Assembly: GCA_015067305.1 (NCBI GenBank)
Contig: SVMT01000006.1
Location: 18,751 to 82,750, forward strand
Reading direction: 5' to 3'
From: Oscillospiraceae bacterium
GTDB taxonomy: Bacteria; Bacillota; Clostridia; Oscillospirales; UBA644
Length of the DNA: 64,000 nt
The stretch's first letter is position 1. The number at the start of each line of letters is the position of its first letter. The notes beneath the pieces are model-generated. The model was not told where the DNA came from, made no database searches, and worked only from the letters and a program-made list of their open reading frames with translations. Made by a program: the position numbers and the translations under genes. Of the stretch, positions 1 through 64,000 are shown in pieces.

Positions 1-2
1 TC

Positions 3-386
3 GGTCTTGAATATCTCCAGACCATTGCATTCATCGTTGTTATTGCGGCACTTGTTCAGATAATCGAAATGTTCCTGCAGAAGAGTATTCCTGCGCTTTA
101 TTCCGCATTGGGTATTTATTTGCCCCTTATCACTACGAACTGTGCGGTTCTCGGCGTTGCGTTGCTGAACATCACAAAAGAATACAATTTCATAGAATCT
201 GTAGTTTACGGTTTTTCCGCAGGCGTTGGTTTCCTCCTTGCGATATACCTTCTCTCCGTGGTTCGTGAACGTATGAGCTATGCCGATATTCCCAAGCCTT
301 TCAGAGGTTTCCCCATTGCTCTTATTGCAGCGGCGCTTCTGAGTATCTCTTTCATGGGCTTCCAGGGACTTAAACTTCCGTTTTAA
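3..386 (+). CDS. rnfA: Rnf electron-transport complex subunit A, C-terminal part (5' end lies outside the window)
   Basis: Frame 3 is open from the window edge. The translation contains [15 protein letters not shown] and has a polytopic hydrophobic profile typical of RnfA/NqrE. rnfB follows directly. Confidence 0.85.
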
Positions 387-401
387 CAGGGGGTAAAGAA
401 A

Positions 402-1310
402 ATGGATTTTTTGAATATTTTAATAACGGTTCTCGTCATGGCGGCTCTTGCTCTAGTGTTGGGCTTTGCTCTCAGTTTTGCAAGTAAAGTTTTCCATGTG
501 AAAAAAGATCCCAGACTTGAACAGATCGTTGAATGTCTTCCCGGTGCAAACTGTGGCGGTTGCGGATATGCAGGTTGCGGTGACTATGCCGAAAAGATTA
601 TTTCCGAGGGAGCACCCGTAAATAAATGTCCTGTCGGTGCTGCAAAAGCTGCTGCTGAGATCGCAAAGATCATGGGCGTTGAAAATGCAGGCGAAACAGT
701 TCGTATGCGTGCTCAGGTAATGTGTAGCGGTACAAATTCTCTTGCCAACAGAAAATACAATTATCTCGGTATAGATGACTGCCTTTCCGTTGCAAAACTC
801 GGTAACGGTCCCAAAGAATGTGCTCACGGCTGTATCGGTCTCGGAACTTGCGTAAAAGTATGTAATTTCGATGCGATCAAAGTCGAAAGAGGCGTTGCAG
901 TTGTTGAATACGAAAAATGTGTTGCCTGCGGTATGTGCGTGAACAGTTGTCCTCAGCATCTTATTCGTCTCATTCCTTTTGATGCGGATGTTTGGGTCGG
1001 CTGTAATTCCCACGACAAAGGCCCTGTTGTTCGTTCTCTCTGTAAGGTCGGCTGTATCGGTTGCGGACTTTGCACTAAAGTCTGTCCCACGGACGCTATA
1101 TCTGTAAATGAAGGCGTTGCTTCTATTGATTACACAAAATGTATTAACTGCGGCGCTTGCGTTGAAAAATGCCCCAGAAAGATCATCTGGTCAGGCAAAA
1201 AACAGATCAAAAACGGTGACACCATCGAAAATGATGCTGTCCCCAATGAATCTATAGAAAAAGAACCCAGAAGGGTCAAAAAAGCAGAACCCGAAGAGAA
1301 AGAATTCTGA
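402..1310 (+). CDS. rnfB: Rnf complex subunit B (polyferredoxin)
   Basis: N-terminal TM helix, an LPGANCGGCGYAGCGDYA cysteine motif and several CxxCxxCxxxCP 4Fe-4S motifs. It starts 15 nt after rnfA. Confidence 0.9.
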   Translation: MDFLNILITVLVMAALALVLGFALSFASKVFHVKKDPRLEQIVECLPGANCGGCGYAGCGDYAEKIISEGAPVNKCPVGAAKAAAEIAKIMGVENAGETVRMRAQVMCSGTNSLANRKYNYLGIDDCLSVAKLGNGPKECAHGCIGLGTCVKVCNFDAIKVERGVAVVEYEKCVACGMCVNSCPQHLIRLIPFDADVWVGCNSHDKGPVVRSLCKVGCIGCGLCTKVCPTDAISVNEGVASIDYTKCINCGACVEKCPRKIIWSGKKQIKNGDTIENDAVPNESIEKEPRRVKKAEPEEKEF

Positions 1311-1579
1311 TTTCGGGTGAAAATATCGGAGTTTAAAGGGAGAATCAAAATCTCCCTTTGCTCTGCGAAATGGAAGAGGTTTGAAAGTGAAACGGACGAT
1401 ACGCTTCAAAAGATCGACCCAGCCGAAGAAACGTGTAAACAAATGGTGGATAGTGTTTCTCGTTTTCGTCGGTTTGTTGGCGTTTTTTGTGGGTTTTATG
1501 GCTGTTCGTCCAGTATTTATGCTTTTCGGACTTGTTTCATAAATCAACTTTGTAATTTCAGGAAGGTCTTGAGTTTAAA

Positions 1580-2950
1580 TTGAAAGAAAAACGTCTTTCA
1601 AAAGATTTTACACAGGGTAATATCCCCAAGCAATTGTTGCTGTTTACTTTGCCTTTCATGGCTTCAAATGCACTGCAAGTTTTATACAGTACGATAGATA
1701 TGATAATTGTCGGCCACTATGTCGGCACAGCAGGACTTTCGGCGGTTTCTCAGAGCAGTCAGATATTGAATTTTGCCACAATGGTATGTCTCGGTTTTGC
1801 AAACGGTGGACAGGTCCTTGTATCCCAGGCTCTCGGCGCGGGAAAGAAAAAGGAAGTAAATAATATCATCGGAACACTTTTCAGCCTTATTTCTATCCTC
1901 GGTCTGATCTTCTCTGCAGTTGTTCTTTGTGCGTTTCCGTTGATACTGGATGTAATGAATATTCCTGTGGAATCATACGATATGTCTGTTGATTATCTGG
2001 TTATTTGCGGTTCGGGGCTTATTTTTACAGCAGGATACAATATGGTTTCCGCCGTCTTGCGCGGAATGGGCGACTCAAAAAGGCCTTTTCTTTTTATCGG
2101 AATAGCATCTGCCGTCAACCTTGTTCTTGATATTCTTTTTACCGGTATTCTCGGTTGGGGCGTTGCAGGTGCTGCTTGGGCGACTATTATCGGTCAGGCT
2201 GCTTCGTTTGTATTCTCACTTTATTTCCTTTACAAAAATAAAGATGCTTTTGGTTTTGATTTTAAATTTGAAAGCTTTAAGATCAAGTTGAAATATTTCA
2301 AGATGATATTCCAACTCGGTTTACCAATGGCTATTCAGTCAGGCTTTATAAATATTTCAATGCTCTTTGTAAATGCCCTTGTTAATGATGTTGGTGTGGT
2401 TGCGTCTGCAACATTCGGAGCCGGTATCAGAATTGACGATATTATAAACAAGATATCTCAAGGTATCCAGTATGCGGCAATGCCCATGATAAGTCAGAAC
2501 ATTGCGGCAAATAAGCCTGAAAGAGCGAAAAAAGTCGTGTATTTCTCGTGGGTGTATTCTTTTATTCTCACGGTTATCTCAATGGCGGCGTATGTGCTTT
2601 TCGGCAAAGAGCTGTTCATGATCTTCTCCGACGACCCACTTGTACATGAGATGTCAAGCACTTTCATCAGTGCTATTTTGTGGATGTTCCCCGCACTTGC
2701 GATAATGAGAGGTACGGGCGCATTTATTCAGGGAATCGGAAATGTACGTTTCAGCATGATCCTTGCGCTCCTTGACGGTGTAATTCTGCGAATCGGTCTC
2801 AGTTGGCTTTTCGGCTTGGTTTTGAACTGGGGCTTCTACGGCTTCGTTCTCGGTTACGGTATTGCGGCATACGGAAATGCAATTCCCGGATTGATCTATT
2901 TTCTTTCGGGAGTTTGGGAAAAACGTCGGGTTTTGGCTGAAGATATTTAA
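1580..2950 (+). CDS. MATE family efflux transporter
   Basis: 456 aa and highly hydrophobic. The N-terminus LLLFTLPFMASNALQVLYSTIDMIIVGHYVG is typical of MATE/NorM. The start is TTG and its exact position is uncertain. Confidence 0.8.
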   Translation: MKEKRLSKDFTQGNIPKQLLLFTLPFMASNALQVLYSTIDMIIVGHYVGTAGLSAVSQSSQILNFATMVCLGFANGGQVLVSQALGAGKKKEVNNIIGTLFSLISILGLIFSAVVLCAFPLILDVMNIPVESYDMSVDYLVICGSGLIFTAGYNMVSAVLRGMGDSKRPFLFIGIASAVNLVLDILFTGILGWGVAGAAWATIIGQAASFVFSLYFLYKNKDAFGFDFKFESFKIKLKYFKMIFQLGLPMAIQSGFINISMLFVNALVNDVGVVASATFGAGIRIDDIINKISQGIQYAAMPMISQNIAANKPERAKKVVYFSWVYSFILTVISMAAYVLFGKELFMIFSDDPLVHEMSSTFISAILWMFPALAIMRGTGAFIQGIGNVRFSMILALLDGVILRIGLSWLFGLVLNWGFYGFVLGYGIAAYGNAIPGLIYFLSGVWEKRRVLAEDI

Positions 2951-2959
2951 ATTTGATTT

Positions 2960-4333
2960 ATGAAAGGGGCTTTTATTGTGTTTGATCTTGAAAAAGATGC
3001 TCCCATTTACGGAGCATTGGCATCGTATGCCCGTTCAAAACAAGCCTCTTTTCATACTCCGGGACATAAAAATTATAGGTTTTCAGGTGATTTTTTTGGA
3101 ATATATCCCTTTGATGCAACGGAGATTTCCTGCACCGATGAGCTTTATTCCCCTGAAGGCTGTATTGCTGAGGCGGAAGCTAAAGCCACAGAACTTTTCG
3201 GTTCATATCATACATTTTTTTCTGCGGGCGGTGCGTCTCAATGTGTAAAAGCCGCATTGGCTGAATTTGCAGGTGAAAAGGTGATTTTTGACAGAAATAT
3301 CCACTTTTCCGCTGCAGCGGCAGTAGCTTTTTACGGAATTGATACTGTTTTTGTCTGCGGAAAAAATGATGCAAAAACATCTCTTCCGATGCCACCCACG
3401 GCTGAAGATATTCGTTCTGCCATTGAAAAAGATCCCGACGCAAAAGCTGTTTTTCTTACTTCTCCCAACTATTTCGGCATTTCTGCCGATTGCCTTGCAA
3501 TAAGAAAGCTTTGCGACGAAAAAAATATAACTTTTATTGATGACAATTCTCATGGGACACATTACTGTTTCTGTCCCGAAATGAGAAATTCCCCTTATGA
3601 CGGTCATCACGCTCATGTGGTCATAGACTCCGCCCACAAAACTTTGCCCGTAATGACAGGCGGTGCTTTTCTTCATTACAATAAGGAAATTTCTCTTGAG
3701 ACAGTTCGTCGCAGAATGATGGCAGCAGGCTCGACAAGTCCTTCGTTTCCAATACTTGCATCTCTTGATCACGGCAGGGCTGTCTGTGCTTGTGACGGCG
3801 AAAAAATTTATTCCGTTTGCTGTAAAAAAATAAAAGATCTTAAGAAAAAATTGATGTTGAACGGTTTTACCGTTGCAGACGGTACGAATACAGATCCTCT
3901 TCGTTTGGCTGTATATTTCGGTGAAAAATGTGAGGATACGGCAAAAAAACTTGAAAAGAATAATATTTATCCTGAAATGACTTCAAGCGGTTTTATCGTT
4001 TTTATAATTACCCCTTTCAATTCCAATGAAGATCTTGAACTGCTGGAAAAAACGCTTTTGAGCTTCGAAGCTGTTGAAATTGTGGAAAATTTCAACTCAG
4101 GTTTCGAGTTGCCGCCAAAAAAAATGAACATTCGTGATGCGTTTTTTGCCGAAAGGGAAGCTGTCGAACCGCTTATTTCTGAGGGTAGAATTTCTGCGGA
4201 AATGATTTCGTTTCATCATCCGCCCTGTGTCCCTCTTGCGCTTCCGGGGGAGGTCATCACTCATGATCTTGCGTTGTTTATGAGTGAAAACGGTTATGGC
4301 AAAGTGGAAGTCGTTGTGGAAAGCAATTATTGA
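2960..4333 (+). CDS. Orn/Lys/Arg decarboxylase-family PLP enzyme (YaaO-like)
   Basis: FHTPGHK near the N-terminus and an SAHKTLPVMTGGA PLP-lysine motif. It sits upstream of holB as in Bacillus. A GVG/GTG start at 2978 has a better SD (AAAGGGG) than the ATG at 2960. Confidence 0.75.
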   Translation: MKGAFIVFDLEKDAPIYGALASYARSKQASFHTPGHKNYRFSGDFFGIYPFDATEISCTDELYSPEGCIAEAEAKATELFGSYHTFFSAGGASQCVKAALAEFAGEKVIFDRNIHFSAAAAVAFYGIDTVFVCGKNDAKTSLPMPPTAEDIRSAIEKDPDAKAVFLTSPNYFGISADCLAIRKLCDEKNITFIDDNSHGTHYCFCPEMRNSPYDGHHAHVVIDSAHKTLPVMTGGAFLHYNKEISLETVRRRMMAAGSTSPSFPILASLDHGRAVCACDGEKIYSVCCKKIKDLKKKLMLNGFTVADGTNTDPLRLAVYFGEKCEDTAKKLEKNNIYPEMTSSGFIVFIITPFNSNEDLELLEKTLLSFEAVEIVENFNSGFELPPKKMNIRDAFFAEREAVEPLISEGRISAEMISFHHPPCVPLALPGEVITHDLALFMSENGYGKVEVVVESNY

Positions 4334-4348
4334 ATTACGGAGAAAATA

Positions 4349-5260
4349 ATGGATACTTCAAAAATTATCGGCAACGAGGCCCTCAAACGTGAATTGGAAA
4401 AGCCCTTCCATGCGTATATTATTGAGGGCGCTCACGGTTCGGGCAAAACACTCTTGGCAAATCTCATAGCGCAGGCAAATGTCTGTGTTTCCGATGGGGT
4501 TCGTCCTTGTGGAAAATGTTCCTCATGCGTGAAATTTCTTGCCGACTGCAACATAGATATTAAACATATCCCTGCGGATACCGATGTGAAAAATATGCGT
4601 GCCGCAATTTCGGATATTTATATCAGACCAAATGAGTCTGAAAAAAGGTGCTATATTATCGAAGACGGTGACGGACTTTCCGTTCCTTGTCAGAATGTTC
4701 TTCTTAAATCTCTGGAGGAACCGCCTGAATTTTCTGTTTTTATAATCACTTGCACTTCAAAGGAAAAACTTCTTGAAACGATCCGTTCACGTTGTGTGGT
4801 TCTGACCCTTGCTCCCATCAGAAACGAGGATGCTGAAAAATTCTTTGAAAAACGTGAATATGATAAATATACTCCTCAACAAAAACAGGCGGCGATCCGT
4901 CTTTCCGAGGGCTTTTTAGGTAAAGCTATTGAAGTTCTTGAGGGGAATTCCTACGGTATATACAATGCCTGTGAAAGTTTCACAAATGCGTGCCTTGACG
5001 GCACTGCAGGTGAGGCGATGAAGATCGCTTCATTCAAAAATCGTGAAGAACTTCAGGATTTTATTCGGACTTTAAGTATTTATGTTTCCGCAAGGATAAG
5101 GACAGGTGCGGAAAAACGTGATATCCAAAGGCTTTTTGCACTCAGCTCTGCGGTTGAGTCTCTTGTGAAAGATGTTGAATACAACATCAATGTTAAACTT
5201 TGGAATGTTGTCCTTGTAATGCGCTGTCTCAGCGCCGTGTCTCCTTCAAGGAGAAAATAA
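4349..5260 (+). CDS. holB: DNA polymerase III subunit delta'
   Basis: GAHGSGKT Walker A, a CGKCSSC zinc module, SLEEPP and SRC motifs, and GGAGA as SD. Confidence 0.8.
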   Translation: MDTSKIIGNEALKRELEKPFHAYIIEGAHGSGKTLLANLIAQANVCVSDGVRPCGKCSSCVKFLADCNIDIKHIPADTDVKNMRAAISDIYIRPNESEKRCYIIEDGDGLSVPCQNVLLKSLEEPPEFSVFIITCTSKEKLLETIRSRCVVLTLAPIRNEDAEKFFEKREYDKYTPQQKQAAIRLSEGFLGKAIEVLEGNSYGIYNACESFTNACLDGTAGEAMKIASFKNREELQDFIRTLSIYVSARIRTGAEKRDIQRLFALSSAVESLVKDVEYNINVKLWNVVLVMRCLSAVSPSRRK

Positions 5261-5335
5261 TGTTTTCGGATCCCGAATCTGACTCCGAGAAATTCGGGAA
5301 AGCATTAAAAATCGGAGAGAAGGATTGGTAAAACC

Positions 5336-6208
5336 ATGGAAATGGAAAATGGAACAGTTGAAATTGTAGGCGTAAGATTCAAACCTGTTGGCAAAATATA
5401 TTTTTTTGATCCCAAAGGATTCAGCTTTAACTTGGGTGATAAAGTCATCGTTGAAACGGTACGCGGTTATGAAATAGGAAATATTGCGGTTCCCAATAAA
5501 TATGTCGAACCTGATAATAAATTCATGCCCCTGAGTCCCGTTATCCGTCCCGCAACGGAAGAGGATCTTGAACGGTGCCGAGAAAACAAAGAAAAAGAGA
5601 AAGAAGCTTTGAAGATATGCGAGGAAAAGATCGCAAAACACGGTCTTCCAATGTCTCTTGTGGATGTGGAATATACTTTTGATAATAACAAGATCATATT
5701 CTGCTTCGTTGCGGAGGGTAGAATCGACTTCCGTGAACTTGTAAAAGATCTTGCATCTGTATTCAAGACAAGAATCGAGCTTCGTCAGATTGGTGTTCGT
5801 GACGAAACAAAAGTCGTTGGCGCACTCGGCATGTGCGGCAGAAAAGTCTGCTGTGCAAGTTTTCTTTCCGAATTCGTTCCCGTATCGGTGCGTATGGCTA
5901 AGGAGCAGTCTCTGTCTACTAACCCCCAGAAAATTTCAGGTGCTTGCGGCAAGCTTATTTGCTGCTTGAACTTCGAAGAATCCACTTATGAGGAAGCATA
6001 TAAAACTTTGCCCCGTCAGGGTTCTTATATAAAAACTCCCGAAGGCAACGGTATAGTTGTGGAAGTAAGTGTTCCTCTTGAGATAGTATCCGTGCGTCTT
6101 GAATCTGAGGGCAACCCCATAAAACAGTTCAAAAAAGAAGAGGTCAAGATCCTTAAAGGCGTTGAAAAGAAGTCTGAAAAGGACGATTCCGAGGAAATTG
6201 AAGACTGA
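5336..6208 (+). CDS. ricT: PSP1-domain protein (YaaT/RicT-like)
   Basis: The N-terminus VGVRFKPVGKIYFFDP..VIVETVRGYEIG and the Cys-rich CGRKVCCASFL / CGKLICCLNFE segments match the PSP1/YaaT family. Its position after holB is conserved. Confidence 0.85.
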   Translation: MEMENGTVEIVGVRFKPVGKIYFFDPKGFSFNLGDKVIVETVRGYEIGNIAVPNKYVEPDNKFMPLSPVIRPATEEDLERCRENKEKEKEALKICEEKIAKHGLPMSLVDVEYTFDNNKIIFCFVAEGRIDFRELVKDLASVFKTRIELRQIGVRDETKVVGALGMCGRKVCCASFLSEFVPVSVRMAKEQSLSTNPQKISGACGKLICCLNFEESTYEEAYKTLPRQGSYIKTPEGNGIVVEVSVPLEIVSVRLESEGNPIKQFKKEEVKILKGVEKKSEKDDSEEIED

Positions 6209-6246
6209 TTCTAAATTAAAGCCTTATATTTGTCCCATTTTACCCC

Positions 6247-6275
6247 TTGAAAAAAAGGAAAAAATGTGATAGAAT
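6247..6275 (+). promoter_or_regulatory. Ferredoxin promoter
   Basis: TTGAAA, 17 nt, then TGaTAGAAT. Confidence 0.55.
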
Positions 6276-6306
6276 ATATATGAATAAAAATAAGGAGGAT
6301 ACTCTG

Positions 6307-6480
6307 ATGGCTCATGTAATTTCTGATGAATGCATCGCTTGCGGTGCTTGCCAGGGCGAATGTCCCGTTGACGCAATCGCAGAAGCAGAAGGCAAATTCG
6401 TTATCGACGAAGATCTTTGCATTGACTGCGGCGCTTGTGCATCTGTTTGCCCCGTCGGTGCTCCTGCTCCGAAGGAATAA
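6307..6480 (+). CDS. 2x[4Fe-4S] ferredoxin
   Basis: 57 aa with CIACGACQGECP and CIDCGACASVCP. AAGGAGGA sits 8 nt upstream of the ATG at 6307. The ORF-track start at 6247 lies inside the promoter. Confidence 0.85.
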   Translation: MAHVISDECIACGACQGECPVDAIAEAEGKFVIDEDLCIDCGACASVCPVGAPAPKE

Positions 6481-6547
6481 GACACTCTATGGGGCTGTGG
6501 CATTAGCGACAGCCCCTACTGTCATTTCTATTTATTGTAATTAAAAT

Positions 6548-7282
6548 ATGATACGGTTAGATGATCTGCAAGTTGGCGGTCTCAAGATCTACCAGAATTC
6601 CGACAGCTTTTGTTTTGGAACAGACGCTGTCTTGCTTTCATGGTTTGCGTCCGTCAAGAAATTTACCGATATAGTGGACTTGTGTTCAGGTAACGGCATC
6701 GTTGCGATACTGCTCTCCCGCTTTGGTTGTATGAAAAGCGGGGTTTGTGTTGAACTCAATGATGCTCAGGCATTGTTATGCAAAAAATCATTGGAACTGA
6801 ACCGTATTGAAAATAAAATTTCCGTTTTGAATACCGATCTGCGAAAAATACGAAAGGATAAATTGCTTCCTACCGCTTGCTGTGATCTTGTGACTGTAAA
6901 TCCGCCTTACAGTGCTGTGAATTCAGGTGCTGTGTCTTCGGGTACTAAAGGATTTGCGAGAACGGAACTCGAATGTACATTGAAAGATGTTGCGGAACAA
7001 AGTGCATTTCTTTTGCGTCAGGGCGGAAGACTTTGCGTTGTCCACAAACCGGACAGGCTTACAGATCTGATCTGCGAATGCCACAATGTGGGGCTTGAAC
7101 TCAAGCGTTTCCGTACAGTTCATGCTCACGCTGACGATACGCCCTCAATGATACTTGCAGAGTTTATAAAATTCGGGAAAAGCGGTGTGAATATCGAACC
7201 TCCGCTGATAATTTACGACGAAAACGGTCAATACACGGATATTATGAATAAGATCTATGAAAGAGGCAACAGCCATGAGTGA
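6548..7282 (+). CDS. SAM-dependent methyltransferase (YabB / tRNA m6A37 TrmN6-like)
   Basis: DLCSGNG SAM-binding loop and a VNPPY catalytic motif. It is located just upstream of rsmI as in Bacillus. Confidence 0.7.
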   Translation: MIRLDDLQVGGLKIYQNSDSFCFGTDAVLLSWFASVKKFTDIVDLCSGNGIVAILLSRFGCMKSGVCVELNDAQALLCKKSLELNRIENKISVLNTDLRKIRKDKLLPTACCDLVTVNPPYSAVNSGAVSSGTKGFARTELECTLKDVAEQSAFLLRQGGRLCVVHKPDRLTDLICECHNVGLELKRFRTVHAHADDTPSMILAEFIKFGKSGVNIEPPLIIYDENGQYTDIMNKIYERGNSHE

Positions 7283-8132
7283 AAAATATATTTCTTCTCC
7301 AAAGGACAAAGTTTCCCTGTATCTCGTGGCGACTCCCATCGGAAATCTTTCCGATATTTCCGAGCGAGCTTTGGAAACTCTTGAAAATGCGGATTTCATT
7401 GCCGCTGAAGACACTAGAAAAACAGGTGTCCTGCTTGCTCATTATTCAATAAAAAAGCCTCTTGTGAGTTATTATGAACACAATCTTCGTCAGAGGGGCG
7501 AAGAAATAATTGCCCGACTTGAAGCGGGGGAGACTTGCGCCCTTGTTTCCGATGCGGGAATGCCTGCTGTGTCGGACCCGGGTGAACAGCTTGTAAAACA
7601 GTGTTATGAACACGGGCTTAAAGTCAGTGCTATTCCCGGACCTTGCGCATTTGTCTCTGCAATCGCAATTTCGGGACTTTCGACCAAGCGTTTTACTTTT
7701 GAGGGATTTCTCAGCACTGCGAAAAATAGCCGCAGGGAACGTCTTGAATCCGTGAAAACTTTGGAGCATACTCTCATTTTTTACGAAGCTCCGCATAAAT
7801 TGCAAGGTCTGCTTGAGGACATTCTTCAGGTCCTCGGGGACAGACGTATCTCTCTTGTGAGAGAAATTTCTAAAATATATGAACAGGTCATGCTTACCAC
7901 TGTTTCCGAAGCGATAGAATATTACAAAGAAAACGAGCCGAAAGGTGAATTTGTTCTTGTTATTGAGGGTGCTGCGGAAGAAAAAGAAGAGGTTTCCGAT
8001 GAAACTCTTGAAAAAGAATTTTTTGAACTTGTGGAAGGCGGCATGACAAGAACATTTGCCGCAAAGACATTGGCACGCAAGTATAATCTTTCCAAAAGAG
8101 AGATATACGAGCGTTTCAAAGAGGAAAATTAA
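7275..8132 (+). CDS. rsmI: 16S rRNA (cytidine1402-2'-O)-methyltransferase
   Basis: LYLVATPIGNLSDIS, AEDTR and SDAGMPAVSDPG motifs. The ATG at 7275 is preceded by AAGAGG and overlaps the upstream gene by 8 nt. Confidence 0.9.
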   Translation: MSEKYISSPKDKVSLYLVATPIGNLSDISERALETLENADFIAAEDTRKTGVLLAHYSIKKPLVSYYEHNLRQRGEEIIARLEAGETCALVSDAGMPAVSDPGEQLVKQCYEHGLKVSAIPGPCAFVSAIAISGLSTKRFTFEGFLSTAKNSRRERLESVKTLEHTLIFYEAPHKLQGLLEDILQVLGDRRISLVREISKIYEQVMLTTVSEAIEYYKENEPKGEFVLVIEGAAEEKEEVSDETLEKEFFELVEGGMTRTFAAKTLARKYNLSKREIYERFKEEN

Positions 8133-8271
8133 GCCATTTTGCAGGTAAAAATAGGTAATATTGGTGTATTTTCATGACTTTTGCAGGATGATACTTGCAA
8201 AAACACCAAATATATAATATAATAAATACAGATTGAATTTAATTTAGTATTTTTGCCGCATAAGCGGCGGA

Positions 8272-9981
8272 ATGGAGTGTTGTATGCCTCGAATAATAAC
8301 AGGCAAGACAACGGGGTCTTCCGAGTCTCAGCATTACAGCGTCAGGCCGGAAATCACAAAACAAAAGAAAAGATCTTCAAGAAAAAAGCCAAGCAAATTT
8401 TTGCGAACAGTAGTTTACCTCATTTATTTTCTTCACCTTGAGGGTGTTATAAGAGGTTCTTTTGAGCTGTTCCGTAAATTTGCCGATTTTGCGTATACGA
8501 GTCAAGGTATAGATTACCACGTTAATAAGGTTCATATCAGATATACTAATTATATATACAGACTGAAATACTACATAAAGCACGCCGTAACGCTGTTCTT
8601 TTTCGGCGTTTGGGGGCTGCTCAGACTGATCGTTCCCGTGGCTGCTCCCGTTGCAGGTACTGCGATCCTTGTTTTTTCTCTCTGGGCTTTCAATACTTAT
8701 GCAATAGCCCTTGAGGTCACCGTCGGAAATGAGTCCCTCGGTTACATAAGCAACGAACAGCAGTATTACAGGATCCAGCAGAGTGTCGAAAAGCGTATCG
8801 AAGAGGAAGGAAGCGGTGATGAGTATATCACGGAAGCTATACCGTTGCTTACTCTTTCCGTTGTTAAGAAAGATGAGATATCCGACGGTGCGGCAATAGT
8901 TGATACTCTTTATGATAATTACCGTGATTATATCGGTCAGTCTTACGGATATTTTGTTGACGGTCGCCTTGTCGGTACATCAAAAAGCGAATCAGACCTT
9001 GATCTTATCTTGTCTGAAGTCGTATTACCCTATCTTTCCGGAGAGGAAAACGAATCTTATTATATTTTGAACAGTATCGAGGTCGTCCGTGGAGAATATC
9101 CGAGAGAATACGAAAAGACGACTTCCGAGCTTCTTGAACTTTTCACAATGCCTTTGGGCAGTGATACTTACGTTGTTAAAAAAGGCGATACCCTTGAAAG
9201 TATCGCATCAAAATATTCCCTTGATGTGCCTGTTCTTCGTCTTATAAACGGAAATATTTCCGAAGACTATCTGACTGTCGGAACCCGTCTCAAAGTTGAC
9301 TCACCCGAAGTTACATTGTCTGTACAGACTACGAGAACAGTTACATATACCGAAATTATTCCCTACGAAACGAAATATATTTACAGTAATTCCCTTTATG
9401 AAAATGTTACGCAGACAAAACAGAACGGTTCCAACGGTACTTATGAAGTTTCTGCGGAAATACGTTCCGTAAACGGGGTGGAGATCGACAGATCTGTTAT
9501 CGACAAGCGTAAAACAAAGGACGCTATCGCAAAACAGGTCCTTGTGGGAACAAAGACCATCGCTCCGTCAGGTACATTTATTTGGCCGGTATCCATGAAC
9601 GGTTTCCAGTTCGTTTCGTCTAAATTCGGCGGAAGAACTCTCCGCGGTAAATATGACTTCCACAGAGGTTACGATATCGCTTGCGAGTACGGTACAAAAA
9701 TATTTGCCGCAGACGCAGGTACTATCATCAAAAAGGGCTGGCAGGAAGGCGGTCTCGGTAACTACATTGCCATTGACCACGGAAACGGTATCATTTCCTA
9801 CTACGGACACTGCAGTTCTTTGGAAAAATCCATTAAGATCGGTGACAAGGTCTACCAAGGACAAGTCATTGCATATGTCGGCAGTACTGGTAACAGTACA
9901 GGTAACCACTGTCATTTTGCGTTATTCAACAAGGAAACAGGTTCATATTTCGACCCCGAACCTTATTTGAAAAAACCTTAA
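8272..9981 (+). CDS. Membrane-anchored LysM / G5 / M23 metallopeptidase
   Basis: A TM segment. A LysM motif (YVVKKGDTLESIASKY..LINGN). A G5-like segment (TKQNGSNGTYEV...VLVGTK). M23 motifs (HRGYDI, HGNGIISYYGH, GSTGNSTGNHCHF). Confidence 0.85.
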   Translation: MECCMPRIITGKTTGSSESQHYSVRPEITKQKKRSSRKKPSKFLRTVVYLIYFLHLEGVIRGSFELFRKFADFAYTSQGIDYHVNKVHIRYTNYIYRLKYYIKHAVTLFFFGVWGLLRLIVPVAAPVAGTAILVFSLWAFNTYAIALEVTVGNESLGYISNEQQYYRIQQSVEKRIEEEGSGDEYITEAIPLLTLSVVKKDEISDGAAIVDTLYDNYRDYIGQSYGYFVDGRLVGTSKSESDLDLILSEVVLPYLSGEENESYYILNSIEVVRGEYPREYEKTTSELLELFTMPLGSDTYVVKKGDTLESIASKYSLDVPVLRLINGNISEDYLTVGTRLKVDSPEVTLSVQTTRTVTYTEIIPYETKYIYSNSLYENVTQTKQNGSNGTYEVSAEIRSVNGVEIDRSVIDKRKTKDAIAKQVLVGTKTIAPSGTFIWPVSMNGFQFVSSKFGGRTLRGKYDFHRGYDIACEYGTKIFAADAGTIIKKGWQEGGLGNYIAIDHGNGIISYYGHCSSLEKSIKIGDKVYQGQVIAYVGSTGNSTGNHCHFALFNKETGSYFDPEPYLKKP

Positions 9982-10097
9982 AAAATCAAGTTTTTTATAA
10001 CTTTACAAAAAATCTCATGACTATATCATGTATGCCGTGGAATACTTATACGGCAGACTTTATCATTGCTTTTTTATAAACGAAAGGATGTTACTTC

Positions 10098-11402
10098 TTG
10101 AAAAAGTACGTTATCAGAGGCGGCAATCCCCTTGAGGGTGAAGTTCGCATAAGCGGCGGCAAAAATGCTGCTGTTGCAATTATTCCTGCGGCTTTGCTTG
10201 TTAATGGGGTATGTATAATTGAAAATGTTCCCGTGGTAAACGATGTTATTCTTCTCACAAAGATAATGTCCAACATGGGGGCAAAGGTCAGCTTCTTGGA
10301 TAAAACCACTCTCAGAATAGATTCCACAGAGATCCACACTTGTGCTGCGATCTCCGAACTTGTGCGCAAAATGAGAGCTTCTTACTATCTCATCGGCGCT
10401 CTTCTCGGCAGATTCGGAAACGCACAGGTAGGTCTTCCGGGCGGATGTGACTTCGGTGTTCGCCCCATAGACTATCATATCCGAGGTTTTGAGGCTCTCG
10501 GTGCAACCGTTACCATTGAACACGGTATCGTAAATGCTGTGGCTGAAAACGGTGTGAAAGGCACTTCCTTGAGCCTTGATTTTCCCTCAGTTGGCGCTAC
10601 CATCAATATCATGATGGCGGCTGTTCTTGCTGAAGGTACCACAGTCATTGAAAATGCAGGAAAAGAGCCACATATCGTTGATATCGCAAACTTCCTCAAC
10701 GCAATGGGTGCGGAAATTCGCGGTGCAGGTACAGATACAATTAAAATAAAAGGTGTAAAAGAACTCCACGGTGGCAGATACGAGATCATTCCCGATCAGA
10801 TCGAAGCGGGAACTTATATGGTAATGGCTGCAGCTACAGGCGGCAGAGTAAAGGTCTCCAATGTTATTCCAAAGCATCTTGAATCTATTTCCGCTAAATT
10901 GGAAGAGATCGGTGTTACTGTTGAAGAGGATGATGATTTTATCACTGTTTCAAGAGAACCGAGTCAGATCATGAATAAAGTTAATATAAAAACTCTTCCT
11001 TATCCCGGTTTCCCTACAGATATGCAGCCTCAGATGTCAACACTTTTGTGCCTTGCCAACGGAACTTCCATTGTTACGGAAGGTATTTATGAGCATCGTT
11101 TCAAGTATGTGGACGAACTCCGCAGAATGGGCGCGAAAATGGATGTTGACGGCAGAGTTTGTGTTATTACGGGTATTGAAAAATTTACAGGTGCTGCTGT
11201 TACGGCTTGTGATCTGCGTGCAGGTGTATCCCTTGTCATCGCAGGACTTTGCGCAGAAGGCATGACTGAAATATCAAATGTACAGCTCATTGAGAGAGGC
11301 TATGAAGATATAGTCGAAAAACTTCGCGGTCTCGGAGCTTCTATCGGAATTTCCGATGACGAACCTCAGATCTCTGAAAAAACAGGAGAAAACGCAGGCT
11401 GA
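10098..11402 (+). CDS. murA: UDP-N-acetylglucosamine 1-carboxyvinyltransferase
   Basis: The full-length 434 aa resembles MurA throughout (IRGGNPLEGEVRISGGKNAA, GCDFGVRPID, YPGFPTDMQ). TTG start. Confidence 0.93.
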   Translation: MKKYVIRGGNPLEGEVRISGGKNAAVAIIPAALLVNGVCIIENVPVVNDVILLTKIMSNMGAKVSFLDKTTLRIDSTEIHTCAAISELVRKMRASYYLIGALLGRFGNAQVGLPGGCDFGVRPIDYHIRGFEALGATVTIEHGIVNAVAENGVKGTSLSLDFPSVGATINIMMAAVLAEGTTVIENAGKEPHIVDIANFLNAMGAEIRGAGTDTIKIKGVKELHGGRYEIIPDQIEAGTYMVMAAATGGRVKVSNVIPKHLESISAKLEEIGVTVEEDDDFITVSREPSQIMNKVNIKTLPYPGFPTDMQPQMSTLLCLANGTSIVTEGIYEHRFKYVDELRRMGAKMDVDGRVCVITGIEKFTGAAVTACDLRAGVSLVIAGLCAEGMTEISNVQLIERGYEDIVEKLRGLGASIGISDDEPQISEKTGENAG

Positions 11403-11441
11403 TAGTCTGAAAATTATTGAAACGGAGAACTTTTTTGCAAT

Positions 11442-12239
11442 ATGGTCAGAGTTTGTACGCTGTATAGCGGAAGCAGTGCCAACTGTACTTATATCGAAAA
11501 TGACGGCAGAGCCATACTTATCGACGCCGGTGCAGGCGTGAAAAAAACAGGTCAGGCTCTTCGTGACATCGGTAGTGATTATGATAAGATCGAAGCTATC
11601 TTTGTAACTCATGAGCATTCCGATCATATTGCTGGTCTCAAAACTATACTTAAACATCATGAGCGTATCCCTGTTATTGCCAACGAAAAGACTCTTACGG
11701 CAATAAAGGCTGCGTATCCCGAAATAAACTGCAAGAATTTCCATGTCATGGCGACAGGTTCCAAGGCGAACAACGGTGTAATTCAGGTCACTTCTTTTTC
11801 TACTCTACACGATAGCGCTGAATGTGTCGGATACATAGTTAATACGGGTAATAAAAAAATAGGAGTTATGACCGACGTTGGCGAGGAACAACCTTCAACT
11901 GCAGAGATCATAGGCAGTTGTGATACTCTTGTCATTGAATCTAACCACGATGTTGACAAACTGTGGAACGGGGCGTACCCATATATGCTGAAAAAACGTA
12001 TCGGCGGCAAGTACGGTCATTTTTCCAACGAGCAGTGCGGAGATCTTCTTGAAAGGACCGTAAAAGGTACGGTGAAAAATATCATCCTTGCCCATTTGAG
12101 CAAAGAAAACAATACGCCTGAACTTGCATTTGAAACGGTTTCAAAGCATCTTTCCAATTTGGGAGCTGTTATCGGCGGAGATATTGATCTTTCAGTTGCT
12201 CCCCGAAGCGAAGTTTCAAAAATAATAATTCATGAGTAA
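11442..12239 (+). CDS. MBL-fold metallo-hydrolase (YycJ-like)
   Basis: THEHSDH metal-binding motif with a CTLYSGSSANC N-terminus; 265 aa. Confidence 0.8.
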   Translation: MVRVCTLYSGSSANCTYIENDGRAILIDAGAGVKKTGQALRDIGSDYDKIEAIFVTHEHSDHIAGLKTILKHHERIPVIANEKTLTAIKAAYPEINCKNFHVMATGSKANNGVIQVTSFSTLHDSAECVGYIVNTGNKKIGVMTDVGEEQPSTAEIIGSCDTLVIESNHDVDKLWNGAYPYMLKKRIGGKYGHFSNEQCGDLLERTVKGTVKNIILAHLSKENNTPELAFETVSKHLSNLGAVIGGDIDLSVAPRSEVSKIIIHE

Positions 12240-12256
12240 TTATAATATAAGATTTT

Positions 12257-12294
12257 GTGGGAAAAACCTCTTTTCTGAAAAAGGTCTTTCCCAC
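12257..12294. repeat. Solo hairpin related to the module hairpins (probable bidirectional terminator)
   Basis: GTGGGAAAAACCTCTTTTC-tg-AAAAAGGTCTTTCCCAC between convergent genes, flanked by T- and A-rich runs. Confidence 0.5.
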
Positions 12295-12302
12295 ATGTTT
12301 TA

Positions 12303-12518
12303 TTATTCTTCATCGAGGATCTTCATGAATGATCTTCTGCGTCTTGCGTCATGTTTGTCCATGAGCGAGGTCTTTTCTCTTATGATTGCGTTTGCCTCGT
12401 CCAGGATCGCTCTTCTGTTGACTTTTTTAGAATCTTTTTTTAGTATGAATATAGCCTCATCTATGAATTTTCCTCCGCATTTTACCACTACTGTTTCTCT
12501 GCAAATACCTTTGATCAT
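12303..12518 (-). CDS. Small conserved-looking hypothetical protein (71 aa)
   Basis: The ATG at 12518 is preceded by GAAGGGG at an 8-nt spacing. No recognisable domain. The longer TTG-initiated form (to 12548) is less likely. Confidence 0.4.
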   Translation of the reverse strand: MIKGICRETVVVKCGGKFIDEAIFILKKDSKKVNRRAILDEANAIIREKTSLMDKHDARRRRSFMKILDEE

Positions 12519-12574
12519 TTTTATTGCCCCTTCGGTTTTTGATTTCAAAGGTATTTTACACCGTTTGCAGAAAA

Positions 12575-12841
12575 TTATTCACCTATGAGCATAAATACCG
12601 ATATAGCCGTTCCAATAATAAGTAAAGCCCAGACTGCAAATTTCCGTGATACTCCCCACCAATATGAGGGGGTAAGGGACTCATAGTTTTCGTATTTGAA
12701 AAAATCCTCCATTTTGTAGTTTTTCCATTCGATTTTAGCTTCTTCCTCTTTGGATAGCGGTTTCGGCAGTTTTTCGCCGCAGTCCGCACAAAAAACTTTA
12801 TTGTCTCGGTGTACTGCACCGCATTTTTGGCATATTTTCAT
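12575..12841 (-). CDS. Zinc-ribbon membrane protein (88 aa)
   Basis: MKICQKCG...CADCG zinc ribbon plus a C-terminal TM helix, with an AAAGGAAC SD. The upstream 92 codons of ORF 12575..13117 overlap secG and are rejected. Confidence 0.5.
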   Translation of the reverse strand: MKICQKCGAVHRDNKVFCADCGEKLPKPLSKEEEAKIEWKNYKMEDFFKYENYESLTPSYWWGVSRKFAVWALLIIGTAISVFMLIGE

Positions 12842-12915
12842 TTTGTGTTCCTTTGGGATAAAGAAAAACAGAGTAAAGAATTTCTTCTCTACTCTGATAT
12901 CTTTTGATCTTGTAG

Positions 12916-13158
12916 TTAGATAGTTTCGATGATACCAACGATTACGATCGCAACGATGAAAACGATGGAAACGATAACTGTAAGTCTCTTCAGGAGAAGA
13001 TCTTTTGTCTGAGCTTTGTTCTTGCTGAGGAAGTTTCCTGCGCCGCCTGTGATAGCGCTGGCACCTGCTGTTCTTCCGGACTGGAAAAGAATGATCGCAA
13101 TGAGTGCAACAGAGCAAACCATGAGGATCAGAGTAAGTACAAGTACGATGGGATTCAT
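12916..13158 (-). CDS. secG: Preprotein translocase subunit SecG
   Basis: 80 aa with two TM helices flanking the Gly-rich loop SGRTAGASAITGGAGNF. GGAGGC as SD. Confidence 0.85.
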   Translation of the reverse strand: MNPIVLVLTLILMVCSVALIAIILFQSGRTAGASAITGGAGNFLSKNKAQTKDLLLKRLTVIVSIVFIVAIVIVGIIETI

Positions 13159-13420
13159 TGTTTTTTAGCCTCCATTATATTTTAATTCTGTTGTGTTTGT
13201 GGACACAAACCTTATGTCCCTCACTACGGCCCTTCTGTCGAAGCGCGTCAAAAGACATAATAAACTTAGTATAAAAGATTATACCACATTCCGATGAAAA
13301 AATCAACTGTTTTTTGCAAGAAAACAGAATTTATTTGTAAAATCTTTTTTAACTAATGCGGAATTTTTGTTTTAGTACCTGAAAATGGCAGAGATTCAAT
13401 GAATCTTTACGTTTGCGACC

Positions 13421-13449
13421 TTGACTTTTTGCTTGAAAAAAGGTATACT
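13421..13449 (+). promoter_or_regulatory. AraC-family gene promoter
   Basis: TTGACT, 17 nt, then TATACT. Confidence 0.5.
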
Positions 13450-13484
13450 GTATAGTAGATGAAAATATAAAGGAGATGTGCCGA

Positions 13485-14297
13485 ATGGATTATCCTGAGA
13501 ATATATGTAATTTCCCACCAACAAAGGCTCCGTTGAGAGAACTTGATATTTTGAATTTTGTTTATGAACGTCGCTGTGCTTTTCCCGATAAATACATTAT
13601 CGAGGCGGCATACGCTTTGCGTCTCGTTACTTCAGGTGAAGGTCATCTCAGTACGCCCAATGGCAGATATCCGCTGAAAAAAGGAGACTTGTTTTTTACA
13701 TTTCAGGCGAAACCATTTAAGATCAGAAGCGATTCGGGACTAGAGTACATTTACATCTCTTTTGTCGGACGGCGTGCCGATGATCTTTTGCGCAGAATCG
13801 GTGTCAACGAAGCCACTCCCGTTATTGGAGGAAAAGAGAACCTGATCCCGTTATGGGAAAATTCTGTTTGTTCCGTTACCGAAAGTAATATCGACCTTAT
13901 GGCAGAGGGACTTCTTCTTTTTACACTTTCTGATCTTTGCGATGTTCCCATGAATGCCAAAGGTAAGACAAAACGACCTGCGGAGGTAATCAAAGAATAC
14001 GTTGACGCACATTATTCCGAGTCTGACCTGACCCTTGACAGCGTCAGCAAACAGCATTCCTACGGCAAAAAATATATCTCCGAGGCGTTCAAGCGTCATA
14101 CGGGAATGTGCTTCAGTATGTATCTTTCCAAATTGAGGCTGAACCATGCAGTCCGTATGATGAACGCAGGCTTTACCAGCATAAAAGAGATCTCATCTTT
14201 TTCGGGTTTTTCCGATCCGCTGTACTTCTCCAAGGTATTCAAGAAATATTACGGTATGCCGCCGGGTGAGTACATGGAAAAAGAAGTAAAAAAATAA
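13485..14297 (+). CDS. AraC-family transcriptional regulator
   Basis: C-terminal double HTH (ISEAFKRHTGMCFSMYL...FSDPLYFSKVFKKYYGMPPGEY). The ATG at 13485 is 9 nt after AGGAG. Confidence 0.8.
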   Translation: MDYPENICNFPPTKAPLRELDILNFVYERRCAFPDKYIIEAAYALRLVTSGEGHLSTPNGRYPLKKGDLFFTFQAKPFKIRSDSGLEYIYISFVGRRADDLLRRIGVNEATPVIGGKENLIPLWENSVCSVTESNIDLMAEGLLLFTLSDLCDVPMNAKGKTKRPAEVIKEYVDAHYSESDLTLDSVSKQHSYGKKYISEAFKRHTGMCFSMYLSKLRLNHAVRMMNAGFTSIKEISSFSGFSDPLYFSKVFKKYYGMPPGEYMEKEVKK

Positions 14298-14309
14298 GAA
14301 AGGCTTATT

Positions 14310-15038
14310 ATGGCAGATTATATTATTGAGGGTTCGGTGTCCGTCAAAGCGGTTTTGAACGGCGGAAAACGTGAAATATCGGAAATACTTTTTGACCGCG
14401 ACAGGAAGGACAGGGACCTTTCCTATATTTTAAAAAAAGCAAAGGAAAAAGGCGTGAAATATACCCCTTGCAAGCGCAGCGATATAGACGCTGTTGCTTC
14501 GGGGAAGACCCACGGCGGGCTTATTGCTTATGTGGGAGACCGTCGTTATGAAACGGAAGAAGATCTTTTCGGTGCTGAAAAACCGTTTATAGTTTTGCTT
14601 GAGGGAATTGAAGATCCCTACAATTTCGGCGATTCGCTTCGCTCCGTCATGGCGGCAGGCGCTACGGGGGTTATCGTTCCATCACGAAACTGGCTCACAG
14701 CGGCTTCCGTTGTCATCAAAGCTTCTGCAGGTGCTTCCGAATACTTGCCCACATTGGTTTCCGAAGACCTTGGTAAAACGGTTCTTGCGGCACGTGAACG
14801 CGGAATAAAAGTCTATTGTGCAGAACGTCGTGATGCGGTGTCTCTTTATGAAAAGGATCTTACCGAGCCTGTTATCCTTGCCATCGGTGGAGAGATGCGC
14901 GGACTTTCCCGTGCTGTTCTGGATAACGCCGACGGAAATGTTTTTATTCCTTACGGTTCAGATTTTCGCTGTGCATTGTCCGCTTCTGCGGCTTCTGCTG
15001 TTATCGGTTTTGAAGTCATGAGACAAAGAATGAAATAA
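14310..15038 (+). CDS. TrmH/SpoU-family RNA 2'-O-methyltransferase (RlmB-like)
   Basis: LEGIEDPYNFGDSLRS and ILAIGGEMRGLS motifs of the SPOUT class. Confidence 0.8.
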   Translation: MADYIIEGSVSVKAVLNGGKREISEILFDRDRKDRDLSYILKKAKEKGVKYTPCKRSDIDAVASGKTHGGLIAYVGDRRYETEEDLFGAEKPFIVLLEGIEDPYNFGDSLRSVMAAGATGVIVPSRNWLTAASVVIKASAGASEYLPTLVSEDLGKTVLAARERGIKVYCAERRDAVSLYEKDLTEPVILAIGGEMRGLSRAVLDNADGNVFIPYGSDFRCALSASAASAVIGFEVMRQRMK

Positions 15039-15051
15039 TATTAGATTTTTT

Positions 15052-15264
15052 GCGGGAGAAGAAACCTTATTCCTAAAAGGTTCTTCTCCCGCACCCCTAT
15101 TTCCAAAACTCGTTGGGGCTAATTGATTGCAGGCATTATTTGCGTTAGCTTTATTTTTTATACTTAGTAAAATGTGCGAATGCACGGCAAAAGTTTATTG
15201 GAAAGGGTTCGGGGGAAACCTGTTTCACACGTGCAAGCAAGTGCACAAAAATGGTTTCCCCGCG
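15052..15264 (+). repeat. Structured intergenic module, copy A
   Basis: HP1 at 15052-15092. 5' arm ACCCCTATTTCCAAAA at 15093-15108. GCGTTAGCT at 15142-15150. Hairpin GTGCgaatGCAC at 15174-15185. 3' arm AAAGTTTATTGGAAAGGGTT at 15190-15209. HP2 GGGGAAACC...GGTTTCCCC at 15210-15264, then TTTTTA. Confidence 0.7.
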
Positions 15265-15285
15265 TTTTTAAATTTTACTTTTAAA

Positions 15286-15516
15286 TTAGTCCCTTGTTCT
15301 CATCATTCTTTCGTCTTCGGGAACGAAGCTTCTGAAGATGAGGGATGCGGTCCAGATACCGGAGAGCCCGACCAATGTATAAATGATCCTGCTCATGACG
15401 GATGTGTCGCCGTCGAAAAGCCAGCCCACGATATTGAACCCGAAGATTCCGATACAGCCCCATACGATAGCACCGATGACGGAGAGTGTGAGGGCAATTT
15501 TATCAATTACGTTCAT
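15286..15516 (-). CDS. DUF378-family small membrane protein
   Basis: 76 aa. IALTLSVIGAIVWGCIGIFGFNIV...IIYTLVGLSGIW is the typical DUF378 pattern. Confidence 0.8.
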   Translation of the reverse strand: MNVIDKIALTLSVIGAIVWGCIGIFGFNIVGWLFDGDTSVMSRIIYTLVGLSGIWTASLIFRSFVPEDERMMRTRD

Positions 15517-15627
15517 GGTTAAAATACCTTTCTTGTTTCAATTTTTGAATTGAAAAACTCGCAAATAGTTTTGTTTGCGCAATAGTATGTTTCCCATGTT
15601 TGGGCGTAATATTCGGATTTTAGTTTT

Positions 15628-17982
15628 TTAAGGTTCTGAAAGAATCTTTTTTAGTTGAGGCATTGACCTCGCAACGGAAAAATTCTTCCATTCGGGCGGA
15701 AAAAGACTTTTGTATTCCTCTGTGGAATAGCGTGTGTCCGCAAGTATCACGAAACCTTTGTCTGTTTCACTGCGTATGACGCGCCCTGCCGCCTGCATGA
15801 CTCTGTTGAACCCCGGGAAAAGATATGCGTAGTCGTAACCGCTGTTTTCACGCTTGTCGTAAAATTCTTTTATTACGTTTCGTTCAAAACATATCTGCGG
15901 CAGTCCGACTCCTATTATTACTGCTCCCGAAAGTCTTGTTCCTACAAGATCAACGCCCTCGGAAAAGATTCCGCCACTGACTGCGAAAGCCACCAGAGTT
16001 TCCGTTGGGTCTTCGTCGAATTCTTCCAGATAATCGTCTCTTTGTTCTTCCGTCAGGGAAGTCCTTTGCAGGAGAGTTTTGATTTCGGGATATCTTTCCG
16101 TGAAAATGGAATAGACCTCGTTCATATAGGCAAATGAGGGGAAAAATGCAAAATAATTCCCTGTTTTCTGAATTGCTGTGTAGATAAGCTCCGCTATTGG
16201 TCCGTAGCTTTCTTCACGGTGGGCATACTTTGTGTTTATGAACGGTGCAGTTATTACTTTCAGATTTTCACGGGGAAAGGGGGAAGTCAGTCTTATTATA
16301 GGTGCTTTGTCGAATTCCTCGTCCTTTTTCCGTTTCATGCCGATGGTGCTTCTGAAATAATCGGGAGGCAGGAGTGTTGCCGAGAAAAATATACTTGCAC
16401 GGCACATATCCAGAACTTCCGATATTCTTGATGACGGGTCAACGCAGAAAAGTTTTACAGTAGTCAGTTTCCCTGTTTTTTCCGCACAACAGCGGTAGTT
16501 TTCATCAAGGGCTTCAAAAACCGAAACGAAATTGAGCGCATCAAAATAAAGTTCTGCCGCATCATTTTTCAGTTTGTCGTTGCCTTCTTCCGAGAGAAAA
16601 ACAGAAAATCCTCTGCAGAAATCAGCCGCTGCATTATATATTTTCGTCGGTTCTTCGGTGATTATTCCCGAATCTTTTTCCACTTCTCGTGTAAAGTTTA
16701 GAACCGCATTGTTCAGCCTTTTTAAAAATCCATATATCTTTTTATTTTTTTGCTTGAAAAGCTTCATGACTTCCAGAATTTTCGTTTTTTCAAGCTCTGC
16801 GGAAAACATTTCACGGGCGCGCTGTGGCATATTGTGGGCTTCGTCACAAAGAAGTATGTAGTCACCGCCGTCGGTGAAAAATCTTTTCAATGATGCAGAC
16901 GGGTCAAATGCGTAATTGTAGTCTCCCACGATGCCGTCGCACCATGTGGCGGTGTCAAGGGCAAGCTCGAAAGGGCAGACCTTGTGCTTATCTGCATATT
17001 TCGCCAGAACTTCCGTGGTGATTATGTATTCATTTGTGAGGACATCAAAAACAGCATCGTTTATGCGGTCAAAATGTCCTTTTGCGTATGGGCAGATGTC
17101 GGGCTTGCACTGTTTTTCGTAGTCACATACCTTTTCTTTTGCGCAGAGAAAAACATTTCTCATTCTCAGACCTTTTTTGTGCATCAGTTTCAGCGCAGAA
17201 TCTGCGGCTCTTGAATTCACAGTTTTTGCCGTGAGGTAAAATATTTTTTCGCCCATTCCTTCCCCTTTGGCTTTGATTGCGGAGAATAAAACGGAGATCG
17301 TTTTTCCTATTCCCGTTGGCGCTTGGGCGAAAAGGGTAGAGGAGTCTCTGATAGCTCTGTAAACCGTGCCTGCCAGTTCTCTCTGTCCCTGTCTGTAGCC
17401 GTCATAAGGAAATTGGAGCGCTTTTGCCGAATCGGTAAACTCTTTATCTGCGTCAATTTGTCTGTATATCCACTTGGAATATCTGTCGCAAACGCTGTAG
17501 AAAAAGTCCTCCAACTCTGTCAAGGTGTGGTCCTTTACGAAATATTTTATCTCTTCCGTGTCAAGATTGAAATATGTGAGTCGTGTGGATATCTCTTTCA
17601 GTCCGTTCTGCTTTGCGTACATATAGGCGTAAAACATCGCTTGTGCCCTGTGAAGACGGCTGAAATCTTCGTCGATGAGTTCAATGGGTATCGAAGTGGA
17701 TTTTATTTCATCTATGGTGACTGTTTCATCTTCGATAATGCCGTCGGCAATACCTTGAACTGTCAGATTGAAATTCGTGTATGGAACGCTTTCCGAAAGG
17801 CGGACCTCAGAACGGTATAACCCTGTTTTTTCTTCTTTTTTCTGTATTTTTCTGTGTATTCGCGTTCCTTCGAGCAAGTCGGGCGGCGACTGCATTCCCA
17901 TGTTGTTTATGTTGCCCCAGCGCAGTATAAATTCAACTATATTTCTGACTGATATTTTGTATTCGGGAACAGCTCCGTTCAT
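15628..17982 (-). CDS. PD-(D/E)XK nuclease domain fused to an XPD/DinG-type Fe-S DNA helicase
   Basis: The N-terminus has GTRIHRKIQ...GIADGII...IDEIKS (a nuclease-like D...ExK). Then come APTGIGKT Walker A, four Cys (CAKEKVCDYEKQCKPDICPYAKGHF), a DEAH box and a C-terminal helicase_C_2-like QAAGRVIRS. Confidence 0.8.
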   Translation of the reverse strand: MNGAVPEYKISVRNIVEFILRWGNINNMGMQSPPDLLEGTRIHRKIQKKEEKTGLYRSEVRLSESVPYTNFNLTVQGIADGIIEDETVTIDEIKSTSIPIELIDEDFSRLHRAQAMFYAYMYAKQNGLKEISTRLTYFNLDTEEIKYFVKDHTLTELEDFFYSVCDRYSKWIYRQIDADKEFTDSAKALQFPYDGYRQGQRELAGTVYRAIRDSSTLFAQAPTGIGKTISVLFSAIKAKGEGMGEKIFYLTAKTVNSRAADSALKLMHKKGLRMRNVFLCAKEKVCDYEKQCKPDICPYAKGHFDRINDAVFDVLTNEYIITTEVLAKYADKHKVCPFELALDTATWCDGIVGDYNYAFDPSASLKRFFTDGGDYILLCDEAHNMPQRAREMFSAELEKTKILEVMKLFKQKNKKIYGFLKRLNNAVLNFTREVEKDSGIITEEPTKIYNAAADFCRGFSVFLSEEGNDKLKNDAAELYFDALNFVSVFEALDENYRCCAEKTGKLTTVKLFCVDPSSRISEVLDMCRASIFFSATLLPPDYFRSTIGMKRKKDEEFDKAPIIRLTSPFPRENLKVITAPFINTKYAHREESYGPIAELIYTAIQKTGNYFAFFPSFAYMNEVYSIFTERYPEIKTLLQRTSLTEEQRDDYLEEFDEDPTETLVAFAVSGGIFSEGVDLVGTRLSGAVIIGVGLPQICFERNVIKEFYDKRENSGYDYAYLFPGFNRVMQAAGRVIRSETDKGFVILADTRYSTEEYKSLFPPEWKNFSVARSMPQLKKILSEP

Positions 17983-18101
17983 GTTCTCACCTCTTTCAAA
18001 ATCACTTTCTTAAATTGTATCATATCGGAGTTAGAATGTCAAGGCTTTTTTGTAAAACTCAAACAAATCACGGAAAAGTATTTTTTTGCACTGCATAACT
18101 A

Positions 18102-18130
18102 TTGACAAAATAACGGTTTTCTGCTATAAT
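18102..18130 (+). promoter_or_regulatory. Promoter of SBP-like lipoprotein paralog 1
   Basis: TTGACA, 17 nt, then TGcTATAAT. It is followed by the inverted repeat TTTACA-tg-TGTAAA (18130-18143). Confidence 0.65.
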
Positions 18131-18195
18131 TTACATGTGTAAATGTTGGTTTTATACTGGCAAGTTTTAACTTAAATAAAATGGAGGATTTTTAA

Positions 18196-19641
18196 ATGAA
18201 ACGCATTATTGCAACTATTTTATTGGCAGTGATGGTTCTTGTTACTTCATGTGGCGCAGAACCCCCTGTACTTATGGACTTCCTCGGTCCCCAGACTGAC
18301 GGAAATGACTTCGGTGGTGTTACCATCAGGATTAACTCTGACGATAACTCAGAGGCAGAAGATGACAGCGGTTCCAAAAAAGGTTTTATCGGTACGGTTT
18401 TGAGATATGACCTTGAAACAACACTCGGTGATGCTATCATGCAGAGAACGGAAGCTGTTAAAAAAGCTTTGAATGTCAATATTGAATATGAATGGGAAGT
18501 GGACAGAGAAACAGCGAGAATGAAGCTTATGTCAGGTTCCTGGGATGCTGATATCACAAGCTATACAGGTTTCGGCGGTATGCAGGACTTTGCAGCTGCG
18601 GGAATGCTTCATCCCATTGCTGATTTTGATATTATCGACCTCAATGAAACATGGAAATACGGCGGCCCCAACGTACTTGAAGGCGGTATGGTGAACTCTG
18701 TTCCTTACTCTGTTCAGCCTGTTTCCTGGCCCGGTTGGGAACCCATGGAATGTTACGCCCTTTTCTATAACAGAGATATCGGTTCTATGAACGGTATTAC
18801 AGATCCTCAGGAATTCTATGAAAATCAGACTTGGGTATGGGATACATTTGAATCCGAATATCTTGCAAAGGTAAATCTTACCAGCGGTTCTGAAAAAATT
18901 CCCTGTCTTGCTACAGGTATTGACCCTCTTTACTACTGTCTTGCATATTCCAACAATGTTCAGTATGTAGAAATGGGTGCTGACGGTGCTTTTAAGATAA
19001 ATGCCGCACCCAATGAACTTATTGAAGCCCTTTCAGAAGGCAGAGAATGGGTTACCATGTATGGCGACAACATTGATCTTTCCGAAGGTTATTGGAGCCA
19101 TGACAACTACGACGACGGTTACGGTTACATGACGCTTGCTTCTCCCGGTACCATCGTTACAGGTTCTCTTGCGTACGAAGTTGACTTCTTCTCCGGCATT
19201 ATGCCCTTCCCCTGCGGTCCTTCCGTTGAATACGGCAGATGGGGTCAGGCTATTCAGAGAATTGAAGGTTTCGGTATTCCCATTTCTTCCAAGGAACCCG
19301 AAGTTGCGGCTCATGTTATTTCCGAACTCTTTGAACCCTTTGATGAATACATCGGAACTCTCGAAGAATACTACAGCTCCATGGCTTTTGAAGAAGGTAC
19401 ATACGACACAGAGATCTACACATCTCTTGATGACTACTCCAAATATGACTACACATTTGCAGGCGGTTCCGACCTTATGAGAGGTGTTAACAACAACCTC
19501 GCAAGTGTTCTCCGTTCCTCCAAGGGTGTTGCTGAAGCTATTCAGTCATATTCAGGGCAGATCACCGTAATTGCTGAAAAATATATTCTCCCCAACTACG
19601 ACTATATGTACAACAATTATTATGCAAATCTTGAAAACTAA
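18196..19641 (+). CDS. Lipoprotein, extracellular solute-binding-protein-like (paralog 1)
   Basis: Signal peptide with lipobox LVTSC. 481 aa with an SBP-like layout. It has its own consensus promoter and terminator. By eye, roughly half of the positions are identical to the next gene. Confidence 0.65.
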   Translation: MKRIIATILLAVMVLVTSCGAEPPVLMDFLGPQTDGNDFGGVTIRINSDDNSEAEDDSGSKKGFIGTVLRYDLETTLGDAIMQRTEAVKKALNVNIEYEWEVDRETARMKLMSGSWDADITSYTGFGGMQDFAAAGMLHPIADFDIIDLNETWKYGGPNVLEGGMVNSVPYSVQPVSWPGWEPMECYALFYNRDIGSMNGITDPQEFYENQTWVWDTFESEYLAKVNLTSGSEKIPCLATGIDPLYYCLAYSNNVQYVEMGADGAFKINAAPNELIEALSEGREWVTMYGDNIDLSEGYWSHDNYDDGYGYMTLASPGTIVTGSLAYEVDFFSGIMPFPCGPSVEYGRWGQAIQRIEGFGIPISSKEPEVAAHVISELFEPFDEYIGTLEEYYSSMAFEEGTYDTEIYTSLDDYSKYDYTFAGGSDLMRGVNNNLASVLRSSKGVAEAIQSYSGQITVIAEKYILPNYDYMYNNYYANLEN

Positions 19642-19656
19642 AGATAAGTGATAGAA

Positions 19657-19690
19657 GTTCCCCAATCGCAATCCGCTTGGGGAACGATTT
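19657..19690 (+). terminator. Terminator after SBP-like paralog 1
   Basis: GTTCCCCAA-N11-TTGGGGAAC followed by gatttt. Confidence 0.65.
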
Positions 19691-19871
19691 TAGCCGAATA
19701 CTGCAAAAATTGTGTATATTGTACTAAAGAGAGTGGAATAAAACGAAATATTTTTCTATTTGTTCTTAAAAATAGGCTTGCTTTTTTTGTATGTTTATGT
19801 TATAATATATTTAACGGTAATATTTAGTGTGATTTTCCGTATTTTTATTATTTTTTTGGAGGATAAAACCA

Positions 19872-21293
19872 ATGAAGAAAGTTTTAGCTTTTTTACTTTT
19901 GGCTGTAATGTTAGTTTCAACTTCATGTGCGGCTGAACCTATGACCCTGCTCCCGTTCATTAACGATTCGGATTCAAGCGGAGTGAACTACGGTGGTGTT
20001 GAGATCATCATCAATTCAAGTGATAACGCAATGAATGATGACGAGACATATTGGGCTCAGATTCTCAAATACGATACCAATACAAATTACGGCGACGCTA
20101 TTCTTGCGAGAGTTGCCGATGTTGAGAAAAAACTCGGTGTTAAGATCGGTTATGACACGGAAGCAGACGGAGAGGATATTCTTCCTCTGCAAATCATGGC
20201 AGGTTCTTATGTAGGTGACATCGTTAATTATACAGCTTTCGGTGCTATGGAAAATTTTGCATCTGCAAATCTCCTTTTCCCCATGACCAATTTTGATCAT
20301 ATAGATCTTGCTGAGACATGGAAATACGGTAATGCAAACGTTCTCGAAGGTGCAATGGTCAAATCTGTTCCTTATGCTGTTCAGCCCGTTCAGTGGCCTA
20401 ACTGGGAACCTTCAGGTATTTCTTCCATGATTTACAATATGGATATGATTTCAGAATTATCTCTTACGGATCCCCACGAATTTTGGGAAAATGAGAATTG
20501 GTATTGGGATACATTTGAAGATACATATCTTAATGCTACAACGGGACTTGCTGAAGATGAATGGATGCTTTCCGCTTCCGAATACATTTTCTGGTACGGT
20601 CTTATGTATTCCAATGATGTGCAGTTCGTTTCTGCAAATGCAGATGGTGAATACGTTGTAAATTCCATGCCGCAGTCTATTATAGAAGCTGTTCAGGAAG
20701 GTGTAGACTGGTATCAGAACCATAGAGATATTGTAAACCTTTTCAGTGAGTATTGGAGTCATGAAGACTATGATAACGGTCTTTCCGTATTTACGGTTAC
20801 AGGCGCAACTACAGCAGTATCTGCCAGTATAGATGTGACTTCGGGTCTTATGCCTTTCCCTTGCGGCCCTTCTGCAACATACGGTACATGGCGTCAAGCA
20901 TTTGACAGAATTGAAGGTTTTGGTATTCCCATAACTTCACCTGAACCTGATATTGCTGCCCATGTTATTTCTGAACTTTTTGAACCCCTTGATGAATATC
21001 TCGGTGTATCACTTGAAGAATACTATAAAGAAATGATGTTCAATACAGAACTCGACGCAGAGATCTATATGGAACTTATTAAAGACGTTAGATATGATTA
21101 TACATTCCATGGCGGTTCAGACTTGATGAGAAGTGTAAACAATAATTTCTCAGGGGCTATCAAGTCAGGTAAAGCTGCAAATGAAGCTGCAGAAACATTC
21201 TCAAATCAGATTTCAGTGATTATGACCACATATGCACTTCCCAATTATGAGTATATGTATAAGAACTACTATTCTTTGGAAAACGCAGATTGA
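19872..21293 (+). CDS. Lipoprotein, extracellular solute-binding-protein-like (paralog 2)
   Basis: Lipobox VSTSC. Shares blocks with paralog 1: ETWKYG..NVLEG.MV.SVPY.VQPV.WP.WEP, GLMPFPCGPS, RIEGFGIPI.S.EP..AAHVISELFEP, YDYTF.GGSDLMR.VNNN. Confidence 0.65.
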   Translation: MKKVLAFLLLAVMLVSTSCAAEPMTLLPFINDSDSSGVNYGGVEIIINSSDNAMNDDETYWAQILKYDTNTNYGDAILARVADVEKKLGVKIGYDTEADGEDILPLQIMAGSYVGDIVNYTAFGAMENFASANLLFPMTNFDHIDLAETWKYGNANVLEGAMVKSVPYAVQPVQWPNWEPSGISSMIYNMDMISELSLTDPHEFWENENWYWDTFEDTYLNATTGLAEDEWMLSASEYIFWYGLMYSNDVQFVSANADGEYVVNSMPQSIIEAVQEGVDWYQNHRDIVNLFSEYWSHEDYDNGLSVFTVTGATTAVSASIDVTSGLMPFPCGPSATYGTWRQAFDRIEGFGIPITSPEPDIAAHVISELFEPLDEYLGVSLEEYYKEMMFNTELDAEIYMELIKDVRYDYTFHGGSDLMRSVNNNFSGAIKSGKAANEAAETFSNQISVIMTTYALPNYEYMYKNYYSLENAD

Positions 21294-21308
21294 TAAAATG
21301 AATTTTAG

Positions 21309-21341
21309 CGGTGCGGAACAAAGGTTCTGCACCGTATTTTT
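21309..21341 (+). terminator. Terminator after SBP-like paralog 2
   Basis: CGGTGCGGAAC / GTTCTGCACCG stem, then TATTTTTAT. Confidence 0.7.
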
Positions 21342-21360
21342 ATAAAAAGGAGAAAATATC

Positions 21361-24300
21361 ATGGTATACACCAATTACAATTACAGACTCATTACAAAAA
21401 TGAATGTCGCATTTGAAAAGTATCATGAAAAAAGCTACATTAAACTTTTCGATGTCGCAAACCCGAAAAAACACATAACAAAAGAACATTACCGCACTGT
21501 TCCCACAAAGAACTGGTTCAAGCTTTCCAAGGGTGAAGAGTGGGGCGGACGTTGGATGAACATGTGGGTTCGTTTCAATTTCAAAGTTCCCGCTGAATAT
21601 GCAAATATCCCCCTTTTCATGGGCCCCGATATGACTTACCGCGAAGGTCTTGTTTTCGTTAACGGTAAACCTTCCGGCTTGATCAATAACAACGATCATT
21701 TCTACCACAGAATTACTTGCGGCGCTCCCGAAGGTACAGAATTTGACGTTGCTACCGAATTCTATGCAGGACATCCTTGCGCTGAAGAAACTCCTTTCAG
21801 ATTCTACGGTCTTGACGGTGACCCCGGCGAATACAAACAGATGTATAACGGCATGGCTATTTATACAGTAGACAGAAAGCTTTGGGAACTCAGTGTTAAC
21901 GGTATGTGTCTGTGTCAGTTGGCTCAGTCCCTCGATGATTCAAACAACCTGAAGAAAAAAGCTGTTGATGCTCTTGAAGAACTTTATAAGATCCTTCCCG
22001 TTCAGCCTCATTTTGCATCCGCTGAAGATATTGCAGCGTTCATTGACGATTGCACCGAGATCATCTCTAAATTCAAACTTGAAAACAAACTGACCTCAAC
22101 TGCAAAATCCAGACCCTCCATCGGTATTCTCGGTCATTCTCATATGGATACAGCATGGTTGTGGCCCGTGGATGAAACAATCCGTAAGTGTGCCCGTACA
22201 TATTCCAACGCACTCCACATGATGGAACTCTATCCCGAATATAATTTCATCCAGTCTTCAGCTCTCCACAGTGAGTGGATGAAAGATTACTACCCCACAA
22301 TTTTTGAAGATATGAAAAAACGTGTTGCAGAAGGCAGATATGAACCCAATGGTGCTGTTTATGTTGAATGTGACTGTAACATCACCTCCGGCGAATCCAT
22401 GATCCGTCAGTTCCTCAAAGGTCAGATGTTCACACGTGAAAACTTCGGATACACTTCCGATTCTTTCTGGCTCCCCGATACTTTCGGTTACAGTGCCGCA
22501 ATTCCTCAGATCATGAAGGGCTGCAGCGTTAAATATTTCAACACCACAAAGATCGGCTGGAATGACCTGAACATATTCCCCATTGATACTTTCAAGTGGA
22601 AAGGTATTGACGGCAGCGAAGTCCTCACACACTTCAATGTTACTCACAAACATCCCTCTCCGAAAGATGTAATAGACACATGTAATGTCGAACTTAAAAA
22701 TACTCGGGTAAACAATAAGAAACTTTATACATACGGTTACGGTGACGGTGGCGGCGGCCCCTTCGAAGAAATGATCTTTGAAGGCAGATTCACCTCCGAT
22801 CTTGACGGTATGCCCAATATCTACCCCACAACAGTAAGCGAATTCATGCAGGATCTTGAAAAGGATATTGATAAATACCCCACATATTCCGGTGAACTTT
22901 ACCTCGAACTTCACAGAGGTACTCTTACTCAGATGCACGATATCAAGCGCGGCAACCGTAAGACTGAATTTGCAATGCGTGATACAGAATATTTCAACGT
23001 TGTTTCCGGCGCAAAGAAAGACCCCGAAGCTGACAAGAAACTTAAAATGCTTCTTAAAAATCAGTTCCACGATATTCTTCCCGGCTCAAGTATCAACGAA
23101 GTAAATACTCTTGCAATTTCCGAATTCAATGATCTTATCGCAAAATATAAGGATCTGACATCCAAGTACTCCAAGAAACTTGTCAACAATGCGGAAAAAG
23201 AAATCACAGTATTCAATACTCTTTCCTTTGAAAGAAACGATGATATCTGCTTTGAAAATCTCCGCGGCGGTGTTAAGGGTGCAAAAAATCAGAAATACAC
23301 AGACCTTAACGGTAAAAAGGTTACTGTTGTCGGCGGCGTAAAAGTTCCTGCTTTTGCAGCTAAGACTCTTGAACTCTCCGACGGTTACAGCAAGGGCAAA
23401 TCCGCATTCGTTTACGACGGAACAAATCTCGAAACACCTTTTGCAAAGATCGTATTTGCTGAAAACGGCGGTATTGCTTCCTACATCAACAAGAAAACAG
23501 GCAGACAGCTGAAAAAAGAAAACGGCGAACCCCTCAATACTTTCTGGCTTGCAGAAGACGTTCCCCATTACTGGGATAACTGGGATATCGACTGCGATAC
23601 ATTCATGAAGTTCAAGCCCGACATGAGACTTGTTTCCCGTGAACTTGTTTCTGAAGGTCCTGTTCAGCTCGTTATCCGTTCCGAATATAAGATCGGCAAA
23701 AAATCCTCCATCAAACAGGATATGATCTTCCATGCAAATTCCGAACAGATCGACTTCCATACAATAATCACATGGGATGAACCCCATACACTTCTTAAAG
23801 CAGGCTTTGATGTTGATATCCTCTCAAATACTGTTAAAAATGAAGTTCAGTACGGTCACGTTGAAAGACCCACAACTCAGAATAACAGTATTGAAGCTGC
23901 TAAATTTGAAATTTGCAACCATAAATGGACAGATATTTCCGAATCCCGTTACGGAGTGGCTATCCTCAATGACTGTAAATACGGTATTTCCGTTGAAGAC
24001 GGTAATCTGAGACTTTCTCTCCACAGAGGCGGCAGACATCCCGACACAACAAATGACCGTGGTATTCACGAAGTTACATATTCTTTCCTGCCTCACGAGG
24101 GCGCTCTTGCAACAGAAAACGTAATTCAGCCTTCTTACATGCTCAATGTTCCCGTTGTTGTTGCTGAAGGTTCTGCAAAGAATGAAAAGAGCTTTATTGA
24201 AATCTCTGCTCCCAACGTAATTTGTGAAGCTGTAAAATATGCTGAATACGCTGAAAAGTCCTTCGTTGTTCGTCTCTATGAATGTGAACGCAACAGAACT

Positions 24301-24450
24301 TCTTCCACAGTTAAATTCGGTAAGAAGGTAAAGAAGGTTTATGCGACAAATATGCTTGAAGATATTATCGAAGAGCTTCCTGTTGTGAATAACTCCGTGG
24401 ATCTTACATTCAGACCCTTTGAAATCAAAACACTTATGGTTGAATATTGA
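21361..24450 (+). CDS. GH38 alpha-mannosidase (cytoplasmic)
   Basis: GHSHMDTAWLWPVDETIRK motif and 1029 aa of typical bacterial GH38 length. No signal peptide. AGGAGA as SD. Confidence 0.9.
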   Translation: MVYTNYNYRLITKMNVAFEKYHEKSYIKLFDVANPKKHITKEHYRTVPTKNWFKLSKGEEWGGRWMNMWVRFNFKVPAEYANIPLFMGPDMTYREGLVFVNGKPSGLINNNDHFYHRITCGAPEGTEFDVATEFYAGHPCAEETPFRFYGLDGDPGEYKQMYNGMAIYTVDRKLWELSVNGMCLCQLAQSLDDSNNLKKKAVDALEELYKILPVQPHFASAEDIAAFIDDCTEIISKFKLENKLTSTAKSRPSIGILGHSHMDTAWLWPVDETIRKCARTYSNALHMMELYPEYNFIQSSALHSEWMKDYYPTIFEDMKKRVAEGRYEPNGAVYVECDCNITSGESMIRQFLKGQMFTRENFGYTSDSFWLPDTFGYSAAIPQIMKGCSVKYFNTTKIGWNDLNIFPIDTFKWKGIDGSEVLTHFNVTHKHPSPKDVIDTCNVELKNTRVNNKKLYTYGYGDGGGGPFEEMIFEGRFTSDLDGMPNIYPTTVSEFMQDLEKDIDKYPTYSGELYLELHRGTLTQMHDIKRGNRKTEFAMRDTEYFNVVSGAKKDPEADKKLKMLLKNQFHDILPGSSINEVNTLAISEFNDLIAKYKDLTSKYSKKLVNNAEKEITVFNTLSFERNDDICFENLRGGVKGAKNQKYTDLNGKKVTVVGGVKVPAFAAKTLELSDGYSKGKSAFVYDGTNLETPFAKIVFAENGGIASYINKKTGRQLKKENGEPLNTFWLAEDVPHYWDNWDIDCDTFMKFKPDMRLVSRELVSEGPVQLVIRSEYKIGKKSSIKQDMIFHANSEQIDFHTIITWDEPHTLLKAGFDVDILSNTVKNEVQYGHVERPTTQNNSIEAAKFEICNHKWTDISESRYGVAILNDCKYGISVEDGNLRLSLHRGGRHPDTTNDRGIHEVTYSFLPHEGALATENVIQPSYMLNVPVVVAEGSAKNEKSFIEISAPNVICEAVKYAEYAEKSFVVRLYECERNRTSSTVKFGKKVKKVYATNMLEDIIEELPVVNNSVDLTFRPFEIKTLMVEY

Positions 24451-24460
24451 TCATAATTGC

Positions 24461-24490
24461 AAAAGCCCCGAGATTTATTTCGGGGCTTTT
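24461..24490 (+). terminator. Terminator after GH38
   Basis: Perfect 10-bp stem AAAAGCCCCG / CGGGGCTTTT. Confidence 0.65.
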
Positions 24491-24509
24491 ATGAAAGTGA
24501 GGAAAAAAT

Positions 24510-26462
24510 ATGCGAAAAAGAAAAGATTCGTTTTTCGGTTTACATTTTGATTTCCATGCAGATAATGACACCCGTGGCTTGGGCTTTTGCAATGTGGATG
24601 TCATTGACAGAATGCTTTCCGAGGTCAAACCCGATTTCGTTCAGTGCGATACGAAAGGCCATGCGGGTTTTTCGAGCTACCCCACAAAAGTGGGTAATCC
24701 CGCACCTGAAATGAAAGGTGATTTGCTGAAAACATGGCGTGAACTGACTAAAAAACACGATGTTGCCCTTTATGCACATCATTCAGGTGTGTGGGATTCT
24801 GAAGCCGTTGCGAAAGATCCCGATTGGGCTGTTGTTAAAGAAAATGGCGAACAAAGTGAAAATATTACTTCTGTTTTCGGTCCATATGCTGATGAACTTC
24901 TGATTCCTCAGCTTATTGAAATGGCGAAAGACTACGGTCTCGACGGCGCTTGGGTAGACGGCGAATGTTGGGCTACGGAAGAGGATCACAGCTATTACGC
25001 GGTTGAAAAATATAAAGAACTTTACGGTAAGGAACCTCCTTGTAAGGGTGACTCAAACTACTCTGAATATCTTGAGTTCTGCCGTAACGGGTTCCTTGAA
25101 TATGTGGATCACTACATGAAAGAAGTCCACAAGGTAGCTCCCGATTTTCAGCTTATTTCCAACTGGCTTTATACCATGTATGTAGTGAAACGTCCTGAGA
25201 TCGACATGGATTCCATTTCGGGGGACTATGATGCCAACGATAGCGTTAATACTGCTCGTGTTGACGGAAGGGCGATCATGAGCCAGCAGAAACCTTGGGA
25301 TCTTATGGCTTGGGGCTTTGGAAGACACGGAGATTCATTCTTCAATAAAACATGGAAGCAACTTTGTCAGGAAGCAGCAGCTGTTATTATGCTTGGCGGC
25401 GGTTTCCAGGTATATAACCGACAGGTAGCCGATACGACTCAGGAGGGGGACTTCAATATTGCAGGTTCTATTCAGGAATTTATTGTTCCGGGACTCATTG
25501 AACTTGCAAAATTCTGCCGTGCCCGTGAAGATATCTGCTTCAAGGCTGAACCTGTTCATCAGATCGGTATTGTTTATTCCGAAAAAGGGCATAATTCCGG
25601 TATTGACGAACTGTTCTCCCTCGGCGGAAAACATCATGGCGGTGTCAGAGGTACTACTTTGGCAATGGGGGATTGCGGTTTCTCTTCGGAAATTTTGATG
25701 ACTCATCATGTTCTTGACCGTGATATTTCAGAGTTCGGACTTATAATAGTTCCGGAACTTTCTGATATTGAACCTGAACTGAAAGAAAAATTGCTCGATT
25801 ATGCGAAAAATGGCGGAAAACTTGCTGTTATGGGTGCAAATTCCGCAAAGATATTCGAAACTGAACTTGGTGTGAAGATCACGAAGACGGTTGAAGATAC
25901 CATGATAGATATCAATTACGACGGTTTCAGAACTTCTGTTAAAACAGCTTTCGCTTGTGTTGAGCCGAATGTCGGAACAGAAGTTATCGGTGAAGTCTTT
26001 AAAACTGCTCATCATGAAAGCAAAAACGGGACTGCTCCCATTGCTACCGTTTGTAATTACGGAGACGGTCTTATCTGCGGCGTTTATTTGAATGTCGGAA
26101 GCTACCGTGAGTGGAGATCTTCCTCATTCAGAGGCTTCCTGAAAAATGTTGTCCGTAAGATATACACACCGTCAGTTCGCATTGTATCCAATTCCAATGT
26201 TGATGTCGCATTGATGAAAAAGAACGGTGCGCTTTGCGTAAACCTGATGAATCTCAACGGAGAACATGCTGACAGAAATGTTTGCGGTTTTGATGATATC
26301 CCTGCTCTGTACGATATTGAGATCGAGCTTGATGTTGCTGAAAAGCCTACGGAAGTCAAGCTTGAACCCGAAGGAAAGAGCCTACCATTTACATGGGAGG
26401 ACGGCGTTCTGAAGACTTGCGTCGATAAGATCGAAATTCATTCAGTTGTGGTAATTAAATAG
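24510..26462 (+). CDS. Putative glycoside hydrolase, GHL6-like TIM barrel with a beta-galactosidase-trimerisation-like domain
   Basis: The N-terminus FGLHFDFHA...CDTKGHAGFSSYPTKVG resembles the hypothetical GH-like family 6. The mid region LIIVPELSDIEPELKEKLLDYAKNGGKLAVMG resembles a GATase1-like trimerisation domain. No signal peptide. Confidence 0.5.
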   Translation: MRKRKDSFFGLHFDFHADNDTRGLGFCNVDVIDRMLSEVKPDFVQCDTKGHAGFSSYPTKVGNPAPEMKGDLLKTWRELTKKHDVALYAHHSGVWDSEAVAKDPDWAVVKENGEQSENITSVFGPYADELLIPQLIEMAKDYGLDGAWVDGECWATEEDHSYYAVEKYKELYGKEPPCKGDSNYSEYLEFCRNGFLEYVDHYMKEVHKVAPDFQLISNWLYTMYVVKRPEIDMDSISGDYDANDSVNTARVDGRAIMSQQKPWDLMAWGFGRHGDSFFNKTWKQLCQEAAAVIMLGGGFQVYNRQVADTTQEGDFNIAGSIQEFIVPGLIELAKFCRAREDICFKAEPVHQIGIVYSEKGHNSGIDELFSLGGKHHGGVRGTTLAMGDCGFSSEILMTHHVLDRDISEFGLIIVPELSDIEPELKEKLLDYAKNGGKLAVMGANSAKIFETELGVKITKTVEDTMIDINYDGFRTSVKTAFACVEPNVGTEVIGEVFKTAHHESKNGTAPIATVCNYGDGLICGVYLNVGSYREWRSSSFRGFLKNVVRKIYTPSVRIVSNSNVDVALMKKNGALCVNLMNLNGEHADRNVCGFDDIPALYDIEIELDVAEKPTEVKLEPEGKSLPFTWEDGVLKTCVDKIEIHSVVVIK

Positions 26463-26477
26463 TTTAGTGTTTGTTAT

Positions 26478-26619
26478 CCTCCAACAAAACCGATGTATGG
26501 ATATTCTTTGAAGCAGACTGAAAAAGATACGGATTTATTTGCGTAAGCTTTTTATGTTTTGTTTTTTGAGTATTCCGTTATGAAGCATAGAATGCTTCAT
26601 CCAAAAGTTTTTTTGGAGG
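26478..26619 (+). repeat. Structured intergenic module, copy D (core only)
   Basis: 5' arm CCTCCAACAAAAC at 26478-26490. GCGTAAGCT at 26541-26549. Hairpin GAAGCAtagaaTGCTTC at 26582-26598. 3' arm AAAAGTTTTTTTGGAGG at 26603-26619. Confidence 0.6.
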
Positions 26620-26689
26620 GCGCAATAACCTCTTTATATATTCCTGCATATTATGTATTGTTGAAATTTTATATGTAAGGATTGATTTT

Positions 26690-27736
26690 ATGAACGGACT
26701 GACAGTAAGGACATTTCTCAGCGCAAATTCCGCTGAGGGATTTTTTTCGTTTTTTGATGAATTTTTGAAAGGGAAGAATACCTATATCATCAAAGGTGGT
26801 CCCGGTACGGGGAAGAGTACTTTTATGAAAAAAGTCGCATCTTCGGCGGTTTCAAAGGGAGACGTCACTGAATATGTTTACTGTTCTTCCGACCCGGGCT
26901 CTCTTGATGGGGTTTATATACACGGGTCTGAGACTGTTTTTACCGATGGTACTTCACCTCATGTTATGGAGCCGAAATATCCCGGTGCAATGGGCGGTAT
27001 AATCAACGTGGGACAATTTTTGAACAGCGAAAAACTGTCGTTGTCTAAATCCGACATAATCTCTCTTAGCAGGAAGATATCAGACAGTTATTCCCGTGCG
27101 TACAGATACTTGAAAGCGGCTCAATGTGCGGTATCAGATTTGCGTGAAACTGCGCTCAGATACCTTGATAAAGATGAGATGATGCAGTATTTCAAGACTG
27201 TTTCTGAAAAAAGATTTGCCTATAAAAAGGGTGAAAAAGGGAAGATTTTCCCTCGTTTTCTTTCGGGTATAACTCCAAAGGGCTTTATGACTTTTAAAGA
27301 TACCGTTTATACTCTTTGTTCCGAGGTCTTTGTTGTCCGTGATAAATACGGTATCGGTGGCAAAGCATTTGAATTTCTTAAAAATGCGGCAATATCTCAC
27401 GGTTTTGATGTCTATGAATTTCGCTCTCCTCTTGAACCGTGTCGCATAGTTCATATAGCGATCCCCGAATTGGATATTGCGTTTGTTACTTCTGATAAAT
27501 TCACTCAGTTTGAACCCCAGAACGCAAAAACGGTAAATCTTATGAGGTTTGTTTCCGACGACATTGATCTTGAGGGGAAAACATGCGTTTCCGCTTCAAA
27601 AATCATGAAGATCTGTATGAATGAGACATTTGAGTCTTTGCGTTCCGCAAAAGCTCTCCATGACGACCTTGAAGATATTTACATTGCTGCAATGGACTTT
27701 GCTGGTCTTGATAAGCTGATCGAAAAGTATATTTAG
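26690..27736 (+). CDS. P-loop NTPase of unknown function
   Basis: GGPGTGKST Walker A, 348 aa, no other recognised domain. It resembles conserved Firmicute hypothetical ATPases. Confidence 0.55.
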   Translation: MNGLTVRTFLSANSAEGFFSFFDEFLKGKNTYIIKGGPGTGKSTFMKKVASSAVSKGDVTEYVYCSSDPGSLDGVYIHGSETVFTDGTSPHVMEPKYPGAMGGIINVGQFLNSEKLSLSKSDIISLSRKISDSYSRAYRYLKAAQCAVSDLRETALRYLDKDEMMQYFKTVSEKRFAYKKGEKGKIFPRFLSGITPKGFMTFKDTVYTLCSEVFVVRDKYGIGGKAFEFLKNAAISHGFDVYEFRSPLEPCRIVHIAIPELDIAFVTSDKFTQFEPQNAKTVNLMRFVSDDIDLEGKTCVSASKIMKICMNETFESLRSAKALHDDLEDIYIAAMDFAGLDKLIEKYI

Positions 27737-27791
27737 TTTTTATGAAAATAGTAGTATATTAAGATATCGGTTTCTTTTTTTGATGAGGAAA

Positions 27792-27829
27792 GGGGAAACC
27801 TTTTTCTGCGAAAAGAAAAAGGTTTCCCC
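27792..27829. repeat. Solo hairpin of the GGGGAAACC/GGTTTCCCC type
   Basis: GGGGAAACCTTTTTCT-gcgaaa-AGAAAAAGGTTTCCCC between convergent genes. It is preceded by TTTTTTTGatGAGGAAAG, which resembles the module's 3' arm. Confidence 0.6.
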
Positions 27830-27850
27830 ATAAAATAATATTCATGATAT

Positions 27851-28216
27851 TTAATTCATATTGGCGTGTTTTTTTATTGCTTCAAAAGTCTCGTCACTTA
27901 TTACGTGTTCGATCTTGCAGGCATCGGCTGAGGCGATTTCTTCTGGTACACCAATGCGAGTGAAAAATTCTGTGAGCAGTTCATGTCTTTCATATATCTT
28001 AATTGCTCTTGCTTCACCCTGTTCCGTCAGCGTTATGTATCCTTTTTGGTCAACAAGAATTAGCCCCTCATCTTTCAGCAACCCGATGGCGCGGCTGATG
28101 CTGGGTTTTGAATATCCCGTATGGTTTACGATGTCGATCGAGCGAACTCCCGACATCTGTTGACTTAGCACGTAAATGTTTTCAAGATACATTTCGCCTG
28201 ATTCGTGTATGTTCAT
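27851..28216 (-). CDS. DtxR/MntR-family metal-dependent transcriptional regulator
   Basis: HESGEMYLENIY...SIDIVNHTGYSKPSISRAIGLLKDEGLI winged HTH plus a metal-binding helix region. The ATG at 28216 gives the canonical N-terminus. Confidence 0.85.
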   Translation of the reverse strand: MNIHESGEMYLENIYVLSQQMSGVRSIDIVNHTGYSKPSISRAIGLLKDEGLILVDQKGYITLTEQGEARAIKIYERHELLTEFFTRIGVPEEIASADACKIEHVISDETFEAIKKHANMN

Positions 28217-28490
28217 GGTCATCTCCAAGATCAAATTTGTTATCCTCATAATGATACCATAAAATCGTGGGAAAATCAAGGGCTTTTTTGTGTTATTTGC
28301 TGATTTTTCAAATATTATGCGGTTTGTATTTTATTGCAATTATTTGTGAATCCTGTTGACTGTTAATCTTGAATATGTTATAATATAAGCGTAATTAAAT
28401 CTGTTTAAGAGGTGTAAAATTAGCCGTTATTCTCGGAATTATGGCTGTATATGGGTTATTATCTAAATATTTGAAAAAGGAGAGATCTGT

Positions 28491-29084
28491 ATGAAGAAAT
28501 GCTTGTTTTTTGTAATTTTTTGTGTTGCTATGTTTGCAGTTGGTTGTTCTGACCCTCATAAGAACCTTGAAGATTTTCCTGAAATTATTTCCGACGAACC
28601 TGAGATCGTAATGCCTGAAGATCCCATACAAGATGCTTCGTCGAATTCTGACGAGCCTTCTGTAGAGCCGGAGGTTGAAGAATTTGAGTTTGATGTTTCA
28701 ATGCTGACTATCACAAAATATCCCGATGCGGTGAAAGATTCTTCTTATCTTTCGCTCAATCCGACTGTTGTAAGGAAAGGCAACCTTATAGATGTCGAAA
28801 TTTCTTACGGCAATGAAAACGCAAATGGTTATTGCGGTAGGGCTTATATCATCGAAGTTTTCATAGACGGAAATTGGTATGATATTATTGGTGATTATAA
28901 AAGTTTTGTTCCAAAACAATACTGGGATTTGGTTTATACTTTTACCGAAGATCCTGTTCCGTTGTGGCTGATAAATAAACAAACGATTCCGGTTACAACC
29001 TCTTTTCAGAATTTACCGATTGGTCGATATCGGGTCGTGAAAGAGTTGAATGGTTGGAAGTATGCTGAATTTGTAATTGAATAA
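28491..29084 (+). CDS. Hypothetical lipoprotein
   Basis: Signal peptide with lipobox AVGC, an acidic linker, then a beta-rich domain of about 120 aa. AAGGAGAG as SD, and a terminator follows. Confidence 0.6.
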   Translation: MKKCLFFVIFCVAMFAVGCSDPHKNLEDFPEIISDEPEIVMPEDPIQDASSNSDEPSVEPEVEEFEFDVSMLTITKYPDAVKDSSYLSLNPTVVRKGNLIDVEISYGNENANGYCGRAYIIEVFIDGNWYDIIGDYKSFVPKQYWDLVYTFTEDPVPLWLINKQTIPVTTSFQNLPIGRYRVVKELNGWKYAEFVIE

Positions 29085-29090
29085 AACATA

Positions 29091-29112
29091 TCGGGCAGTT
29101 TCGGCTGCCCGA
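29091..29112 (+). terminator. Intrinsic terminator after the lipoprotein gene
   Basis: TCGGGCAG-tttcgg-CTGCCCGA hairpin followed by a T-rich tail. Confidence 0.6.
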
Positions 29113-29137
29113 CATTTGTTTAAATATACAAATAGAG

Positions 29138-29156
29138 TTAGGGTGGGCTAACTTAT
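29138..29156. promoter_or_regulatory. DtxR/IdeR-type box 1 (upstream auxiliary site)
   Basis: TTAGGGTGGGCTAACTTAT matches the 19-bp consensus TTAGGTTAGSCTAACCTAA at 15/19 positions by hand count. Confidence 0.6.
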
Positions 29157-29211
29157 TTTTTGTGACTTTCGCCGAAATTGGAAAAAATATGAGAAATGTC
29201 GAATAAACCAC

Positions 29212-29240
29212 TTGACAAACCGCATATTCTGTGGTAAAAT
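29212..29240 (+). promoter_or_regulatory. feoA promoter
   Basis: TTGACA (29212-29217), 17 nt, then TGgTAAAAT (-10 at 29235-29240). Confidence 0.65.
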
Positions 29241-29249
29241 ACTCTATGG

Positions 29250-29268
29250 TTAGAGTAGGCTAACTCAT
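29250..29268. promoter_or_regulatory. DtxR/IdeR-type box 2, overlapping the feoA transcription start region
   Basis: TTAGAGTAGGCTAACTCAT (14/19 to consensus) starts 10 nt after the -10 element. Confidence 0.65.
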
Positions 29269-29371
29269 GTTTGTGAATCCTTTTCATATCAGCGTTGTTG
29301 AGTACTGTTTGACTTTAGTTTTTGCAATAGTTAGCTGCATCGGTTAATTTAAAAATAGGGGGATATACAGC

Positions 29372-29593
29372 ATGAAGACATTGAAAGATGTTAAGATTGG
29401 CGGTACTGCTAAAGTCATTAAGCTTTACGGTGAAGGCGCTCTTAAAAGACGAATCATGGATATGGGTATTACAAAAGGCGTAGAAATTTACGTCCGCAAG
29501 GTTGCTCCTCTCGGTGACCCGATTGAAGTAAACGTCAGAGGCTACGAGCTTTCTATCAGAAAAGACGATGCCGAAAAGATCGAAGTAGAATAA
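29372..29593 (+). CDS. feoA: Ferrous iron transport protein A
   Basis: 73 aa SH3-like FeoA pattern (RRIMDMGITKGVEIYV...PLGDPIEV). Confidence 0.9.
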   Translation: MKTLKDVKIGGTAKVIKLYGEGALKRRIMDMGITKGVEIYVRKVAPLGDPIEVNVRGYELSIRKDDAEKIEVE

Positions 29594-29657
29594 TTACGAG
29601 GTTTCGAGCTTTTTGTCAACGGGGCAGACTTTCCCCAAAATTTTTTATAGGATACAG

Positions 29658-29676
29658 TTAGCATAGGCTTACTGTT
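29658..29676. promoter_or_regulatory. DtxR/IdeR-type box 3, between feoA and feoB
   Basis: TTAGCATAGGCTTACTGTT (about 11/19). It shares the core TTAG-N3-TAGGCT-AC with boxes 1 and 2. Confidence 0.4.
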
Positions 29677-29701
29677 TTTGACATCAGAAAGGAAAATAAT
29701 A

Positions 29702-31867
29702 ATGAGCATCAGAATCGCCCTTGCGGGCAACCCTAACTGCGGTAAAACAACGCTTTTTAATGCGCTCACAGGTTCCAATCAGTTCGTCGGTAACTGGCCA
29801 GGCGTTACAGTAGAGAAAAAAGAAGGTAAACTTAAAAAATACGATGATGTGATCGTTACCGACCTTCCGGGTATCTATTCACTTTCACCCTACACTCTTG
29901 AAGAAGTAGTTGCAAGAAACTATCTTATCGGAGAACGCCCCGACGTTATTATGAATCTCGTGGACGGTACAAATCTTGAAAGAAACCTTTATCTTACAAC
30001 TCAGCTTACGGAAATCGGAATTCCCGTTGTTGTTGCTATCAATATGATGGACCTTGTCCGCAAAAGAGGGGACACTATTGATATTGAAGCACTTTCCAAA
30101 GCTATCGGATGCAAGGTTGTTGAAATTTCAGCCCTTAAAGGTGACGGTATTATGGAAGCGGCTGAAGCTGCAATAGTTGCCGCAAATAAAACAAAAACTA
30201 TTCCTACTCATGCATTTTCAGGTGAAGTTGAACACGCACTTGCTCATATCGAAGAAGCGGCTGTTCATAATATGCCTGATGAACAGCAAAGATGGTATGC
30301 TGTAAAGATTTTCGAGCGTGACGACAAAGTTCTTTCTCAGCTTAATCTTGATAAAAAAATCATTGACCATATTGAAGCGGACATCGTTCATGTTGAAACT
30401 GAATTTGACGATGATGCTGAAGCTATCATCACTAATGAAAGATATAATTACATAGCTTCTATTACCGCTAAGTGTTATAAGAAAAAGAATACAGGCAGAA
30501 TGTCAGTTTCCGATAAGATTGACAGGATCGTAACAAACAGGATCCTTGCTCTTCCCATTTTCGTTCTCGTTATGTGGCTCGTTTATACACTTTCAATCGG
30601 TACTATCGGCGACTGGACAGTTGGCTTTATGAATGATACACTTTTCGGTGAGTGGATTCAGCCTGCTGTTGCTTCAGGTCTTGAAAGTATAGGTTGTGCC
30701 GAATGGCTGGTAAGTCTTGTTTCTGACGGTATCGTTGGCGGCGTTGGCGCAGTTCTCGGCTTCGTTCCTCAGATGCTCATTCTCTTCTTCCTTCTTTGTA
30801 TTCTTGAAGACATCGGTTATATGTCCCGTGTTGCCTTCATTATGGATAGACTTTTCCGCAAATTCGGGCTTTCTGGTAAATCTTTTATCCCCATGCTCGT
30901 TGCTTCAGGTTGTGGCGTTCCCGGTATTATGGCATCACGTACCATTGACCAGGATCGTGACCGTAAGATGACGATCATTACAACAGGATTCATTCCCTGC
31001 GGCGCAAAAATGCCTATCGTAGGTCTTATCGCTGCAGCCCTCTTTGGAAACAGCCCCCTTATTGCTACTGCCGCTTACTTTATCGGCGTTGGCGCAGTAG
31101 TTGTTTCAGGTCTTATTCTTAAAAAGACAAAGCCCTTTGCAGGCGACCCCGCTCCTTTCGTTATGGAACTTCCCGCTTATCACCTGCCTTTACCCTCAAA
31201 TATCCTTCGCGGAACTTGGGACAGAGGCTGGGGATTCATCAAACGTGCAGGTACAGTTATCCTTCTCGCAAGTGTAATTATCTGGACACTTAACAGTCTT
31301 ACATTTGAAGGAGGTCTCCACTACATCGGCGACGGCGACGAAAAATCTATTCTTTATGTAATTGGTTCATTTATCGCGGTTATCTTCAAGCCCCTTGGCT
31401 TCGGTACATGGCAGGCTGCTGTTGCAACAGTTCTCGGACTTGTTGCTAAAGAAGAAGTTGTCGGCGTATTCGGTACACTTTCTTCCATGGGTGACGCAGA
31501 CCTTGCATTTGAACTCGTTGAAAATGCTGACTCCGAACAGCTTGCTCTTATCGGTAACGAAATCTTCAACGGCAGCAAACTTGCAGGCTTCTCATTTATG
31601 ATATTCAACCTTCTCTGCGCTCCTTGTTTCGCAGCTATGGGTGCTATCAAGAGAGAAATGAACAACGCTAAATGGACAGCGTTTGCTATCACATATATGT
31701 GCGTGTTTGCTTACGCTATTTCTCTTATCGTTTACCAGCTCGGTTCCTGGTTCGTTGGCGCAGGTAATATTGTAGGCGTGATAGTAGCTCTTGCAGCTCT
31801 TGCGTTCTTTATTTATATGCTTGTTCGTCCTTACAAGGAATCCAAGACTCTTAATATCAAAAAATAA
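29702..31867 (+). CDS. feoB: Ferrous iron transporter FeoB
   Basis: IALAGNPNCGKTTLFNALTG G-domain, DLPGIYSL, then a polytopic membrane domain. The ATG at 29702 gives the canonical start. Confidence 0.95.
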   Translation: MSIRIALAGNPNCGKTTLFNALTGSNQFVGNWPGVTVEKKEGKLKKYDDVIVTDLPGIYSLSPYTLEEVVARNYLIGERPDVIMNLVDGTNLERNLYLTTQLTEIGIPVVVAINMMDLVRKRGDTIDIEALSKAIGCKVVEISALKGDGIMEAAEAAIVAANKTKTIPTHAFSGEVEHALAHIEEAAVHNMPDEQQRWYAVKIFERDDKVLSQLNLDKKIIDHIEADIVHVETEFDDDAEAIITNERYNYIASITAKCYKKKNTGRMSVSDKIDRIVTNRILALPIFVLVMWLVYTLSIGTIGDWTVGFMNDTLFGEWIQPAVASGLESIGCAEWLVSLVSDGIVGGVGAVLGFVPQMLILFFLLCILEDIGYMSRVAFIMDRLFRKFGLSGKSFIPMLVASGCGVPGIMASRTIDQDRDRKMTIITTGFIPCGAKMPIVGLIAAALFGNSPLIATAAYFIGVGAVVVSGLILKKTKPFAGDPAPFVMELPAYHLPLPSNILRGTWDRGWGFIKRAGTVILLASVIIWTLNSLTFEGGLHYIGDGDEKSILYVIGSFIAVIFKPLGFGTWQAAVATVLGLVAKEEVVGVFGTLSSMGDADLAFELVENADSEQLALIGNEIFNGSKLAGFSFMIFNLLCAPCFAAMGAIKREMNNAKWTAFAITYMCVFAYAISLIVYQLGSWFVGAGNIVGVIVALAALAFFIYMLVRPYKESKTLNIKK

Positions 31868-31900
31868 TTTATTTAAATATTTCCGAAGGAGGAAAATGAA

Positions 31901-32080
31901 ATGCTTAATTGGTTAATGGCAAATTGGGCAACAATCTTAGTTTTGCTTGTTGTTTTGGCGGTGATAGCAGGAGTTATTGCAATCATGGTTAAAGATAAAA
32001 AGCAAGGAAAATCCTCCTGCGGCTGCTCTTGTGGAAATTGCCCTATGAGTGGAAAATGTCACGGAAAAAACGATAAATAA
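31901..32080 (+). CDS. FeoB-associated Cys-rich small membrane protein (59 aa)
   Basis: Below the ORF-track size cut-off. One TM helix, then SSCGCSCGNCPMSGKCHG. GAAGGAGGA as SD. It lies 33 nt after feoB and is followed by the operon terminator. Confidence 0.7.
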   Translation: MLNWLMANWATILVLLVVLAVIAGVIAIMVKDKKQGKSSCGCSCGNCPMSGKCHGKNDK

Positions 32081-32084
32081 TACC

Positions 32085-32136
32085 ATATGGAAGAGGCTTC
32101 TCTTTATAGAGTAAAAGCTTCTTCCATATATTTTTT
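32085..32136 (+). terminator. feo operon terminator
   Basis: 15-bp stem ATATGGAAGAGGCTT / AAGCTTCTTCCATAT with one G-T pair, then TTTTTT. Confidence 0.8.
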
Positions 32137-32290
32137 ATGCGGATTTGAGTTTAATGTGTGAGGTGACGTATATGTAAAATAAATGTGATAAAAAATCTTC
32201 GGGGGGGGTAACTGCTTTAGCAGTACACATTTTTTTGTGTATTACCTCGGTTTCTATATTGTCATTTTGCTGAAATTATTTAGTCATTGC

Positions 32291-32319
32291 TTGATTTTTA
32301 CGGTTGTATATGGTATAAT
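32291..32319 (+). promoter_or_regulatory. Promoter of the ligase / giant-protein unit
   Basis: TTGATT, 17 nt, then TGgTATAAT. Confidence 0.6.
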
Positions 32320-32421
32320 ATCTCTGTATAAACTTTCGGGAGAATTGCGTCGGTTTTTGTCGGATTTTTCCTAAGTTGAATAATATTGTTATATAAAAAA
32401 AAATTTTTGTGAGGTGCTAAA

Positions 32422-34164
32422 ATGGCAAATGATGTTATGACCAAAAAGCCTTCGGAGGTTCGTCCATGGCTTAAGTATTATCCGCAAAAATCCGTTGAAA
32501 GAGCTCTTCCCCATTGCACTATTTATCAATATCTCAAAAGCAAAAACAGTAAACATCTTAATGAAAATGCTATTAATTATTTCGGTACAAATATTACATA
32601 TGATACTCTTTTTAAGCGTATTGAGCGCTGTGCCGATGCTTTCTATTCCATTGGTGTAAGAGAAGGAGATATAGTTTCTTATGTTACCGTCTCTATTCCC
32701 GAAACAGTAGTTGCTATGTATGCATTGAATAAGATCGGTGCTGTATCCAACTTTATCGACCCAAGAATGGATATTGACAGTATTAAGCGAGTTATCAATA
32801 ATGTAAAGTCCGATATCGTTATCATCGTTGATCTTGCATTCCCGAAACTGAAAGCTATCATGAAGGACGTAAAGCCCAGAATGGTCATTGTTCAGTCTCC
32901 TGCGGATTCTCTGAATCCCATTGCCGCAACCGTTTACAAGGGTAAAAATCCTCTTTTCCAGCCCATTCCATATTGCGATACCATTATAAGCTGGAAAGAT
33001 TTCGTCAGAAAGATGCCCACAACGCCTGCAGTTGAAGCTTCATACAAACCCGATTCCGTTTCCTGTATCACATATACCGGTGGTACAACAGGATTCCCCA
33101 AAGGCGCGATGCTTACAAACGACGGCATGAACGCTGTTGCTTTCAACTTCAAATATGCAGGAATACATTATGTCAGAGGTCAGCGTTTCCTTGACGTTAT
33201 TCCCGTATTTGCTTCCTACGGTGTGGTTTGCGGTATCCATATGCCACTTATTTTGGGTATTACCGATGTTATCATTCCCAAGTTGAATGTTGCTGAACTG
33301 GGCAAGATCGTTAAAAAATATAAGCCCTGTCATATGATCGCAGTTCCTGCGTATTATGAAGCTATGATGTCAAGCAAAGAGCTGAGAAATGAAGACCTTT
33401 CGTTCTTTATCACTCTCGGTTCAGGTGGTGACTCAATGAATAAGGGGCTTGAAGAAAAACTTCATAAATGGCTCCGTGCTCATAACGCTAAGTATCCTCT
33501 TGCTCAGGGCTATGGTATGTCTGAGATCTCTTCCGCAGTTTCGTTCTGCTTTAACGATATTTATAAAAGCGGAAGCGTAGGCATTCCCTCATTGACAACC
33601 ACCGTAGGTATCTTTGCTCCCGGCACCACAGACGAATTGGGCTTTGGCGAAGAAGGCGAGATCTGCATCACGGGACCTTCCATGATGAAGGGATACTTCA
33701 ACGATCAGGCGGAAACCGATAATATTATGAAGAAGCACCCCGACGGCAAGATCTGGATCCACAGTGGCGACATTGGCTATATGGATGTTGACGGCTTCCT
33801 GTACATCAAAAACAGGATCAAACACATCATCATCCGTTTCGACGGTCACAAGGTATTCCCCATCAACATGGAGACATATATCTGTAATCACCCAATGGTC
33901 AAGAACTGTTCCGTAATCGGTGTCAAAGACAAAGACCACATGCAGGGCTTCCTTCCCATGGCAGTGGTTGAACTCAAGCACGATCTTCCCGAAGGCACAG
34001 ATGTTGAAGCGGTCAGAAAAGAGATCTTCGAATCCTGCAACCGCGACCTTGAAGAGCGCGGCAGACCGTGTTCCGTGGTTCTCATTGACGAAATACCTCT
34101 TACCTCGTTTGGCAAAAACGACGTAATGAAGCTTTCTAAGATGTACGAAAACTACGACTATTGA
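32422..34164 (+). CDS. AMP-dependent synthetase/ligase (FadD-like fatty-acid CoA ligase)
   Basis: YTGGTTGFPKGAML AMP-binding motif, GYGMSE, SGDIGYMD, and an N-terminal WLKYYP. Confidence 0.8.
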   Translation: MANDVMTKKPSEVRPWLKYYPQKSVERALPHCTIYQYLKSKNSKHLNENAINYFGTNITYDTLFKRIERCADAFYSIGVREGDIVSYVTVSIPETVVAMYALNKIGAVSNFIDPRMDIDSIKRVINNVKSDIVIIVDLAFPKLKAIMKDVKPRMVIVQSPADSLNPIAATVYKGKNPLFQPIPYCDTIISWKDFVRKMPTTPAVEASYKPDSVSCITYTGGTTGFPKGAMLTNDGMNAVAFNFKYAGIHYVRGQRFLDVIPVFASYGVVCGIHMPLILGITDVIIPKLNVAELGKIVKKYKPCHMIAVPAYYEAMMSSKELRNEDLSFFITLGSGGDSMNKGLEEKLHKWLRAHNAKYPLAQGYGMSEISSAVSFCFNDIYKSGSVGIPSLTTTVGIFAPGTTDELGFGEEGEICITGPSMMKGYFNDQAETDNIMKKHPDGKIWIHSGDIGYMDVDGFLYIKNRIKHIIIRFDGHKVFPINMETYICNHPMVKNCSVIGVKDKDHMQGFLPMAVVELKHDLPEGTDVEAVRKEIFESCNRDLEERGRPCSVVLIDEIPLTSFGKNDVMKLSKMYENYDY

Positions 34165-34276
34165 TTTTCGGTAATTTTCGGCGCAAGCCGTTGATTATAA
34201 AAATTACAAAACAAAGCGAATTCACGCAAAAAATATAGGAGAAGAGTGAATCGCGAAAAAATAGGAGGAAAAAATT

Positions 34277-37200
34277 ATGAACTCAAAACACACACCCAAG
34301 TTCAAGGCGCTCCTCGCCCTGTTCTTGAGTATCAGTATGCTGTTCAGCATGGTCGTCACATCCTTTGCGGCATTGCCTCAGGATGTTGTCGATGATGATG
34401 TGATCAGATACGTTTCTATCGGTGACTCCGTTACTAATGGTTACGGCTTGGATGAATACTATTTTTACGACGCTAATGGTAAGCGAATAAATTCTACAGG
34501 TTTTCGTAGATATGTTCCTACCTCTTATCCTTATCGTATTAGTGAGATTTTAAGCGAAGCTTTAGGTATGCCTGTTGAACTTGATCCTATGGCTATTGCC
34601 GGAATGCGCTTCAATGATCTTCGTCTCATACTTGATGAGTCTTTTGGCGGCGATACATATATGGGTGATGAAAATGGCGACGGTATAAGAGAAACGGTTT
34701 GGCGTTATAATAGCGCTGTTGACTGTTGGCTTGATATTTATCTTTCAAACCCGGAAGATGATAAAATAGATCCAAATGGTACTGCTGCTAAATATATAAA
34801 AGATTATAACTATACTAAAGGTTCGGACTTGGATCCTGCTTCAAGATGGGAAATCCTTAATAATGAATTTACATTGTCAATTGAAAAAGCAGATTTTATC
34901 AGTATTGATCTCGGATCTAATGATTTTGGTACTTATCTTACAGACCGATTGATGGATTATGTACAGGGTGAAGCTTTTGATGTTTCTAAGGCAGATTATC
35001 AGCGTTTTGAAATTTTCTTCGATGAGGTTTCTGTTAAGTCTTTGGAAAACATGGTCCTTACCATGATTCAAAATGCAGGTTATGAAGAACCATTGAAGTC
35101 TGTTGTTGGAGACCTTGTTGAAACTCTTCTTTATGGCCTTGTATCTTTCTGTGGAAACTTTGATGCTTGTATGGAGTTGCTCTTTGATATCAACCCTGAC
35201 GCACAGGTGATGATTATTGATGCATACAACATGATGTCCAGTGTTAAAATTGACGGTACTGCAGTTTTTGGTGAAGGCATAAATGTCAGTGATATAATGA
35301 ATATATTTATTGATATGGCAAATCTCTACACAAGAGAGCTTTCCCCTTATGCAAGCAAAGTTCTTCATGTAGATATCGGTGCTGATTCTTATCCAGATCT
35401 TGTAATGGATTACTTTAATGATTTTTCCGGTTGGATGAATCTTGAAGATGACGAAGTAACAGAAGCAAGAACAATAATGAAGTTGTTGCTTGAAGAATTC
35501 CTTGGTGATGAATGGTCTGCAGTTGAAGAGCAGATTATTACTATTGACAACATGGAAGATGATATTTCCGGCACTATTTCACTTAATATCATCAGCGCAA
35601 TTCTTGAAAACGCTCAGACCTCTGTTGAGGGCGTTAACCTTGTTAAAAAAGCAGTTGACGGTGTTGCACAGGCAGAATCTCTTATTGGTAACATCACTTC
35701 TACATACGTAGATACTGCATTTCTTGAAGGATATCTCCCCGATATTGTTGCCAAATATGACGGAACATCTTTAGAATCAATTATAAGATCAAACATCAGC
35801 AGTACAGTTGAAGACCTTTTGAAGGATGAATCTTTAGCGTCCATGCTTCCCCAAGAGGTTACTTCTTCAGTAATTTCTGATATGGTATATGATGTAGCTT
35901 TAGCTTACGGAAAATCTACATCCAACGAAGCTAAAAATGCGGTTATAAAAGCGGCGGTTATTGACATTTTGGAACTCGCACAGAGTTGCGATGAAGCTTA
36001 TGCTAATTTCATCTACAATATAGTTTCGGAATATAATGATGAAGCAAATACAACAGATAAAGAAAAAATGGTTGCCGCTATCACAACATATCTTAGCGCT
36101 GACACATCTATTGAAAAACCCGAAGCTATGGCTGAACTTGCATATACAGTATACTGTATTTACGATGCCGTTGTAGTTAAAGGTACTTTAGCTGACGCAA
36201 ATGATGTTATTGCCGTATTGACAGCGCTGTACGGTGATCGTCTGTTGCCTGAACAGATAAACGCAATAGGTGCTTGCTATTCGGGAAATTATACTGATGA
36301 GGAGCTTGTGACTGCTGTTTCCACATTGATGGCTTTGGGCGGATACGCTGACAGCATTGATATGTATAAATTGTATCATCAGTTTCCCTATACATTATCT
36401 GAAATAGCACAGAGCAATACTATTTATCTTGATTCATTCTTGCCGTATTTGGCTGGAAAGGCTTTGGATTTTGACGGTATTGCTGCAAGATTTTTCAGCG
36501 ATGATGATCCCTTGATTCTTACTGAACCTGACAGAGAAAAATATGAATCTGACGAAGCGTATAATGAAGCTTTTGAAATGTTCAAGCATGACTCCACACT
36601 TCTTACAGTTTATATCAGATTCCTCTCCCTCACAGGTTTGTTTGTTCACCCCAATTCTACAGGACATGCAACTTTTACGGAAGTAATATCAGAATATCTT
36701 GATAAGTTCGTTCCCAATGTGGCTGCAGGTGACGATGTTTACGAGCTCAGAACCGATATCGAATATAAAGTTCTTGCTATCGGCGACGAATATATTAAAA
36801 ATGTTGAAGATTGTTATGCTGAGAAAGTTGCAGAGGCTTTGGACAGCACTGTTAAATATCAATCATATCCCGGTTGGACAGTAGGGGAAACTCTTACTTT
36901 TGCTAAGAATAATCCTGAAAATATTTCCGGTTATGACTTGATCCTCCTTAATGTCGGTGCTTGGAATGTAGGCTATATTGCAAAATATCTCAACTCTAAC
37001 GGAACAGCTCCCATAGATCTTACAGATATTGATATCCTTGATGTTTCAAAAGATGCTGACGGTAAAAACAGTATCGGTGAAAGATTCGAAGACATGCTTA
37101 GCGGCGACGATATGATGCTCATGGCTAAGGCTATGATGTATGGTTACGCTGACTTCGCAAACAGCATTGAGCCTCTTGTTGAAACTCTTCTTGATACAGG

Positions 37201-40003
37201 TGCTACCGTTGTTATCGTTGGACTTGATAAACTTATGTCCGACAACTCTATCTTTGCACTTGGTGAAAACCTTACATTTAAACTTGATCTCCTTATTGAA
37301 AAACTTACAAGTGACTTTAACGGTCATATGGAAGTTATAGCAGATAAATACGAGAATTGCTACTTCACAGATATCTCCGGTGTAAATACAGGCGTTTCCA
37401 CTCCTGTTGTGATTACTCCCAACGGTGTTGGAGATATGGCTACAATGATGGGTGAAACACTCTTTGATGAATATGAACATGAAGAGATCGCAAAGAGAAT
37501 CATTTGTGATACCCTTGGTATTCACGTTCCTAATGCTGACGATGAAGGAACAACTGAAAAGATAGCTACTTTGGACGAATGTTGCTACGTTACATATAGC
37601 GGATGTGAATTGTGCGGAGTAGGTTCTTTCACAAGAGAAGTCGAACATGTTTGGGGTATGTACTTGATAGGTAGTGATGAGGCTACAGGTAAGGACATAC
37701 TTGAGGCAAAATGGGCAGACGACTTTACTTCTGCAACACCTATTTTGCGTTGCCCCGCTTGTGATGTGGAAACTCTTGCTGAATACTATACATCTGAAAA
37801 CATTACCATTAAAAAATATGAATCTTGTGAAGAAGACGGATATTGGAACTATACTGTTACATTTGACATTGGCGGAGAAGAATATGTGAATGTTTACAGT
37901 CGTGAAGTTGGTCCTACGGGTCACAAGTACGTCGAACCCACTTGGGAATGGACTAAGAATGAAGATGGCGTTTACGTAAATGCTGAAGCTACATTCGTTT
38001 GCGCTAACGACGAAGAACATGTTGAAAAAGTTTCCACAGAAGAATTCTCTGTTAAGGTAGTTACAGAACCCACTTGTACAGGTGAAGGTGAAAACGAATA
38101 TACCGCTACAGTTGAATTTAACGATAAAGAATATTCTAATACTAACCCCGAATATGTTGTTGTAGACAAGATCGCTCACGCTTACGACAAACCTGTTTGG
38201 GCTTGGTCTGAAGATCTTTCCGAAGCTACAGCTTCCTTCGAATGCATTTCTTGCGACGATGTTCAGGTTGTAGAAGCTGAGATCGAATCCGAAACAACTA
38301 AGTCTACTTGTCTTGAACACGGCGAAACAGTTTATACTGCAACTGTAGTATTCGGTGACGACAAGAAAGAATTTACAGATTCTATAACAGTAGAGCTTGA
38401 ACTCGGCGATCACGATTATGTTGATGATATCTGCTCCGTTTGCGGTGAAAAAGACCCCGATGCTCGTCCCGACGAAACAGGCGACTGCGTATATGTAACA
38501 GAAGAAGAACTTGACGCTGACGGTGTTTACACAATGACTCTCGGTGGTGAAGAGGTTGGCGAATTTGAATTCATTGCGGTTGACGGCGGTTGGACGATTT
38601 CCGATGACGGTGAATATCTTGCAATCGAAAACGGCAAACTTGTTTACAGTGAAAATGCGTTTGTTTGGACATTTGAAGATGATATGTTCAGCGCAAGCGA
38701 AACTGTAGTTGAAGAAATCAAAAAAGGCTTCTGGGGCGGTCTCTTTGGCGGTTCCGACAGCACAGAAATCGTAGAAACTACAACAACATACTACCTCGCA
38801 GTTGTTGAAGACGAACTCACAGCAGGCGAGATCGGTGATGCGGCAGAATTCTCTGTTAAACATCATGATGACAAACACAGCTACGACGAAGGCGTTGTAA
38901 CTAAACCCACTTGCACAGATAAGGGTTACACAACTTATACTTGCGAAAAGTGCGGCGAAGAATGTGTTTATAACGAAAGAGAAAAAATCGAACACAACTA
39001 CGTAGACGGCAAATGTGAAGACTGCGGTAAGCTTGAGGATGTTGAAGAACCCGAAGAACCTGAAGAAAACTGCATCTACATTGAAGAAGTTGAGCTTGAA
39101 GAAGACGGTTCTTATATTCTCTCTATCGGCGGCTATGAAGTAGGTAAATATACTGTTACGGCAGTTGATGACGGTTGGACTATCTTTGATGAAAAAGATG
39201 AAACATATCTTGCAGTTCTTAACGGTATCCTCGTTTATACAGATGAAGAGTTTGTTTGGGCTTATGATGAAGAAGAATGCAAGTTCTTCTATGAAGATGT
39301 TAAGGTTGTAACTACAACAAACAACTTCTGGGGCGGACTCTTCGGAGGTTCCACATCAACAGAGACTATCGTTAATGTTTACTACATCGTTCCCGAAGAA
39401 GATAAACTCGTAGTTTCTGAAGATGATGAACTTGCAGAAGTAACCTTTGAGGTCATTGTTGTTGAAGAAGGTCACGACTATGTTGACGGTATTTGCGAAA
39501 ACTGTGGTAAGTGCGAAGATGATACCTGCGTACACTTCGATGCTGTAGAGCTTGAAGAAAACGGCGAATACGTACTTATTATCGGTGATGAACATCTTGG
39601 CTTCCATACATTTGAAAATGTTGACGAAGACCTTTGGACTATCGTTAATGAAGACGGCGACTATGTAGCACTTGAAGATGGCGAGATCGTTTACACAAGC
39701 GAAGAATTCGTATGGACATACGATTCCGAAAAATCCGTATTCTCTGTTGAGATCGTAACTGTTGCGACAAGCGGCTTCTGGGGTGGACTCTTCGGTGGAA
39801 ATACTTCTACAAAGGTAGAAACTTATTATCTTGTTGCTGAAGACGGTAACCTTGCTGTTTCCTTGAAAGACAAGACTGCAACAGCTGAATTCCTTGTTGA
39901 AGTCGAAGGCGAACATGAATACGGCGACTTGGAAGATTACTACGGTTTGGGTCGTTCTTTCTGCGAAAATTGCGGTACAGTAAAATTTGAAATTGCTGAA
40001 TAA
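34277..40003 (+). CDS. Giant secreted acidic protein: split SGNH hydrolase, degenerate SGNH-like domain, Cys-rich modules and three FWGGLFGG repeats
   Basis: AGGAGGA as SD. Signal peptide ending SFA/A. GDS at 34421-34429, GSND at 34907-34930, HPNSTGH at 36647. One uninterrupted 1908-codon frame. Strong terminator at 40019-40049. Confidence 0.8.
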   Translation: MNSKHTPKFKALLALFLSISMLFSMVVTSFAALPQDVVDDDVIRYVSIGDSVTNGYGLDEYYFYDANGKRINSTGFRRYVPTSYPYRISEILSEALGMPVELDPMAIAGMRFNDLRLILDESFGGDTYMGDENGDGIRETVWRYNSAVDCWLDIYLSNPEDDKIDPNGTAAKYIKDYNYTKGSDLDPASRWEILNNEFTLSIEKADFISIDLGSNDFGTYLTDRLMDYVQGEAFDVSKADYQRFEIFFDEVSVKSLENMVLTMIQNAGYEEPLKSVVGDLVETLLYGLVSFCGNFDACMELLFDINPDAQVMIIDAYNMMSSVKIDGTAVFGEGINVSDIMNIFIDMANLYTRELSPYASKVLHVDIGADSYPDLVMDYFNDFSGWMNLEDDEVTEARTIMKLLLEEFLGDEWSAVEEQIITIDNMEDDISGTISLNIISAILENAQTSVEGVNLVKKAVDGVAQAESLIGNITSTYVDTAFLEGYLPDIVAKYDGTSLESIIRSNISSTVEDLLKDESLASMLPQEVTSSVISDMVYDVALAYGKSTSNEAKNAVIKAAVIDILELAQSCDEAYANFIYNIVSEYNDEANTTDKEKMVAAITTYLSADTSIEKPEAMAELAYTVYCIYDAVVVKGTLADANDVIAVLTALYGDRLLPEQINAIGACYSGNYTDEELVTAVSTLMALGGYADSIDMYKLYHQFPYTLSEIAQSNTIYLDSFLPYLAGKALDFDGIAARFFSDDDPLILTEPDREKYESDEAYNEAFEMFKHDSTLLTVYIRFLSLTGLFVHPNSTGHATFTEVISEYLDKFVPNVAAGDDVYELRTDIEYKVLAIGDEYIKNVEDCYAEKVAEALDSTVKYQSYPGWTVGETLTFAKNNPENISGYDLILLNVGAWNVGYIAKYLNSNGTAPIDLTDIDILDVSKDADGKNSIGERFEDMLSGDDMMLMAKAMMYGYADFANSIEPLVETLLDTGATVVIVGLDKLMSDNSIFALGENLTFKLDLLIEKLTSDFNGHMEVIADKYENCYFTDISGVNTGVSTPVVITPNGVGDMATMMGETLFDEYEHEEIAKRIICDTLGIHVPNADDEGTTEKIATLDECCYVTYSGCELCGVGSFTREVEHVWGMYLIGSDEATGKDILEAKWADDFTSATPILRCPACDVETLAEYYTSENITIKKYESCEEDGYWNYTVTFDIGGEEYVNVYSREVGPTGHKYVEPTWEWTKNEDGVYVNAEATFVCANDEEHVEKVSTEEFSVKVVTEPTCTGEGENEYTATVEFNDKEYSNTNPEYVVVDKIAHAYDKPVWAWSEDLSEATASFECISCDDVQVVEAEIESETTKSTCLEHGETVYTATVVFGDDKKEFTDSITVELELGDHDYVDDICSVCGEKDPDARPDETGDCVYVTEEELDADGVYTMTLGGEEVGEFEFIAVDGGWTISDDGEYLAIENGKLVYSENAFVWTFEDDMFSASETVVEEIKKGFWGGLFGGSDSTEIVETTTTYYLAVVEDELTAGEIGDAAEFSVKHHDDKHSYDEGVVTKPTCTDKGYTTYTCEKCGEECVYNEREKIEHNYVDGKCEDCGKLEDVEEPEEPEENCIYIEEVELEEDGSYILSIGGYEVGKYTVTAVDDGWTIFDEKDETYLAVLNGILVYTDEEFVWAYDEEECKFFYEDVKVVTTTNNFWGGLFGGSTSTETIVNVYYIVPEEDKLVVSEDDELAEVTFEVIVVEEGHDYVDGICENCGKCEDDTCVHFDAVELEENGEYVLIIGDEHLGFHTFENVDEDLWTIVNEDGDYVALEDGEIVYTSEEFVWTYDSEKSVFSVEIVTVATSGFWGGLFGGNTSTKVETYYLVAEDGNLAVSLKDKTATAEFLVEVEGEHEYGDLEDYYGLGRSFCENCGTVKFEIAE
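38411..40003 (+). repeat. Three in-frame tandem coding repeats (~150-200 aa each) in the giant gene
   Basis: The units start at H-x-Y-V-D-x-x-C-x-x-CG (38411, 38993, 39473). Each contains FWGGLFGG (38729-38752, 39326-39349, 39776-39799). Confidence 0.85.
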
Positions 40004-40018
40004 GCGATAAATAGTATA

Positions 40019-40049
40019 AGAGGATGGGCAATTTGCTCATCCTCTTTTT
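40019..40049. terminator. Bidirectional terminator between the giant gene and the acyltransferase gene
   Basis: AGAGGATG-N11-CATCCTCT followed by TTTT. It lies between convergent stop codons at 40003 and 40054. Confidence 0.8.
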
Positions 40050-40053
40050 GTGA

Positions 40054-41376
40054 TTATTGAATTTTGTTTAACCGTTCTGCTCGTTTAGCAAGGCGCTTTT
40101 CCATTTTCTGCTTGTAAAGCTCTTCCGTAGCGAAAGAAAGTTTCGTGATCACATTTTGCTTGGTGGGGTAGCAGTAGAGTGAATCTTTTGAGGTTGAAAT
40201 ATCTATGCAGTCATCGGGGCGGACATAGCAATAGTCATATTCCACGTGAACTCCGTACATGCCCGGGACCATGCGGCTTATCTTATATTTTTTGCCGTTC
40301 AGCTCGCCCTCTACAGTAAATCCGTTGTAGTTGTGGGTCAGTTTTCCTTTTCCTAACTTTTGGAATTTCATGCAGGAGGGGAGAGAGTAGATTTCAACTT
40401 CATCTTCAAAGTAGTATTTCCCTTCGTCGATCTCCTTTCGGACATTTGCGCGTTCCCATTCAAACCAATCGGGAATATGGGAAAATTCCGTTTCGCCGCT
40501 GAGTGCCTTCAACCTTCCAAGTTCATCCATTTCCCACTCTTTGCCGCATTCCTTGCAGAAAATTTTCGTTCCTTTACTGTCCATTTTGCTTTCTGTCAGA
40601 CAATGCGGACACTGATAGAGTATCTTATGCAATCCCTCTGCACGGAATTCTTCGGTAATTCTGATATTTTGCTCTTCCTGCCACTTGTATTCGTTGTACT
40701 TCATAGCGTCCGTCAGCTTTTGCTGAATTTCCTCGGAAGTCATTTTTTCAATGTCTTCGGGCTTAAGGACACATGTCATTGTGGTGTGTAATGGAGCTTT
40801 TCTTGGTTGTCTGTAATTCCAGAAAGGTGTGTGGAGATAGTTTCCGTGGTGGAGAAGCACCACTACAGGTACATTCATTTTTTTCGCTAAATGTCCGAGA
40901 GAGTTTGGTAGGATCGCCGTTGTTCCCGCAGGGGAGTATCTTGCTTCGGGGTACATTGACATTACGCCTTTTTTCTTGAAAAGCACGTGCTCAATGGATT
41001 TTACGAGTTCCGGGTCTGTGGTGAATTTTCTCTTGCACATGCAGCCGATAAGCTCCATAAGGAACGGTCTTCTGTAGTATCCGTCTACGGTTGCAATGTT
41101 GTAGACCTTATGGGGATAAGTTGCAATGGAATTCAAATAGAAATCAACGAAATACATGTGGTTGCTCAATAAAATATAAGGCGGCTTGATGCCCTCCATA
41201 TTTATCTTTTCAACTTTGTATTCCTGACCCATCATAAGAATTTTGCTCAAAGCAAAAATTGCAAAGGTGAAGATTCCTGCCTGGGTCATGGGTAATTTAG
41301 ATGTATCGTAGTGCTTTACGTTTTTGCCGTAAGGTACTTCATCGTAGATGATCTCTTGAATTTCAGTGTTTTCCAT
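40054..41376 (-). CDS. PlsC/LPLAT-family acyltransferase with a C-terminal zinc-ribbon extension
   Basis: NHMYFVD (HX4D) and YPEARYS (block III) motifs, plus CPHC...CKEC. The ATG at 41376 has an AGGGGGA SD immediately after the MFS stop codon. Confidence 0.7.
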   Translation of the reverse strand: MENTEIQEIIYDEVPYGKNVKHYDTSKLPMTQAGIFTFAIFALSKILMMGQEYKVEKINMEGIKPPYILLSNHMYFVDFYLNSIATYPHKVYNIATVDGYYRRPFLMELIGCMCKRKFTTDPELVKSIEHVLFKKKGVMSMYPEARYSPAGTTAILPNSLGHLAKKMNVPVVVLLHHGNYLHTPFWNYRQPRKAPLHTTMTCVLKPEDIEKMTSEEIQQKLTDAMKYNEYKWQEEQNIRITEEFRAEGLHKILYQCPHCLTESKMDSKGTKIFCKECGKEWEMDELGRLKALSGETEFSHIPDWFEWERANVRKEIDEGKYYFEDEVEIYSLPSCMKFQKLGKGKLTHNYNGFTVEGELNGKKYKISRMVPGMYGVHVEYDYCYVRPDDCIDISTSKDSLYCYPTKQNVITKLSFATEELYKQKMEKRLAKRAERLNKIQ

Positions 41377-41389
41377 ATTGATTCCCCCT

Positions 41390-42685
41390 TTATTTTTCAA
41401 TTACTATTTTCTGATTTCTTACTACTTTATAGAGGTACAATGCCAGAATTATGAGTATTACAGAGCTGATAAGCGAGAGTATTTGTTGCGGATAGACTGT
41501 TATTCCAAGAATTTGGTTGCCGTTGGCTTCGATTTTTTGGATAAATACGGATTCTATACAGGAAGTAAGAAAACCTGCCACACCGCCGATTGCTGATTTC
41601 CAGCCGATGGCTACACTTCTGTTTTCTTCCTTGACGTAGTCGAATGTCAGATTCAGGATACCGCTGTTGATGCCTGCCATAGATATTGCAAAGATCATGT
41701 AATATATGGTGTATGTTATTTTGCCTGTTTCAGGCGTGCTGAATGTGTTGATGAAAAAACCGATCGAAGCGATAATAACGCATATTCTCAGCATTTTTTC
41801 CCAGGAATGTTTATCTGCGTATTTGCCAAAGGGAACGGAGAAGAAAGATCTGACGACGCTATATAGGAATGTTAGAACTGCTATAAATGTCATACTGAAA
41901 CCGAGGGTATTACGCTGAAAAGCTCCGAATGAATAGGTTGAGGCATTTGCGATGTAATAAAGTACGAAAACAACGATTATGTGGCGATAGGATTTATCTA
42001 AAATCGTCACTTTGAGAGAGTCTTTCAGTCCTTCAAGGAACGGTTTGTGTTCGTACTCCGCTTCGATGTGGTTGTCTTTAATAAGGCACATGGAAATAAA
42101 ATGAAGTATTGCAAGACCGATTATCGTAATGCCACCGGCGATAAAACTTCCGCTTATGTTTCCTGCGGCTTCAAATGAGTCGATTATCTGACCCATAATG
42201 AAGCTGAATACTACACCTCCGATGAGCGAAACGATCTCTTTTTTCGCTGTAAAAACGCCTCTGTGACCGTTCTCAACATTTGACATATGCCAAGTTGTCT
42301 TGAACGGACAAAGTGAATGTTCTATCATGCTTCCTGCAATTAGCAAAAACAGAAAGATTGCGGATTTTATACCTGTAGGAATATTAAAAAACGGCGTGAA
42401 ATACATCAGCGCAAAAAGCATTTGGTTGAAAAAATTCCATGCTGTTACCCAACGCTTGACCGATGAGGTCTTATGTATCAGAAGTACGGAAAAAAGTTCC
42501 GCCGAGAAAGTCATTGTTACAAGAGACGAAATGACCGTTTGAGCCGCCGTTGAAAAGCCTATATCGTTGAGCAGATTTGTGAGATATGCTCCCGTTATCA
42601 TTATTGAAATAAAGTATTCCAGTGCCGCTTCGGCGATATATGCGCCACGGCTTATTTTTCCCTGTTTTGTATTTAAATTCGACAT
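41390..42685 (-). CDS. MFS transporter
   Basis: 431 aa with about 12 hydrophobic segments. Its stop lies 13 nt upstream of the acyltransferase start. Confidence 0.75.
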   Translation of the reverse strand: MSNLNTKQGKISRGAYIAEAALEYFISIMITGAYLTNLLNDIGFSTAAQTVISSLVTMTFSAELFSVLLIHKTSSVKRWVTAWNFFNQMLFALMYFTPFFNIPTGIKSAIFLFLLIAGSMIEHSLCPFKTTWHMSNVENGHRGVFTAKKEIVSLIGGVVFSFIMGQIIDSFEAAGNISGSFIAGGITIIGLAILHFISMCLIKDNHIEAEYEHKPFLEGLKDSLKVTILDKSYRHIIVVFVLYYIANASTYSFGAFQRNTLGFSMTFIAVLTFLYSVVRSFFSVPFGKYADKHSWEKMLRICVIIASIGFFINTFSTPETGKITYTIYYMIFAISMAGINSGILNLTFDYVKEENRSVAIGWKSAIGGVAGFLTSCIESVFIQKIEANGNQILGITVYPQQILSLISSVILIILALYLYKVVRNQKIVIEK

Positions 42686-42770
42686 TTGTTTTTACCTGAT
42701 TTCTATTTTATTCTATATTATTATAGCACTTAAGTACGGTTCTGTCAAGAGAAAATAGAAAATTTCTCTG

Positions 42771-42799
42771 TTGACAAGTTGGAAAAAATGTTGTATAAT
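42771..42799 (+). promoter_or_regulatory. Housekeeping-type promoter of the sigma-factor gene
   Basis: TTGACA (42771-42776), 17 nt, then TATAAT (42794-42799). Confidence 0.6.
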
Positions 42800-42827
42800 T
42801 ATAGTATAGGAAATTGGAGGTGCTGAC

Positions 42828-43580
42828 ATGAACAAAACAGAAGAAAAACTTTTTATTGAGTCCGTTTTTGATGAATTTTCCCTTAATGTGAAAGCTATGG
42901 CTAAATATATTTTAAAAGACGAAGACTTGGCAGAAAAGGCTGTATATAGAACTTTTGTAAAGATCATCATAAACATGAAGCTTTTCGATGATGTTGAAAG
43001 TGAAGATTTCCGTCGTCTTGTAGTGGTGTTTCTCCGTTGCTCTTGCTATGAGATCTTACGTAAAAAAAGAAGAATTGAATACAGTCAGAAATTTGAAGCC
43101 CCCGAAACATACAACAATTACGGCACGTGGAATAAGATACTGAAAAAATCAACCCTTCGTTGGCTCAAAAATACTTTTACTTCATTCGGTTCTCCGTTCA
43201 AGGAGATCTGTATCCTGAGATTCTACTACAACATGGATATAAAATATATTGCACGGGCACTCACCATGAACAGATGGGATGTTTTGGCTGTATTGAGCAG
43301 ACGTTTGGTACAGCTGAGGAATGAAACGGAAAGTTTTGTCGGTGAATTTGTCTCAAATGCGGAAATGGGGCTTGCAATATCGCTTGTCAGCGGTGAATTT
43401 GTGGAAGAAGAATTTGCCCGTATGAACAAATTTGATGTCACACGGGTAAAGGTTGCCTCAAAAACAAAGGAGAAAATTTTGAACAAGCTCAAATTCGTCA
43501 GAGCGAAACCCTTTATTGTATTGGGACTTGCCGCGTTTTTGGTGCTGGTTTCTGTAATCGTAATTTTGGCAGTTTTGTAA
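42828..43580 (+). CDS. ECF-like sigma-70 family factor with a C-terminal tail-anchor TM helix
   Basis: Region-2-like (DLAEKAVYRTFVKII...FLRCSCYEILRKKRR) and region-4-like (ILRFYYNMDIKYIARALTMNRWDVLAVLSRRLVQLR) segments. About 85 extra residues follow, ending PFIVLGLAAFLVLVSVIVILAVL. Confidence 0.65.
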   Translation: MNKTEEKLFIESVFDEFSLNVKAMAKYILKDEDLAEKAVYRTFVKIIINMKLFDDVESEDFRRLVVVFLRCSCYEILRKKRRIEYSQKFEAPETYNNYGTWNKILKKSTLRWLKNTFTSFGSPFKEICILRFYYNMDIKYIARALTMNRWDVLAVLSRRLVQLRNETESFVGEFVSNAEMGLAISLVSGEFVEEEFARMNKFDVTRVKVASKTKEKILNKLKFVRAKPFIVLGLAAFLVLVSVIVILAVL

Positions 43581-43669
43581 GAAAATATTTTATCGTGGAA
43601 CTTTTGGAAATATTTGTCGTCTAAACAGTGAGAGCTAAAACTCTTAATATATTTGAAAGGATCGGTATT

Positions 43670-45016
43670 ATGAAAAACTTTTTTGCAATGTTGCTTGCTT
43701 TCGCAATGCTTTTTACGATGATTGGTTGCGGTGAAGTCTCCGGAATTTCAGAAGAGGATTCCGTGAATGATGAAAATATCACGGATGAGATCGAAACCGA
43801 TTTGTTGGATTCTGTTTCCGTAAATGACGAAGAATCTGAAAAAACTGAAAAGGTTGAAGAACCCAAAGCGCCTCAAGAGGTAACGCTTAGATCTGACCAT
43901 GCGTATGATTTAACTAAATATGACGGATTATTTAAATGGCTTCCTAAAAACAAAGAGGATACGATTGTTTGGGCTGAAACTTCAATTTGGACTATGTACG
44001 GAGGTAAAGAGACTTACAGTACTTTTTATATTATGGACGCTGTTCCTCAGTTCAGGGAAAAGAATGAAGATACTGTTGCTTTGAATCAGACCGCTTCTGA
44101 TTTTCTTGAATCTATGGACGGAAATCTGTATACGTATATTTGTGGCGATCGCAATGATATAGTTACAGTTTTATCTGAAGTAAAAACTATTGGTTCAGAA
44201 CCTTGTTGGTTGAATTACGGTTATGACTTCATTAATGATTGCCGTATTTCCATGAAAGAGTATCTTGAAAAACGTGGAATTTTTGAAGCTGAAATAATCG
44301 AAGCTGTAAATGAAAACGCATATTTGCTTGATTATCTGACTGTTCCGGATGGAGTTACTGCGGAGATCTGTCTTGAATTCGATGGCGATTATTGTATGAT
44401 GCTGCCTACAAGAAATGATGCAATAATTTTCTATTCTGTTGTTTATCATTCAGATTCTGATGAGATAATTCCATATAAAGTCGGTTCTGTGACATTTGCT
44501 TTAAAACCCTTTGATTACGAATTGCAAGAGGCTTTTGCCGATGATCTGGATTGGTTTTATGATGGAGTCTTCGTACATTCAGTACACTCTTATATGGAAG
44601 ATTCGATCAGTGTTTGGGGTGGGCTTCCTCTTTTGAAGAGTGATTCCGAAGACGCAAAAAAGATAAATGCTCAAATTATGTACAACAGATTCGGAATGTT
44701 GGGTTCTGATGTTTATAAGCGTCCCGACAATATTTTGGTTCTTTCATTGACATATGAAACAACTTGTCATGGGATAGATCGTCCGTCTTATGTTTTCAAC
44801 ACCGAAACAGGAAAACGGATTTCAAACTATGATTATCTTATATCTTTGGGTATTGACTTTGATGAGGTTGTAGAAAAGATACTTGAAAAACCCGGTACTC
44901 TTTATAGCGATCAAATAGATTTCAGGTCGGGAAACGATTACAGTTTCAATTTTGTTGACACTGATACCGTCAGAATATTTTATAATGAATACAGCAGCAT
45001 AGAAATTGATTTCTAA
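43670..45016 (+). CDS. Hypothetical lipoprotein (448 aa)
   Basis: Lipobox MIGC, an acidic linker and no recognised domain. GAAAGGA as SD. It lies 90 nt downstream of the sigma gene. Confidence 0.6.
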   Translation: MKNFFAMLLAFAMLFTMIGCGEVSGISEEDSVNDENITDEIETDLLDSVSVNDEESEKTEKVEEPKAPQEVTLRSDHAYDLTKYDGLFKWLPKNKEDTIVWAETSIWTMYGGKETYSTFYIMDAVPQFREKNEDTVALNQTASDFLESMDGNLYTYICGDRNDIVTVLSEVKTIGSEPCWLNYGYDFINDCRISMKEYLEKRGIFEAEIIEAVNENAYLLDYLTVPDGVTAEICLEFDGDYCMMLPTRNDAIIFYSVVYHSDSDEIIPYKVGSVTFALKPFDYELQEAFADDLDWFYDGVFVHSVHSYMEDSISVWGGLPLLKSDSEDAKKINAQIMYNRFGMLGSDVYKRPDNILVLSLTYETTCHGIDRPSYVFNTETGKRISNYDYLISLGIDFDEVVEKILEKPGTLYSDQIDFRSGNDYSFNFVDTDTVRIFYNEYSSIEIDF

Positions 45017-45023
45017 ATACAAT

Positions 45024-45058
45024 AACGGAGTCAGAAATTGGCTCCGTTATTTATTTTA
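45024..45058 (+). terminator. Terminator after the 43670..45016 lipoprotein gene
   Basis: AACGGAGTC / GGCTCCGTT stem, then ATTTATTTTAT. Confidence 0.7.
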
Positions 45059-45081
45059 TCAGATATTTCGTATCTTTTTCA

Positions 45082-45110
45082 TTGACATATTAAGAGAAAC
45101 GTGGTAAAAT
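45082..45110 (+). promoter_or_regulatory. nadE promoter
   Basis: TTGACA, 17 nt, then TGgTAAAAT. Confidence 0.6.
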
Positions 45111-45158
45111 ATAAGATAAAGTGAAAAATATAATTGTAATTACGAAAGGGTCATCAAT

Positions 45159-46712
45159 ATGAAAATTTTTTCCGGTGTGTTCCCAATAAGACTCGGTAAT
45201 CCTGTTGCGAACGCTGAAACTATTATTGATATCATAAACAAAAATAACGACGCAGATATTTATCTTTTCCCTGCGTACTGCCTTGAGGGTGCTACTTGCG
45301 GCCGCCTTATTGACTTCAAATACTTCAAGGAAGAGATCGAAGAAGCTATCGACAAGCTCTGCGAATTTACAGAAGACAATAAAAAGATCATCGTAACAGC
45401 GGCTCACGGTCATGATAATATCGTTATCAGAGACGGCGATGTGCTAAAGAACACCACTTTTATGTGTGACGGTAAGAAAGTTTCCGTTTCTCAGTCCGTG
45501 CGTGAGGCTTTTGACCTGCTCCTTCTCCCCACTTCCATGCCCAGCTACCCATGTATTCAGAACGATGTTATAGAATTCTGCGCAAAAGCATCTCTTGATA
45601 AAAAATGCTCCGTCGCTGTTGCTAACTCAGGTTTTGGTGAAAGTACAGCGGATAATGTGTTCAAGGGCTTTGCGGGTATCTTTAAAAACGGTATCATCGT
45701 TGATTTCATGGCTCAGGACGAGCCCGAATTAACTTGCTGTATTCAGGATTACGCAAAAGAAACAGGCCTTGTTTATGCAAGAAACCGTGCTATTGATTAT
45801 AAAATTCCTTATTTCGGTAAGAATGAGCCCAAGAGATACCTTTCCGAACTTTTCAAACTTCAGATCCAGGCTCTTTATACCAGACTTAAAAGTTCAGGTA
45901 TTTCCCGTGTTGTGGTAAATGTTTCAGGCGGTTTGGATTCCACACTTGCGCTCATGGTTGCTTCTGAGACAATGAAGATGTTGAAAATGCCCTCTCAGAA
46001 TATTATTGCGATCACTCAGCCGTGCTTCGGAACAGGCGGCAGAACATATAATAACGCAAAAAAACTCATGGAACTTCTCAATGTTACCTCTTTTGAGATA
46101 GATATCAAAAATGCCGTAACTACACATCTTTCCGACATCGGTGCTGATATCAATAACCACGATGTGGTTTACGAAAACGCTCAGGCGAGAGAACGTGCGC
46201 AGGTTGCTTTTGACATGGCAAACAAGTACAACGCAATCGTTATGGGTACAGGCGATATGTCCGAAGCGGCTCTCGGATTCTGCACTTTCGGGGGCGATAC
46301 TCTCGGTCATTACAATGTGAATGCTACAGTTCCCAAGACCGTTATGCAGCACCTTATCCGTCAGCTTTCCGCTGAGAATGAAGGCGAACTCGGTCAGGTA
46401 CTCCTTGATGTTGTTGAAACTCCCATCAGTCCTGAACTCAAAGAGGATCAGAAAACGGAAGATATCGTAGGACCGTATATTCTCCATGATTTCATCATGT
46501 ACTATTTTGCAAAACTTCACCTCTCCAAAGAGGATATCCGTCATTATATGCTCGCGACTTTTGAAGAATACGATGACGATGAGATCGACAAGTGGCTCGA
46601 AGTCTTCTTCAAACGTTTCAAGGCAAGTCGATTCAAGCGTGCGGCTGCTTGCGAGGGTGCAAACCTTATCGGTTTCACGCTCCCGTACATTCCCGCTGAC
46701 GCTGAGATGTAA
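45159..46712 (+). CDS. nadE: NAD+ synthetase with a degenerate N-terminal CN-hydrolase-like domain
   Basis: SGGLDS PP-loop and a C-terminal NAD-synthase pattern. The N-terminal ~215 aa aligns by eye to the glutaminase domain but lacks the catalytic residues. Confidence 0.8.
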   Translation: MKIFSGVFPIRLGNPVANAETIIDIINKNNDADIYLFPAYCLEGATCGRLIDFKYFKEEIEEAIDKLCEFTEDNKKIIVTAAHGHDNIVIRDGDVLKNTTFMCDGKKVSVSQSVREAFDLLLLPTSMPSYPCIQNDVIEFCAKASLDKKCSVAVANSGFGESTADNVFKGFAGIFKNGIIVDFMAQDEPELTCCIQDYAKETGLVYARNRAIDYKIPYFGKNEPKRYLSELFKLQIQALYTRLKSSGISRVVVNVSGGLDSTLALMVASETMKMLKMPSQNIIAITQPCFGTGGRTYNNAKKLMELLNVTSFEIDIKNAVTTHLSDIGADINNHDVVYENAQARERAQVAFDMANKYNAIVMGTGDMSEAALGFCTFGGDTLGHYNVNATVPKTVMQHLIRQLSAENEGELGQVLLDVVETPISPELKEDQKTEDIVGPYILHDFIMYYFAKLHLSKEDIRHYMLATFEEYDDDEIDKWLEVFFKRFKASRFKRAAACEGANLIGFTLPYIPADAEM

Positions 46713-46736
46713 TTTTTAAGTGAATATATTTTTTAT

Positions 46737-47079
46737 GGGGAACCGTTTTTCTTTTCGCGGAAAAAGAAAAACGGTTCCCCAAACCCCTCCAAAAAAGAAA
46801 ACCGATGCTGGAGGGTCCTGTTAAAATATTATTTTTATAAAAATATATTCTAAACGGATTCTTTTCGCGGAAAAAGAAAAAAGGTTCACCAAACCCTTCC
46901 AAAAAAGAAAACCGCTGATTGGGGCATCTTGGAAAAAATGTCCCAATAGCTGATGCATGGAAAAATGCATTTGCGATAGCTATTGGGGCTTTTAGTTTTG
47001 ATTTTGAGCTTTGCTCGGTAAAAGTTTTTTTGGATAGGGGTATGGGGAAAACCTATTTTTACAAAAAATGGTTTTCCCC
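46737..47079 (+). repeat. Structured intergenic module, copy B (expanded)
   Basis: HP1 is a perfect 19-bp stem at 46737-46780. A direct duplication links 46751-46813 and 46861-46923. Inner hairpin CCCAATAGCT / AGCTATTGGG at 46942-46987. Hairpin GAGCtttGCTC at 47006-47016. 3' arm at 47021-47040. HP2 at 47044-47079. Confidence 0.7.
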
Positions 47080-47101
47080 ATATAAAACTTAAATATTTCC
47101 C

Positions 47102-50100
47102 TTATGCTCTCCAGTTGGGGTTATAGGTTGAAATGTCAAATCCGTTGAGCATTTGCACTTTGAAATTCTTCACGGCGCAATACTTTTCATTGATTTTATC
47201 GTGGCAGAGATTAGCCAGCGCATGGTAGAGTGGCTGATGAACAGAGAGATGTACAAAATTGTATACGGAGAAATTCTTCACACCGATTTCTTTCAGCTTT
47301 TTCCGATTTTCAATGATCGTTTCTGCGTCTGACGGCCAAGAGAATATGCCGCCGTAGAATTTTACGTTGTATTTTGCCGCAATTTCCATGTACTTTTTTG
47401 CGCCCTCAATGATTTTTTTGAGGTCATGAAAATGGAAACGTCTGACGGTTTCAGTTACTTTGCACTTTTCGATGTATTTTTTCATATCAATGAATTCGCC
47501 ATCCATGCAGTCGTCAATTTGCTCGTAAAGCTCCATAGTATCCTGGCAAATGCAGTCTATAAGTCCGTTTTTCGCCCAAGTTTCAATGTCAATGCCGATA
47601 TGCTTTGCTGTTTCAGGGCTGTAATCCGTAATAATGTTTATTTTAACGTGTCTGCCTGCGAATTCATCAAGCTCTTTGCGGAGTTTCGTCATGAATTCCG
47701 TCATGAATTCACACCATATTCCGTGCATTCTGGGGTCTTTTATCGGCAGCAAGCAAGGGTCAATATCGGGATATTTTTCATGGAAACGTTTGATTACGGG
47801 TTCTTCAAAGCCTATCATGATTCCTCTGTGGAGAATAAGCGAGACTCCGTCAAAGCCATAGCCGAGCGCTTCTTTGAAGCCGTTTATCGCATAGTCCCAA
47901 ACTTCGGGATATGCAAAGGAGCAAACCTGAACAGTTCTTCCGTCACGGGTCTTGCAGAACATCTCCGAATGTTTTTGCACGAATCCGGTTTTGATATGAC
48001 CGTCGAAATCAATGCCCAAATCTGCAATACTCATTCGGTAGGCGGCAAGAGCTTCCACATTGATGCTATGGAGAAAATCTATCTTTGTTTTGTAGTATTT
48101 TTCTTTGTTTTCTCGGTGGACTGTATCTCCGTCAGCAATGAGTCTTGATGCTTTCCTCATCATTGTTTCGGGGGATTTTTTAACATCGTAGTCTGATGTT
48201 ATTTCCATGGAACAGATTTCGGCATCTGAATTTTTAAGTCTTGAATACCTCGATAAAACATTATCGTTTTCTGCAATGGCTTCCATGGTGTTTTCGTTGC
48301 CGTCGTAGTGATAATGAGCGTTTTTATTGCTTTTTGTGGAGGTATATGCCTTATACTCTTCCACCTCTTCGGTGGTCATTTGTTCAAATTTAAACCAAGC
48401 AATGGCTACGCCTTTAGCATTGAATCCTTTCGGCTTTTTCAGAATGATATCATTGTCGCTCATGTCTGCACATTTCCAGAAAAACTCCTGAGCATATTCG
48501 TAAGGTGCCCATTTGGACGGGGTTCCCTCCTTGGGCGGAACTACCGATTCGAATGCTATGTCAGAGGAAAGTTTCAAGTGGAATCTGTTCTGAAATTCCA
48601 TTTTGATAGTGCAAATATATATTCTGTGCCAACCTTTTAACTGCGGTGCGAGTATTACATCTTCAGGCACTGTTTCTTCTCCTGCTACCAATGCTTTCCC
48701 TTTGGTTTCGCCGATCTCGTAGTCCATTGCGAACCAGTTTTTGGAAGTGAGATCTGCGGTTACGGCATTTTTATTTTTTACTATTTGCGTGAGATCTGAA
48801 AATAGGATTTCCTTCATTATTAAAACCTTCTTTTGAGAATATTTATTTTTCAACCAAGCGGCATGTGTTGATTCTTTGTCGAAAGTCTTGCCTGCGGAAG
48901 CGTAGTCGATAAGAATAAGCTCGTCACCGTCTGTTGTCGGGACTGAAACTGTAAGCTCTGCATCGGGAATCACTTTGTTTAAGAGGATTTTTCCGTCAAC
49001 GGTTCCGTCCTTATTGAAGTTTATGGAAACAGGTGTTTTCGGATCAACGCCTGCTCTGCGGTCGATTGCAAGTATCAAAGCGCCTTTGCGCAATGCAACG
49101 TAATCATTTTTATAGGGTGAATCTTCGGGAGGATCTATGCGGAAAATGCGGGAATCAAATTCGATTTCCACAATATTTCCCGTTTCCCATGTCTTTTTGA
49201 TATGCTTATAGCCATTTTCTGCCGGAATATCCTCATGGTTTACTTTGATTTCAGTGTTTTTGCTCCATTCGGGTATTCTGAGTGCCAGATCAAACAGCTC
49301 TTCTTCACAGTTAACAGTAATTTTAATGGAATTTCCGTAAGGGTAGTCCGATTTTATATCAAATTTTGCGATTTTTCCGCTGGGGGTTTGTGCTGAAAGG
49401 TGACCGTTAAGATAGAAATTCAGAACTATACCATCTTCGGAGATCAATGCGGCGTGGGATGCAACCGTTCCGAATGCCATTGGGCTGATGCACGCACAGC
49501 AACCGTAAAAACTTCCGTCGCTCATAACTTTCATTCCGCCTGTCATTATCCCTTTTTCGGTTGCACGCAGGGCACTGTAACTATCAAAAGGCAGGAATCC
49601 GCAGTAATTTTTGCCGTCTGAAGAAACTTTTACTTCGTTTTTGTGAGTATTTGCCGCACCGATAAACGCATTGAAGAATGTCTGTTCAATGCAATCCGCA
49701 TAAGCAGGGTCTCCCGTTAGACGCAAAACCTGACCGCAGTATTTCATCCATGTGACGCTGACGCAAGTCTCTTGCATTATGCCATCAAATTTCGGGTCAA
49801 CCTGGCTGAGACGTGTGTTGTCGAAGATCTCGTGAGTGCAGCCGCTGCAACCGATGATCGAAATTTCATTTTCACGGACCTTTTCTGCAAAGTTGATTAC
49901 CGCTTTTTTGTATTTTTCAATACCCGTCAGACGGTAGTATTCCGCAAGCCCCTCAAAGCATGACATCGTTTCATAAGCTTTCTGTTCAGGGTATTGGTGG
50001 GGGAGAAGCTCATTTTCGTATGCCAATTTAAAAATTGTAAGTTCGTTTTCCGAACCGTGGCAGACCTCCACAATGTAATCTGCAAAATCCATGTATTCTT

Positions 50101-50710
50101 TTTTACCCGTGAATTTGTACAGTCTTACAACAGGTTCAAGGATCGAGCATGCATTTGCGCAGAGCCAGAAAGTGGAAGTTTCGGTGATTTTTATCTTATC
50201 TGACCCTATCTTGGTGATAATATAGTCCAGATGACGGCACATTACGGCGATAATTTCTTTTTTCAGAGCTTCGTCGTCGCAGATCTCATAAAAATATTGG
50301 AGTCCGAGAAGAACATATTTTCTGCCCCACATATCCCAGCCGTGGAATTCCGCTTCAGTGCTGTATGATGAGATCCTTCCGAGCTCATCCTGCGCAGAAA
50401 GCAGATCACGAACAGAATCTTCAAGGATCTTGTACAGTTCCTCATCCTGCGAATAAGCGCAAATAGCCGCCGCACCGCGCATCATTTTGCCCCAATATTC
50501 GCATCTCCAGCCGTTATCGTGGTCATCGGAGTTGAATTTGAACTGATAAACGAATTTTTTCCAAAGGTCAATATCTTTGATCTGATTTTCTTCTGTAAAT
50601 TTCAGCGTTTTTGCAAATATTCCGCCTAATTCCGCATCGGAAACGGGGTTGTAAAGAAATTTATCTTTTTCAAAAGATGATATCACAAACTCATTTTTAT
50701 ATTTTTGCAT
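47102..50710 (-). CDS. GH127-like (DUF1680) glycoside hydrolase fused to an uncharacterised ~570-aa C-terminal module
   Basis: The N-terminal 631 aa carries QETCVSVTWMKY and FYGCCACISP motifs reminiscent of GH127. An in-frame Met632 (ATG 48815-48817) begins a second protein-like unit. Confidence 0.65.
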   Translation of the reverse strand: MQKYKNEFVISSFEKDKFLYNPVSDAELGGIFAKTLKFTEENQIKDIDLWKKFVYQFKFNSDDHDNGWRCEYWGKMMRGAAAICAYSQDEELYKILEDSVRDLLSAQDELGRISSYSTEAEFHGWDMWGRKYVLLGLQYFYEICDDEALKKEIIAVMCRHLDYIITKIGSDKIKITETSTFWLCANACSILEPVVRLYKFTGKKEYMDFADYIVEVCHGSENELTIFKLAYENELLPHQYPEQKAYETMSCFEGLAEYYRLTGIEKYKKAVINFAEKVRENEISIIGCSGCTHEIFDNTRLSQVDPKFDGIMQETCVSVTWMKYCGQVLRLTGDPAYADCIEQTFFNAFIGAANTHKNEVKVSSDGKNYCGFLPFDSYSALRATEKGIMTGGMKVMSDGSFYGCCACISPMAFGTVASHAALISEDGIVLNFYLNGHLSAQTPSGKIAKFDIKSDYPYGNSIKITVNCEEELFDLALRIPEWSKNTEIKVNHEDIPAENGYKHIKKTWETGNIVEIEFDSRIFRIDPPEDSPYKNDYVALRKGALILAIDRRAGVDPKTPVSINFNKDGTVDGKILLNKVIPDAELTVSVPTTDGDELILIDYASAGKTFDKESTHAAWLKNKYSQKKVLIMKEILFSDLTQIVKNKNAVTADLTSKNWFAMDYEIGETKGKALVAGEETVPEDVILAPQLKGWHRIYICTIKMEFQNRFHLKLSSDIAFESVVPPKEGTPSKWAPYEYAQEFFWKCADMSDNDIILKKPKGFNAKGVAIAWFKFEQMTTEEVEEYKAYTSTKSNKNAHYHYDGNENTMEAIAENDNVLSRYSRLKNSDAEICSMEITSDYDVKKSPETMMRKASRLIADGDTVHRENKEKYYKTKIDFLHSINVEALAAYRMSIADLGIDFDGHIKTGFVQKHSEMFCKTRDGRTVQVCSFAYPEVWDYAINGFKEALGYGFDGVSLILHRGIMIGFEEPVIKRFHEKYPDIDPCLLPIKDPRMHGIWCEFMTEFMTKLRKELDEFAGRHVKINIITDYSPETAKHIGIDIETWAKNGLIDCICQDTMELYEQIDDCMDGEFIDMKKYIEKCKVTETVRRFHFHDLKKIIEGAKKYMEIAAKYNVKFYGGIFSWPSDAETIIENRKKLKEIGVKNFSVYNFVHLSVHQPLYHALANLCHDKINEKYCAVKNFKVQMLNGFDISTYNPNWRA

Positions 50711-50720
50711 GGTTTTTTCC

Positions 50721-52271
50721 TCACATATTGAATATTTTCTTTAAATATGGCAACAAAGTTTCTGCCATACAAGTGAATCCCATATCGTTGGGGTGGCAGT
50801 TGTCAACGGTACAACCGTCTCCTCCGAATAATTTGAATATCTCGGAACAGTCAATGAAATAAACGTTCTTATCTCCTTTTGCCAAGGCTTTTTCGTATGT
50901 GTTTTTTATGATGTCTCTGCGGCGTTTTTCATCTTCTGTAATGCGGATATGAGGTCTTGACATCATGATTATTGGCAGGTCGGGATTCTTTTCTCTGATT
51001 TGATTGAAGAATTTTTCATGAGTTTCTTCCAGATGGTCAGCTGTTGGTGCATTATGATCGTAATCCAATACAAAAGCGGACATTTTCAATCCTGCAATAT
51101 AGTCTCCAATAATATCCTCACCTTTTGCGCTGCCTGAAAAACCGAGATTTCTGTGGTCACAGTTTATTTTTCTTGAAATTATTGCCTGATAAGCGTTTCC
51201 CGGTCTGGACGCGCATCCACCTTGGGTTATGGAGCTGCCGTAATAAACCACAGGATCGGTTATTTCGTAGTCCGAAGCCTCGCTGAGGGTTGAGTCTGTT
51301 TTCAGACCGATCTTGAATTCCTTAACCCCGCTGTAGAGAGGAAAGTTTATTGTATATTCATATTCGCCCTCGCTCACGTATACAAGGGACTCGTATCCGT
51401 CTTCGATTCCATAAGGTGGGAAGAATGAAGCACAGAAAATGTCCTCTCCGCCTTCATTTTTGTAGAGGTCAAAGCCTGCAGAACCTGTTGTAGCAAAATG
51501 AGGCATTTTACCTATTTCGTGGAGCTTCGCTTGTATTGCGATGAAAGGAGAATTTGTCTTGAATTTCACACGGCCACCTGCAGTGTGTTTGCTGAGTAAC
51601 GCAACGCCTTCATTCGTTCCGTCAGCGATATCTTTTGGAACTCTTCTGAAAAATCCTTCCTCTTCGGTGGGCATGAGCAGTCCGAATATCTTTATAGGCT
51701 TTTTCATGCAATCAATAAATACGATGTCATCTCTGCCGCAAGCTGATGTTGGTTTAAAGTTCTTGTCAATTTCTTCGATTTTCATGGTTTTGGTCTCCTT
51801 TTGATATGCTATTCTGGGTTCGCCGTTTGCAAGCTTTATAATTCCGCAACGGACAAAACCTTCTTTTTCAAGTTGGTGTTGCATTACTTTATTGTCGTGG
51901 TGTGTGTCGATCTTTATGTTGTCGGTATGCTGTAATGCGTATTTTACACATTCGTGTAGCATCCCTTTTTTCTTGCCTGCGCTTGCAACCCTGTGCATGG
52001 CGGCGTAAGGTTTGTCGTTGAGCCACTTTCCGTCTATCTCGTTGTAAGTGGGGTCAACTCCGGGAATGAACGCAAAAACAGCATGAATGATTTCGTCCTC
52101 GCAAACAGCGTAAAGATTTTCCCTTTTAATATCATCTTCGATGATCTCACGTGTGGGGTAAATATTTTTCCATTGGTTTCCGTTTCCCGTTTGACGCATG
52201 AATTCACGTGCGCCTGCGTAAATATCTAGGACCGTTTCAAGATCCGAGGTTGTAGCTTTCCTGATTTTCAT
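50721..52271 (-). CDS. GNAT N-acetyltransferase fused to an SGNH/GDSL esterase
   Basis: aa 1-160 look like a complete GNAT. aa 163-516 carry SGNH blocks (YYGSSITQG, LGFSGSA, YDHNA, DNCHPND). An internal AAGGAGA plus ATG lies at 51783-51785. Confidence 0.75.
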   Translation of the reverse strand: MKIRKATTSDLETVLDIYAGAREFMRQTGNGNQWKNIYPTREIIEDDIKRENLYAVCEDEIIHAVFAFIPGVDPTYNEIDGKWLNDKPYAAMHRVASAGKKKGMLHECVKYALQHTDNIKIDTHHDNKVMQHQLEKEGFVRCGIIKLANGEPRIAYQKETKTMKIEEIDKNFKPTSACGRDDIVFIDCMKKPIKIFGLLMPTEEEGFFRRVPKDIADGTNEGVALLSKHTAGGRVKFKTNSPFIAIQAKLHEIGKMPHFATTGSAGFDLYKNEGGEDIFCASFFPPYGIEDGYESLVYVSEGEYEYTINFPLYSGVKEFKIGLKTDSTLSEASDYEITDPVVYYGSSITQGGCASRPGNAYQAIISRKINCDHRNLGFSGSAKGEDIIGDYIAGLKMSAFVLDYDHNAPTADHLEETHEKFFNQIREKNPDLPIIMMSRPHIRITEDEKRRRDIIKNTYEKALAKGDKNVYFIDCSEIFKLFGGDGCTVDNCHPNDMGFTCMAETLLPYLKKIFNM

Positions 52272-52433
52272 ATTTTTCCCTCTTTTCGGTAAAAGCCCAA
52301 ATTTATCATAAAATTTTATGTAAGTCTATTGACTTTTTCAATAGAATGAGTTATACTTTTCTATATGATTTTATCATATTTAAGCGCAAATGTCAACCCT
52401 AAAATAAATATAAATATAAAAAAGGATATAAAA

Positions 52434-53144
52434 ATGGATAAAAAAATAAAAGTAGTAATGTTCGACCTTGACGGAACGCTTCTTCCCATGGATCAGGATG
52501 TTTTTGTCGGCACATATTTCAATCTTCTTGCGAAAAAAATGACAGAATACGGCTATGAACCGAAGTCTTTAATCGAGAATGTTTGGAAATGCACTTATGC
52601 AATGGTGAAAAATGACGGAAAATGCACTAACGAGACCGCATTCTGGAACGGCTTTTCTAAGATCTACGGGGAGGATCGCTTGAAAGATACTTCGATTTTT
52701 GATTCCTTCTATAATAACGAGTTCCTTGCAGTTAAAGATGTTTGCGGTTTTTCTCCCAAGTCAAGCGAAGTTGTCCGCAACTTGAAAGATCGCGGCTACA
52801 GAGTGGTTCTTGCCACAAATCCTGTATTTCCTGCGGTTGCAACGCTTAATAGATGCCGTTGGGCGGGACTTGAACCGAATGATTTTGAGCATATAACTAC
52901 CTATGAAAACTCAACTTATTGCAAACCAAATCCCGAATATTTCAAGGAAATAATGTCTAAGATCGGAGTTTCTCCCGAAGAATGCCTCATGGTCGGAAAC
53001 GATGTTGCTGAAGATGGTTCAGCGATGAAAGCGGGAATTAGCGTGTTTTTCCTGACTGATTGCCTTATAAATAAGGAAAATACCGATTTTTCTCCATATC
53101 CCCACGGTAATTTTGATGATCTTATTGAATATATAAACAGTTAA
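52434..53144 (+). CDS. HAD-superfamily hydrolase
   Basis: VVMFDLDGTLL motif I, a downstream ATNP motif and GNDVAEDG motif IV. The ATG at 52434 gives the canonical N-terminus. Confidence 0.8.
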   Translation: MDKKIKVVMFDLDGTLLPMDQDVFVGTYFNLLAKKMTEYGYEPKSLIENVWKCTYAMVKNDGKCTNETAFWNGFSKIYGEDRLKDTSIFDSFYNNEFLAVKDVCGFSPKSSEVVRNLKDRGYRVVLATNPVFPAVATLNRCRWAGLEPNDFEHITTYENSTYCKPNPEYFKEIMSKIGVSPEECLMVGNDVAEDGSAMKAGISVFFLTDCLINKENTDFSPYPHGNFDDLIEYINS

Positions 53145-53156
53145 AGGAGAAACAAA

Positions 53157-54782
53157 ATGAAACTTAGATTACCCGATATGATACGTATTTACGGTGAAAA
53201 CTGGACTAAGGAATTTGACTGTAAATATGTGAACGGAAGCGCTTTTCATGTGGATTTTGACGACGTTAATATTGATTTTGAAAAGAAAGACGCTCTTGAA
53301 GTCCGTGTGAAAGCAAATACCACTCCGTTGAATTTTATTCGTCTTCGCTATAATTTCACAGAGGACGAAAAACGCAAAGACCTCATCAAGATAATGGGCG
53401 ACACTTTTGAGCGAGGCTACGGTGAACTTGAATGGTTCGGCATCAAGCCCGAAAGAACTTTCCCCTGGTATATACTTGTTTCCAACGGAAGCGATACAAA
53501 CCTTGATTGCAGCGGCAGATTTACCGAAGGCTTTGGCGTAAAGACTATGACAAGCTCTTTTGTTGTTTGGCAGTATGACTCCGCAGGTATTCTTGTCTGG
53601 ATCGACATCAGAAACGGCGGTAAAGGTGTTCACCTTAACGGCAGAGAACTCCTTGCCTGCGAGATACTTTTCGGAGAATTCCGCGATATGTCCGCTTTTC
53701 ATGCAGGAAAAGAGTTCTGCAAAATGATGTGTCCCAACCCCGTTTTGCCGAAACACAAGGTCTATGGTTCCAATAACTGGTATTATGCATACGGAAATTC
53801 CTCTCATGACGAGATCCTTTCCGATACAAAGCTTGTTGCTGAGGAATGTAAGGGGCTTGAAAATATACCCTATATGGTTATTGACGACGGATGGCAGAAA
53901 AATGCGACCGATGCGCCCTGGACAGTTCTGAATGAAAAGTTCCGCGACATGAAAGAGCTGGCATCCGAAATGACGAAGTTGGGTGTCAGACCCGGTATTT
54001 GGGTTCGTTATCTCATTGACAGCCACAATGAAGTACCTGAAGCTAAGCCTGAATGGAGATTCAAACATTCGCCTAAATTCTTTGACCCCTCACATCCCGA
54101 AGTTATCGACTATGTAAAACGCACCACGAAAATGCTGGTTGATTGGGGTTATAAGCTCATTAAACACGACTTTTCCACCCACGATATTTTCGGAAAATTT
54201 CGTATGACGGAAAGAATTGCACCAAACGGCTGGGATTTTTACGATAAGACTCGCACATCTGCTGAAATCGTTGTTGATTTCTATAAAGCGGTAAAAGAAG
54301 CCGCAGGCGAAGACTGCGTTATTATCGGATGTAACACCGTCGGACATCTTTGCGCAGGAATTTATGAGTTGAACCGTACAGGTGACGACACGAGTGGCAG
54401 AAGATTCGAAGATACACGTAAAATGGGCGTAAATACTCTTGCTTTCAGAATGATACACAACGAGACCTTCTATATGGCTGACGCTGACTGCGTTGGTATC
54501 ATGGGCCCCATTCCCTGGGCACTTAACAGAGAATGGCTCACAGCCCTTTCACGAAGCGGATCACCCTTGTTTGTTTCATGTAAGCCCAGAATCCTCAACG
54601 AATCTGAGCTTGAGGAGCTTCGTGAGGCGTACAAGATCAATTCCGTTCAGGAAAATGAGCTTCGTCCTTTGGACTGGATGGAAAATGTTTGTCCTAACCG
54701 CTGGCTTCTTGACGGCAAGGAAATAGAATTTAAATGGTACGACCACGCAGGTCCCGAATACTATAATCCTTATTGGAATTGA
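53157..54782 (+). CDS. Clan GH-D-like TIM-barrel glycosidase (melibiase/alpha-galactosidase-like)
   Basis: YMVIDDGWQ and LIKHDF motifs resemble GH27/GH36-type alpha-galactosidases. No signal peptide. AAGGAGA as SD. Confidence 0.55.
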   Translation: MKLRLPDMIRIYGENWTKEFDCKYVNGSAFHVDFDDVNIDFEKKDALEVRVKANTTPLNFIRLRYNFTEDEKRKDLIKIMGDTFERGYGELEWFGIKPERTFPWYILVSNGSDTNLDCSGRFTEGFGVKTMTSSFVVWQYDSAGILVWIDIRNGGKGVHLNGRELLACEILFGEFRDMSAFHAGKEFCKMMCPNPVLPKHKVYGSNNWYYAYGNSSHDEILSDTKLVAEECKGLENIPYMVIDDGWQKNATDAPWTVLNEKFRDMKELASEMTKLGVRPGIWVRYLIDSHNEVPEAKPEWRFKHSPKFFDPSHPEVIDYVKRTTKMLVDWGYKLIKHDFSTHDIFGKFRMTERIAPNGWDFYDKTRTSAEIVVDFYKAVKEAAGEDCVIIGCNTVGHLCAGIYELNRTGDDTSGRRFEDTRKMGVNTLAFRMIHNETFYMADADCVGIMGPIPWALNREWLTALSRSGSPLFVSCKPRILNESELEELREAYKINSVQENELRPLDWMENVCPNRWLLDGKEIEFKWYDHAGPEYYNPYWN

Positions 54783-54809
54783 TTTATTATAATTTTTATA
54801 TTTTTTTAT

Positions 54810-55037
54810 GGGGGAAACCCTCTTTTCGCGTGAAAAGAGAGTTTCCCCCATACCCCTTTCCGAGAAAAGCGATACAGGGGCTTTATCAAAAAAGACTAAA
54901 AGCTAACGCAAATTCAGATCATGTATTATTGGCGTTAGCTATTGATCCTTTACCGTTTATTTTTTGTACGAAGTACAGTTAAAGTTTTTTTGGAAAGGGT
55001 ACGGGAAAACCAATTTTTACAAAAAATGGTTTTCCCG
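54810..55037 (+). repeat. Structured intergenic module, copy C (cleanest)
   Basis: HP1 at 54810-54849. 5' arm at 54851-54870. AGCTAACGC / GCGTTAGCT at 54901-54940. GTACgaaGTAC at 54966-54976. 3' arm at 54981-55001. HP2 at 55002-55037. Confidence 0.7.
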
Positions 55038-55058
55038 TAATTTTAATATTAAATTACA

Positions 55059-56483
55059 TTAGTCGTTATAGCCGGGGAAGAGGTGTTCCATTGTTTCTTT
55101 AACAGGAATGAATTCTTCTTCGAGTACGGACTGTATCAAAGATGCGTATTTTTCAAGAACTGCAGAAACTTCGCTTTTATTAAGTTCTTCGGAAATATGG
55201 TAGTTCAAATCGCTTGCTCTTGGTGCCTGAGGTAATACTCTGAGAGATTCCGCCAATTTGAAGATGATCTCTGTATCTCTTTCATCGAAGAAGATAGAAG
55301 TGTTGTAAATATCTTTCAGAGCATCTGTTGTTTCGTAGCCTTCAAATGGTTCGTAGATCTCGCTGATCGCATGTGCTACTGCTTCGGCATGGTTTGTGAA
55401 AGATGTAATGAAGATCGCTTCTACGTTTCTTTCATACTGACCGAAAATTGACTGACCGTCAGGTGAGGGGAAGGGGAGTACGCCGTATTCATAGCCTACA
55501 GATACGATTCCCGAATTGGGGTCTGTAAGGGATACTGTATGCATTGTGCTGATTGCGATCTCGGATTTTTCCCAAAGAGTTGACTGATCTCCGACACTTG
55601 CAAGATATATATTATCACTGAGAGCTCCTGTCTGGAAATCTCTGAGTTTCTGAGCTGCCTGTCTGCCTTCTGCTGTGAGACATCCTGCGACCCAAACACC
55701 ATTAACATCTTTTACTGCGCTGTCAGTGCCGTAGTACTGCATGAGCAACTCATAAAGATGTCTTTCGTTTGCGGAATAACCGTAAACAGTCTTATTTTCA
55801 GTAATATTAGAATAAACAGGAATGAGTTCTTCAAGTTTTTCAAGTGTCCAAACACCGTTTTCAAAGAAATCTCTCGGGTCTTCCTGATTGATGGATTTTA
55901 TGTAATCAATATTGGGAACGAGAATAAAGTCAGAGCTTGCGAACTGAAGTTCGGGCCAATAGTTAGGAATAACACCGTAGATCTCATTGTCCCATGCGAA
56001 CATTTCAAGTCTTTCGGGAGCACCCCATTTTGCACTGTCGTAAATGTCGATGTATTGGGAAACCGCAGACATCGGAGTAAGAGCAAGTTTAAGGTCTCTC
56101 ATTGAAAAATCTTCGTATCCCATGCCGATACTTGCGTCAAGTTTGCCGCCACCGGATGCAAGAAGGAAGATAACGTCATTCAGGAATCCTTCAGGACATT
56201 CTTTGGAAAGCTCGATGTTGATATCGAGTTTTTTCTCAACTTCTTCTAATCTTGCTCTTGCCATATCAGCAAAGTTTGTGTTCTGCGTATAGCCGAGCCA
56301 TGTTGTTGCTGTGTCGTCTTTTTCAGTCGGTCCCATTGATGCTTTAAAATAAAGTGTCAGACCGTCGTAAGTTCCACCTTTATCGTTTTCATTAATAAAG
56401 CTCATAAGTTGTGGAGCTTCGGAGCAAGCCGTGATAAACAGTATACCCGCCAACAATAAAAGCGAGATGATTCTCTTTGCCAT
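55059..56483 (-). CDS. Lipoprotein, extracellular solute-binding-protein-like (paralog 3, divergent)
   Basis: Lipobox ITAC. Shares YGVLPFPSPDG...AVAHAISEIYEPFEGY and the overall layout with 18196..19641 and 19872..21293. The ATG at 56483 has a GAGGA SD. Confidence 0.6.
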   Translation of the reverse strand: MAKRIISLLLLAGILFITACSEAPQLMSFINENDKGGTYDGLTLYFKASMGPTEKDDTATTWLGYTQNTNFADMARARLEEVEKKLDINIELSKECPEGFLNDVIFLLASGGGKLDASIGMGYEDFSMRDLKLALTPMSAVSQYIDIYDSAKWGAPERLEMFAWDNEIYGVIPNYWPELQFASSDFILVPNIDYIKSINQEDPRDFFENGVWTLEKLEELIPVYSNITENKTVYGYSANERHLYELLMQYYGTDSAVKDVNGVWVAGCLTAEGRQAAQKLRDFQTGALSDNIYLASVGDQSTLWEKSEIAISTMHTVSLTDPNSGIVSVGYEYGVLPFPSPDGQSIFGQYERNVEAIFITSFTNHAEAVAHAISEIYEPFEGYETTDALKDIYNTSIFFDERDTEIIFKLAESLRVLPQAPRASDLNYHISEELNKSEVSAVLEKYASLIQSVLEEEFIPVKETMEHLFPGYND

Positions 56484-56533
56484 GATAAATATCCTCATTT
56501 CTTTTTTGTTTGAAACTATTGGTTGCTACATAT

Positions 56534-56562
56534 ATTATAGCACAATTAAACTCTTCTGTCTA
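56534..56562 (-). promoter_or_regulatory. Promoter of SBP-like lipoprotein paralog 3
   Basis: On the minus strand: TAGACA, 17 nt, then TGcTATAAT. Confidence 0.5.
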
Positions 56563-56606
56563 TCCCCTCGTTTATGAAGTTTTTGTAAACTTTAGGGACG
56601 TGTATA

Positions 56607-58655
56607 TTAAACTCTTTCTTCGCTCATTTCAAAGATAAGTTCGCCGCCGTTCATCATATCGGTAACGGAAATTTCAAAATCCTCAAGGGCTTTTCCGTTG
56701 AAAGTTACTTTCTTGGTGTAAATGCCTTTGCCTTTACGCTTGATGACGAGGTCAGCTTTCGGCAGATGCATTGTAGCTTCTTCAAATCTTGGTGTGCCGC
56801 AGATCATTGTGTTGAAACCGCTGACAGGGAACAATCCGAGAACATTCCAGATATAGCAAGAAGAAAGACCGCCGCTGTCGTTGTTTCCGGGGATACCGCC
56901 GCTGCCTGTGGTGAACATATATTCCACGCCTGCAGTGATTACTTCGCAGTACATATTTCTGTCAACATAGTGACAGAACGCAGGTGCTTCCATATCGGAC
57001 TCATTGTTGTATCCCTCAAATCTGTTGGAAACATCGTCGGGATTTGTGTAGCCGAAGAATTTTTCAAGCATATCCTTGTAGAATTCTTTACCGTATTCCT
57101 CAATTCTTTCTTTACATTCGGGTGTGGGACGGAAGGAGTAGTTAAAGTGTGAACCCTCGTAGTAGCTTGCATTTGCCTTGATAAGTCCGTTTTCGTAAAC
57201 GCCTTTGTACATATTTGCAAGTTCAAGGTATTCTTTTGCTTTTTCAGGCAGACCGAAATCAGTTGCCATGTTGGAAAGAATTCTGAATGCACCTGTCATG
57301 TCAACCACAGCTGCTGCTCTGGGAATACCGATGTGACAGTTGCGGACTTCGTTTTCGTATTTCTTGCAGTCTTCGGAAGCAAGTTCGAAAAGCTTTTTGT
57401 AATCTGCGTCAATACTTCTGTAGTAAGCGTCGCCGATGACATGTTCAGCCAAGAGGCAAGCCTGATCTTTGCAAGTAGTAAGGTCGCTGGAGACCATATA
57501 GCAGTGCGGGAAATCTCCCGTAACTTCATAAAACCTACTGAATGACTCCATGATCTTTTTACCCATTTCAGGGTAAAGTGTCAGAACGAGGGGAAGCTGA
57601 GTTTTGTAGATATCCCACATTGTGGAGAAGTCAAGAATATTTGCGTTTGGTTCTTTGCCCTCTTCGTCATAACCTTCAAGGAAACAATCTCCTGTAAAGT
57701 CCGCTGGCTTTACAAGACTATGGTAGAGGTTTGAGTAGAAGATCTCTTCGTCTTCTTTGCTGTCTGTTTTGATTTCGATCTTTGAAAGATATTTGTTCCA
57801 TTCAGCGGACGCATTTTCTTTCATTTCATCGAAAGAAGACGTCTCGTTTTCGGAAAGTTTAACGGCACGATCCATATTCTTGTTTGAAGCTGAAAGCTTG
57901 AGGATCTTTACACCTGCGTCCTTGAACGTAAATGTACCGATGATGGGATCGTGGGAGAATTCCGTTTTTTCCATAACCTCGCCGCAGTTGCCTTCTTTGT
58001 CGTAAACGCAGGAACCATCAGCATCTTCGCATTTCACAACGAAATACCACTTGACATTTCTGATTATCATTTCTGCGCGGATCTCATTTTTGCTTACCGC
58101 TTTAACTTTACCTTTCGTAACTTCTTTGGGATCGGGTTGATAAAGACCATCGTGACCGAAATCTATGGAAATATTGGAATCTGGTCTGTCAAATGTATAT
58201 CTGTGGAGGACTGCCTTATCGGAAACCGTCGTTTCGCAAAGGATATCTTCCGTTTTTACTGAATAATAACCAGGTTCGGCTTTTTCTCCGAGGACTTTTC
58301 TTTCAGCCCAAAAAGGCGTTTTTCCGTAAGCGGGGGAGGTAAGGGCGTAATTGTAGTAAACGCCGATGGTCCCTGTACCACTTTGATGGAAATGAGCCAT
58401 TCCGAAGAATTTCAGTTCATCATGGAGATACTGGCATGGCGGTTCGCAGGAAACTCTATTGATGCCGTAGCCTGTGGGATATCCCTTTGTGTGCAAACAA
58501 CAGGAATATTTACCGAAAGGAAGCTGTGCTCCGGGATGAGTGTTGCCTGTAACAGCTTTTATAAAATACCAAGCAGCGGCAATTCCTTTGGGTTCAGGCA
58601 ATTTTGTAGCGCCGTTGCCCTGAAATACATTTACATGTGTTGTATAATCTTTCAT
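56607..58655 (-). CDS. GH92-like alpha-mannosidase (cytoplasmic, short form)
   Basis: VNVFQGNG...GNTHPGAQLPFGK, FGMAHFHQSGTG and GNNDSGGLSSCYIWNVLGLFPV match conserved GH92 blocks. No signal peptide. Confidence 0.75.
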   Translation of the reverse strand: MKDYTTHVNVFQGNGATKLPEPKGIAAAWYFIKAVTGNTHPGAQLPFGKYSCCLHTKGYPTGYGINRVSCEPPCQYLHDELKFFGMAHFHQSGTGTIGVYYNYALTSPAYGKTPFWAERKVLGEKAEPGYYSVKTEDILCETTVSDKAVLHRYTFDRPDSNISIDFGHDGLYQPDPKEVTKGKVKAVSKNEIRAEMIIRNVKWYFVVKCEDADGSCVYDKEGNCGEVMEKTEFSHDPIIGTFTFKDAGVKILKLSASNKNMDRAVKLSENETSSFDEMKENASAEWNKYLSKIEIKTDSKEDEEIFYSNLYHSLVKPADFTGDCFLEGYDEEGKEPNANILDFSTMWDIYKTQLPLVLTLYPEMGKKIMESFSRFYEVTGDFPHCYMVSSDLTTCKDQACLLAEHVIGDAYYRSIDADYKKLFELASEDCKKYENEVRNCHIGIPRAAAVVDMTGAFRILSNMATDFGLPEKAKEYLELANMYKGVYENGLIKANASYYEGSHFNYSFRPTPECKERIEEYGKEFYKDMLEKFFGYTNPDDVSNRFEGYNNESDMEAPAFCHYVDRNMYCEVITAGVEYMFTTGSGGIPGNNDSGGLSSCYIWNVLGLFPVSGFNTMICGTPRFEEATMHLPKADLVIKRKGKGIYTKKVTFNGKALEDFEISVTDMMNGGELIFEMSEERV

Positions 58656-58679
58656 TGATTTTACTCCTTTATTATAAGG

Positions 58680-60338
58680 TTAATTTTCTTTATCCTTTTG
58701 TTCGGAATACTTATTCCATACTTTTCTTATTTCAGCCCAGTCCTCGTCGGTGAATTTGAATTCCCTTGAATCTCCGATCATGTAAATATCGGGAACGCCG
58801 AGTTCGACTGCTCTGAGGTAATACTCTTTAGCCTCTCTGTAATTTGAACGGTTTGAAGAGTCTGTATCTATAAGAGCGTCGGGCATTGCGGCGTGGAACA
58901 TTTCACAGCGGTATTTCATAACGGGCATCATGGAACGCATACTGTCGCGGTAGTCGTGGATCCTTACCTGATCTGTGATTTCCGCAAAATACGGGTGTGA
59001 ACAGCTGTTGTTTATGAGAGCATCGGGTTTTGCCGCTTTTGCCGCATCGTAAAAAAGTTTCATCATTCGTTTTACAAGTTCGATACCGTAAACCTTTTTC
59101 TCGTAGGTTCTCAGCTCTTTTGTCATGAAGATGCAGTTGACAAAATCAAGCTTGAACCCGTCACAGTTGAAACAGCCTTCGTCTGCGGAAAGTAATTTAT
59201 GAACAGTTTCACGTAGACGCTTCTGATATTTTGGGTTTGTGGGGTCTGCGGCATAGGGTTGCTGTTCGAGAGTTATACATTCGTCTGCATCAAGCCCTTC
59301 GGCATTCCAGACTTTTACCCAAAGCATAACTTTTCTGCCCTTTGCGTGCTGTGCGTCAACAAAAGCTCTCATATCCGGCCATTTTTTTGGGTCGGGGAGA
59401 AGTTCACCGTATTTACCCTGCCACTTGTCGTCGATTATCATTGCCGTCGGATGCAAGTCAAGCTCATCAAGTCTGTCGCTCAATTTGCTGTAAAATTCTT
59501 GATGTGCGAAATTCAACTCGTTAATTTTCATTTTAGCGCCGGTTTCGACTTGGTCACCCCAACCGCAATATAGAGGACCTTTCCACCAGCGTTCTTTCTT
59601 TTCGGGACCTTTGTTGCAGAATCCGTGGTCGTAGTTGAAATCCGCATATTTTTTTACTGTATCTGTGTCGGATGTTCCGAAACTTCCCCAAATTCCTTGA
59701 CTTTCCCATTTGCCGTTGACTTCCGTTTTGCCGTCAAGAGCGATTTCAAAATGACAGCGGTTGTTGTGGTTTTTATAAAGGAATCTGTTGAAATTGTATT
59801 GACCTTCACGGGCGATTAGTCCGATTCCCGTCCAGCCTTTCAGTCCAACTGTCCAAAAGGGATAAATAAATGGTGGGGGAGTCATAAATCCCATGCCGAT
59901 ATTGCAGTCAGAATTTATAAAACGAGTCATTCTTTCTCTGTCAAAATTTGCCGCCTCCGGAAGGGCATAGCCTGCGGCTTCATATTTTGCGCCGGGATAT
60001 TCGCTGTCTGGCGCACCCATGAAAAACTGTATTGAATCAGGATTTCCGTTTCCCTCAACAGAAATTCTGAAATAGAATCCATCGTTATATATATCTAATA
60101 TGTATGTTTTTTTGTGCCAAAGTTCGCTTGCGGCTATCCATTCAACGTGAAGCTCTCCGTCGTTTTCAGAAAAAACAGGCTCGCTGAGGAAAATATCCTT
60201 GTCGGAGTTTCCGTTTGCGGGTATCCTGCATTGAACAGGGAATGAAAATACGGTCAGATCTTCCTGAACCATATCAAAGTGGTCGCCGAACACGCATACC
60301 TTGTTTGGACCAATACTGAATTCTTTGATTGTACTCAT
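58680..60338 (-). CDS. TIM-barrel glycoside hydrolase, GH31/clan-D-like
   Basis: IIDDKWQ and DGFKLDF motifs with an N-terminal beta-sandwich-like region. Family assignment is uncertain. Confidence 0.45.
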   Translation of the reverse strand: MSTIKEFSIGPNKVCVFGDHFDMVQEDLTVFSFPVQCRIPANGNSDKDIFLSEPVFSENDGELHVEWIAASELWHKKTYILDIYNDGFYFRISVEGNGNPDSIQFFMGAPDSEYPGAKYEAAGYALPEAANFDRERMTRFINSDCNIGMGFMTPPPFIYPFWTVGLKGWTGIGLIAREGQYNFNRFLYKNHNNRCHFEIALDGKTEVNGKWESQGIWGSFGTSDTDTVKKYADFNYDHGFCNKGPEKKERWWKGPLYCGWGDQVETGAKMKINELNFAHQEFYSKLSDRLDELDLHPTAMIIDDKWQGKYGELLPDPKKWPDMRAFVDAQHAKGRKVMLWVKVWNAEGLDADECITLEQQPYAADPTNPKYQKRLRETVHKLLSADEGCFNCDGFKLDFVNCIFMTKELRTYEKKVYGIELVKRMMKLFYDAAKAAKPDALINNSCSHPYFAEITDQVRIHDYRDSMRSMMPVMKYRCEMFHAAMPDALIDTDSSNRSNYREAKEYYLRAVELGVPDIYMIGDSREFKFTDEDWAEIRKVWNKYSEQKDKEN

Positions 60339-60360
60339 ACAAAATTCCTTTCGTTTTATA

Positions 60361-61368
60361 CTACAGCAAACTTATAAGTGCATCTATTTGTTCTTCCGTG
60401 GTCAGATGAGTTGTAACAAGGCGGATGATCTCTTTGTCTTCTTCCCAATAGTGGAGTGAATATTTCTCCGTTATTTTTGCTACAGTCTCGTGGTCGATAA
60501 TGCAGAAAAGCAAGTTTGATTCCACTTTATAAGCGGTTTTGATACCTTTTTCAAGAAGTTTTTTCTCCAGAAGCTTCGCCATATCCGTGGCAATTTTGCC
60601 GTTTTTGAACCAAAGACCGTCTTTCAGAAGTTCAATAAGCTGAACACTGAGGAATTTTGATTTTGAAAGATGCTGGAGAGACTGCTTTTGAGAATATACC
60701 AGGTTCTTGGAAAACTCTTTTCTTCTGAAAATGACCATTTCTCCGAACATTGCACCTGCTTTCGTTCCGCCGAAAGTGAATGCGTCAATGTCGGGGTATT
60801 CGATCATGGTTTTTATGTCGGTGTTCAAAGCGGCTATTGCTGTAAAAAGTCTTGCACCGTCAAGGTAAACATACATTCCGTTTGAGTGTGCATAATCGCA
60901 GATATCTTTCAATTCATCGGGAGTGTAGACTGTTCCCAGTTCAGTAGGTTGTGCAAGAGTTATAACTTTGGGAATATATTTGTGATTGATGTGTATTTTC
61001 AGCAGATCTTTGATAAGGTCAACTGTTATTTTTCCGTCGGGACTGGGAATTGTCAAGATCTTGTTTCCCAAATTGTATTCAAAAGCTCCCGCTTCATAGT
61101 TGTCGATGTGGGTCTGTTCCGTGCAGAGGACGCTGTCCCAACGGTCAAGCATGGCTTTCAGCGCTATAATGTTTGCGGCTGTTCCGTTCATTGCAAAGGT
61201 CGTATAAATTTCGTCCTTGAAATTTTTCTGCATCAGCTCCGTAGCTTTTGCGGCGTATGATTCGACGCTGTAACCTCCGTCAACAGGTTCGGAATTGGCT
61301 TTTATCATTGCATTTAAAATATCTTCGTGGGTGTTTATCCACACTTCTCCTCTGAAATCGTTTAACAT
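60361..61368 (-). CDS. Threonine aldolase / beta-eliminating lyase family PLP enzyme
   Basis: NGTAANIIALKA and FGGTKAGAMFGE (PLP lysine) motifs; 335 aa. Confidence 0.7.
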   Translation of the reverse strand: MLNDFRGEVWINTHEDILNAMIKANSEPVDGGYSVESYAAKATELMQKNFKDEIYTTFAMNGTAANIIALKAMLDRWDSVLCTEQTHIDNYEAGAFEYNLGNKILTIPSPDGKITVDLIKDLLKIHINHKYIPKVITLAQPTELGTVYTPDELKDICDYAHSNGMYVYLDGARLFTAIAALNTDIKTMIEYPDIDAFTFGGTKAGAMFGEMVIFRRKEFSKNLVYSQKQSLQHLSKSKFLSVQLIELLKDGLWFKNGKIATDMAKLLEKKLLEKGIKTAYKVESNLLFCIIDHETVAKITEKYSLHYWEEDKEIIRLVTTHLTTEEQIDALISLL

Positions 61369-61382
61369 TTTTTATCTCCTTT

Positions 61383-61748
61383 TTAATTGTCCATGGGGCA
61401 TACTATCGCCATAAGTGTTTCTATCGCATCATGTAGCATTTTGGTCTGTTCTGTTTCCGCCGCTTTGTAATAGACTTCTTTGCCTTCTCTTCGACTGACG
61501 ATAAGTCCTGATGTCTTCAGTATTTTTAGATGGTGTGAGATCGCAGGGCTGGACATTTCCATCATTGCGGAAAGATTTATTACGCAGTCTTCGCAATGGC
61601 AAAGTATCCAGAATATTTTAAGTCTGTTTTTATCTCCGAGTTGACCAAAAATATCGGAAACTGTTTCAAAGTCTTTGTCTTGCGGCAGTTTTTCAAAAAC
61701 TTCCAGTGTTTTATTCCCGTGGTTGTGGGGCAGTTCGCCGTGTGTCAA
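61383..61748 (-). CDS. ArsR/SmtB-family metalloregulator (CadC-like)
   Basis: CHCEDCVINLSAMMEMSSPAISHHLKILKTSGLI is an HTH with an alpha3-type Cys/His cluster. TTG start with an AAGAGG SD. Divergent from the HMA/ATPase genes. Confidence 0.85.
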   Translation of the reverse strand: MTHGELPHNHGNKTLEVFEKLPQDKDFETVSDIFGQLGDKNRLKIFWILCHCEDCVINLSAMMEMSSPAISHHLKILKTSGLIVSRREGKEVYYKAAETEQTKMLHDAIETLMAIVCPMDN

Positions 61749-61775
61749 AAAGAAACGCCTCTTTCATTTTTAATA

Positions 61776-61785
61776 TAGATATCTA
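61776..61785. promoter_or_regulatory. Palindrome downstream of the arsR-side -10 element
   Basis: TAGATATCTA sits within the near-palindrome ATATAGATATCTACATAT. The minus-strand TGcTATAAT lies at 61792-61797. Confidence 0.35.
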
Positions 61786-61870
61786 CATATAATTATAGCA
61801 CAAATCTGTACGTAAATAAAGTGCCGAAGTTTGAAATTTTATGAAACTTGAAAATGGTTTCTTTTTTCTA

Positions 61871-61899
61871 TTGACAAAATAAATAAATTGTGCTATAAT
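61871..61899 (+). promoter_or_regulatory. Promoter of the HMA / P-type ATPase operon
   Basis: TTGACA (61871-61876), 17 nt, then TGcTATAAT (61894-61899). Confidence 0.7.
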
Positions 61900-61923
61900 A
61901 CGATTAAACAATTATTTAATCGT
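61900..61923. promoter_or_regulatory. Candidate ArsR/CadC operator
   Basis: Perfect inverted repeat ACGATTAAA-caatta-TTTAATCGT starting at the base after the -10 hexamer. Confidence 0.6.
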
Positions 61924-61945
61924 TTAATCAATGGAGGGATTTGTT

Positions 61946-62164
61946 ATGAACAAAATTTATAAAATCGAAGTGGATTGCGCAAACTGTGCCGCAAAAATGG
62001 AGGCTGCCGCAAATAAAATTGAAGGTATTAAAAAAGCTTCCGTGAACTTCATGGCTTTGAAAATGAATGTGGAATTTGAAGAGGGCTCAGAAGTTAAAAA
62101 GGTTATGGCTGAAGTCCTTAAGGCTTGCAGAAAAATTGAGCCCGATTGCGAGATCTTCTTTTAA
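61946..62164 (+). CDS. Heavy-metal-associated (HMA) domain protein
   Basis: 72 aa with VDCANCAAKME (CxxC) and a ferredoxin-like fold pattern. GGAGGGA as SD. Confidence 0.8.
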   Translation: MNKIYKIEVDCANCAAKMEAAANKIEGIKKASVNFMALKMNVEFEEGSEVKKVMAEVLKACRKIEPDCEIFF

Positions 62165-62176
62165 AAGGATAAAAGT

Positions 62177-64000
62177 ATGAACAGAAAACAGAAAAAATGG
62201 CTTGCCAGGATCATCATTTCTGCAATTATGTTTGTTATCGTGAATCTGATTCCTGCGGAAGGTGTTTTGAAATTTTGTATTTACCTCATACCGTATTTTT
62301 CCATCGGTTATGATATTTTGCGAAAAGCCTTTCTGGGAATAATTCACGGGCAATTGCTTGATGAAAATTTTCTTATGGCGATAGCTACTGTCGGTGCGTA
62401 TGCCATTGCGGCAACCCGCACGGGAGACTACAACGAAGCCGTTGCGGTTATGCTTTTTTACCAGATCGGAGAGTTTTTCCAGAGTTATGCTGTGGGTAAA
62501 AGCAGAAAAAATATCAGTCAGCTTATGGATATCCGACCCGATTATGCAAATATTGAGGCTTGCGGTAAACTTGAAAAAGTTGATCCTGATGAAATTCCTG
62601 TCGATACAGTAATTACCGTTCTTCCCGGCGAAAAGATCCCCATTGACGGTATCATAGTTGAAGGTTCTTCATCTCTCGATACTGTTGCTTTGACTGGGGA
62701 GAGTGTCCCCAAAAGCGTTGTGGCAGGTGAAGAGGTAGTCAGTGGATGTATCAATATGACGGGACTTTTAAAGATCAGAACCACAAAAGAATTCGGGGAA
62801 TCAACCGTTTCCAAAATTCTCGATATGGTTGAAAATGCAAGCTCTCGCAAGTCTCGCTCCGAGGCGTTTATTTCCAAATTTGCAAGGGTTTATACTCCCA
62901 TAGTGTGTGCTTCTGCACTCATTCTGGCTGTAATTCCGCCTCTGTTCAGAATGTTTTTCCTTAACCTTTCGCCCGATTTCGGTGAATGGATCTACCGTGC
63001 TCTGACATTCCTTGTAATCAGTTGTCCATGTGCCCTTGTTATCAGTATTCCCCTTGGATTTTTCGCAGGTATCGGAGGTGCGAGCAATGCAGGGATTCTT
63101 ATCAAAGGGTCAAATTTTTTCGAAGTTCTTGCCAAGGCAGATACCGTTGTTTTTGATAAGACTGGAACTCTTACCAAGGGAGTTTTTGAAGTTTCGGAAA
63201 TTACCGCCGAAAATTGCAGTGATGAAGAATTGTTGGAAATTGCGGCTTATGCAGAAAGTTCCTCGACTCATCCCATTGCAAAGAGTCTGTTAACAGCTTA
63301 CGGTGCCGAAATTGACAGAGAAAGAGTGAAAAATATCCGAGAATTTGGTGGTAGCGGTGTTATTGCTGAAGTTGACGGTAAAAAAGTCGTTGTCGGAAAT
63401 TCCAAGCTAATGGCTGCGGAAAATATAGGTTTTTCGGAGATCAAATCAATCGGGACAGTTGCATATATCGCTGTTGACGGTGAGTATTATGGCTGTATAA
63501 TTATCTCCGATAAGGAAAAATCTACATCGAAAAAAGCGATAACTGCTTTGAAAAATGCGGGAATTTCAAAAACTGTGATGCTTACGGGTGACAGAAAAGC
63601 TGTTGCTGATTCCGTTGCGAAGTTTCTCGGTGTTGACGAGGTCCACAGCGAACTTTTGCCCGACGGAAAAGTTGAAATTGTGGAAAACTTACTGAAAGAC
63701 CGTAAAGGTTCTCTTATTTTTGTCGGTGACGGTATCAACGATGCTCCCGTGCTTTCCCGCGCCGATGCTGGAATTGCCATGGGGGCAATGGGGTCTGATG
63801 CCGCCATTGAATCCGCTGATGTGGTCCTCATGGATGACGACCCGATGAAAGTTGCAAAGGCTGTGAATATCTCGCGTAAAGTGATGCGGATCATATATCA
63901 GAACATTGTTTTTGCTATCGGTGTCAAGATCCTGTGCCTCATTCTCGGCGCTTTTGGCTATGCGAATATGTGGCTTGCGATCTTTGCCGATGTTGGCGTA
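62177..64000 (+). CDS. P1B-type heavy-metal-translocating ATPase (CadA/ZntA-like), 3' end outside the window
   Basis: The frame is open from the ATG at 62177 to the window end (608 codons). It carries TGES, SCPCALVIS (CPC), DKTGTLT and GDGINDAP motifs. Confidence 0.92.
   Translation, partial: MNRKQKKWLARIIISAIMFVIVNLIPAEGVLKFCIYLIPYFSIGYDILRKAFLGIIHGQLLDENFLMAIATVGAYAIAATRTGDYNEAVAVMLFYQIGEFFQSYAVGKSRKNISQLMDIRPDYANIEACGKLEKVDPDEIPVDTVITVLPGEKIPIDGIIVEGSSSLDTVALTGESVPKSVVAGEEVVSGCINMTGLLKIRTTKEFGESTVSKILDMVENASSRKSRSEAFISKFARVYTPIVCASALILAVIPPLFRMFFLNLSPDFGEWIYRALTFLVISCPCALVISIPLGFFAGIGGASNAGILIKGSNFFEVLAKADTVVFDKTGTLTKGVFEVSEITAENCSDEELLEIAAYAESSSTHPIAKSLLTAYGAEIDRERVKNIREFGGSGVIAEVDGKKVVVGNSKLMAAENIGFSEIKSIGTVAYIAVDGEYYGCIIISDKEKSTSKKAITALKNAGISKTVMLTGDRKAVADSVAKFLGVDEVHSELLPDGKVEIVENLLKDRKGSLIFVGDGINDAPVLSRADAGIAMGAMGSDAAIESADVVLMDDDPMKVAKAVNISRKVMRIIYQNIVFAIGVKILCLILGAFGYANMWLAIFADVGV

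Follow-up and report, generated by a model that had tools for sequence, protein, structure and literature searches.

Proteobacteria, pneumococci and the Bacillus cereus group have well-characterized palindromic mosaic repeats; to our knowledge, none has been described in uncultured gut Clostridia. The REP, BIME and REPIN sequences of Proteobacteria, mobilised by RAYT tyrosine transposases, are short extragenic imperfect palindromes (20-40 nt) at gene ends, which occur singly or as inverted doublets folding into a larger hairpin, form mosaic arrays, are retained for long within a lineage and, being co-transcribed, are known to influence mRNA stability. Modular intergenic repeats of Firmicutes include pneumococcal BOX (boxA-boxB(n)-boxC) and the bcr1-type repeats of the B. 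cereus group, characterized by module duplication, complementary end modules with a stable fold and co-transcription with neighbouring genes; we know of no transposase of their own. MITEs, such as Correia/NEMIS of Neisseria and ERIC, are intergenic elements of 150-340 bp with terminal inverted repeats and no ORF, found as filled and empty sites between relatives and able to supply terminators or RNase III sites, and the IS200/IS605-derived PATEs carry hairpins at both ends, may adopt a strand-specific single-stranded DNA structure and are not expected to duplicate their target.

Here we compare with these systems a structured intergenic module that recurs in the window (the whole 64 kb stretch of DNA that was analysed) and that had been proposed, from its letters alone, as a 3'-UTR or sRNA-like RNA family.

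A composite module recurs in the window

The copy at 54.8 kb lies between the stops of a + strand alpha-galactosidase-like gene (54782) and a convergent - strand lipoprotein gene (55059), with HP1 starting 27 nt past the former and HP2 ending 21 nt short of the latter. Its six sub-elements were all confirmed at the positions given in the original prediction (Table 1), as were the three additional copies claimed at about 15, 26 (core only) and 46.7 kb. Throughout, HP1 and HP2 are 34-44 nt long and intergenic. The two arms pair in minimum-energy folds, and the 5' arm of the 54.8 kb copy has two alternative pairings, either with the 3' arm or locally (CCCC/GGGG). The HP2 loop of the 15 kb copy contains an additional nested hairpin, and the 46.7 kb copy a direct duplication (46749-46829 / 46859-46939).

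Table 1. Coordinates of the 54.8 kb copy, its sub-elements and related features in the window
Feature	Position	Strand	Remarks
T-rich left flank ATATTTTTTTAT	54797-54809	+	immediately 5' of HP1; also 5' of HP1 in the 46.7 kb copy and L044
HP1 (module A), left-unit hairpin GGGGGAAACC..GGTTTCCCCC	54810-54849	+	18 + 4 + 18 nt, one C.A mismatch
5' arm (module B) TACCCCTTTCCGAGAAAAGC	54851-54870; with downstream GGGG 54851-54880	+	
Inner hairpin (module C) AGCTAACGC / GCGTTAGCT	54901-54909 / 54932-54940	+	3' half is the conserved box
Small variable hairpin (module D) GTACgaaGTAC	54966-54976	+	3' end 4 nt ahead of AAAG
3' arm (module E) AAAGTTTTTTTGGAAAGGGTA	54981-55001	+	T-run, then Shine-Dalgarno-like GGAAAGGG box
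HP2 (module F), right-unit hairpin CGGGAAAACC..GGTTTTCCCG	55002-55037	+	
Full copy A-B-C-D-E-F	15052-15262	+	between SpoU methylase gene and convergent DUF378 gene
Core-only copy B-C'-D-E	26478-26622	+	without HP1/HP2; between two + strand genes
Copy A-B-A'-B-C-D-E-F (A-B module duplicated)	46737-47080	+	between NAD synthase gene and convergent GH127 gene
Solo unit: T-run, GAGGAAA, hairpin GGGGAAACC..GGTTTCCCC	27776-27830	+	E+F profile E = 3.8e-6
Solo hairpin of like style GTGGGAAAAACC..GGTCTTTCCCAC	12258-12295	.	weak E+F profile match, E = 1.5e-3

The 3'-arm pattern matches five times against 0.55 expected by chance, and the GCGWTAGCT box nine times against about two. Two solo units, absent from the original prediction, also occur: that at 27776-27830 ends 21 nt before the stop of a - strand gene (27851-28279), and that at 12258-12295 sits 18 nt past the stop at 12239. 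The density is thus four composite copies and two solo units per 64 kb, compared with 2-3 in 14.8 kb of the relative L098. No conserved ORF was found in the element. In line with the original prediction, which had recognised no named RNA family, there is no Rfam match at the gathering threshold in the window or in 14 related loci, and at E values up to 10 the 54.8 kb copy gave chance-level matches only.

Two inverted hairpin units flank an asymmetric core

Profile searches uncovered a two-fold symmetry: when inverted, the stretch made of the 3' arm and HP2 corresponds to that of HP1 and the 5' arm. The reverse-complemented left end matches the E+F profile at 1.9e-10 in L018 and 4.4e-8 in L098, and within the window at 6e-7 (54868-54810) and 7e-3 (46796-46737). 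The module consists of one hairpin unit of ~55-60 nt, present as an inverted pair around the core; the inverted repeats measure ~55 nt and the core between them 100-130 nt. Each unit is made of a T-run, a GGAAAGGG(T) box, 2-3 nt and a long hairpin whose G/C clamp is combined with an A/T-rich interior (GGGRAAACC ... GGTTTYCCC), followed in some copies only by an A-run. Accordingly laid out, the full element comprises a left, inverted unit (HP1, ACCCCTTTCC and an A-run), an asymmetric core (the GCGTTAGCT hairpin and the small variable hairpin) and a right, forward unit (3' arm and HP2). Because the units are inverted, their boxes pair, and this pairing is the long-range stem noted earlier.

Partial copies in relatives contain C-D-E-F only (L004, L011 and L025) or E-F only (L059 and L061). 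The bases ahead of HP2 vary (GGGTAC, GGGTGC, GGGTTC, GGGGTAT, GGGGGTTTA), and the tail that follows it differs between copies (A-rich, mixed or, as at 15 kb and 54.8 kb, U-rich); no U-tract consistently follows HP1 or HP2 across copies.

Filled sites, empty sites and exchange between copies

At the 15 kb site, a relative with 93% identity (L115) has a shorter HP2 loop, whereas in place of the element a syntenic one with 82% (L111) has just one hairpin and one with 80% (L114) an ordinary terminator; copies are often found at sites where relatives carry such a terminator. The 26 kb site is empty in syntenic L114, and no element follows the NAD synthase gene of the 91% and 81% relatives. These filled/empty comparisons are all between species (80-94% protein identity) and no presence/absence polymorphism was seen within a species, so that loss is indistinguishable from gain. 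The L098 orthologue of the 46.7 kb copy has kept the duplication, lacks C and has a different D, of a type that recurs in the 26.5 kb copy of the window and in L043; that orthologous copies carry different small-hairpin types is evidence for exchange between copies.

No copies were found in ~100 kb of DNA from more distant relatives. A related module with the same D-E-F order is present in termite-gut Defluviitaleaceae, another clostridial family, which requires either horizontal spread or long-term constraint. Pattern scans returned 27 loci from the genome collection, of which only five are real, and 63 from metagenomes, of which about 13 are real, the remainder being chance matches to an A/T-rich pattern. 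There was no blastn match in the plasmid collection, and 19-mer matches in viral contigs were chance ones inside genes. Orthology of the L018 and 26 kb copies has weak support: each is followed by a 348-aa ORF, and the two ORFs show no protein similarity.

Orientation to the neighbouring genes varies, and both strands of the 54.8 kb copy fold equally well

All four window copies do lie downstream of a + strand gene, as had been reported; this does not amount to a rule of polarity, since three of the four are between convergent genes and would be downstream of a same-strand gene in either orientation, and about 36% of the genes in the window, rather than about half, are on the - strand. Among relatives, polarity relative to the upstream gene is not fixed: copies L025 (between PfkB and SpoVAC) and L043 are antisense to both neighbours, and L048 (after FtsY) and L076 (response regulator) are reversed behind the upstream gene. 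Orientation matches the local GC skew in 10/12 loci of the window-type lineage, and Defluviitaleaceae loci occur in both orientations within 1-5 kb. The distance to genes is bounded throughout: wherever an element occurs, a hairpin lies either 6-45 nt from a stop codon or some 20-40 nt ahead of a start codon.

Nor are the G.U pairs that had been taken to point to a + strand transcript decisive, because the - strand folds equally well: against dinucleotide shuffles, the z score of the 54.8 kb copy is -9.51 on one strand and -9.48 on the other, the fold energy is -92.6 kcal/mol on the - strand versus -91.2 kcal/mol, and the HP1 mismatch becomes a G.U pair when read on the - strand. Used as a strand test, G.U counts give a slight, weak excess for the + strand (8/12 copies).

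Together, the inverted unit, the mosaic and solo forms, the filled and empty sites between species, the equal folding of both strands and the variable orientation to genes point to a repeat of the REP/REPIN/BOX/MITE type rather than to a discrete sRNA gene. The original prediction is therefore retained as to a recurring, ordered and structured module, and not supported as to a discrete sRNA gene and its polarity. We put at slightly better than even the reading that the module is a lineage-restricted, non-coding mosaic family of palindromic intergenic repeats of the REP/BIME/REPIN, BOX or MITE kind. A DNA process acting in trans on the hairpin ends would spread the copies or homogenise them, candidates being transposition of folded single strands and recombination between copies. 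Counting against this reading, target-site duplications, which the original prediction had linked to a known MITE/REP family, were found neither at the 15, 26, 46.7 and 54.8 kb junctions nor in filled-versus-empty comparisons, and none of the copies is linked to a transposase or RAYT-like gene; a Y1-type gene is absent from the window and the element-bearing loci, and in all the DNA searched was seen only in L110, a genome sample without elements. As copies lie within about 6-45 nt of gene ends, the repeat is probably co-transcribed, and any action that it has may be exerted through its stable hairpins, as a barrier to 3' exonucleases, a processing site or a substitute terminator.

Paired changes and a possible cis-acting RNA role

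The small hairpin has a fixed position, its 3' end 4 nt before AAAG, and a changing sequence, as the original prediction held, with at least seven types of stem (including GTAC, GAGC, GTGC, GTGTG, GTGCG, GAAGCAT and TAAAGCAT). Compensatory change in the long-range stem was likewise borne out, the arms of the 26 kb copy having switched jointly to CCTCC / GGAGG. In HP2, 92% of cells are paired, with seven pairs changed on both sides and none on one side, and compensatory changes between orthologous copies are also seen in HP1. These results come from a profile HMM and explicit pair counts, MAFFT having left the small hairpin out of register; an unguided MAFFT and RNAalifold consensus of eight full copies recovered HP2 only, the alignment being disrupted by indels. 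The element is ~85-90% conserved between the window and L098, versus 61% at third codon positions. L106, a 98% strain, carries the same copy as the window with one pair of the inner hairpin broken (G-C to A.A). An apparent 19-mer invariance in the retrieved loci is an artefact imposed by the search patterns; copies found without pattern bias vary.

Conservation above the synonymous level and a small hairpin covarying at a fixed distance would also fit selection on a functional RNA. It is possible, if on balance rather doubtful, that the module acts in cis within UTRs: a host factor would bind its small hairpin, U7-GGAAAGGG box and HP2 on the transcript and thereby set mRNA 3' ends, stability or read-through where genes meet. 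Candidate factors are an RNase, a factor for pausing or termination, and the ribosome or 30S subunit, the last via the Shine-Dalgarno-like box; copies would multiply because they are useful. Besides that conservation, the constant 4 nt spacing despite so many stem sequences and the compensatory changes in HP1 and HP2, such a role would account for the D-E-F order in Defluviitaleaceae, the constant proximity of the hairpin to stop or start codons and the G.U pairs that the inner stems of L018 and L044 have when read on the + strand; furthermore, GGAAAGGGG may pair with the 3' end of 16S rRNA, in the manner of a STAB-SD stabiliser. It is, however, at odds with the variable orientation to transcribed genes, with the equal folding of the strands and the - strand G.U pair in HP1 of the 54.8 kb copy, and with the lack of one-sided (G.U) intermediates in HP2. 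The inner hairpin has moreover lost a pair in the 98% strain and been deleted in L098, a consistent U-tract follows neither HP1 nor HP2, and the 19-mer invariance stems from the search patterns.

Other readings of the locus

It is improbable that HP1 and HP2 are merely the intrinsic terminators of two convergent genes, built in a lineage-specific style and separated by an unimportant spacer. Each hairpin lies 13-27 nt past the stop of the gene reading into it, and the 15 kb site of L111, a syntenic relative with 82% identity, has a normal bidirectional terminator, one GGGGAAA..TTTCCCC hairpin flanked on either side by a U-rich tail. A terminator scan nevertheless called neither HP1 nor HP2, the T-run is upstream and not downstream of the hairpins, and the 26 kb copy is a core devoid of both; the supposed spacer is a set of conserved, ordered modules that recur at unrelated loci, also between co-directional genes, and hairpins of this style are rare in L111 (one weak match in 22 kb).

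Independent sRNA genes, each with its own promoter, a start at HP1, an end after HP2 and a C-rich ACCCCUUUCC arm as possible anti-Shine-Dalgarno seed, appear quite improbable. A sigma-70-like site (TTGGAA-18-TATATT, 54773-54802) is located just 5' of HP1 and its second hexamer is TATAAT in L106 and L098, but the 54773 hexamer is the end of a coding sequence, promoter-like sites are not enriched (38 versus 41 in shuffled sequence) and none is conserved across copies. The antisense copies L025 and L043 would require a promoter of their own, and the U-rich tails at 15 kb and 54.8 kb would suit a transcript end; these tails are not conserved, HP1 or the 5' arm is entirely missing from many copies, and sRNA genes would not be expected to be so dense (four in 64 kb) or so mosaic in structure.

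Least probable, and very much so, is a DNA recombination substrate in which invertase or tyrosine recombinase sites (inverton or attC-like) flip or exchange the core: while ~55 nt inverted repeats do surround a 100-130 nt core and identical ends are common to many copies, all versions of the same locus (window, L091, L106 and L098) have one orientation, the attC core sites RYYYAAC / GTTRRRY are absent (GTTTTTT being incompatible with GTTRRRY), neither an integrase nor an invertase gene lies nearby, and instead of cassettes the neighbourhood contains large genes for housekeeping functions and glycoside hydrolases.

Also rejected were the 3' arm as a promoter (sigma-A, sigma-B, sigma-54 or Bacteroidetes type), whose spacings or boxes misfit across copies; the small hairpin plus U7 as a terminator, with a gap of 8 nt between stem and U-run; an attC site, CodY or cre boxes, a RAT antiterminator site or a -1 frameshift signal, for which there is no ORF and the motifs misfit; and a type I toxin-antitoxin locus or small protein, in view of the lack of a conserved ORF.

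Relation to known repeat systems

The palindromic repeat family favoured here shares with REP, BIME and REPIN sequences the short extragenic palindromes at gene ends, the single or inverted-doublet arrangement, the mosaic arrays and the long retention within a lineage, and probably co-transcription. In REP sequences, the palindrome has at one end a conserved tetranucleotide, GTAG or CGTC (PMC3733652); this tag is absent from the present family, in which the bases before HP2 vary (TAC, TGC, TTC, TAT), the unit is longer and includes a T-run and a GGAAAGGG box, and a conserved asymmetric core separates two units. The host also differs, being a clostridial lineage, and no RAYT gene was found in the sequence examined; the text of the REP survey mentions neither Firmicutes nor Clostridia (PMC3733652). 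A search of the REP/RAYT literature gave no report for Clostridia.

Module duplication and complementary, stably folding end modules are reminiscent of BOX and bcr1, although each end module here has a long hairpin of its own and a relationship in sequence is not expected. Size, terminal inverted repeats, intergenic position, absence of an ORF and, as far as comparisons between species can show, the filled/empty sites recall MITEs; unlike in these, no target-site duplication and no parent insertion sequence sharing its ends came to light, and solo units and half elements are common. The hairpins at both ends, the missing target duplication and the agreement with GC skew in 10/12 loci are PATE-like, but there is no linked tnpA/tnpB, Defluviitaleaceae loci occur in both orientations, and the ends are true inverted repeats, which those of IS200/IS605 are not. 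The family is best read as new for uncultured gut Clostridia and as belonging to a kind of repeat that is already known.

A more specific proposal, which we regard as unlikely, is that the small hairpin, the AAAG-U(n)-GGAAAGGG box and the GGGRAAACC hairpin constitute a joint signal, conserved across clostridial families as a cis-acting RNA element or as an end for single-stranded DNA mobilisation. The families sharing it would be a rumen lineage close to Oscillospiraceae and the termite-gut Defluviitaleaceae. On the RNA side, it could possibly be a new gene-boundary element read by a conserved host factor; it might work through 30S binding at the Shine-Dalgarno-like box, or as a pause site made of a hairpin and a U-run with a clamp hairpin after it. 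On the DNA side, it could possibly be the recognition end of an undescribed single-strand mobilisation system in Firmicutes, whose insertions would follow the direction of replication, as the agreement of 10/12 window-type loci with local GC skew may suggest. Were the D-E-F module shared with Defluviitaleaceae functional, this would point to an unknown RNA-end or mobilisation mechanism in Firmicutes.

Once catalogued, the family would explain assembly breaks in metagenome-assembled genomes, mark gene boundaries and serve as a marker for strain typing and lineages; it would also offer a test case for the replacement of ordinary terminators by such repeats. A repeat should be examined for inverted symmetry, mosaic copies and a setting between convergent genes before it is classed as an sRNA. 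The sister genome (L098, 5306-5529) also has a classical MITE, which carries an 8-bp duplication and differs in appearance from the present family.

Anatomy of the repeat unit

On the best-supported reading, the element represents a new intergenic repeat family of a clostridial lineage, mosaic and palindromic, whose hairpins are kept up by compensatory change and whose copies are gained and lost between species and follow no polarity rule relative to genes. All six sub-elements that the original prediction had described in the copy at 54.8 kb, which is bounded by a + strand gene with its stop at 54782 and a convergent one with its stop at 55059, are present, and its three further copies are borne out in the window sequence. 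This recurrence is beyond chance, with five matches to the 3'-arm pattern (0.55 expected) and nine to the GCGWTAGCT box (about two expected), and the 54.8 kb copy folds much better than shuffled sequence (z = -9.5). Rfam gave zero family matches for the window, for the 54.8 kb copy, also at a permissive threshold, and for 14 related loci.

Features of the element in the window and matches to its profile HMM
Feature	Position	Strand	Evidence
HP1 (A)	54810-54849	+	window sequence inspected
5' arm (B)	54851-54870	+	window sequence inspected
Inner hairpin (C)	54901-54909 / 54932-54940	+	window sequence inspected
Small hairpin GTACgaaGTAC (D)	54966-54976	+	window sequence inspected
3' arm (E)	54981-55001	+	window sequence inspected
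HP2 (F)	55002-55037	+	window sequence inspected
15 kb copy	15052-15262		
26.5 kb copy	26478-26622		
46.7 kb copy	46737-47080		
Direct duplication inside 46.7 kb copy	46749-46829 / 46859-46939		repeat finder
Reverse complement of HP1 + 5' arm	locus L018		HMM, E = 1.9e-10
Reverse complement of HP1 + 5' arm	locus L098		HMM, E = 4.4e-8
Reverse complement of HP1 + 5' arm	54868-54810		HMM, E = 6e-7
Reverse complement of HP1 + 5' arm	46796-46737		HMM, E = 7e-3
Solo unit	27776-27830		HMM, E = 3.8e-6
Solo unit	12258-12295		weak HMM match

A profile HMM made from the small hairpin, 3' arm and HP2 of 16 copies also matches the reverse complement of HP1 and the 5' arm; HP1 + 5' arm and 3' arm + HP2 are therefore one unit of ~55-60 nt in opposite orientations. 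In order, the unit comprises a T-run and a GGAAAGGG(T) box, then 2-3 nt, then a hairpin GGGRAAACC ... GGTTTYCCC, and the long-range stem of the original prediction arises because two such units are inverted. The window also contains two solo units, both ~20 nt from a stop codon. The core separating paired units is asymmetric and made of two hairpins: C, whose 3' half is the GCGTTAGCT box, and the small hairpin D, which in window-type copies ends 4 nt ahead of AAAG. At least seven different stem sequences occur in the small hairpin, and 20 of 26 examined copies have a stem of at least 5 bp within 3-6 nt of AAAG. Nested in the HP2 loop of the 15 kb copy is a further hairpin, GTGCAAGCAAGTGCAC (15220-15250), missing from the other copies and from a 93% relative (L115).

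Copies in relatives and mosaic composition

The window holds rnfB and the holB - ricT/yaaT - trmN-like - rsmI order, typical of Firmicutes, and its NAD synthase, alpha-galactosidase-like and helicase genes have homologues that carry Clostridia labels. Many gut and rumen metagenome samples contain the same contig, and a sister genome, MAG GCA_045637625.1 (JAZTZU01, source of L098), has proteins 90-94% identical to those of the window. A genome-collection scan with the box and 3' arm yielded real copies from no more than two "Eubacteriales" MAGs (loci L004, L014, L018 and L025; L011). A metagenome scan with a 19-mer of the 3' arm yielded three groups: window-type copies (L043, L044, L052, L061), isolated copies in higher-G+C contigs (L032, L037, L038, L059) and the set of one termite-gut organism (L048, L051, L068, L073, L076), two of whose proteins are annotated Defluviitaleaceae. 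The invariance of the 3' arm among fetched loci is built in, since the search used its exact pattern; copies free of this bias (the four in the window, L098, and extra copies in L048, L051, L068 and L076) include variants such as AAAAGTTTATTGGAAAGGG, AAAGTTTTTTTGGAGGG, AAAAGTTTTTTGGAAAAGGG and AAAGTTTTGAAGGGG.

The composition A-B-C-D-E-F is found in the 54.8 kb and 15 kb copies, L018 and L044, A-B-A'-B-C-D-E-F in the 46.7 kb copy and A-B-A-B-D-E-F in its L098 ortholog; shorter forms are B-C'-D-E (26.5 kb), C-D-E-F (L004, L011, L025), D-E-F (L043, L052) and E-F (L059, L061). Defluviitaleaceae copies keep an order of small G/C hairpin, AACCCC, A/T-rich hairpins, E and F.

Gain and loss at syntenic sites

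Sites were compared by means of conserved flanking genes. Where the window has the full 15 kb element, an 82% relative (L111) has a single hairpin (GGGGAAAGCAGTT..AACTGTTTTCCCC) flanked on either side by a U-rich tail, an 80% relative (L114) an ordinary terminator, and L115 the element without its nested hairpin. The core-only 26.5 kb copy is absent from the syntenic junction of L114. The 46.7 kb copy, which follows NAD synthase, is present in L098, and 91% and 81% relatives have ordinary sequence or a terminator instead, with synteny changing too. The full 54.8 kb element recurs as the same copy in a 98% strain (L106) with seven small differences, one of which disrupts an inner-hairpin pair. 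No target-site duplication is visible at any element junction, and ~100 kb of more distant relatives contained zero copies.

Third codon positions of the window and L098 are only 61% identical and the left half of the 46.7 kb element ~85-90%; the element is therefore constrained or homogenised between copies. Homogenisation finds some support in the different small-hairpin type of the L098 ortholog, which recurs at window 26.5 kb and in L043.

Structure conservation and RNA-based readings

In the HP2 alignment 92% of cells are paired, with both-sided changes in 7 of 17 pairs and one-sided changes in none. The orthologs L004 and L011 differ compensatorily (CGGG..CCCG versus TGGG..CCCA), and between the 46.7 kb copy and its L098 ortholog HP1 shows symmetric differences in both arms. 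When eight full copies were folded to a consensus without guidance, nothing except HP2 was recovered. The signal favours neither strand: the folding energy of the 54.8 kb copy is -91.2 kcal/mol for the + strand (z = -9.51) and -92.6 kcal/mol for the - strand (z = -9.48), and the + strand fold is the more stable in 8 of 12 copies, a weak signal. Two long-stem G.U pairs specific to the + strand, to which the original prediction had pointed, are offset by an HP1 mismatch that is G.U on the - strand only.

Appreciable weight attaches to a functional cis-RNA element, for which the small hairpin's fixed geometry, conservation exceeding the neutral level and the related Defluviitaleaceae module all speak; an independent sRNA gene family finds little support. 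If the repeats affect transcripts, their hairpins could act as 3'-end barriers, processing sites or terminator substitutes.

Other identities were rejected. HP1 and HP2 are not called by a terminator scan and have the T-run on their upstream side, and the tail that follows HP2 varies between copies. Promoter-like sites occur only at chance frequency, that before HP1 of the 54.8 kb copy being without counterpart in other copies, and no conserved ORF was found.

Orientation and gene context

Three of the window's four copies are flanked by convergent genes (SpoU / DUF378, NAD synthase / GH127, alpha-galactosidase-like / lipoprotein), where either orientation counts as "downstream of a same-strand gene"; the informative sites are those between co-directional genes, and both orientations are found there. 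Forward copies are window 26.5 kb, L004 / L011, L018, L048, L051 and L076. The proposed rule that copies share the orientation of the upstream gene is contradicted by reverse copies in L025 (between PfkB kinase and SpoVAC genes) and L043 (after a pyrophosphatase gene) and by second copies in L048 (after FtsY) and L076 (after a response regulator). The constant feature is some element hairpin 6-45 nt from a neighbouring stop or ~20-40 nt ahead of the following start.

Throughout the window (1-64000), GC skew has a positive sign and AT skew for the most part a negative one, so that its + strand is probably the leading strand, and the holB-ricT-rsmI block suggests that the origin of replication is nearby. 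In 10 of 12 independent loci of the window-type lineage, L025 and L043 among them, orientation matches the local GC-skew sign, short-contig skews being noisy; this agreement would fit replication-coupled insertion. Counter to this pattern, Defluviitaleaceae loci hold both orientations within 1-5 kb.

Relation to known mobile repeats

On the best-supported reading, the family of mosaic repeats works like REP/REPIN, BOX or MITE elements but belongs to none of them; the GTAG or CGTC tag that defines REP elements (PMC3733652) is missing from this element. Its spread might involve a trans-acting process on hairpin DNA, or recombination between copies.

A Y1-transposase-like gene was found only in L110, a 74% relative without elements. 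Its 180-aa product (2711-3253, - strand), with an HUH motif (PNHVHLL) and C-terminal YYEH, is in the style of RAYT / IS200 tyrosine transposases, its precomputed Pfam Y1_Tnp match being only 'faint'. The gene sits in place of two small genes of locus L109, and no hairpin units flank it.

L098 carries a different, classical MITE of ~225 bp (5306-5529) inside a terminator hairpin that follows the gene upstream of NAD synthase, with terminal inverted repeats AATATCATTAAGTTAAG / CTTAGCTTAATTATATT and a flanking 8-bp direct repeat, ATTGACTC. Its empty site is window 45021-45051, where the terminator is intact, and a second, partial copy lies at the contig end (14737-14804), directly after the HP1 ortholog.

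Other features of the window

Just downstream of the 26 kb copy, an nSTAND3-like NTPase gene (26690-27736) has a 5' leader hairpin (26641-26683) in which the Shine-Dalgarno region of the same gene is paired with a C/T-rich arm. Its arms are TCCTGCATAT..ATATGTAAGGA in the window and CCCCTTTTACA..TGTAAAAGGGG in L114; kept in three species (window; L111, reverse complement 6620-6770; L114, reverse complement 2150-2280), it may be a translational control element.

Adjacent paralogous genes of ~475 aa (18196-19641 and 19872-21293), with 76-78% DNA identity in stretches of 68-164 nt, are a tandem duplication. A 1908-aa ORF (34277-40003) encodes an internally repetitive large protein, its motif, encoded by ..TTCTGGGGCGGACTCTTCGG.., occurring three times between 38720 and 39814. 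At 6247-6275, 42771-42799 and 61871-61899, genes are preceded by strong extended -10 sigma-A promoters (TTGACA-N-TGTNNTATAAT), and the organism therefore uses canonical Firmicute promoters.
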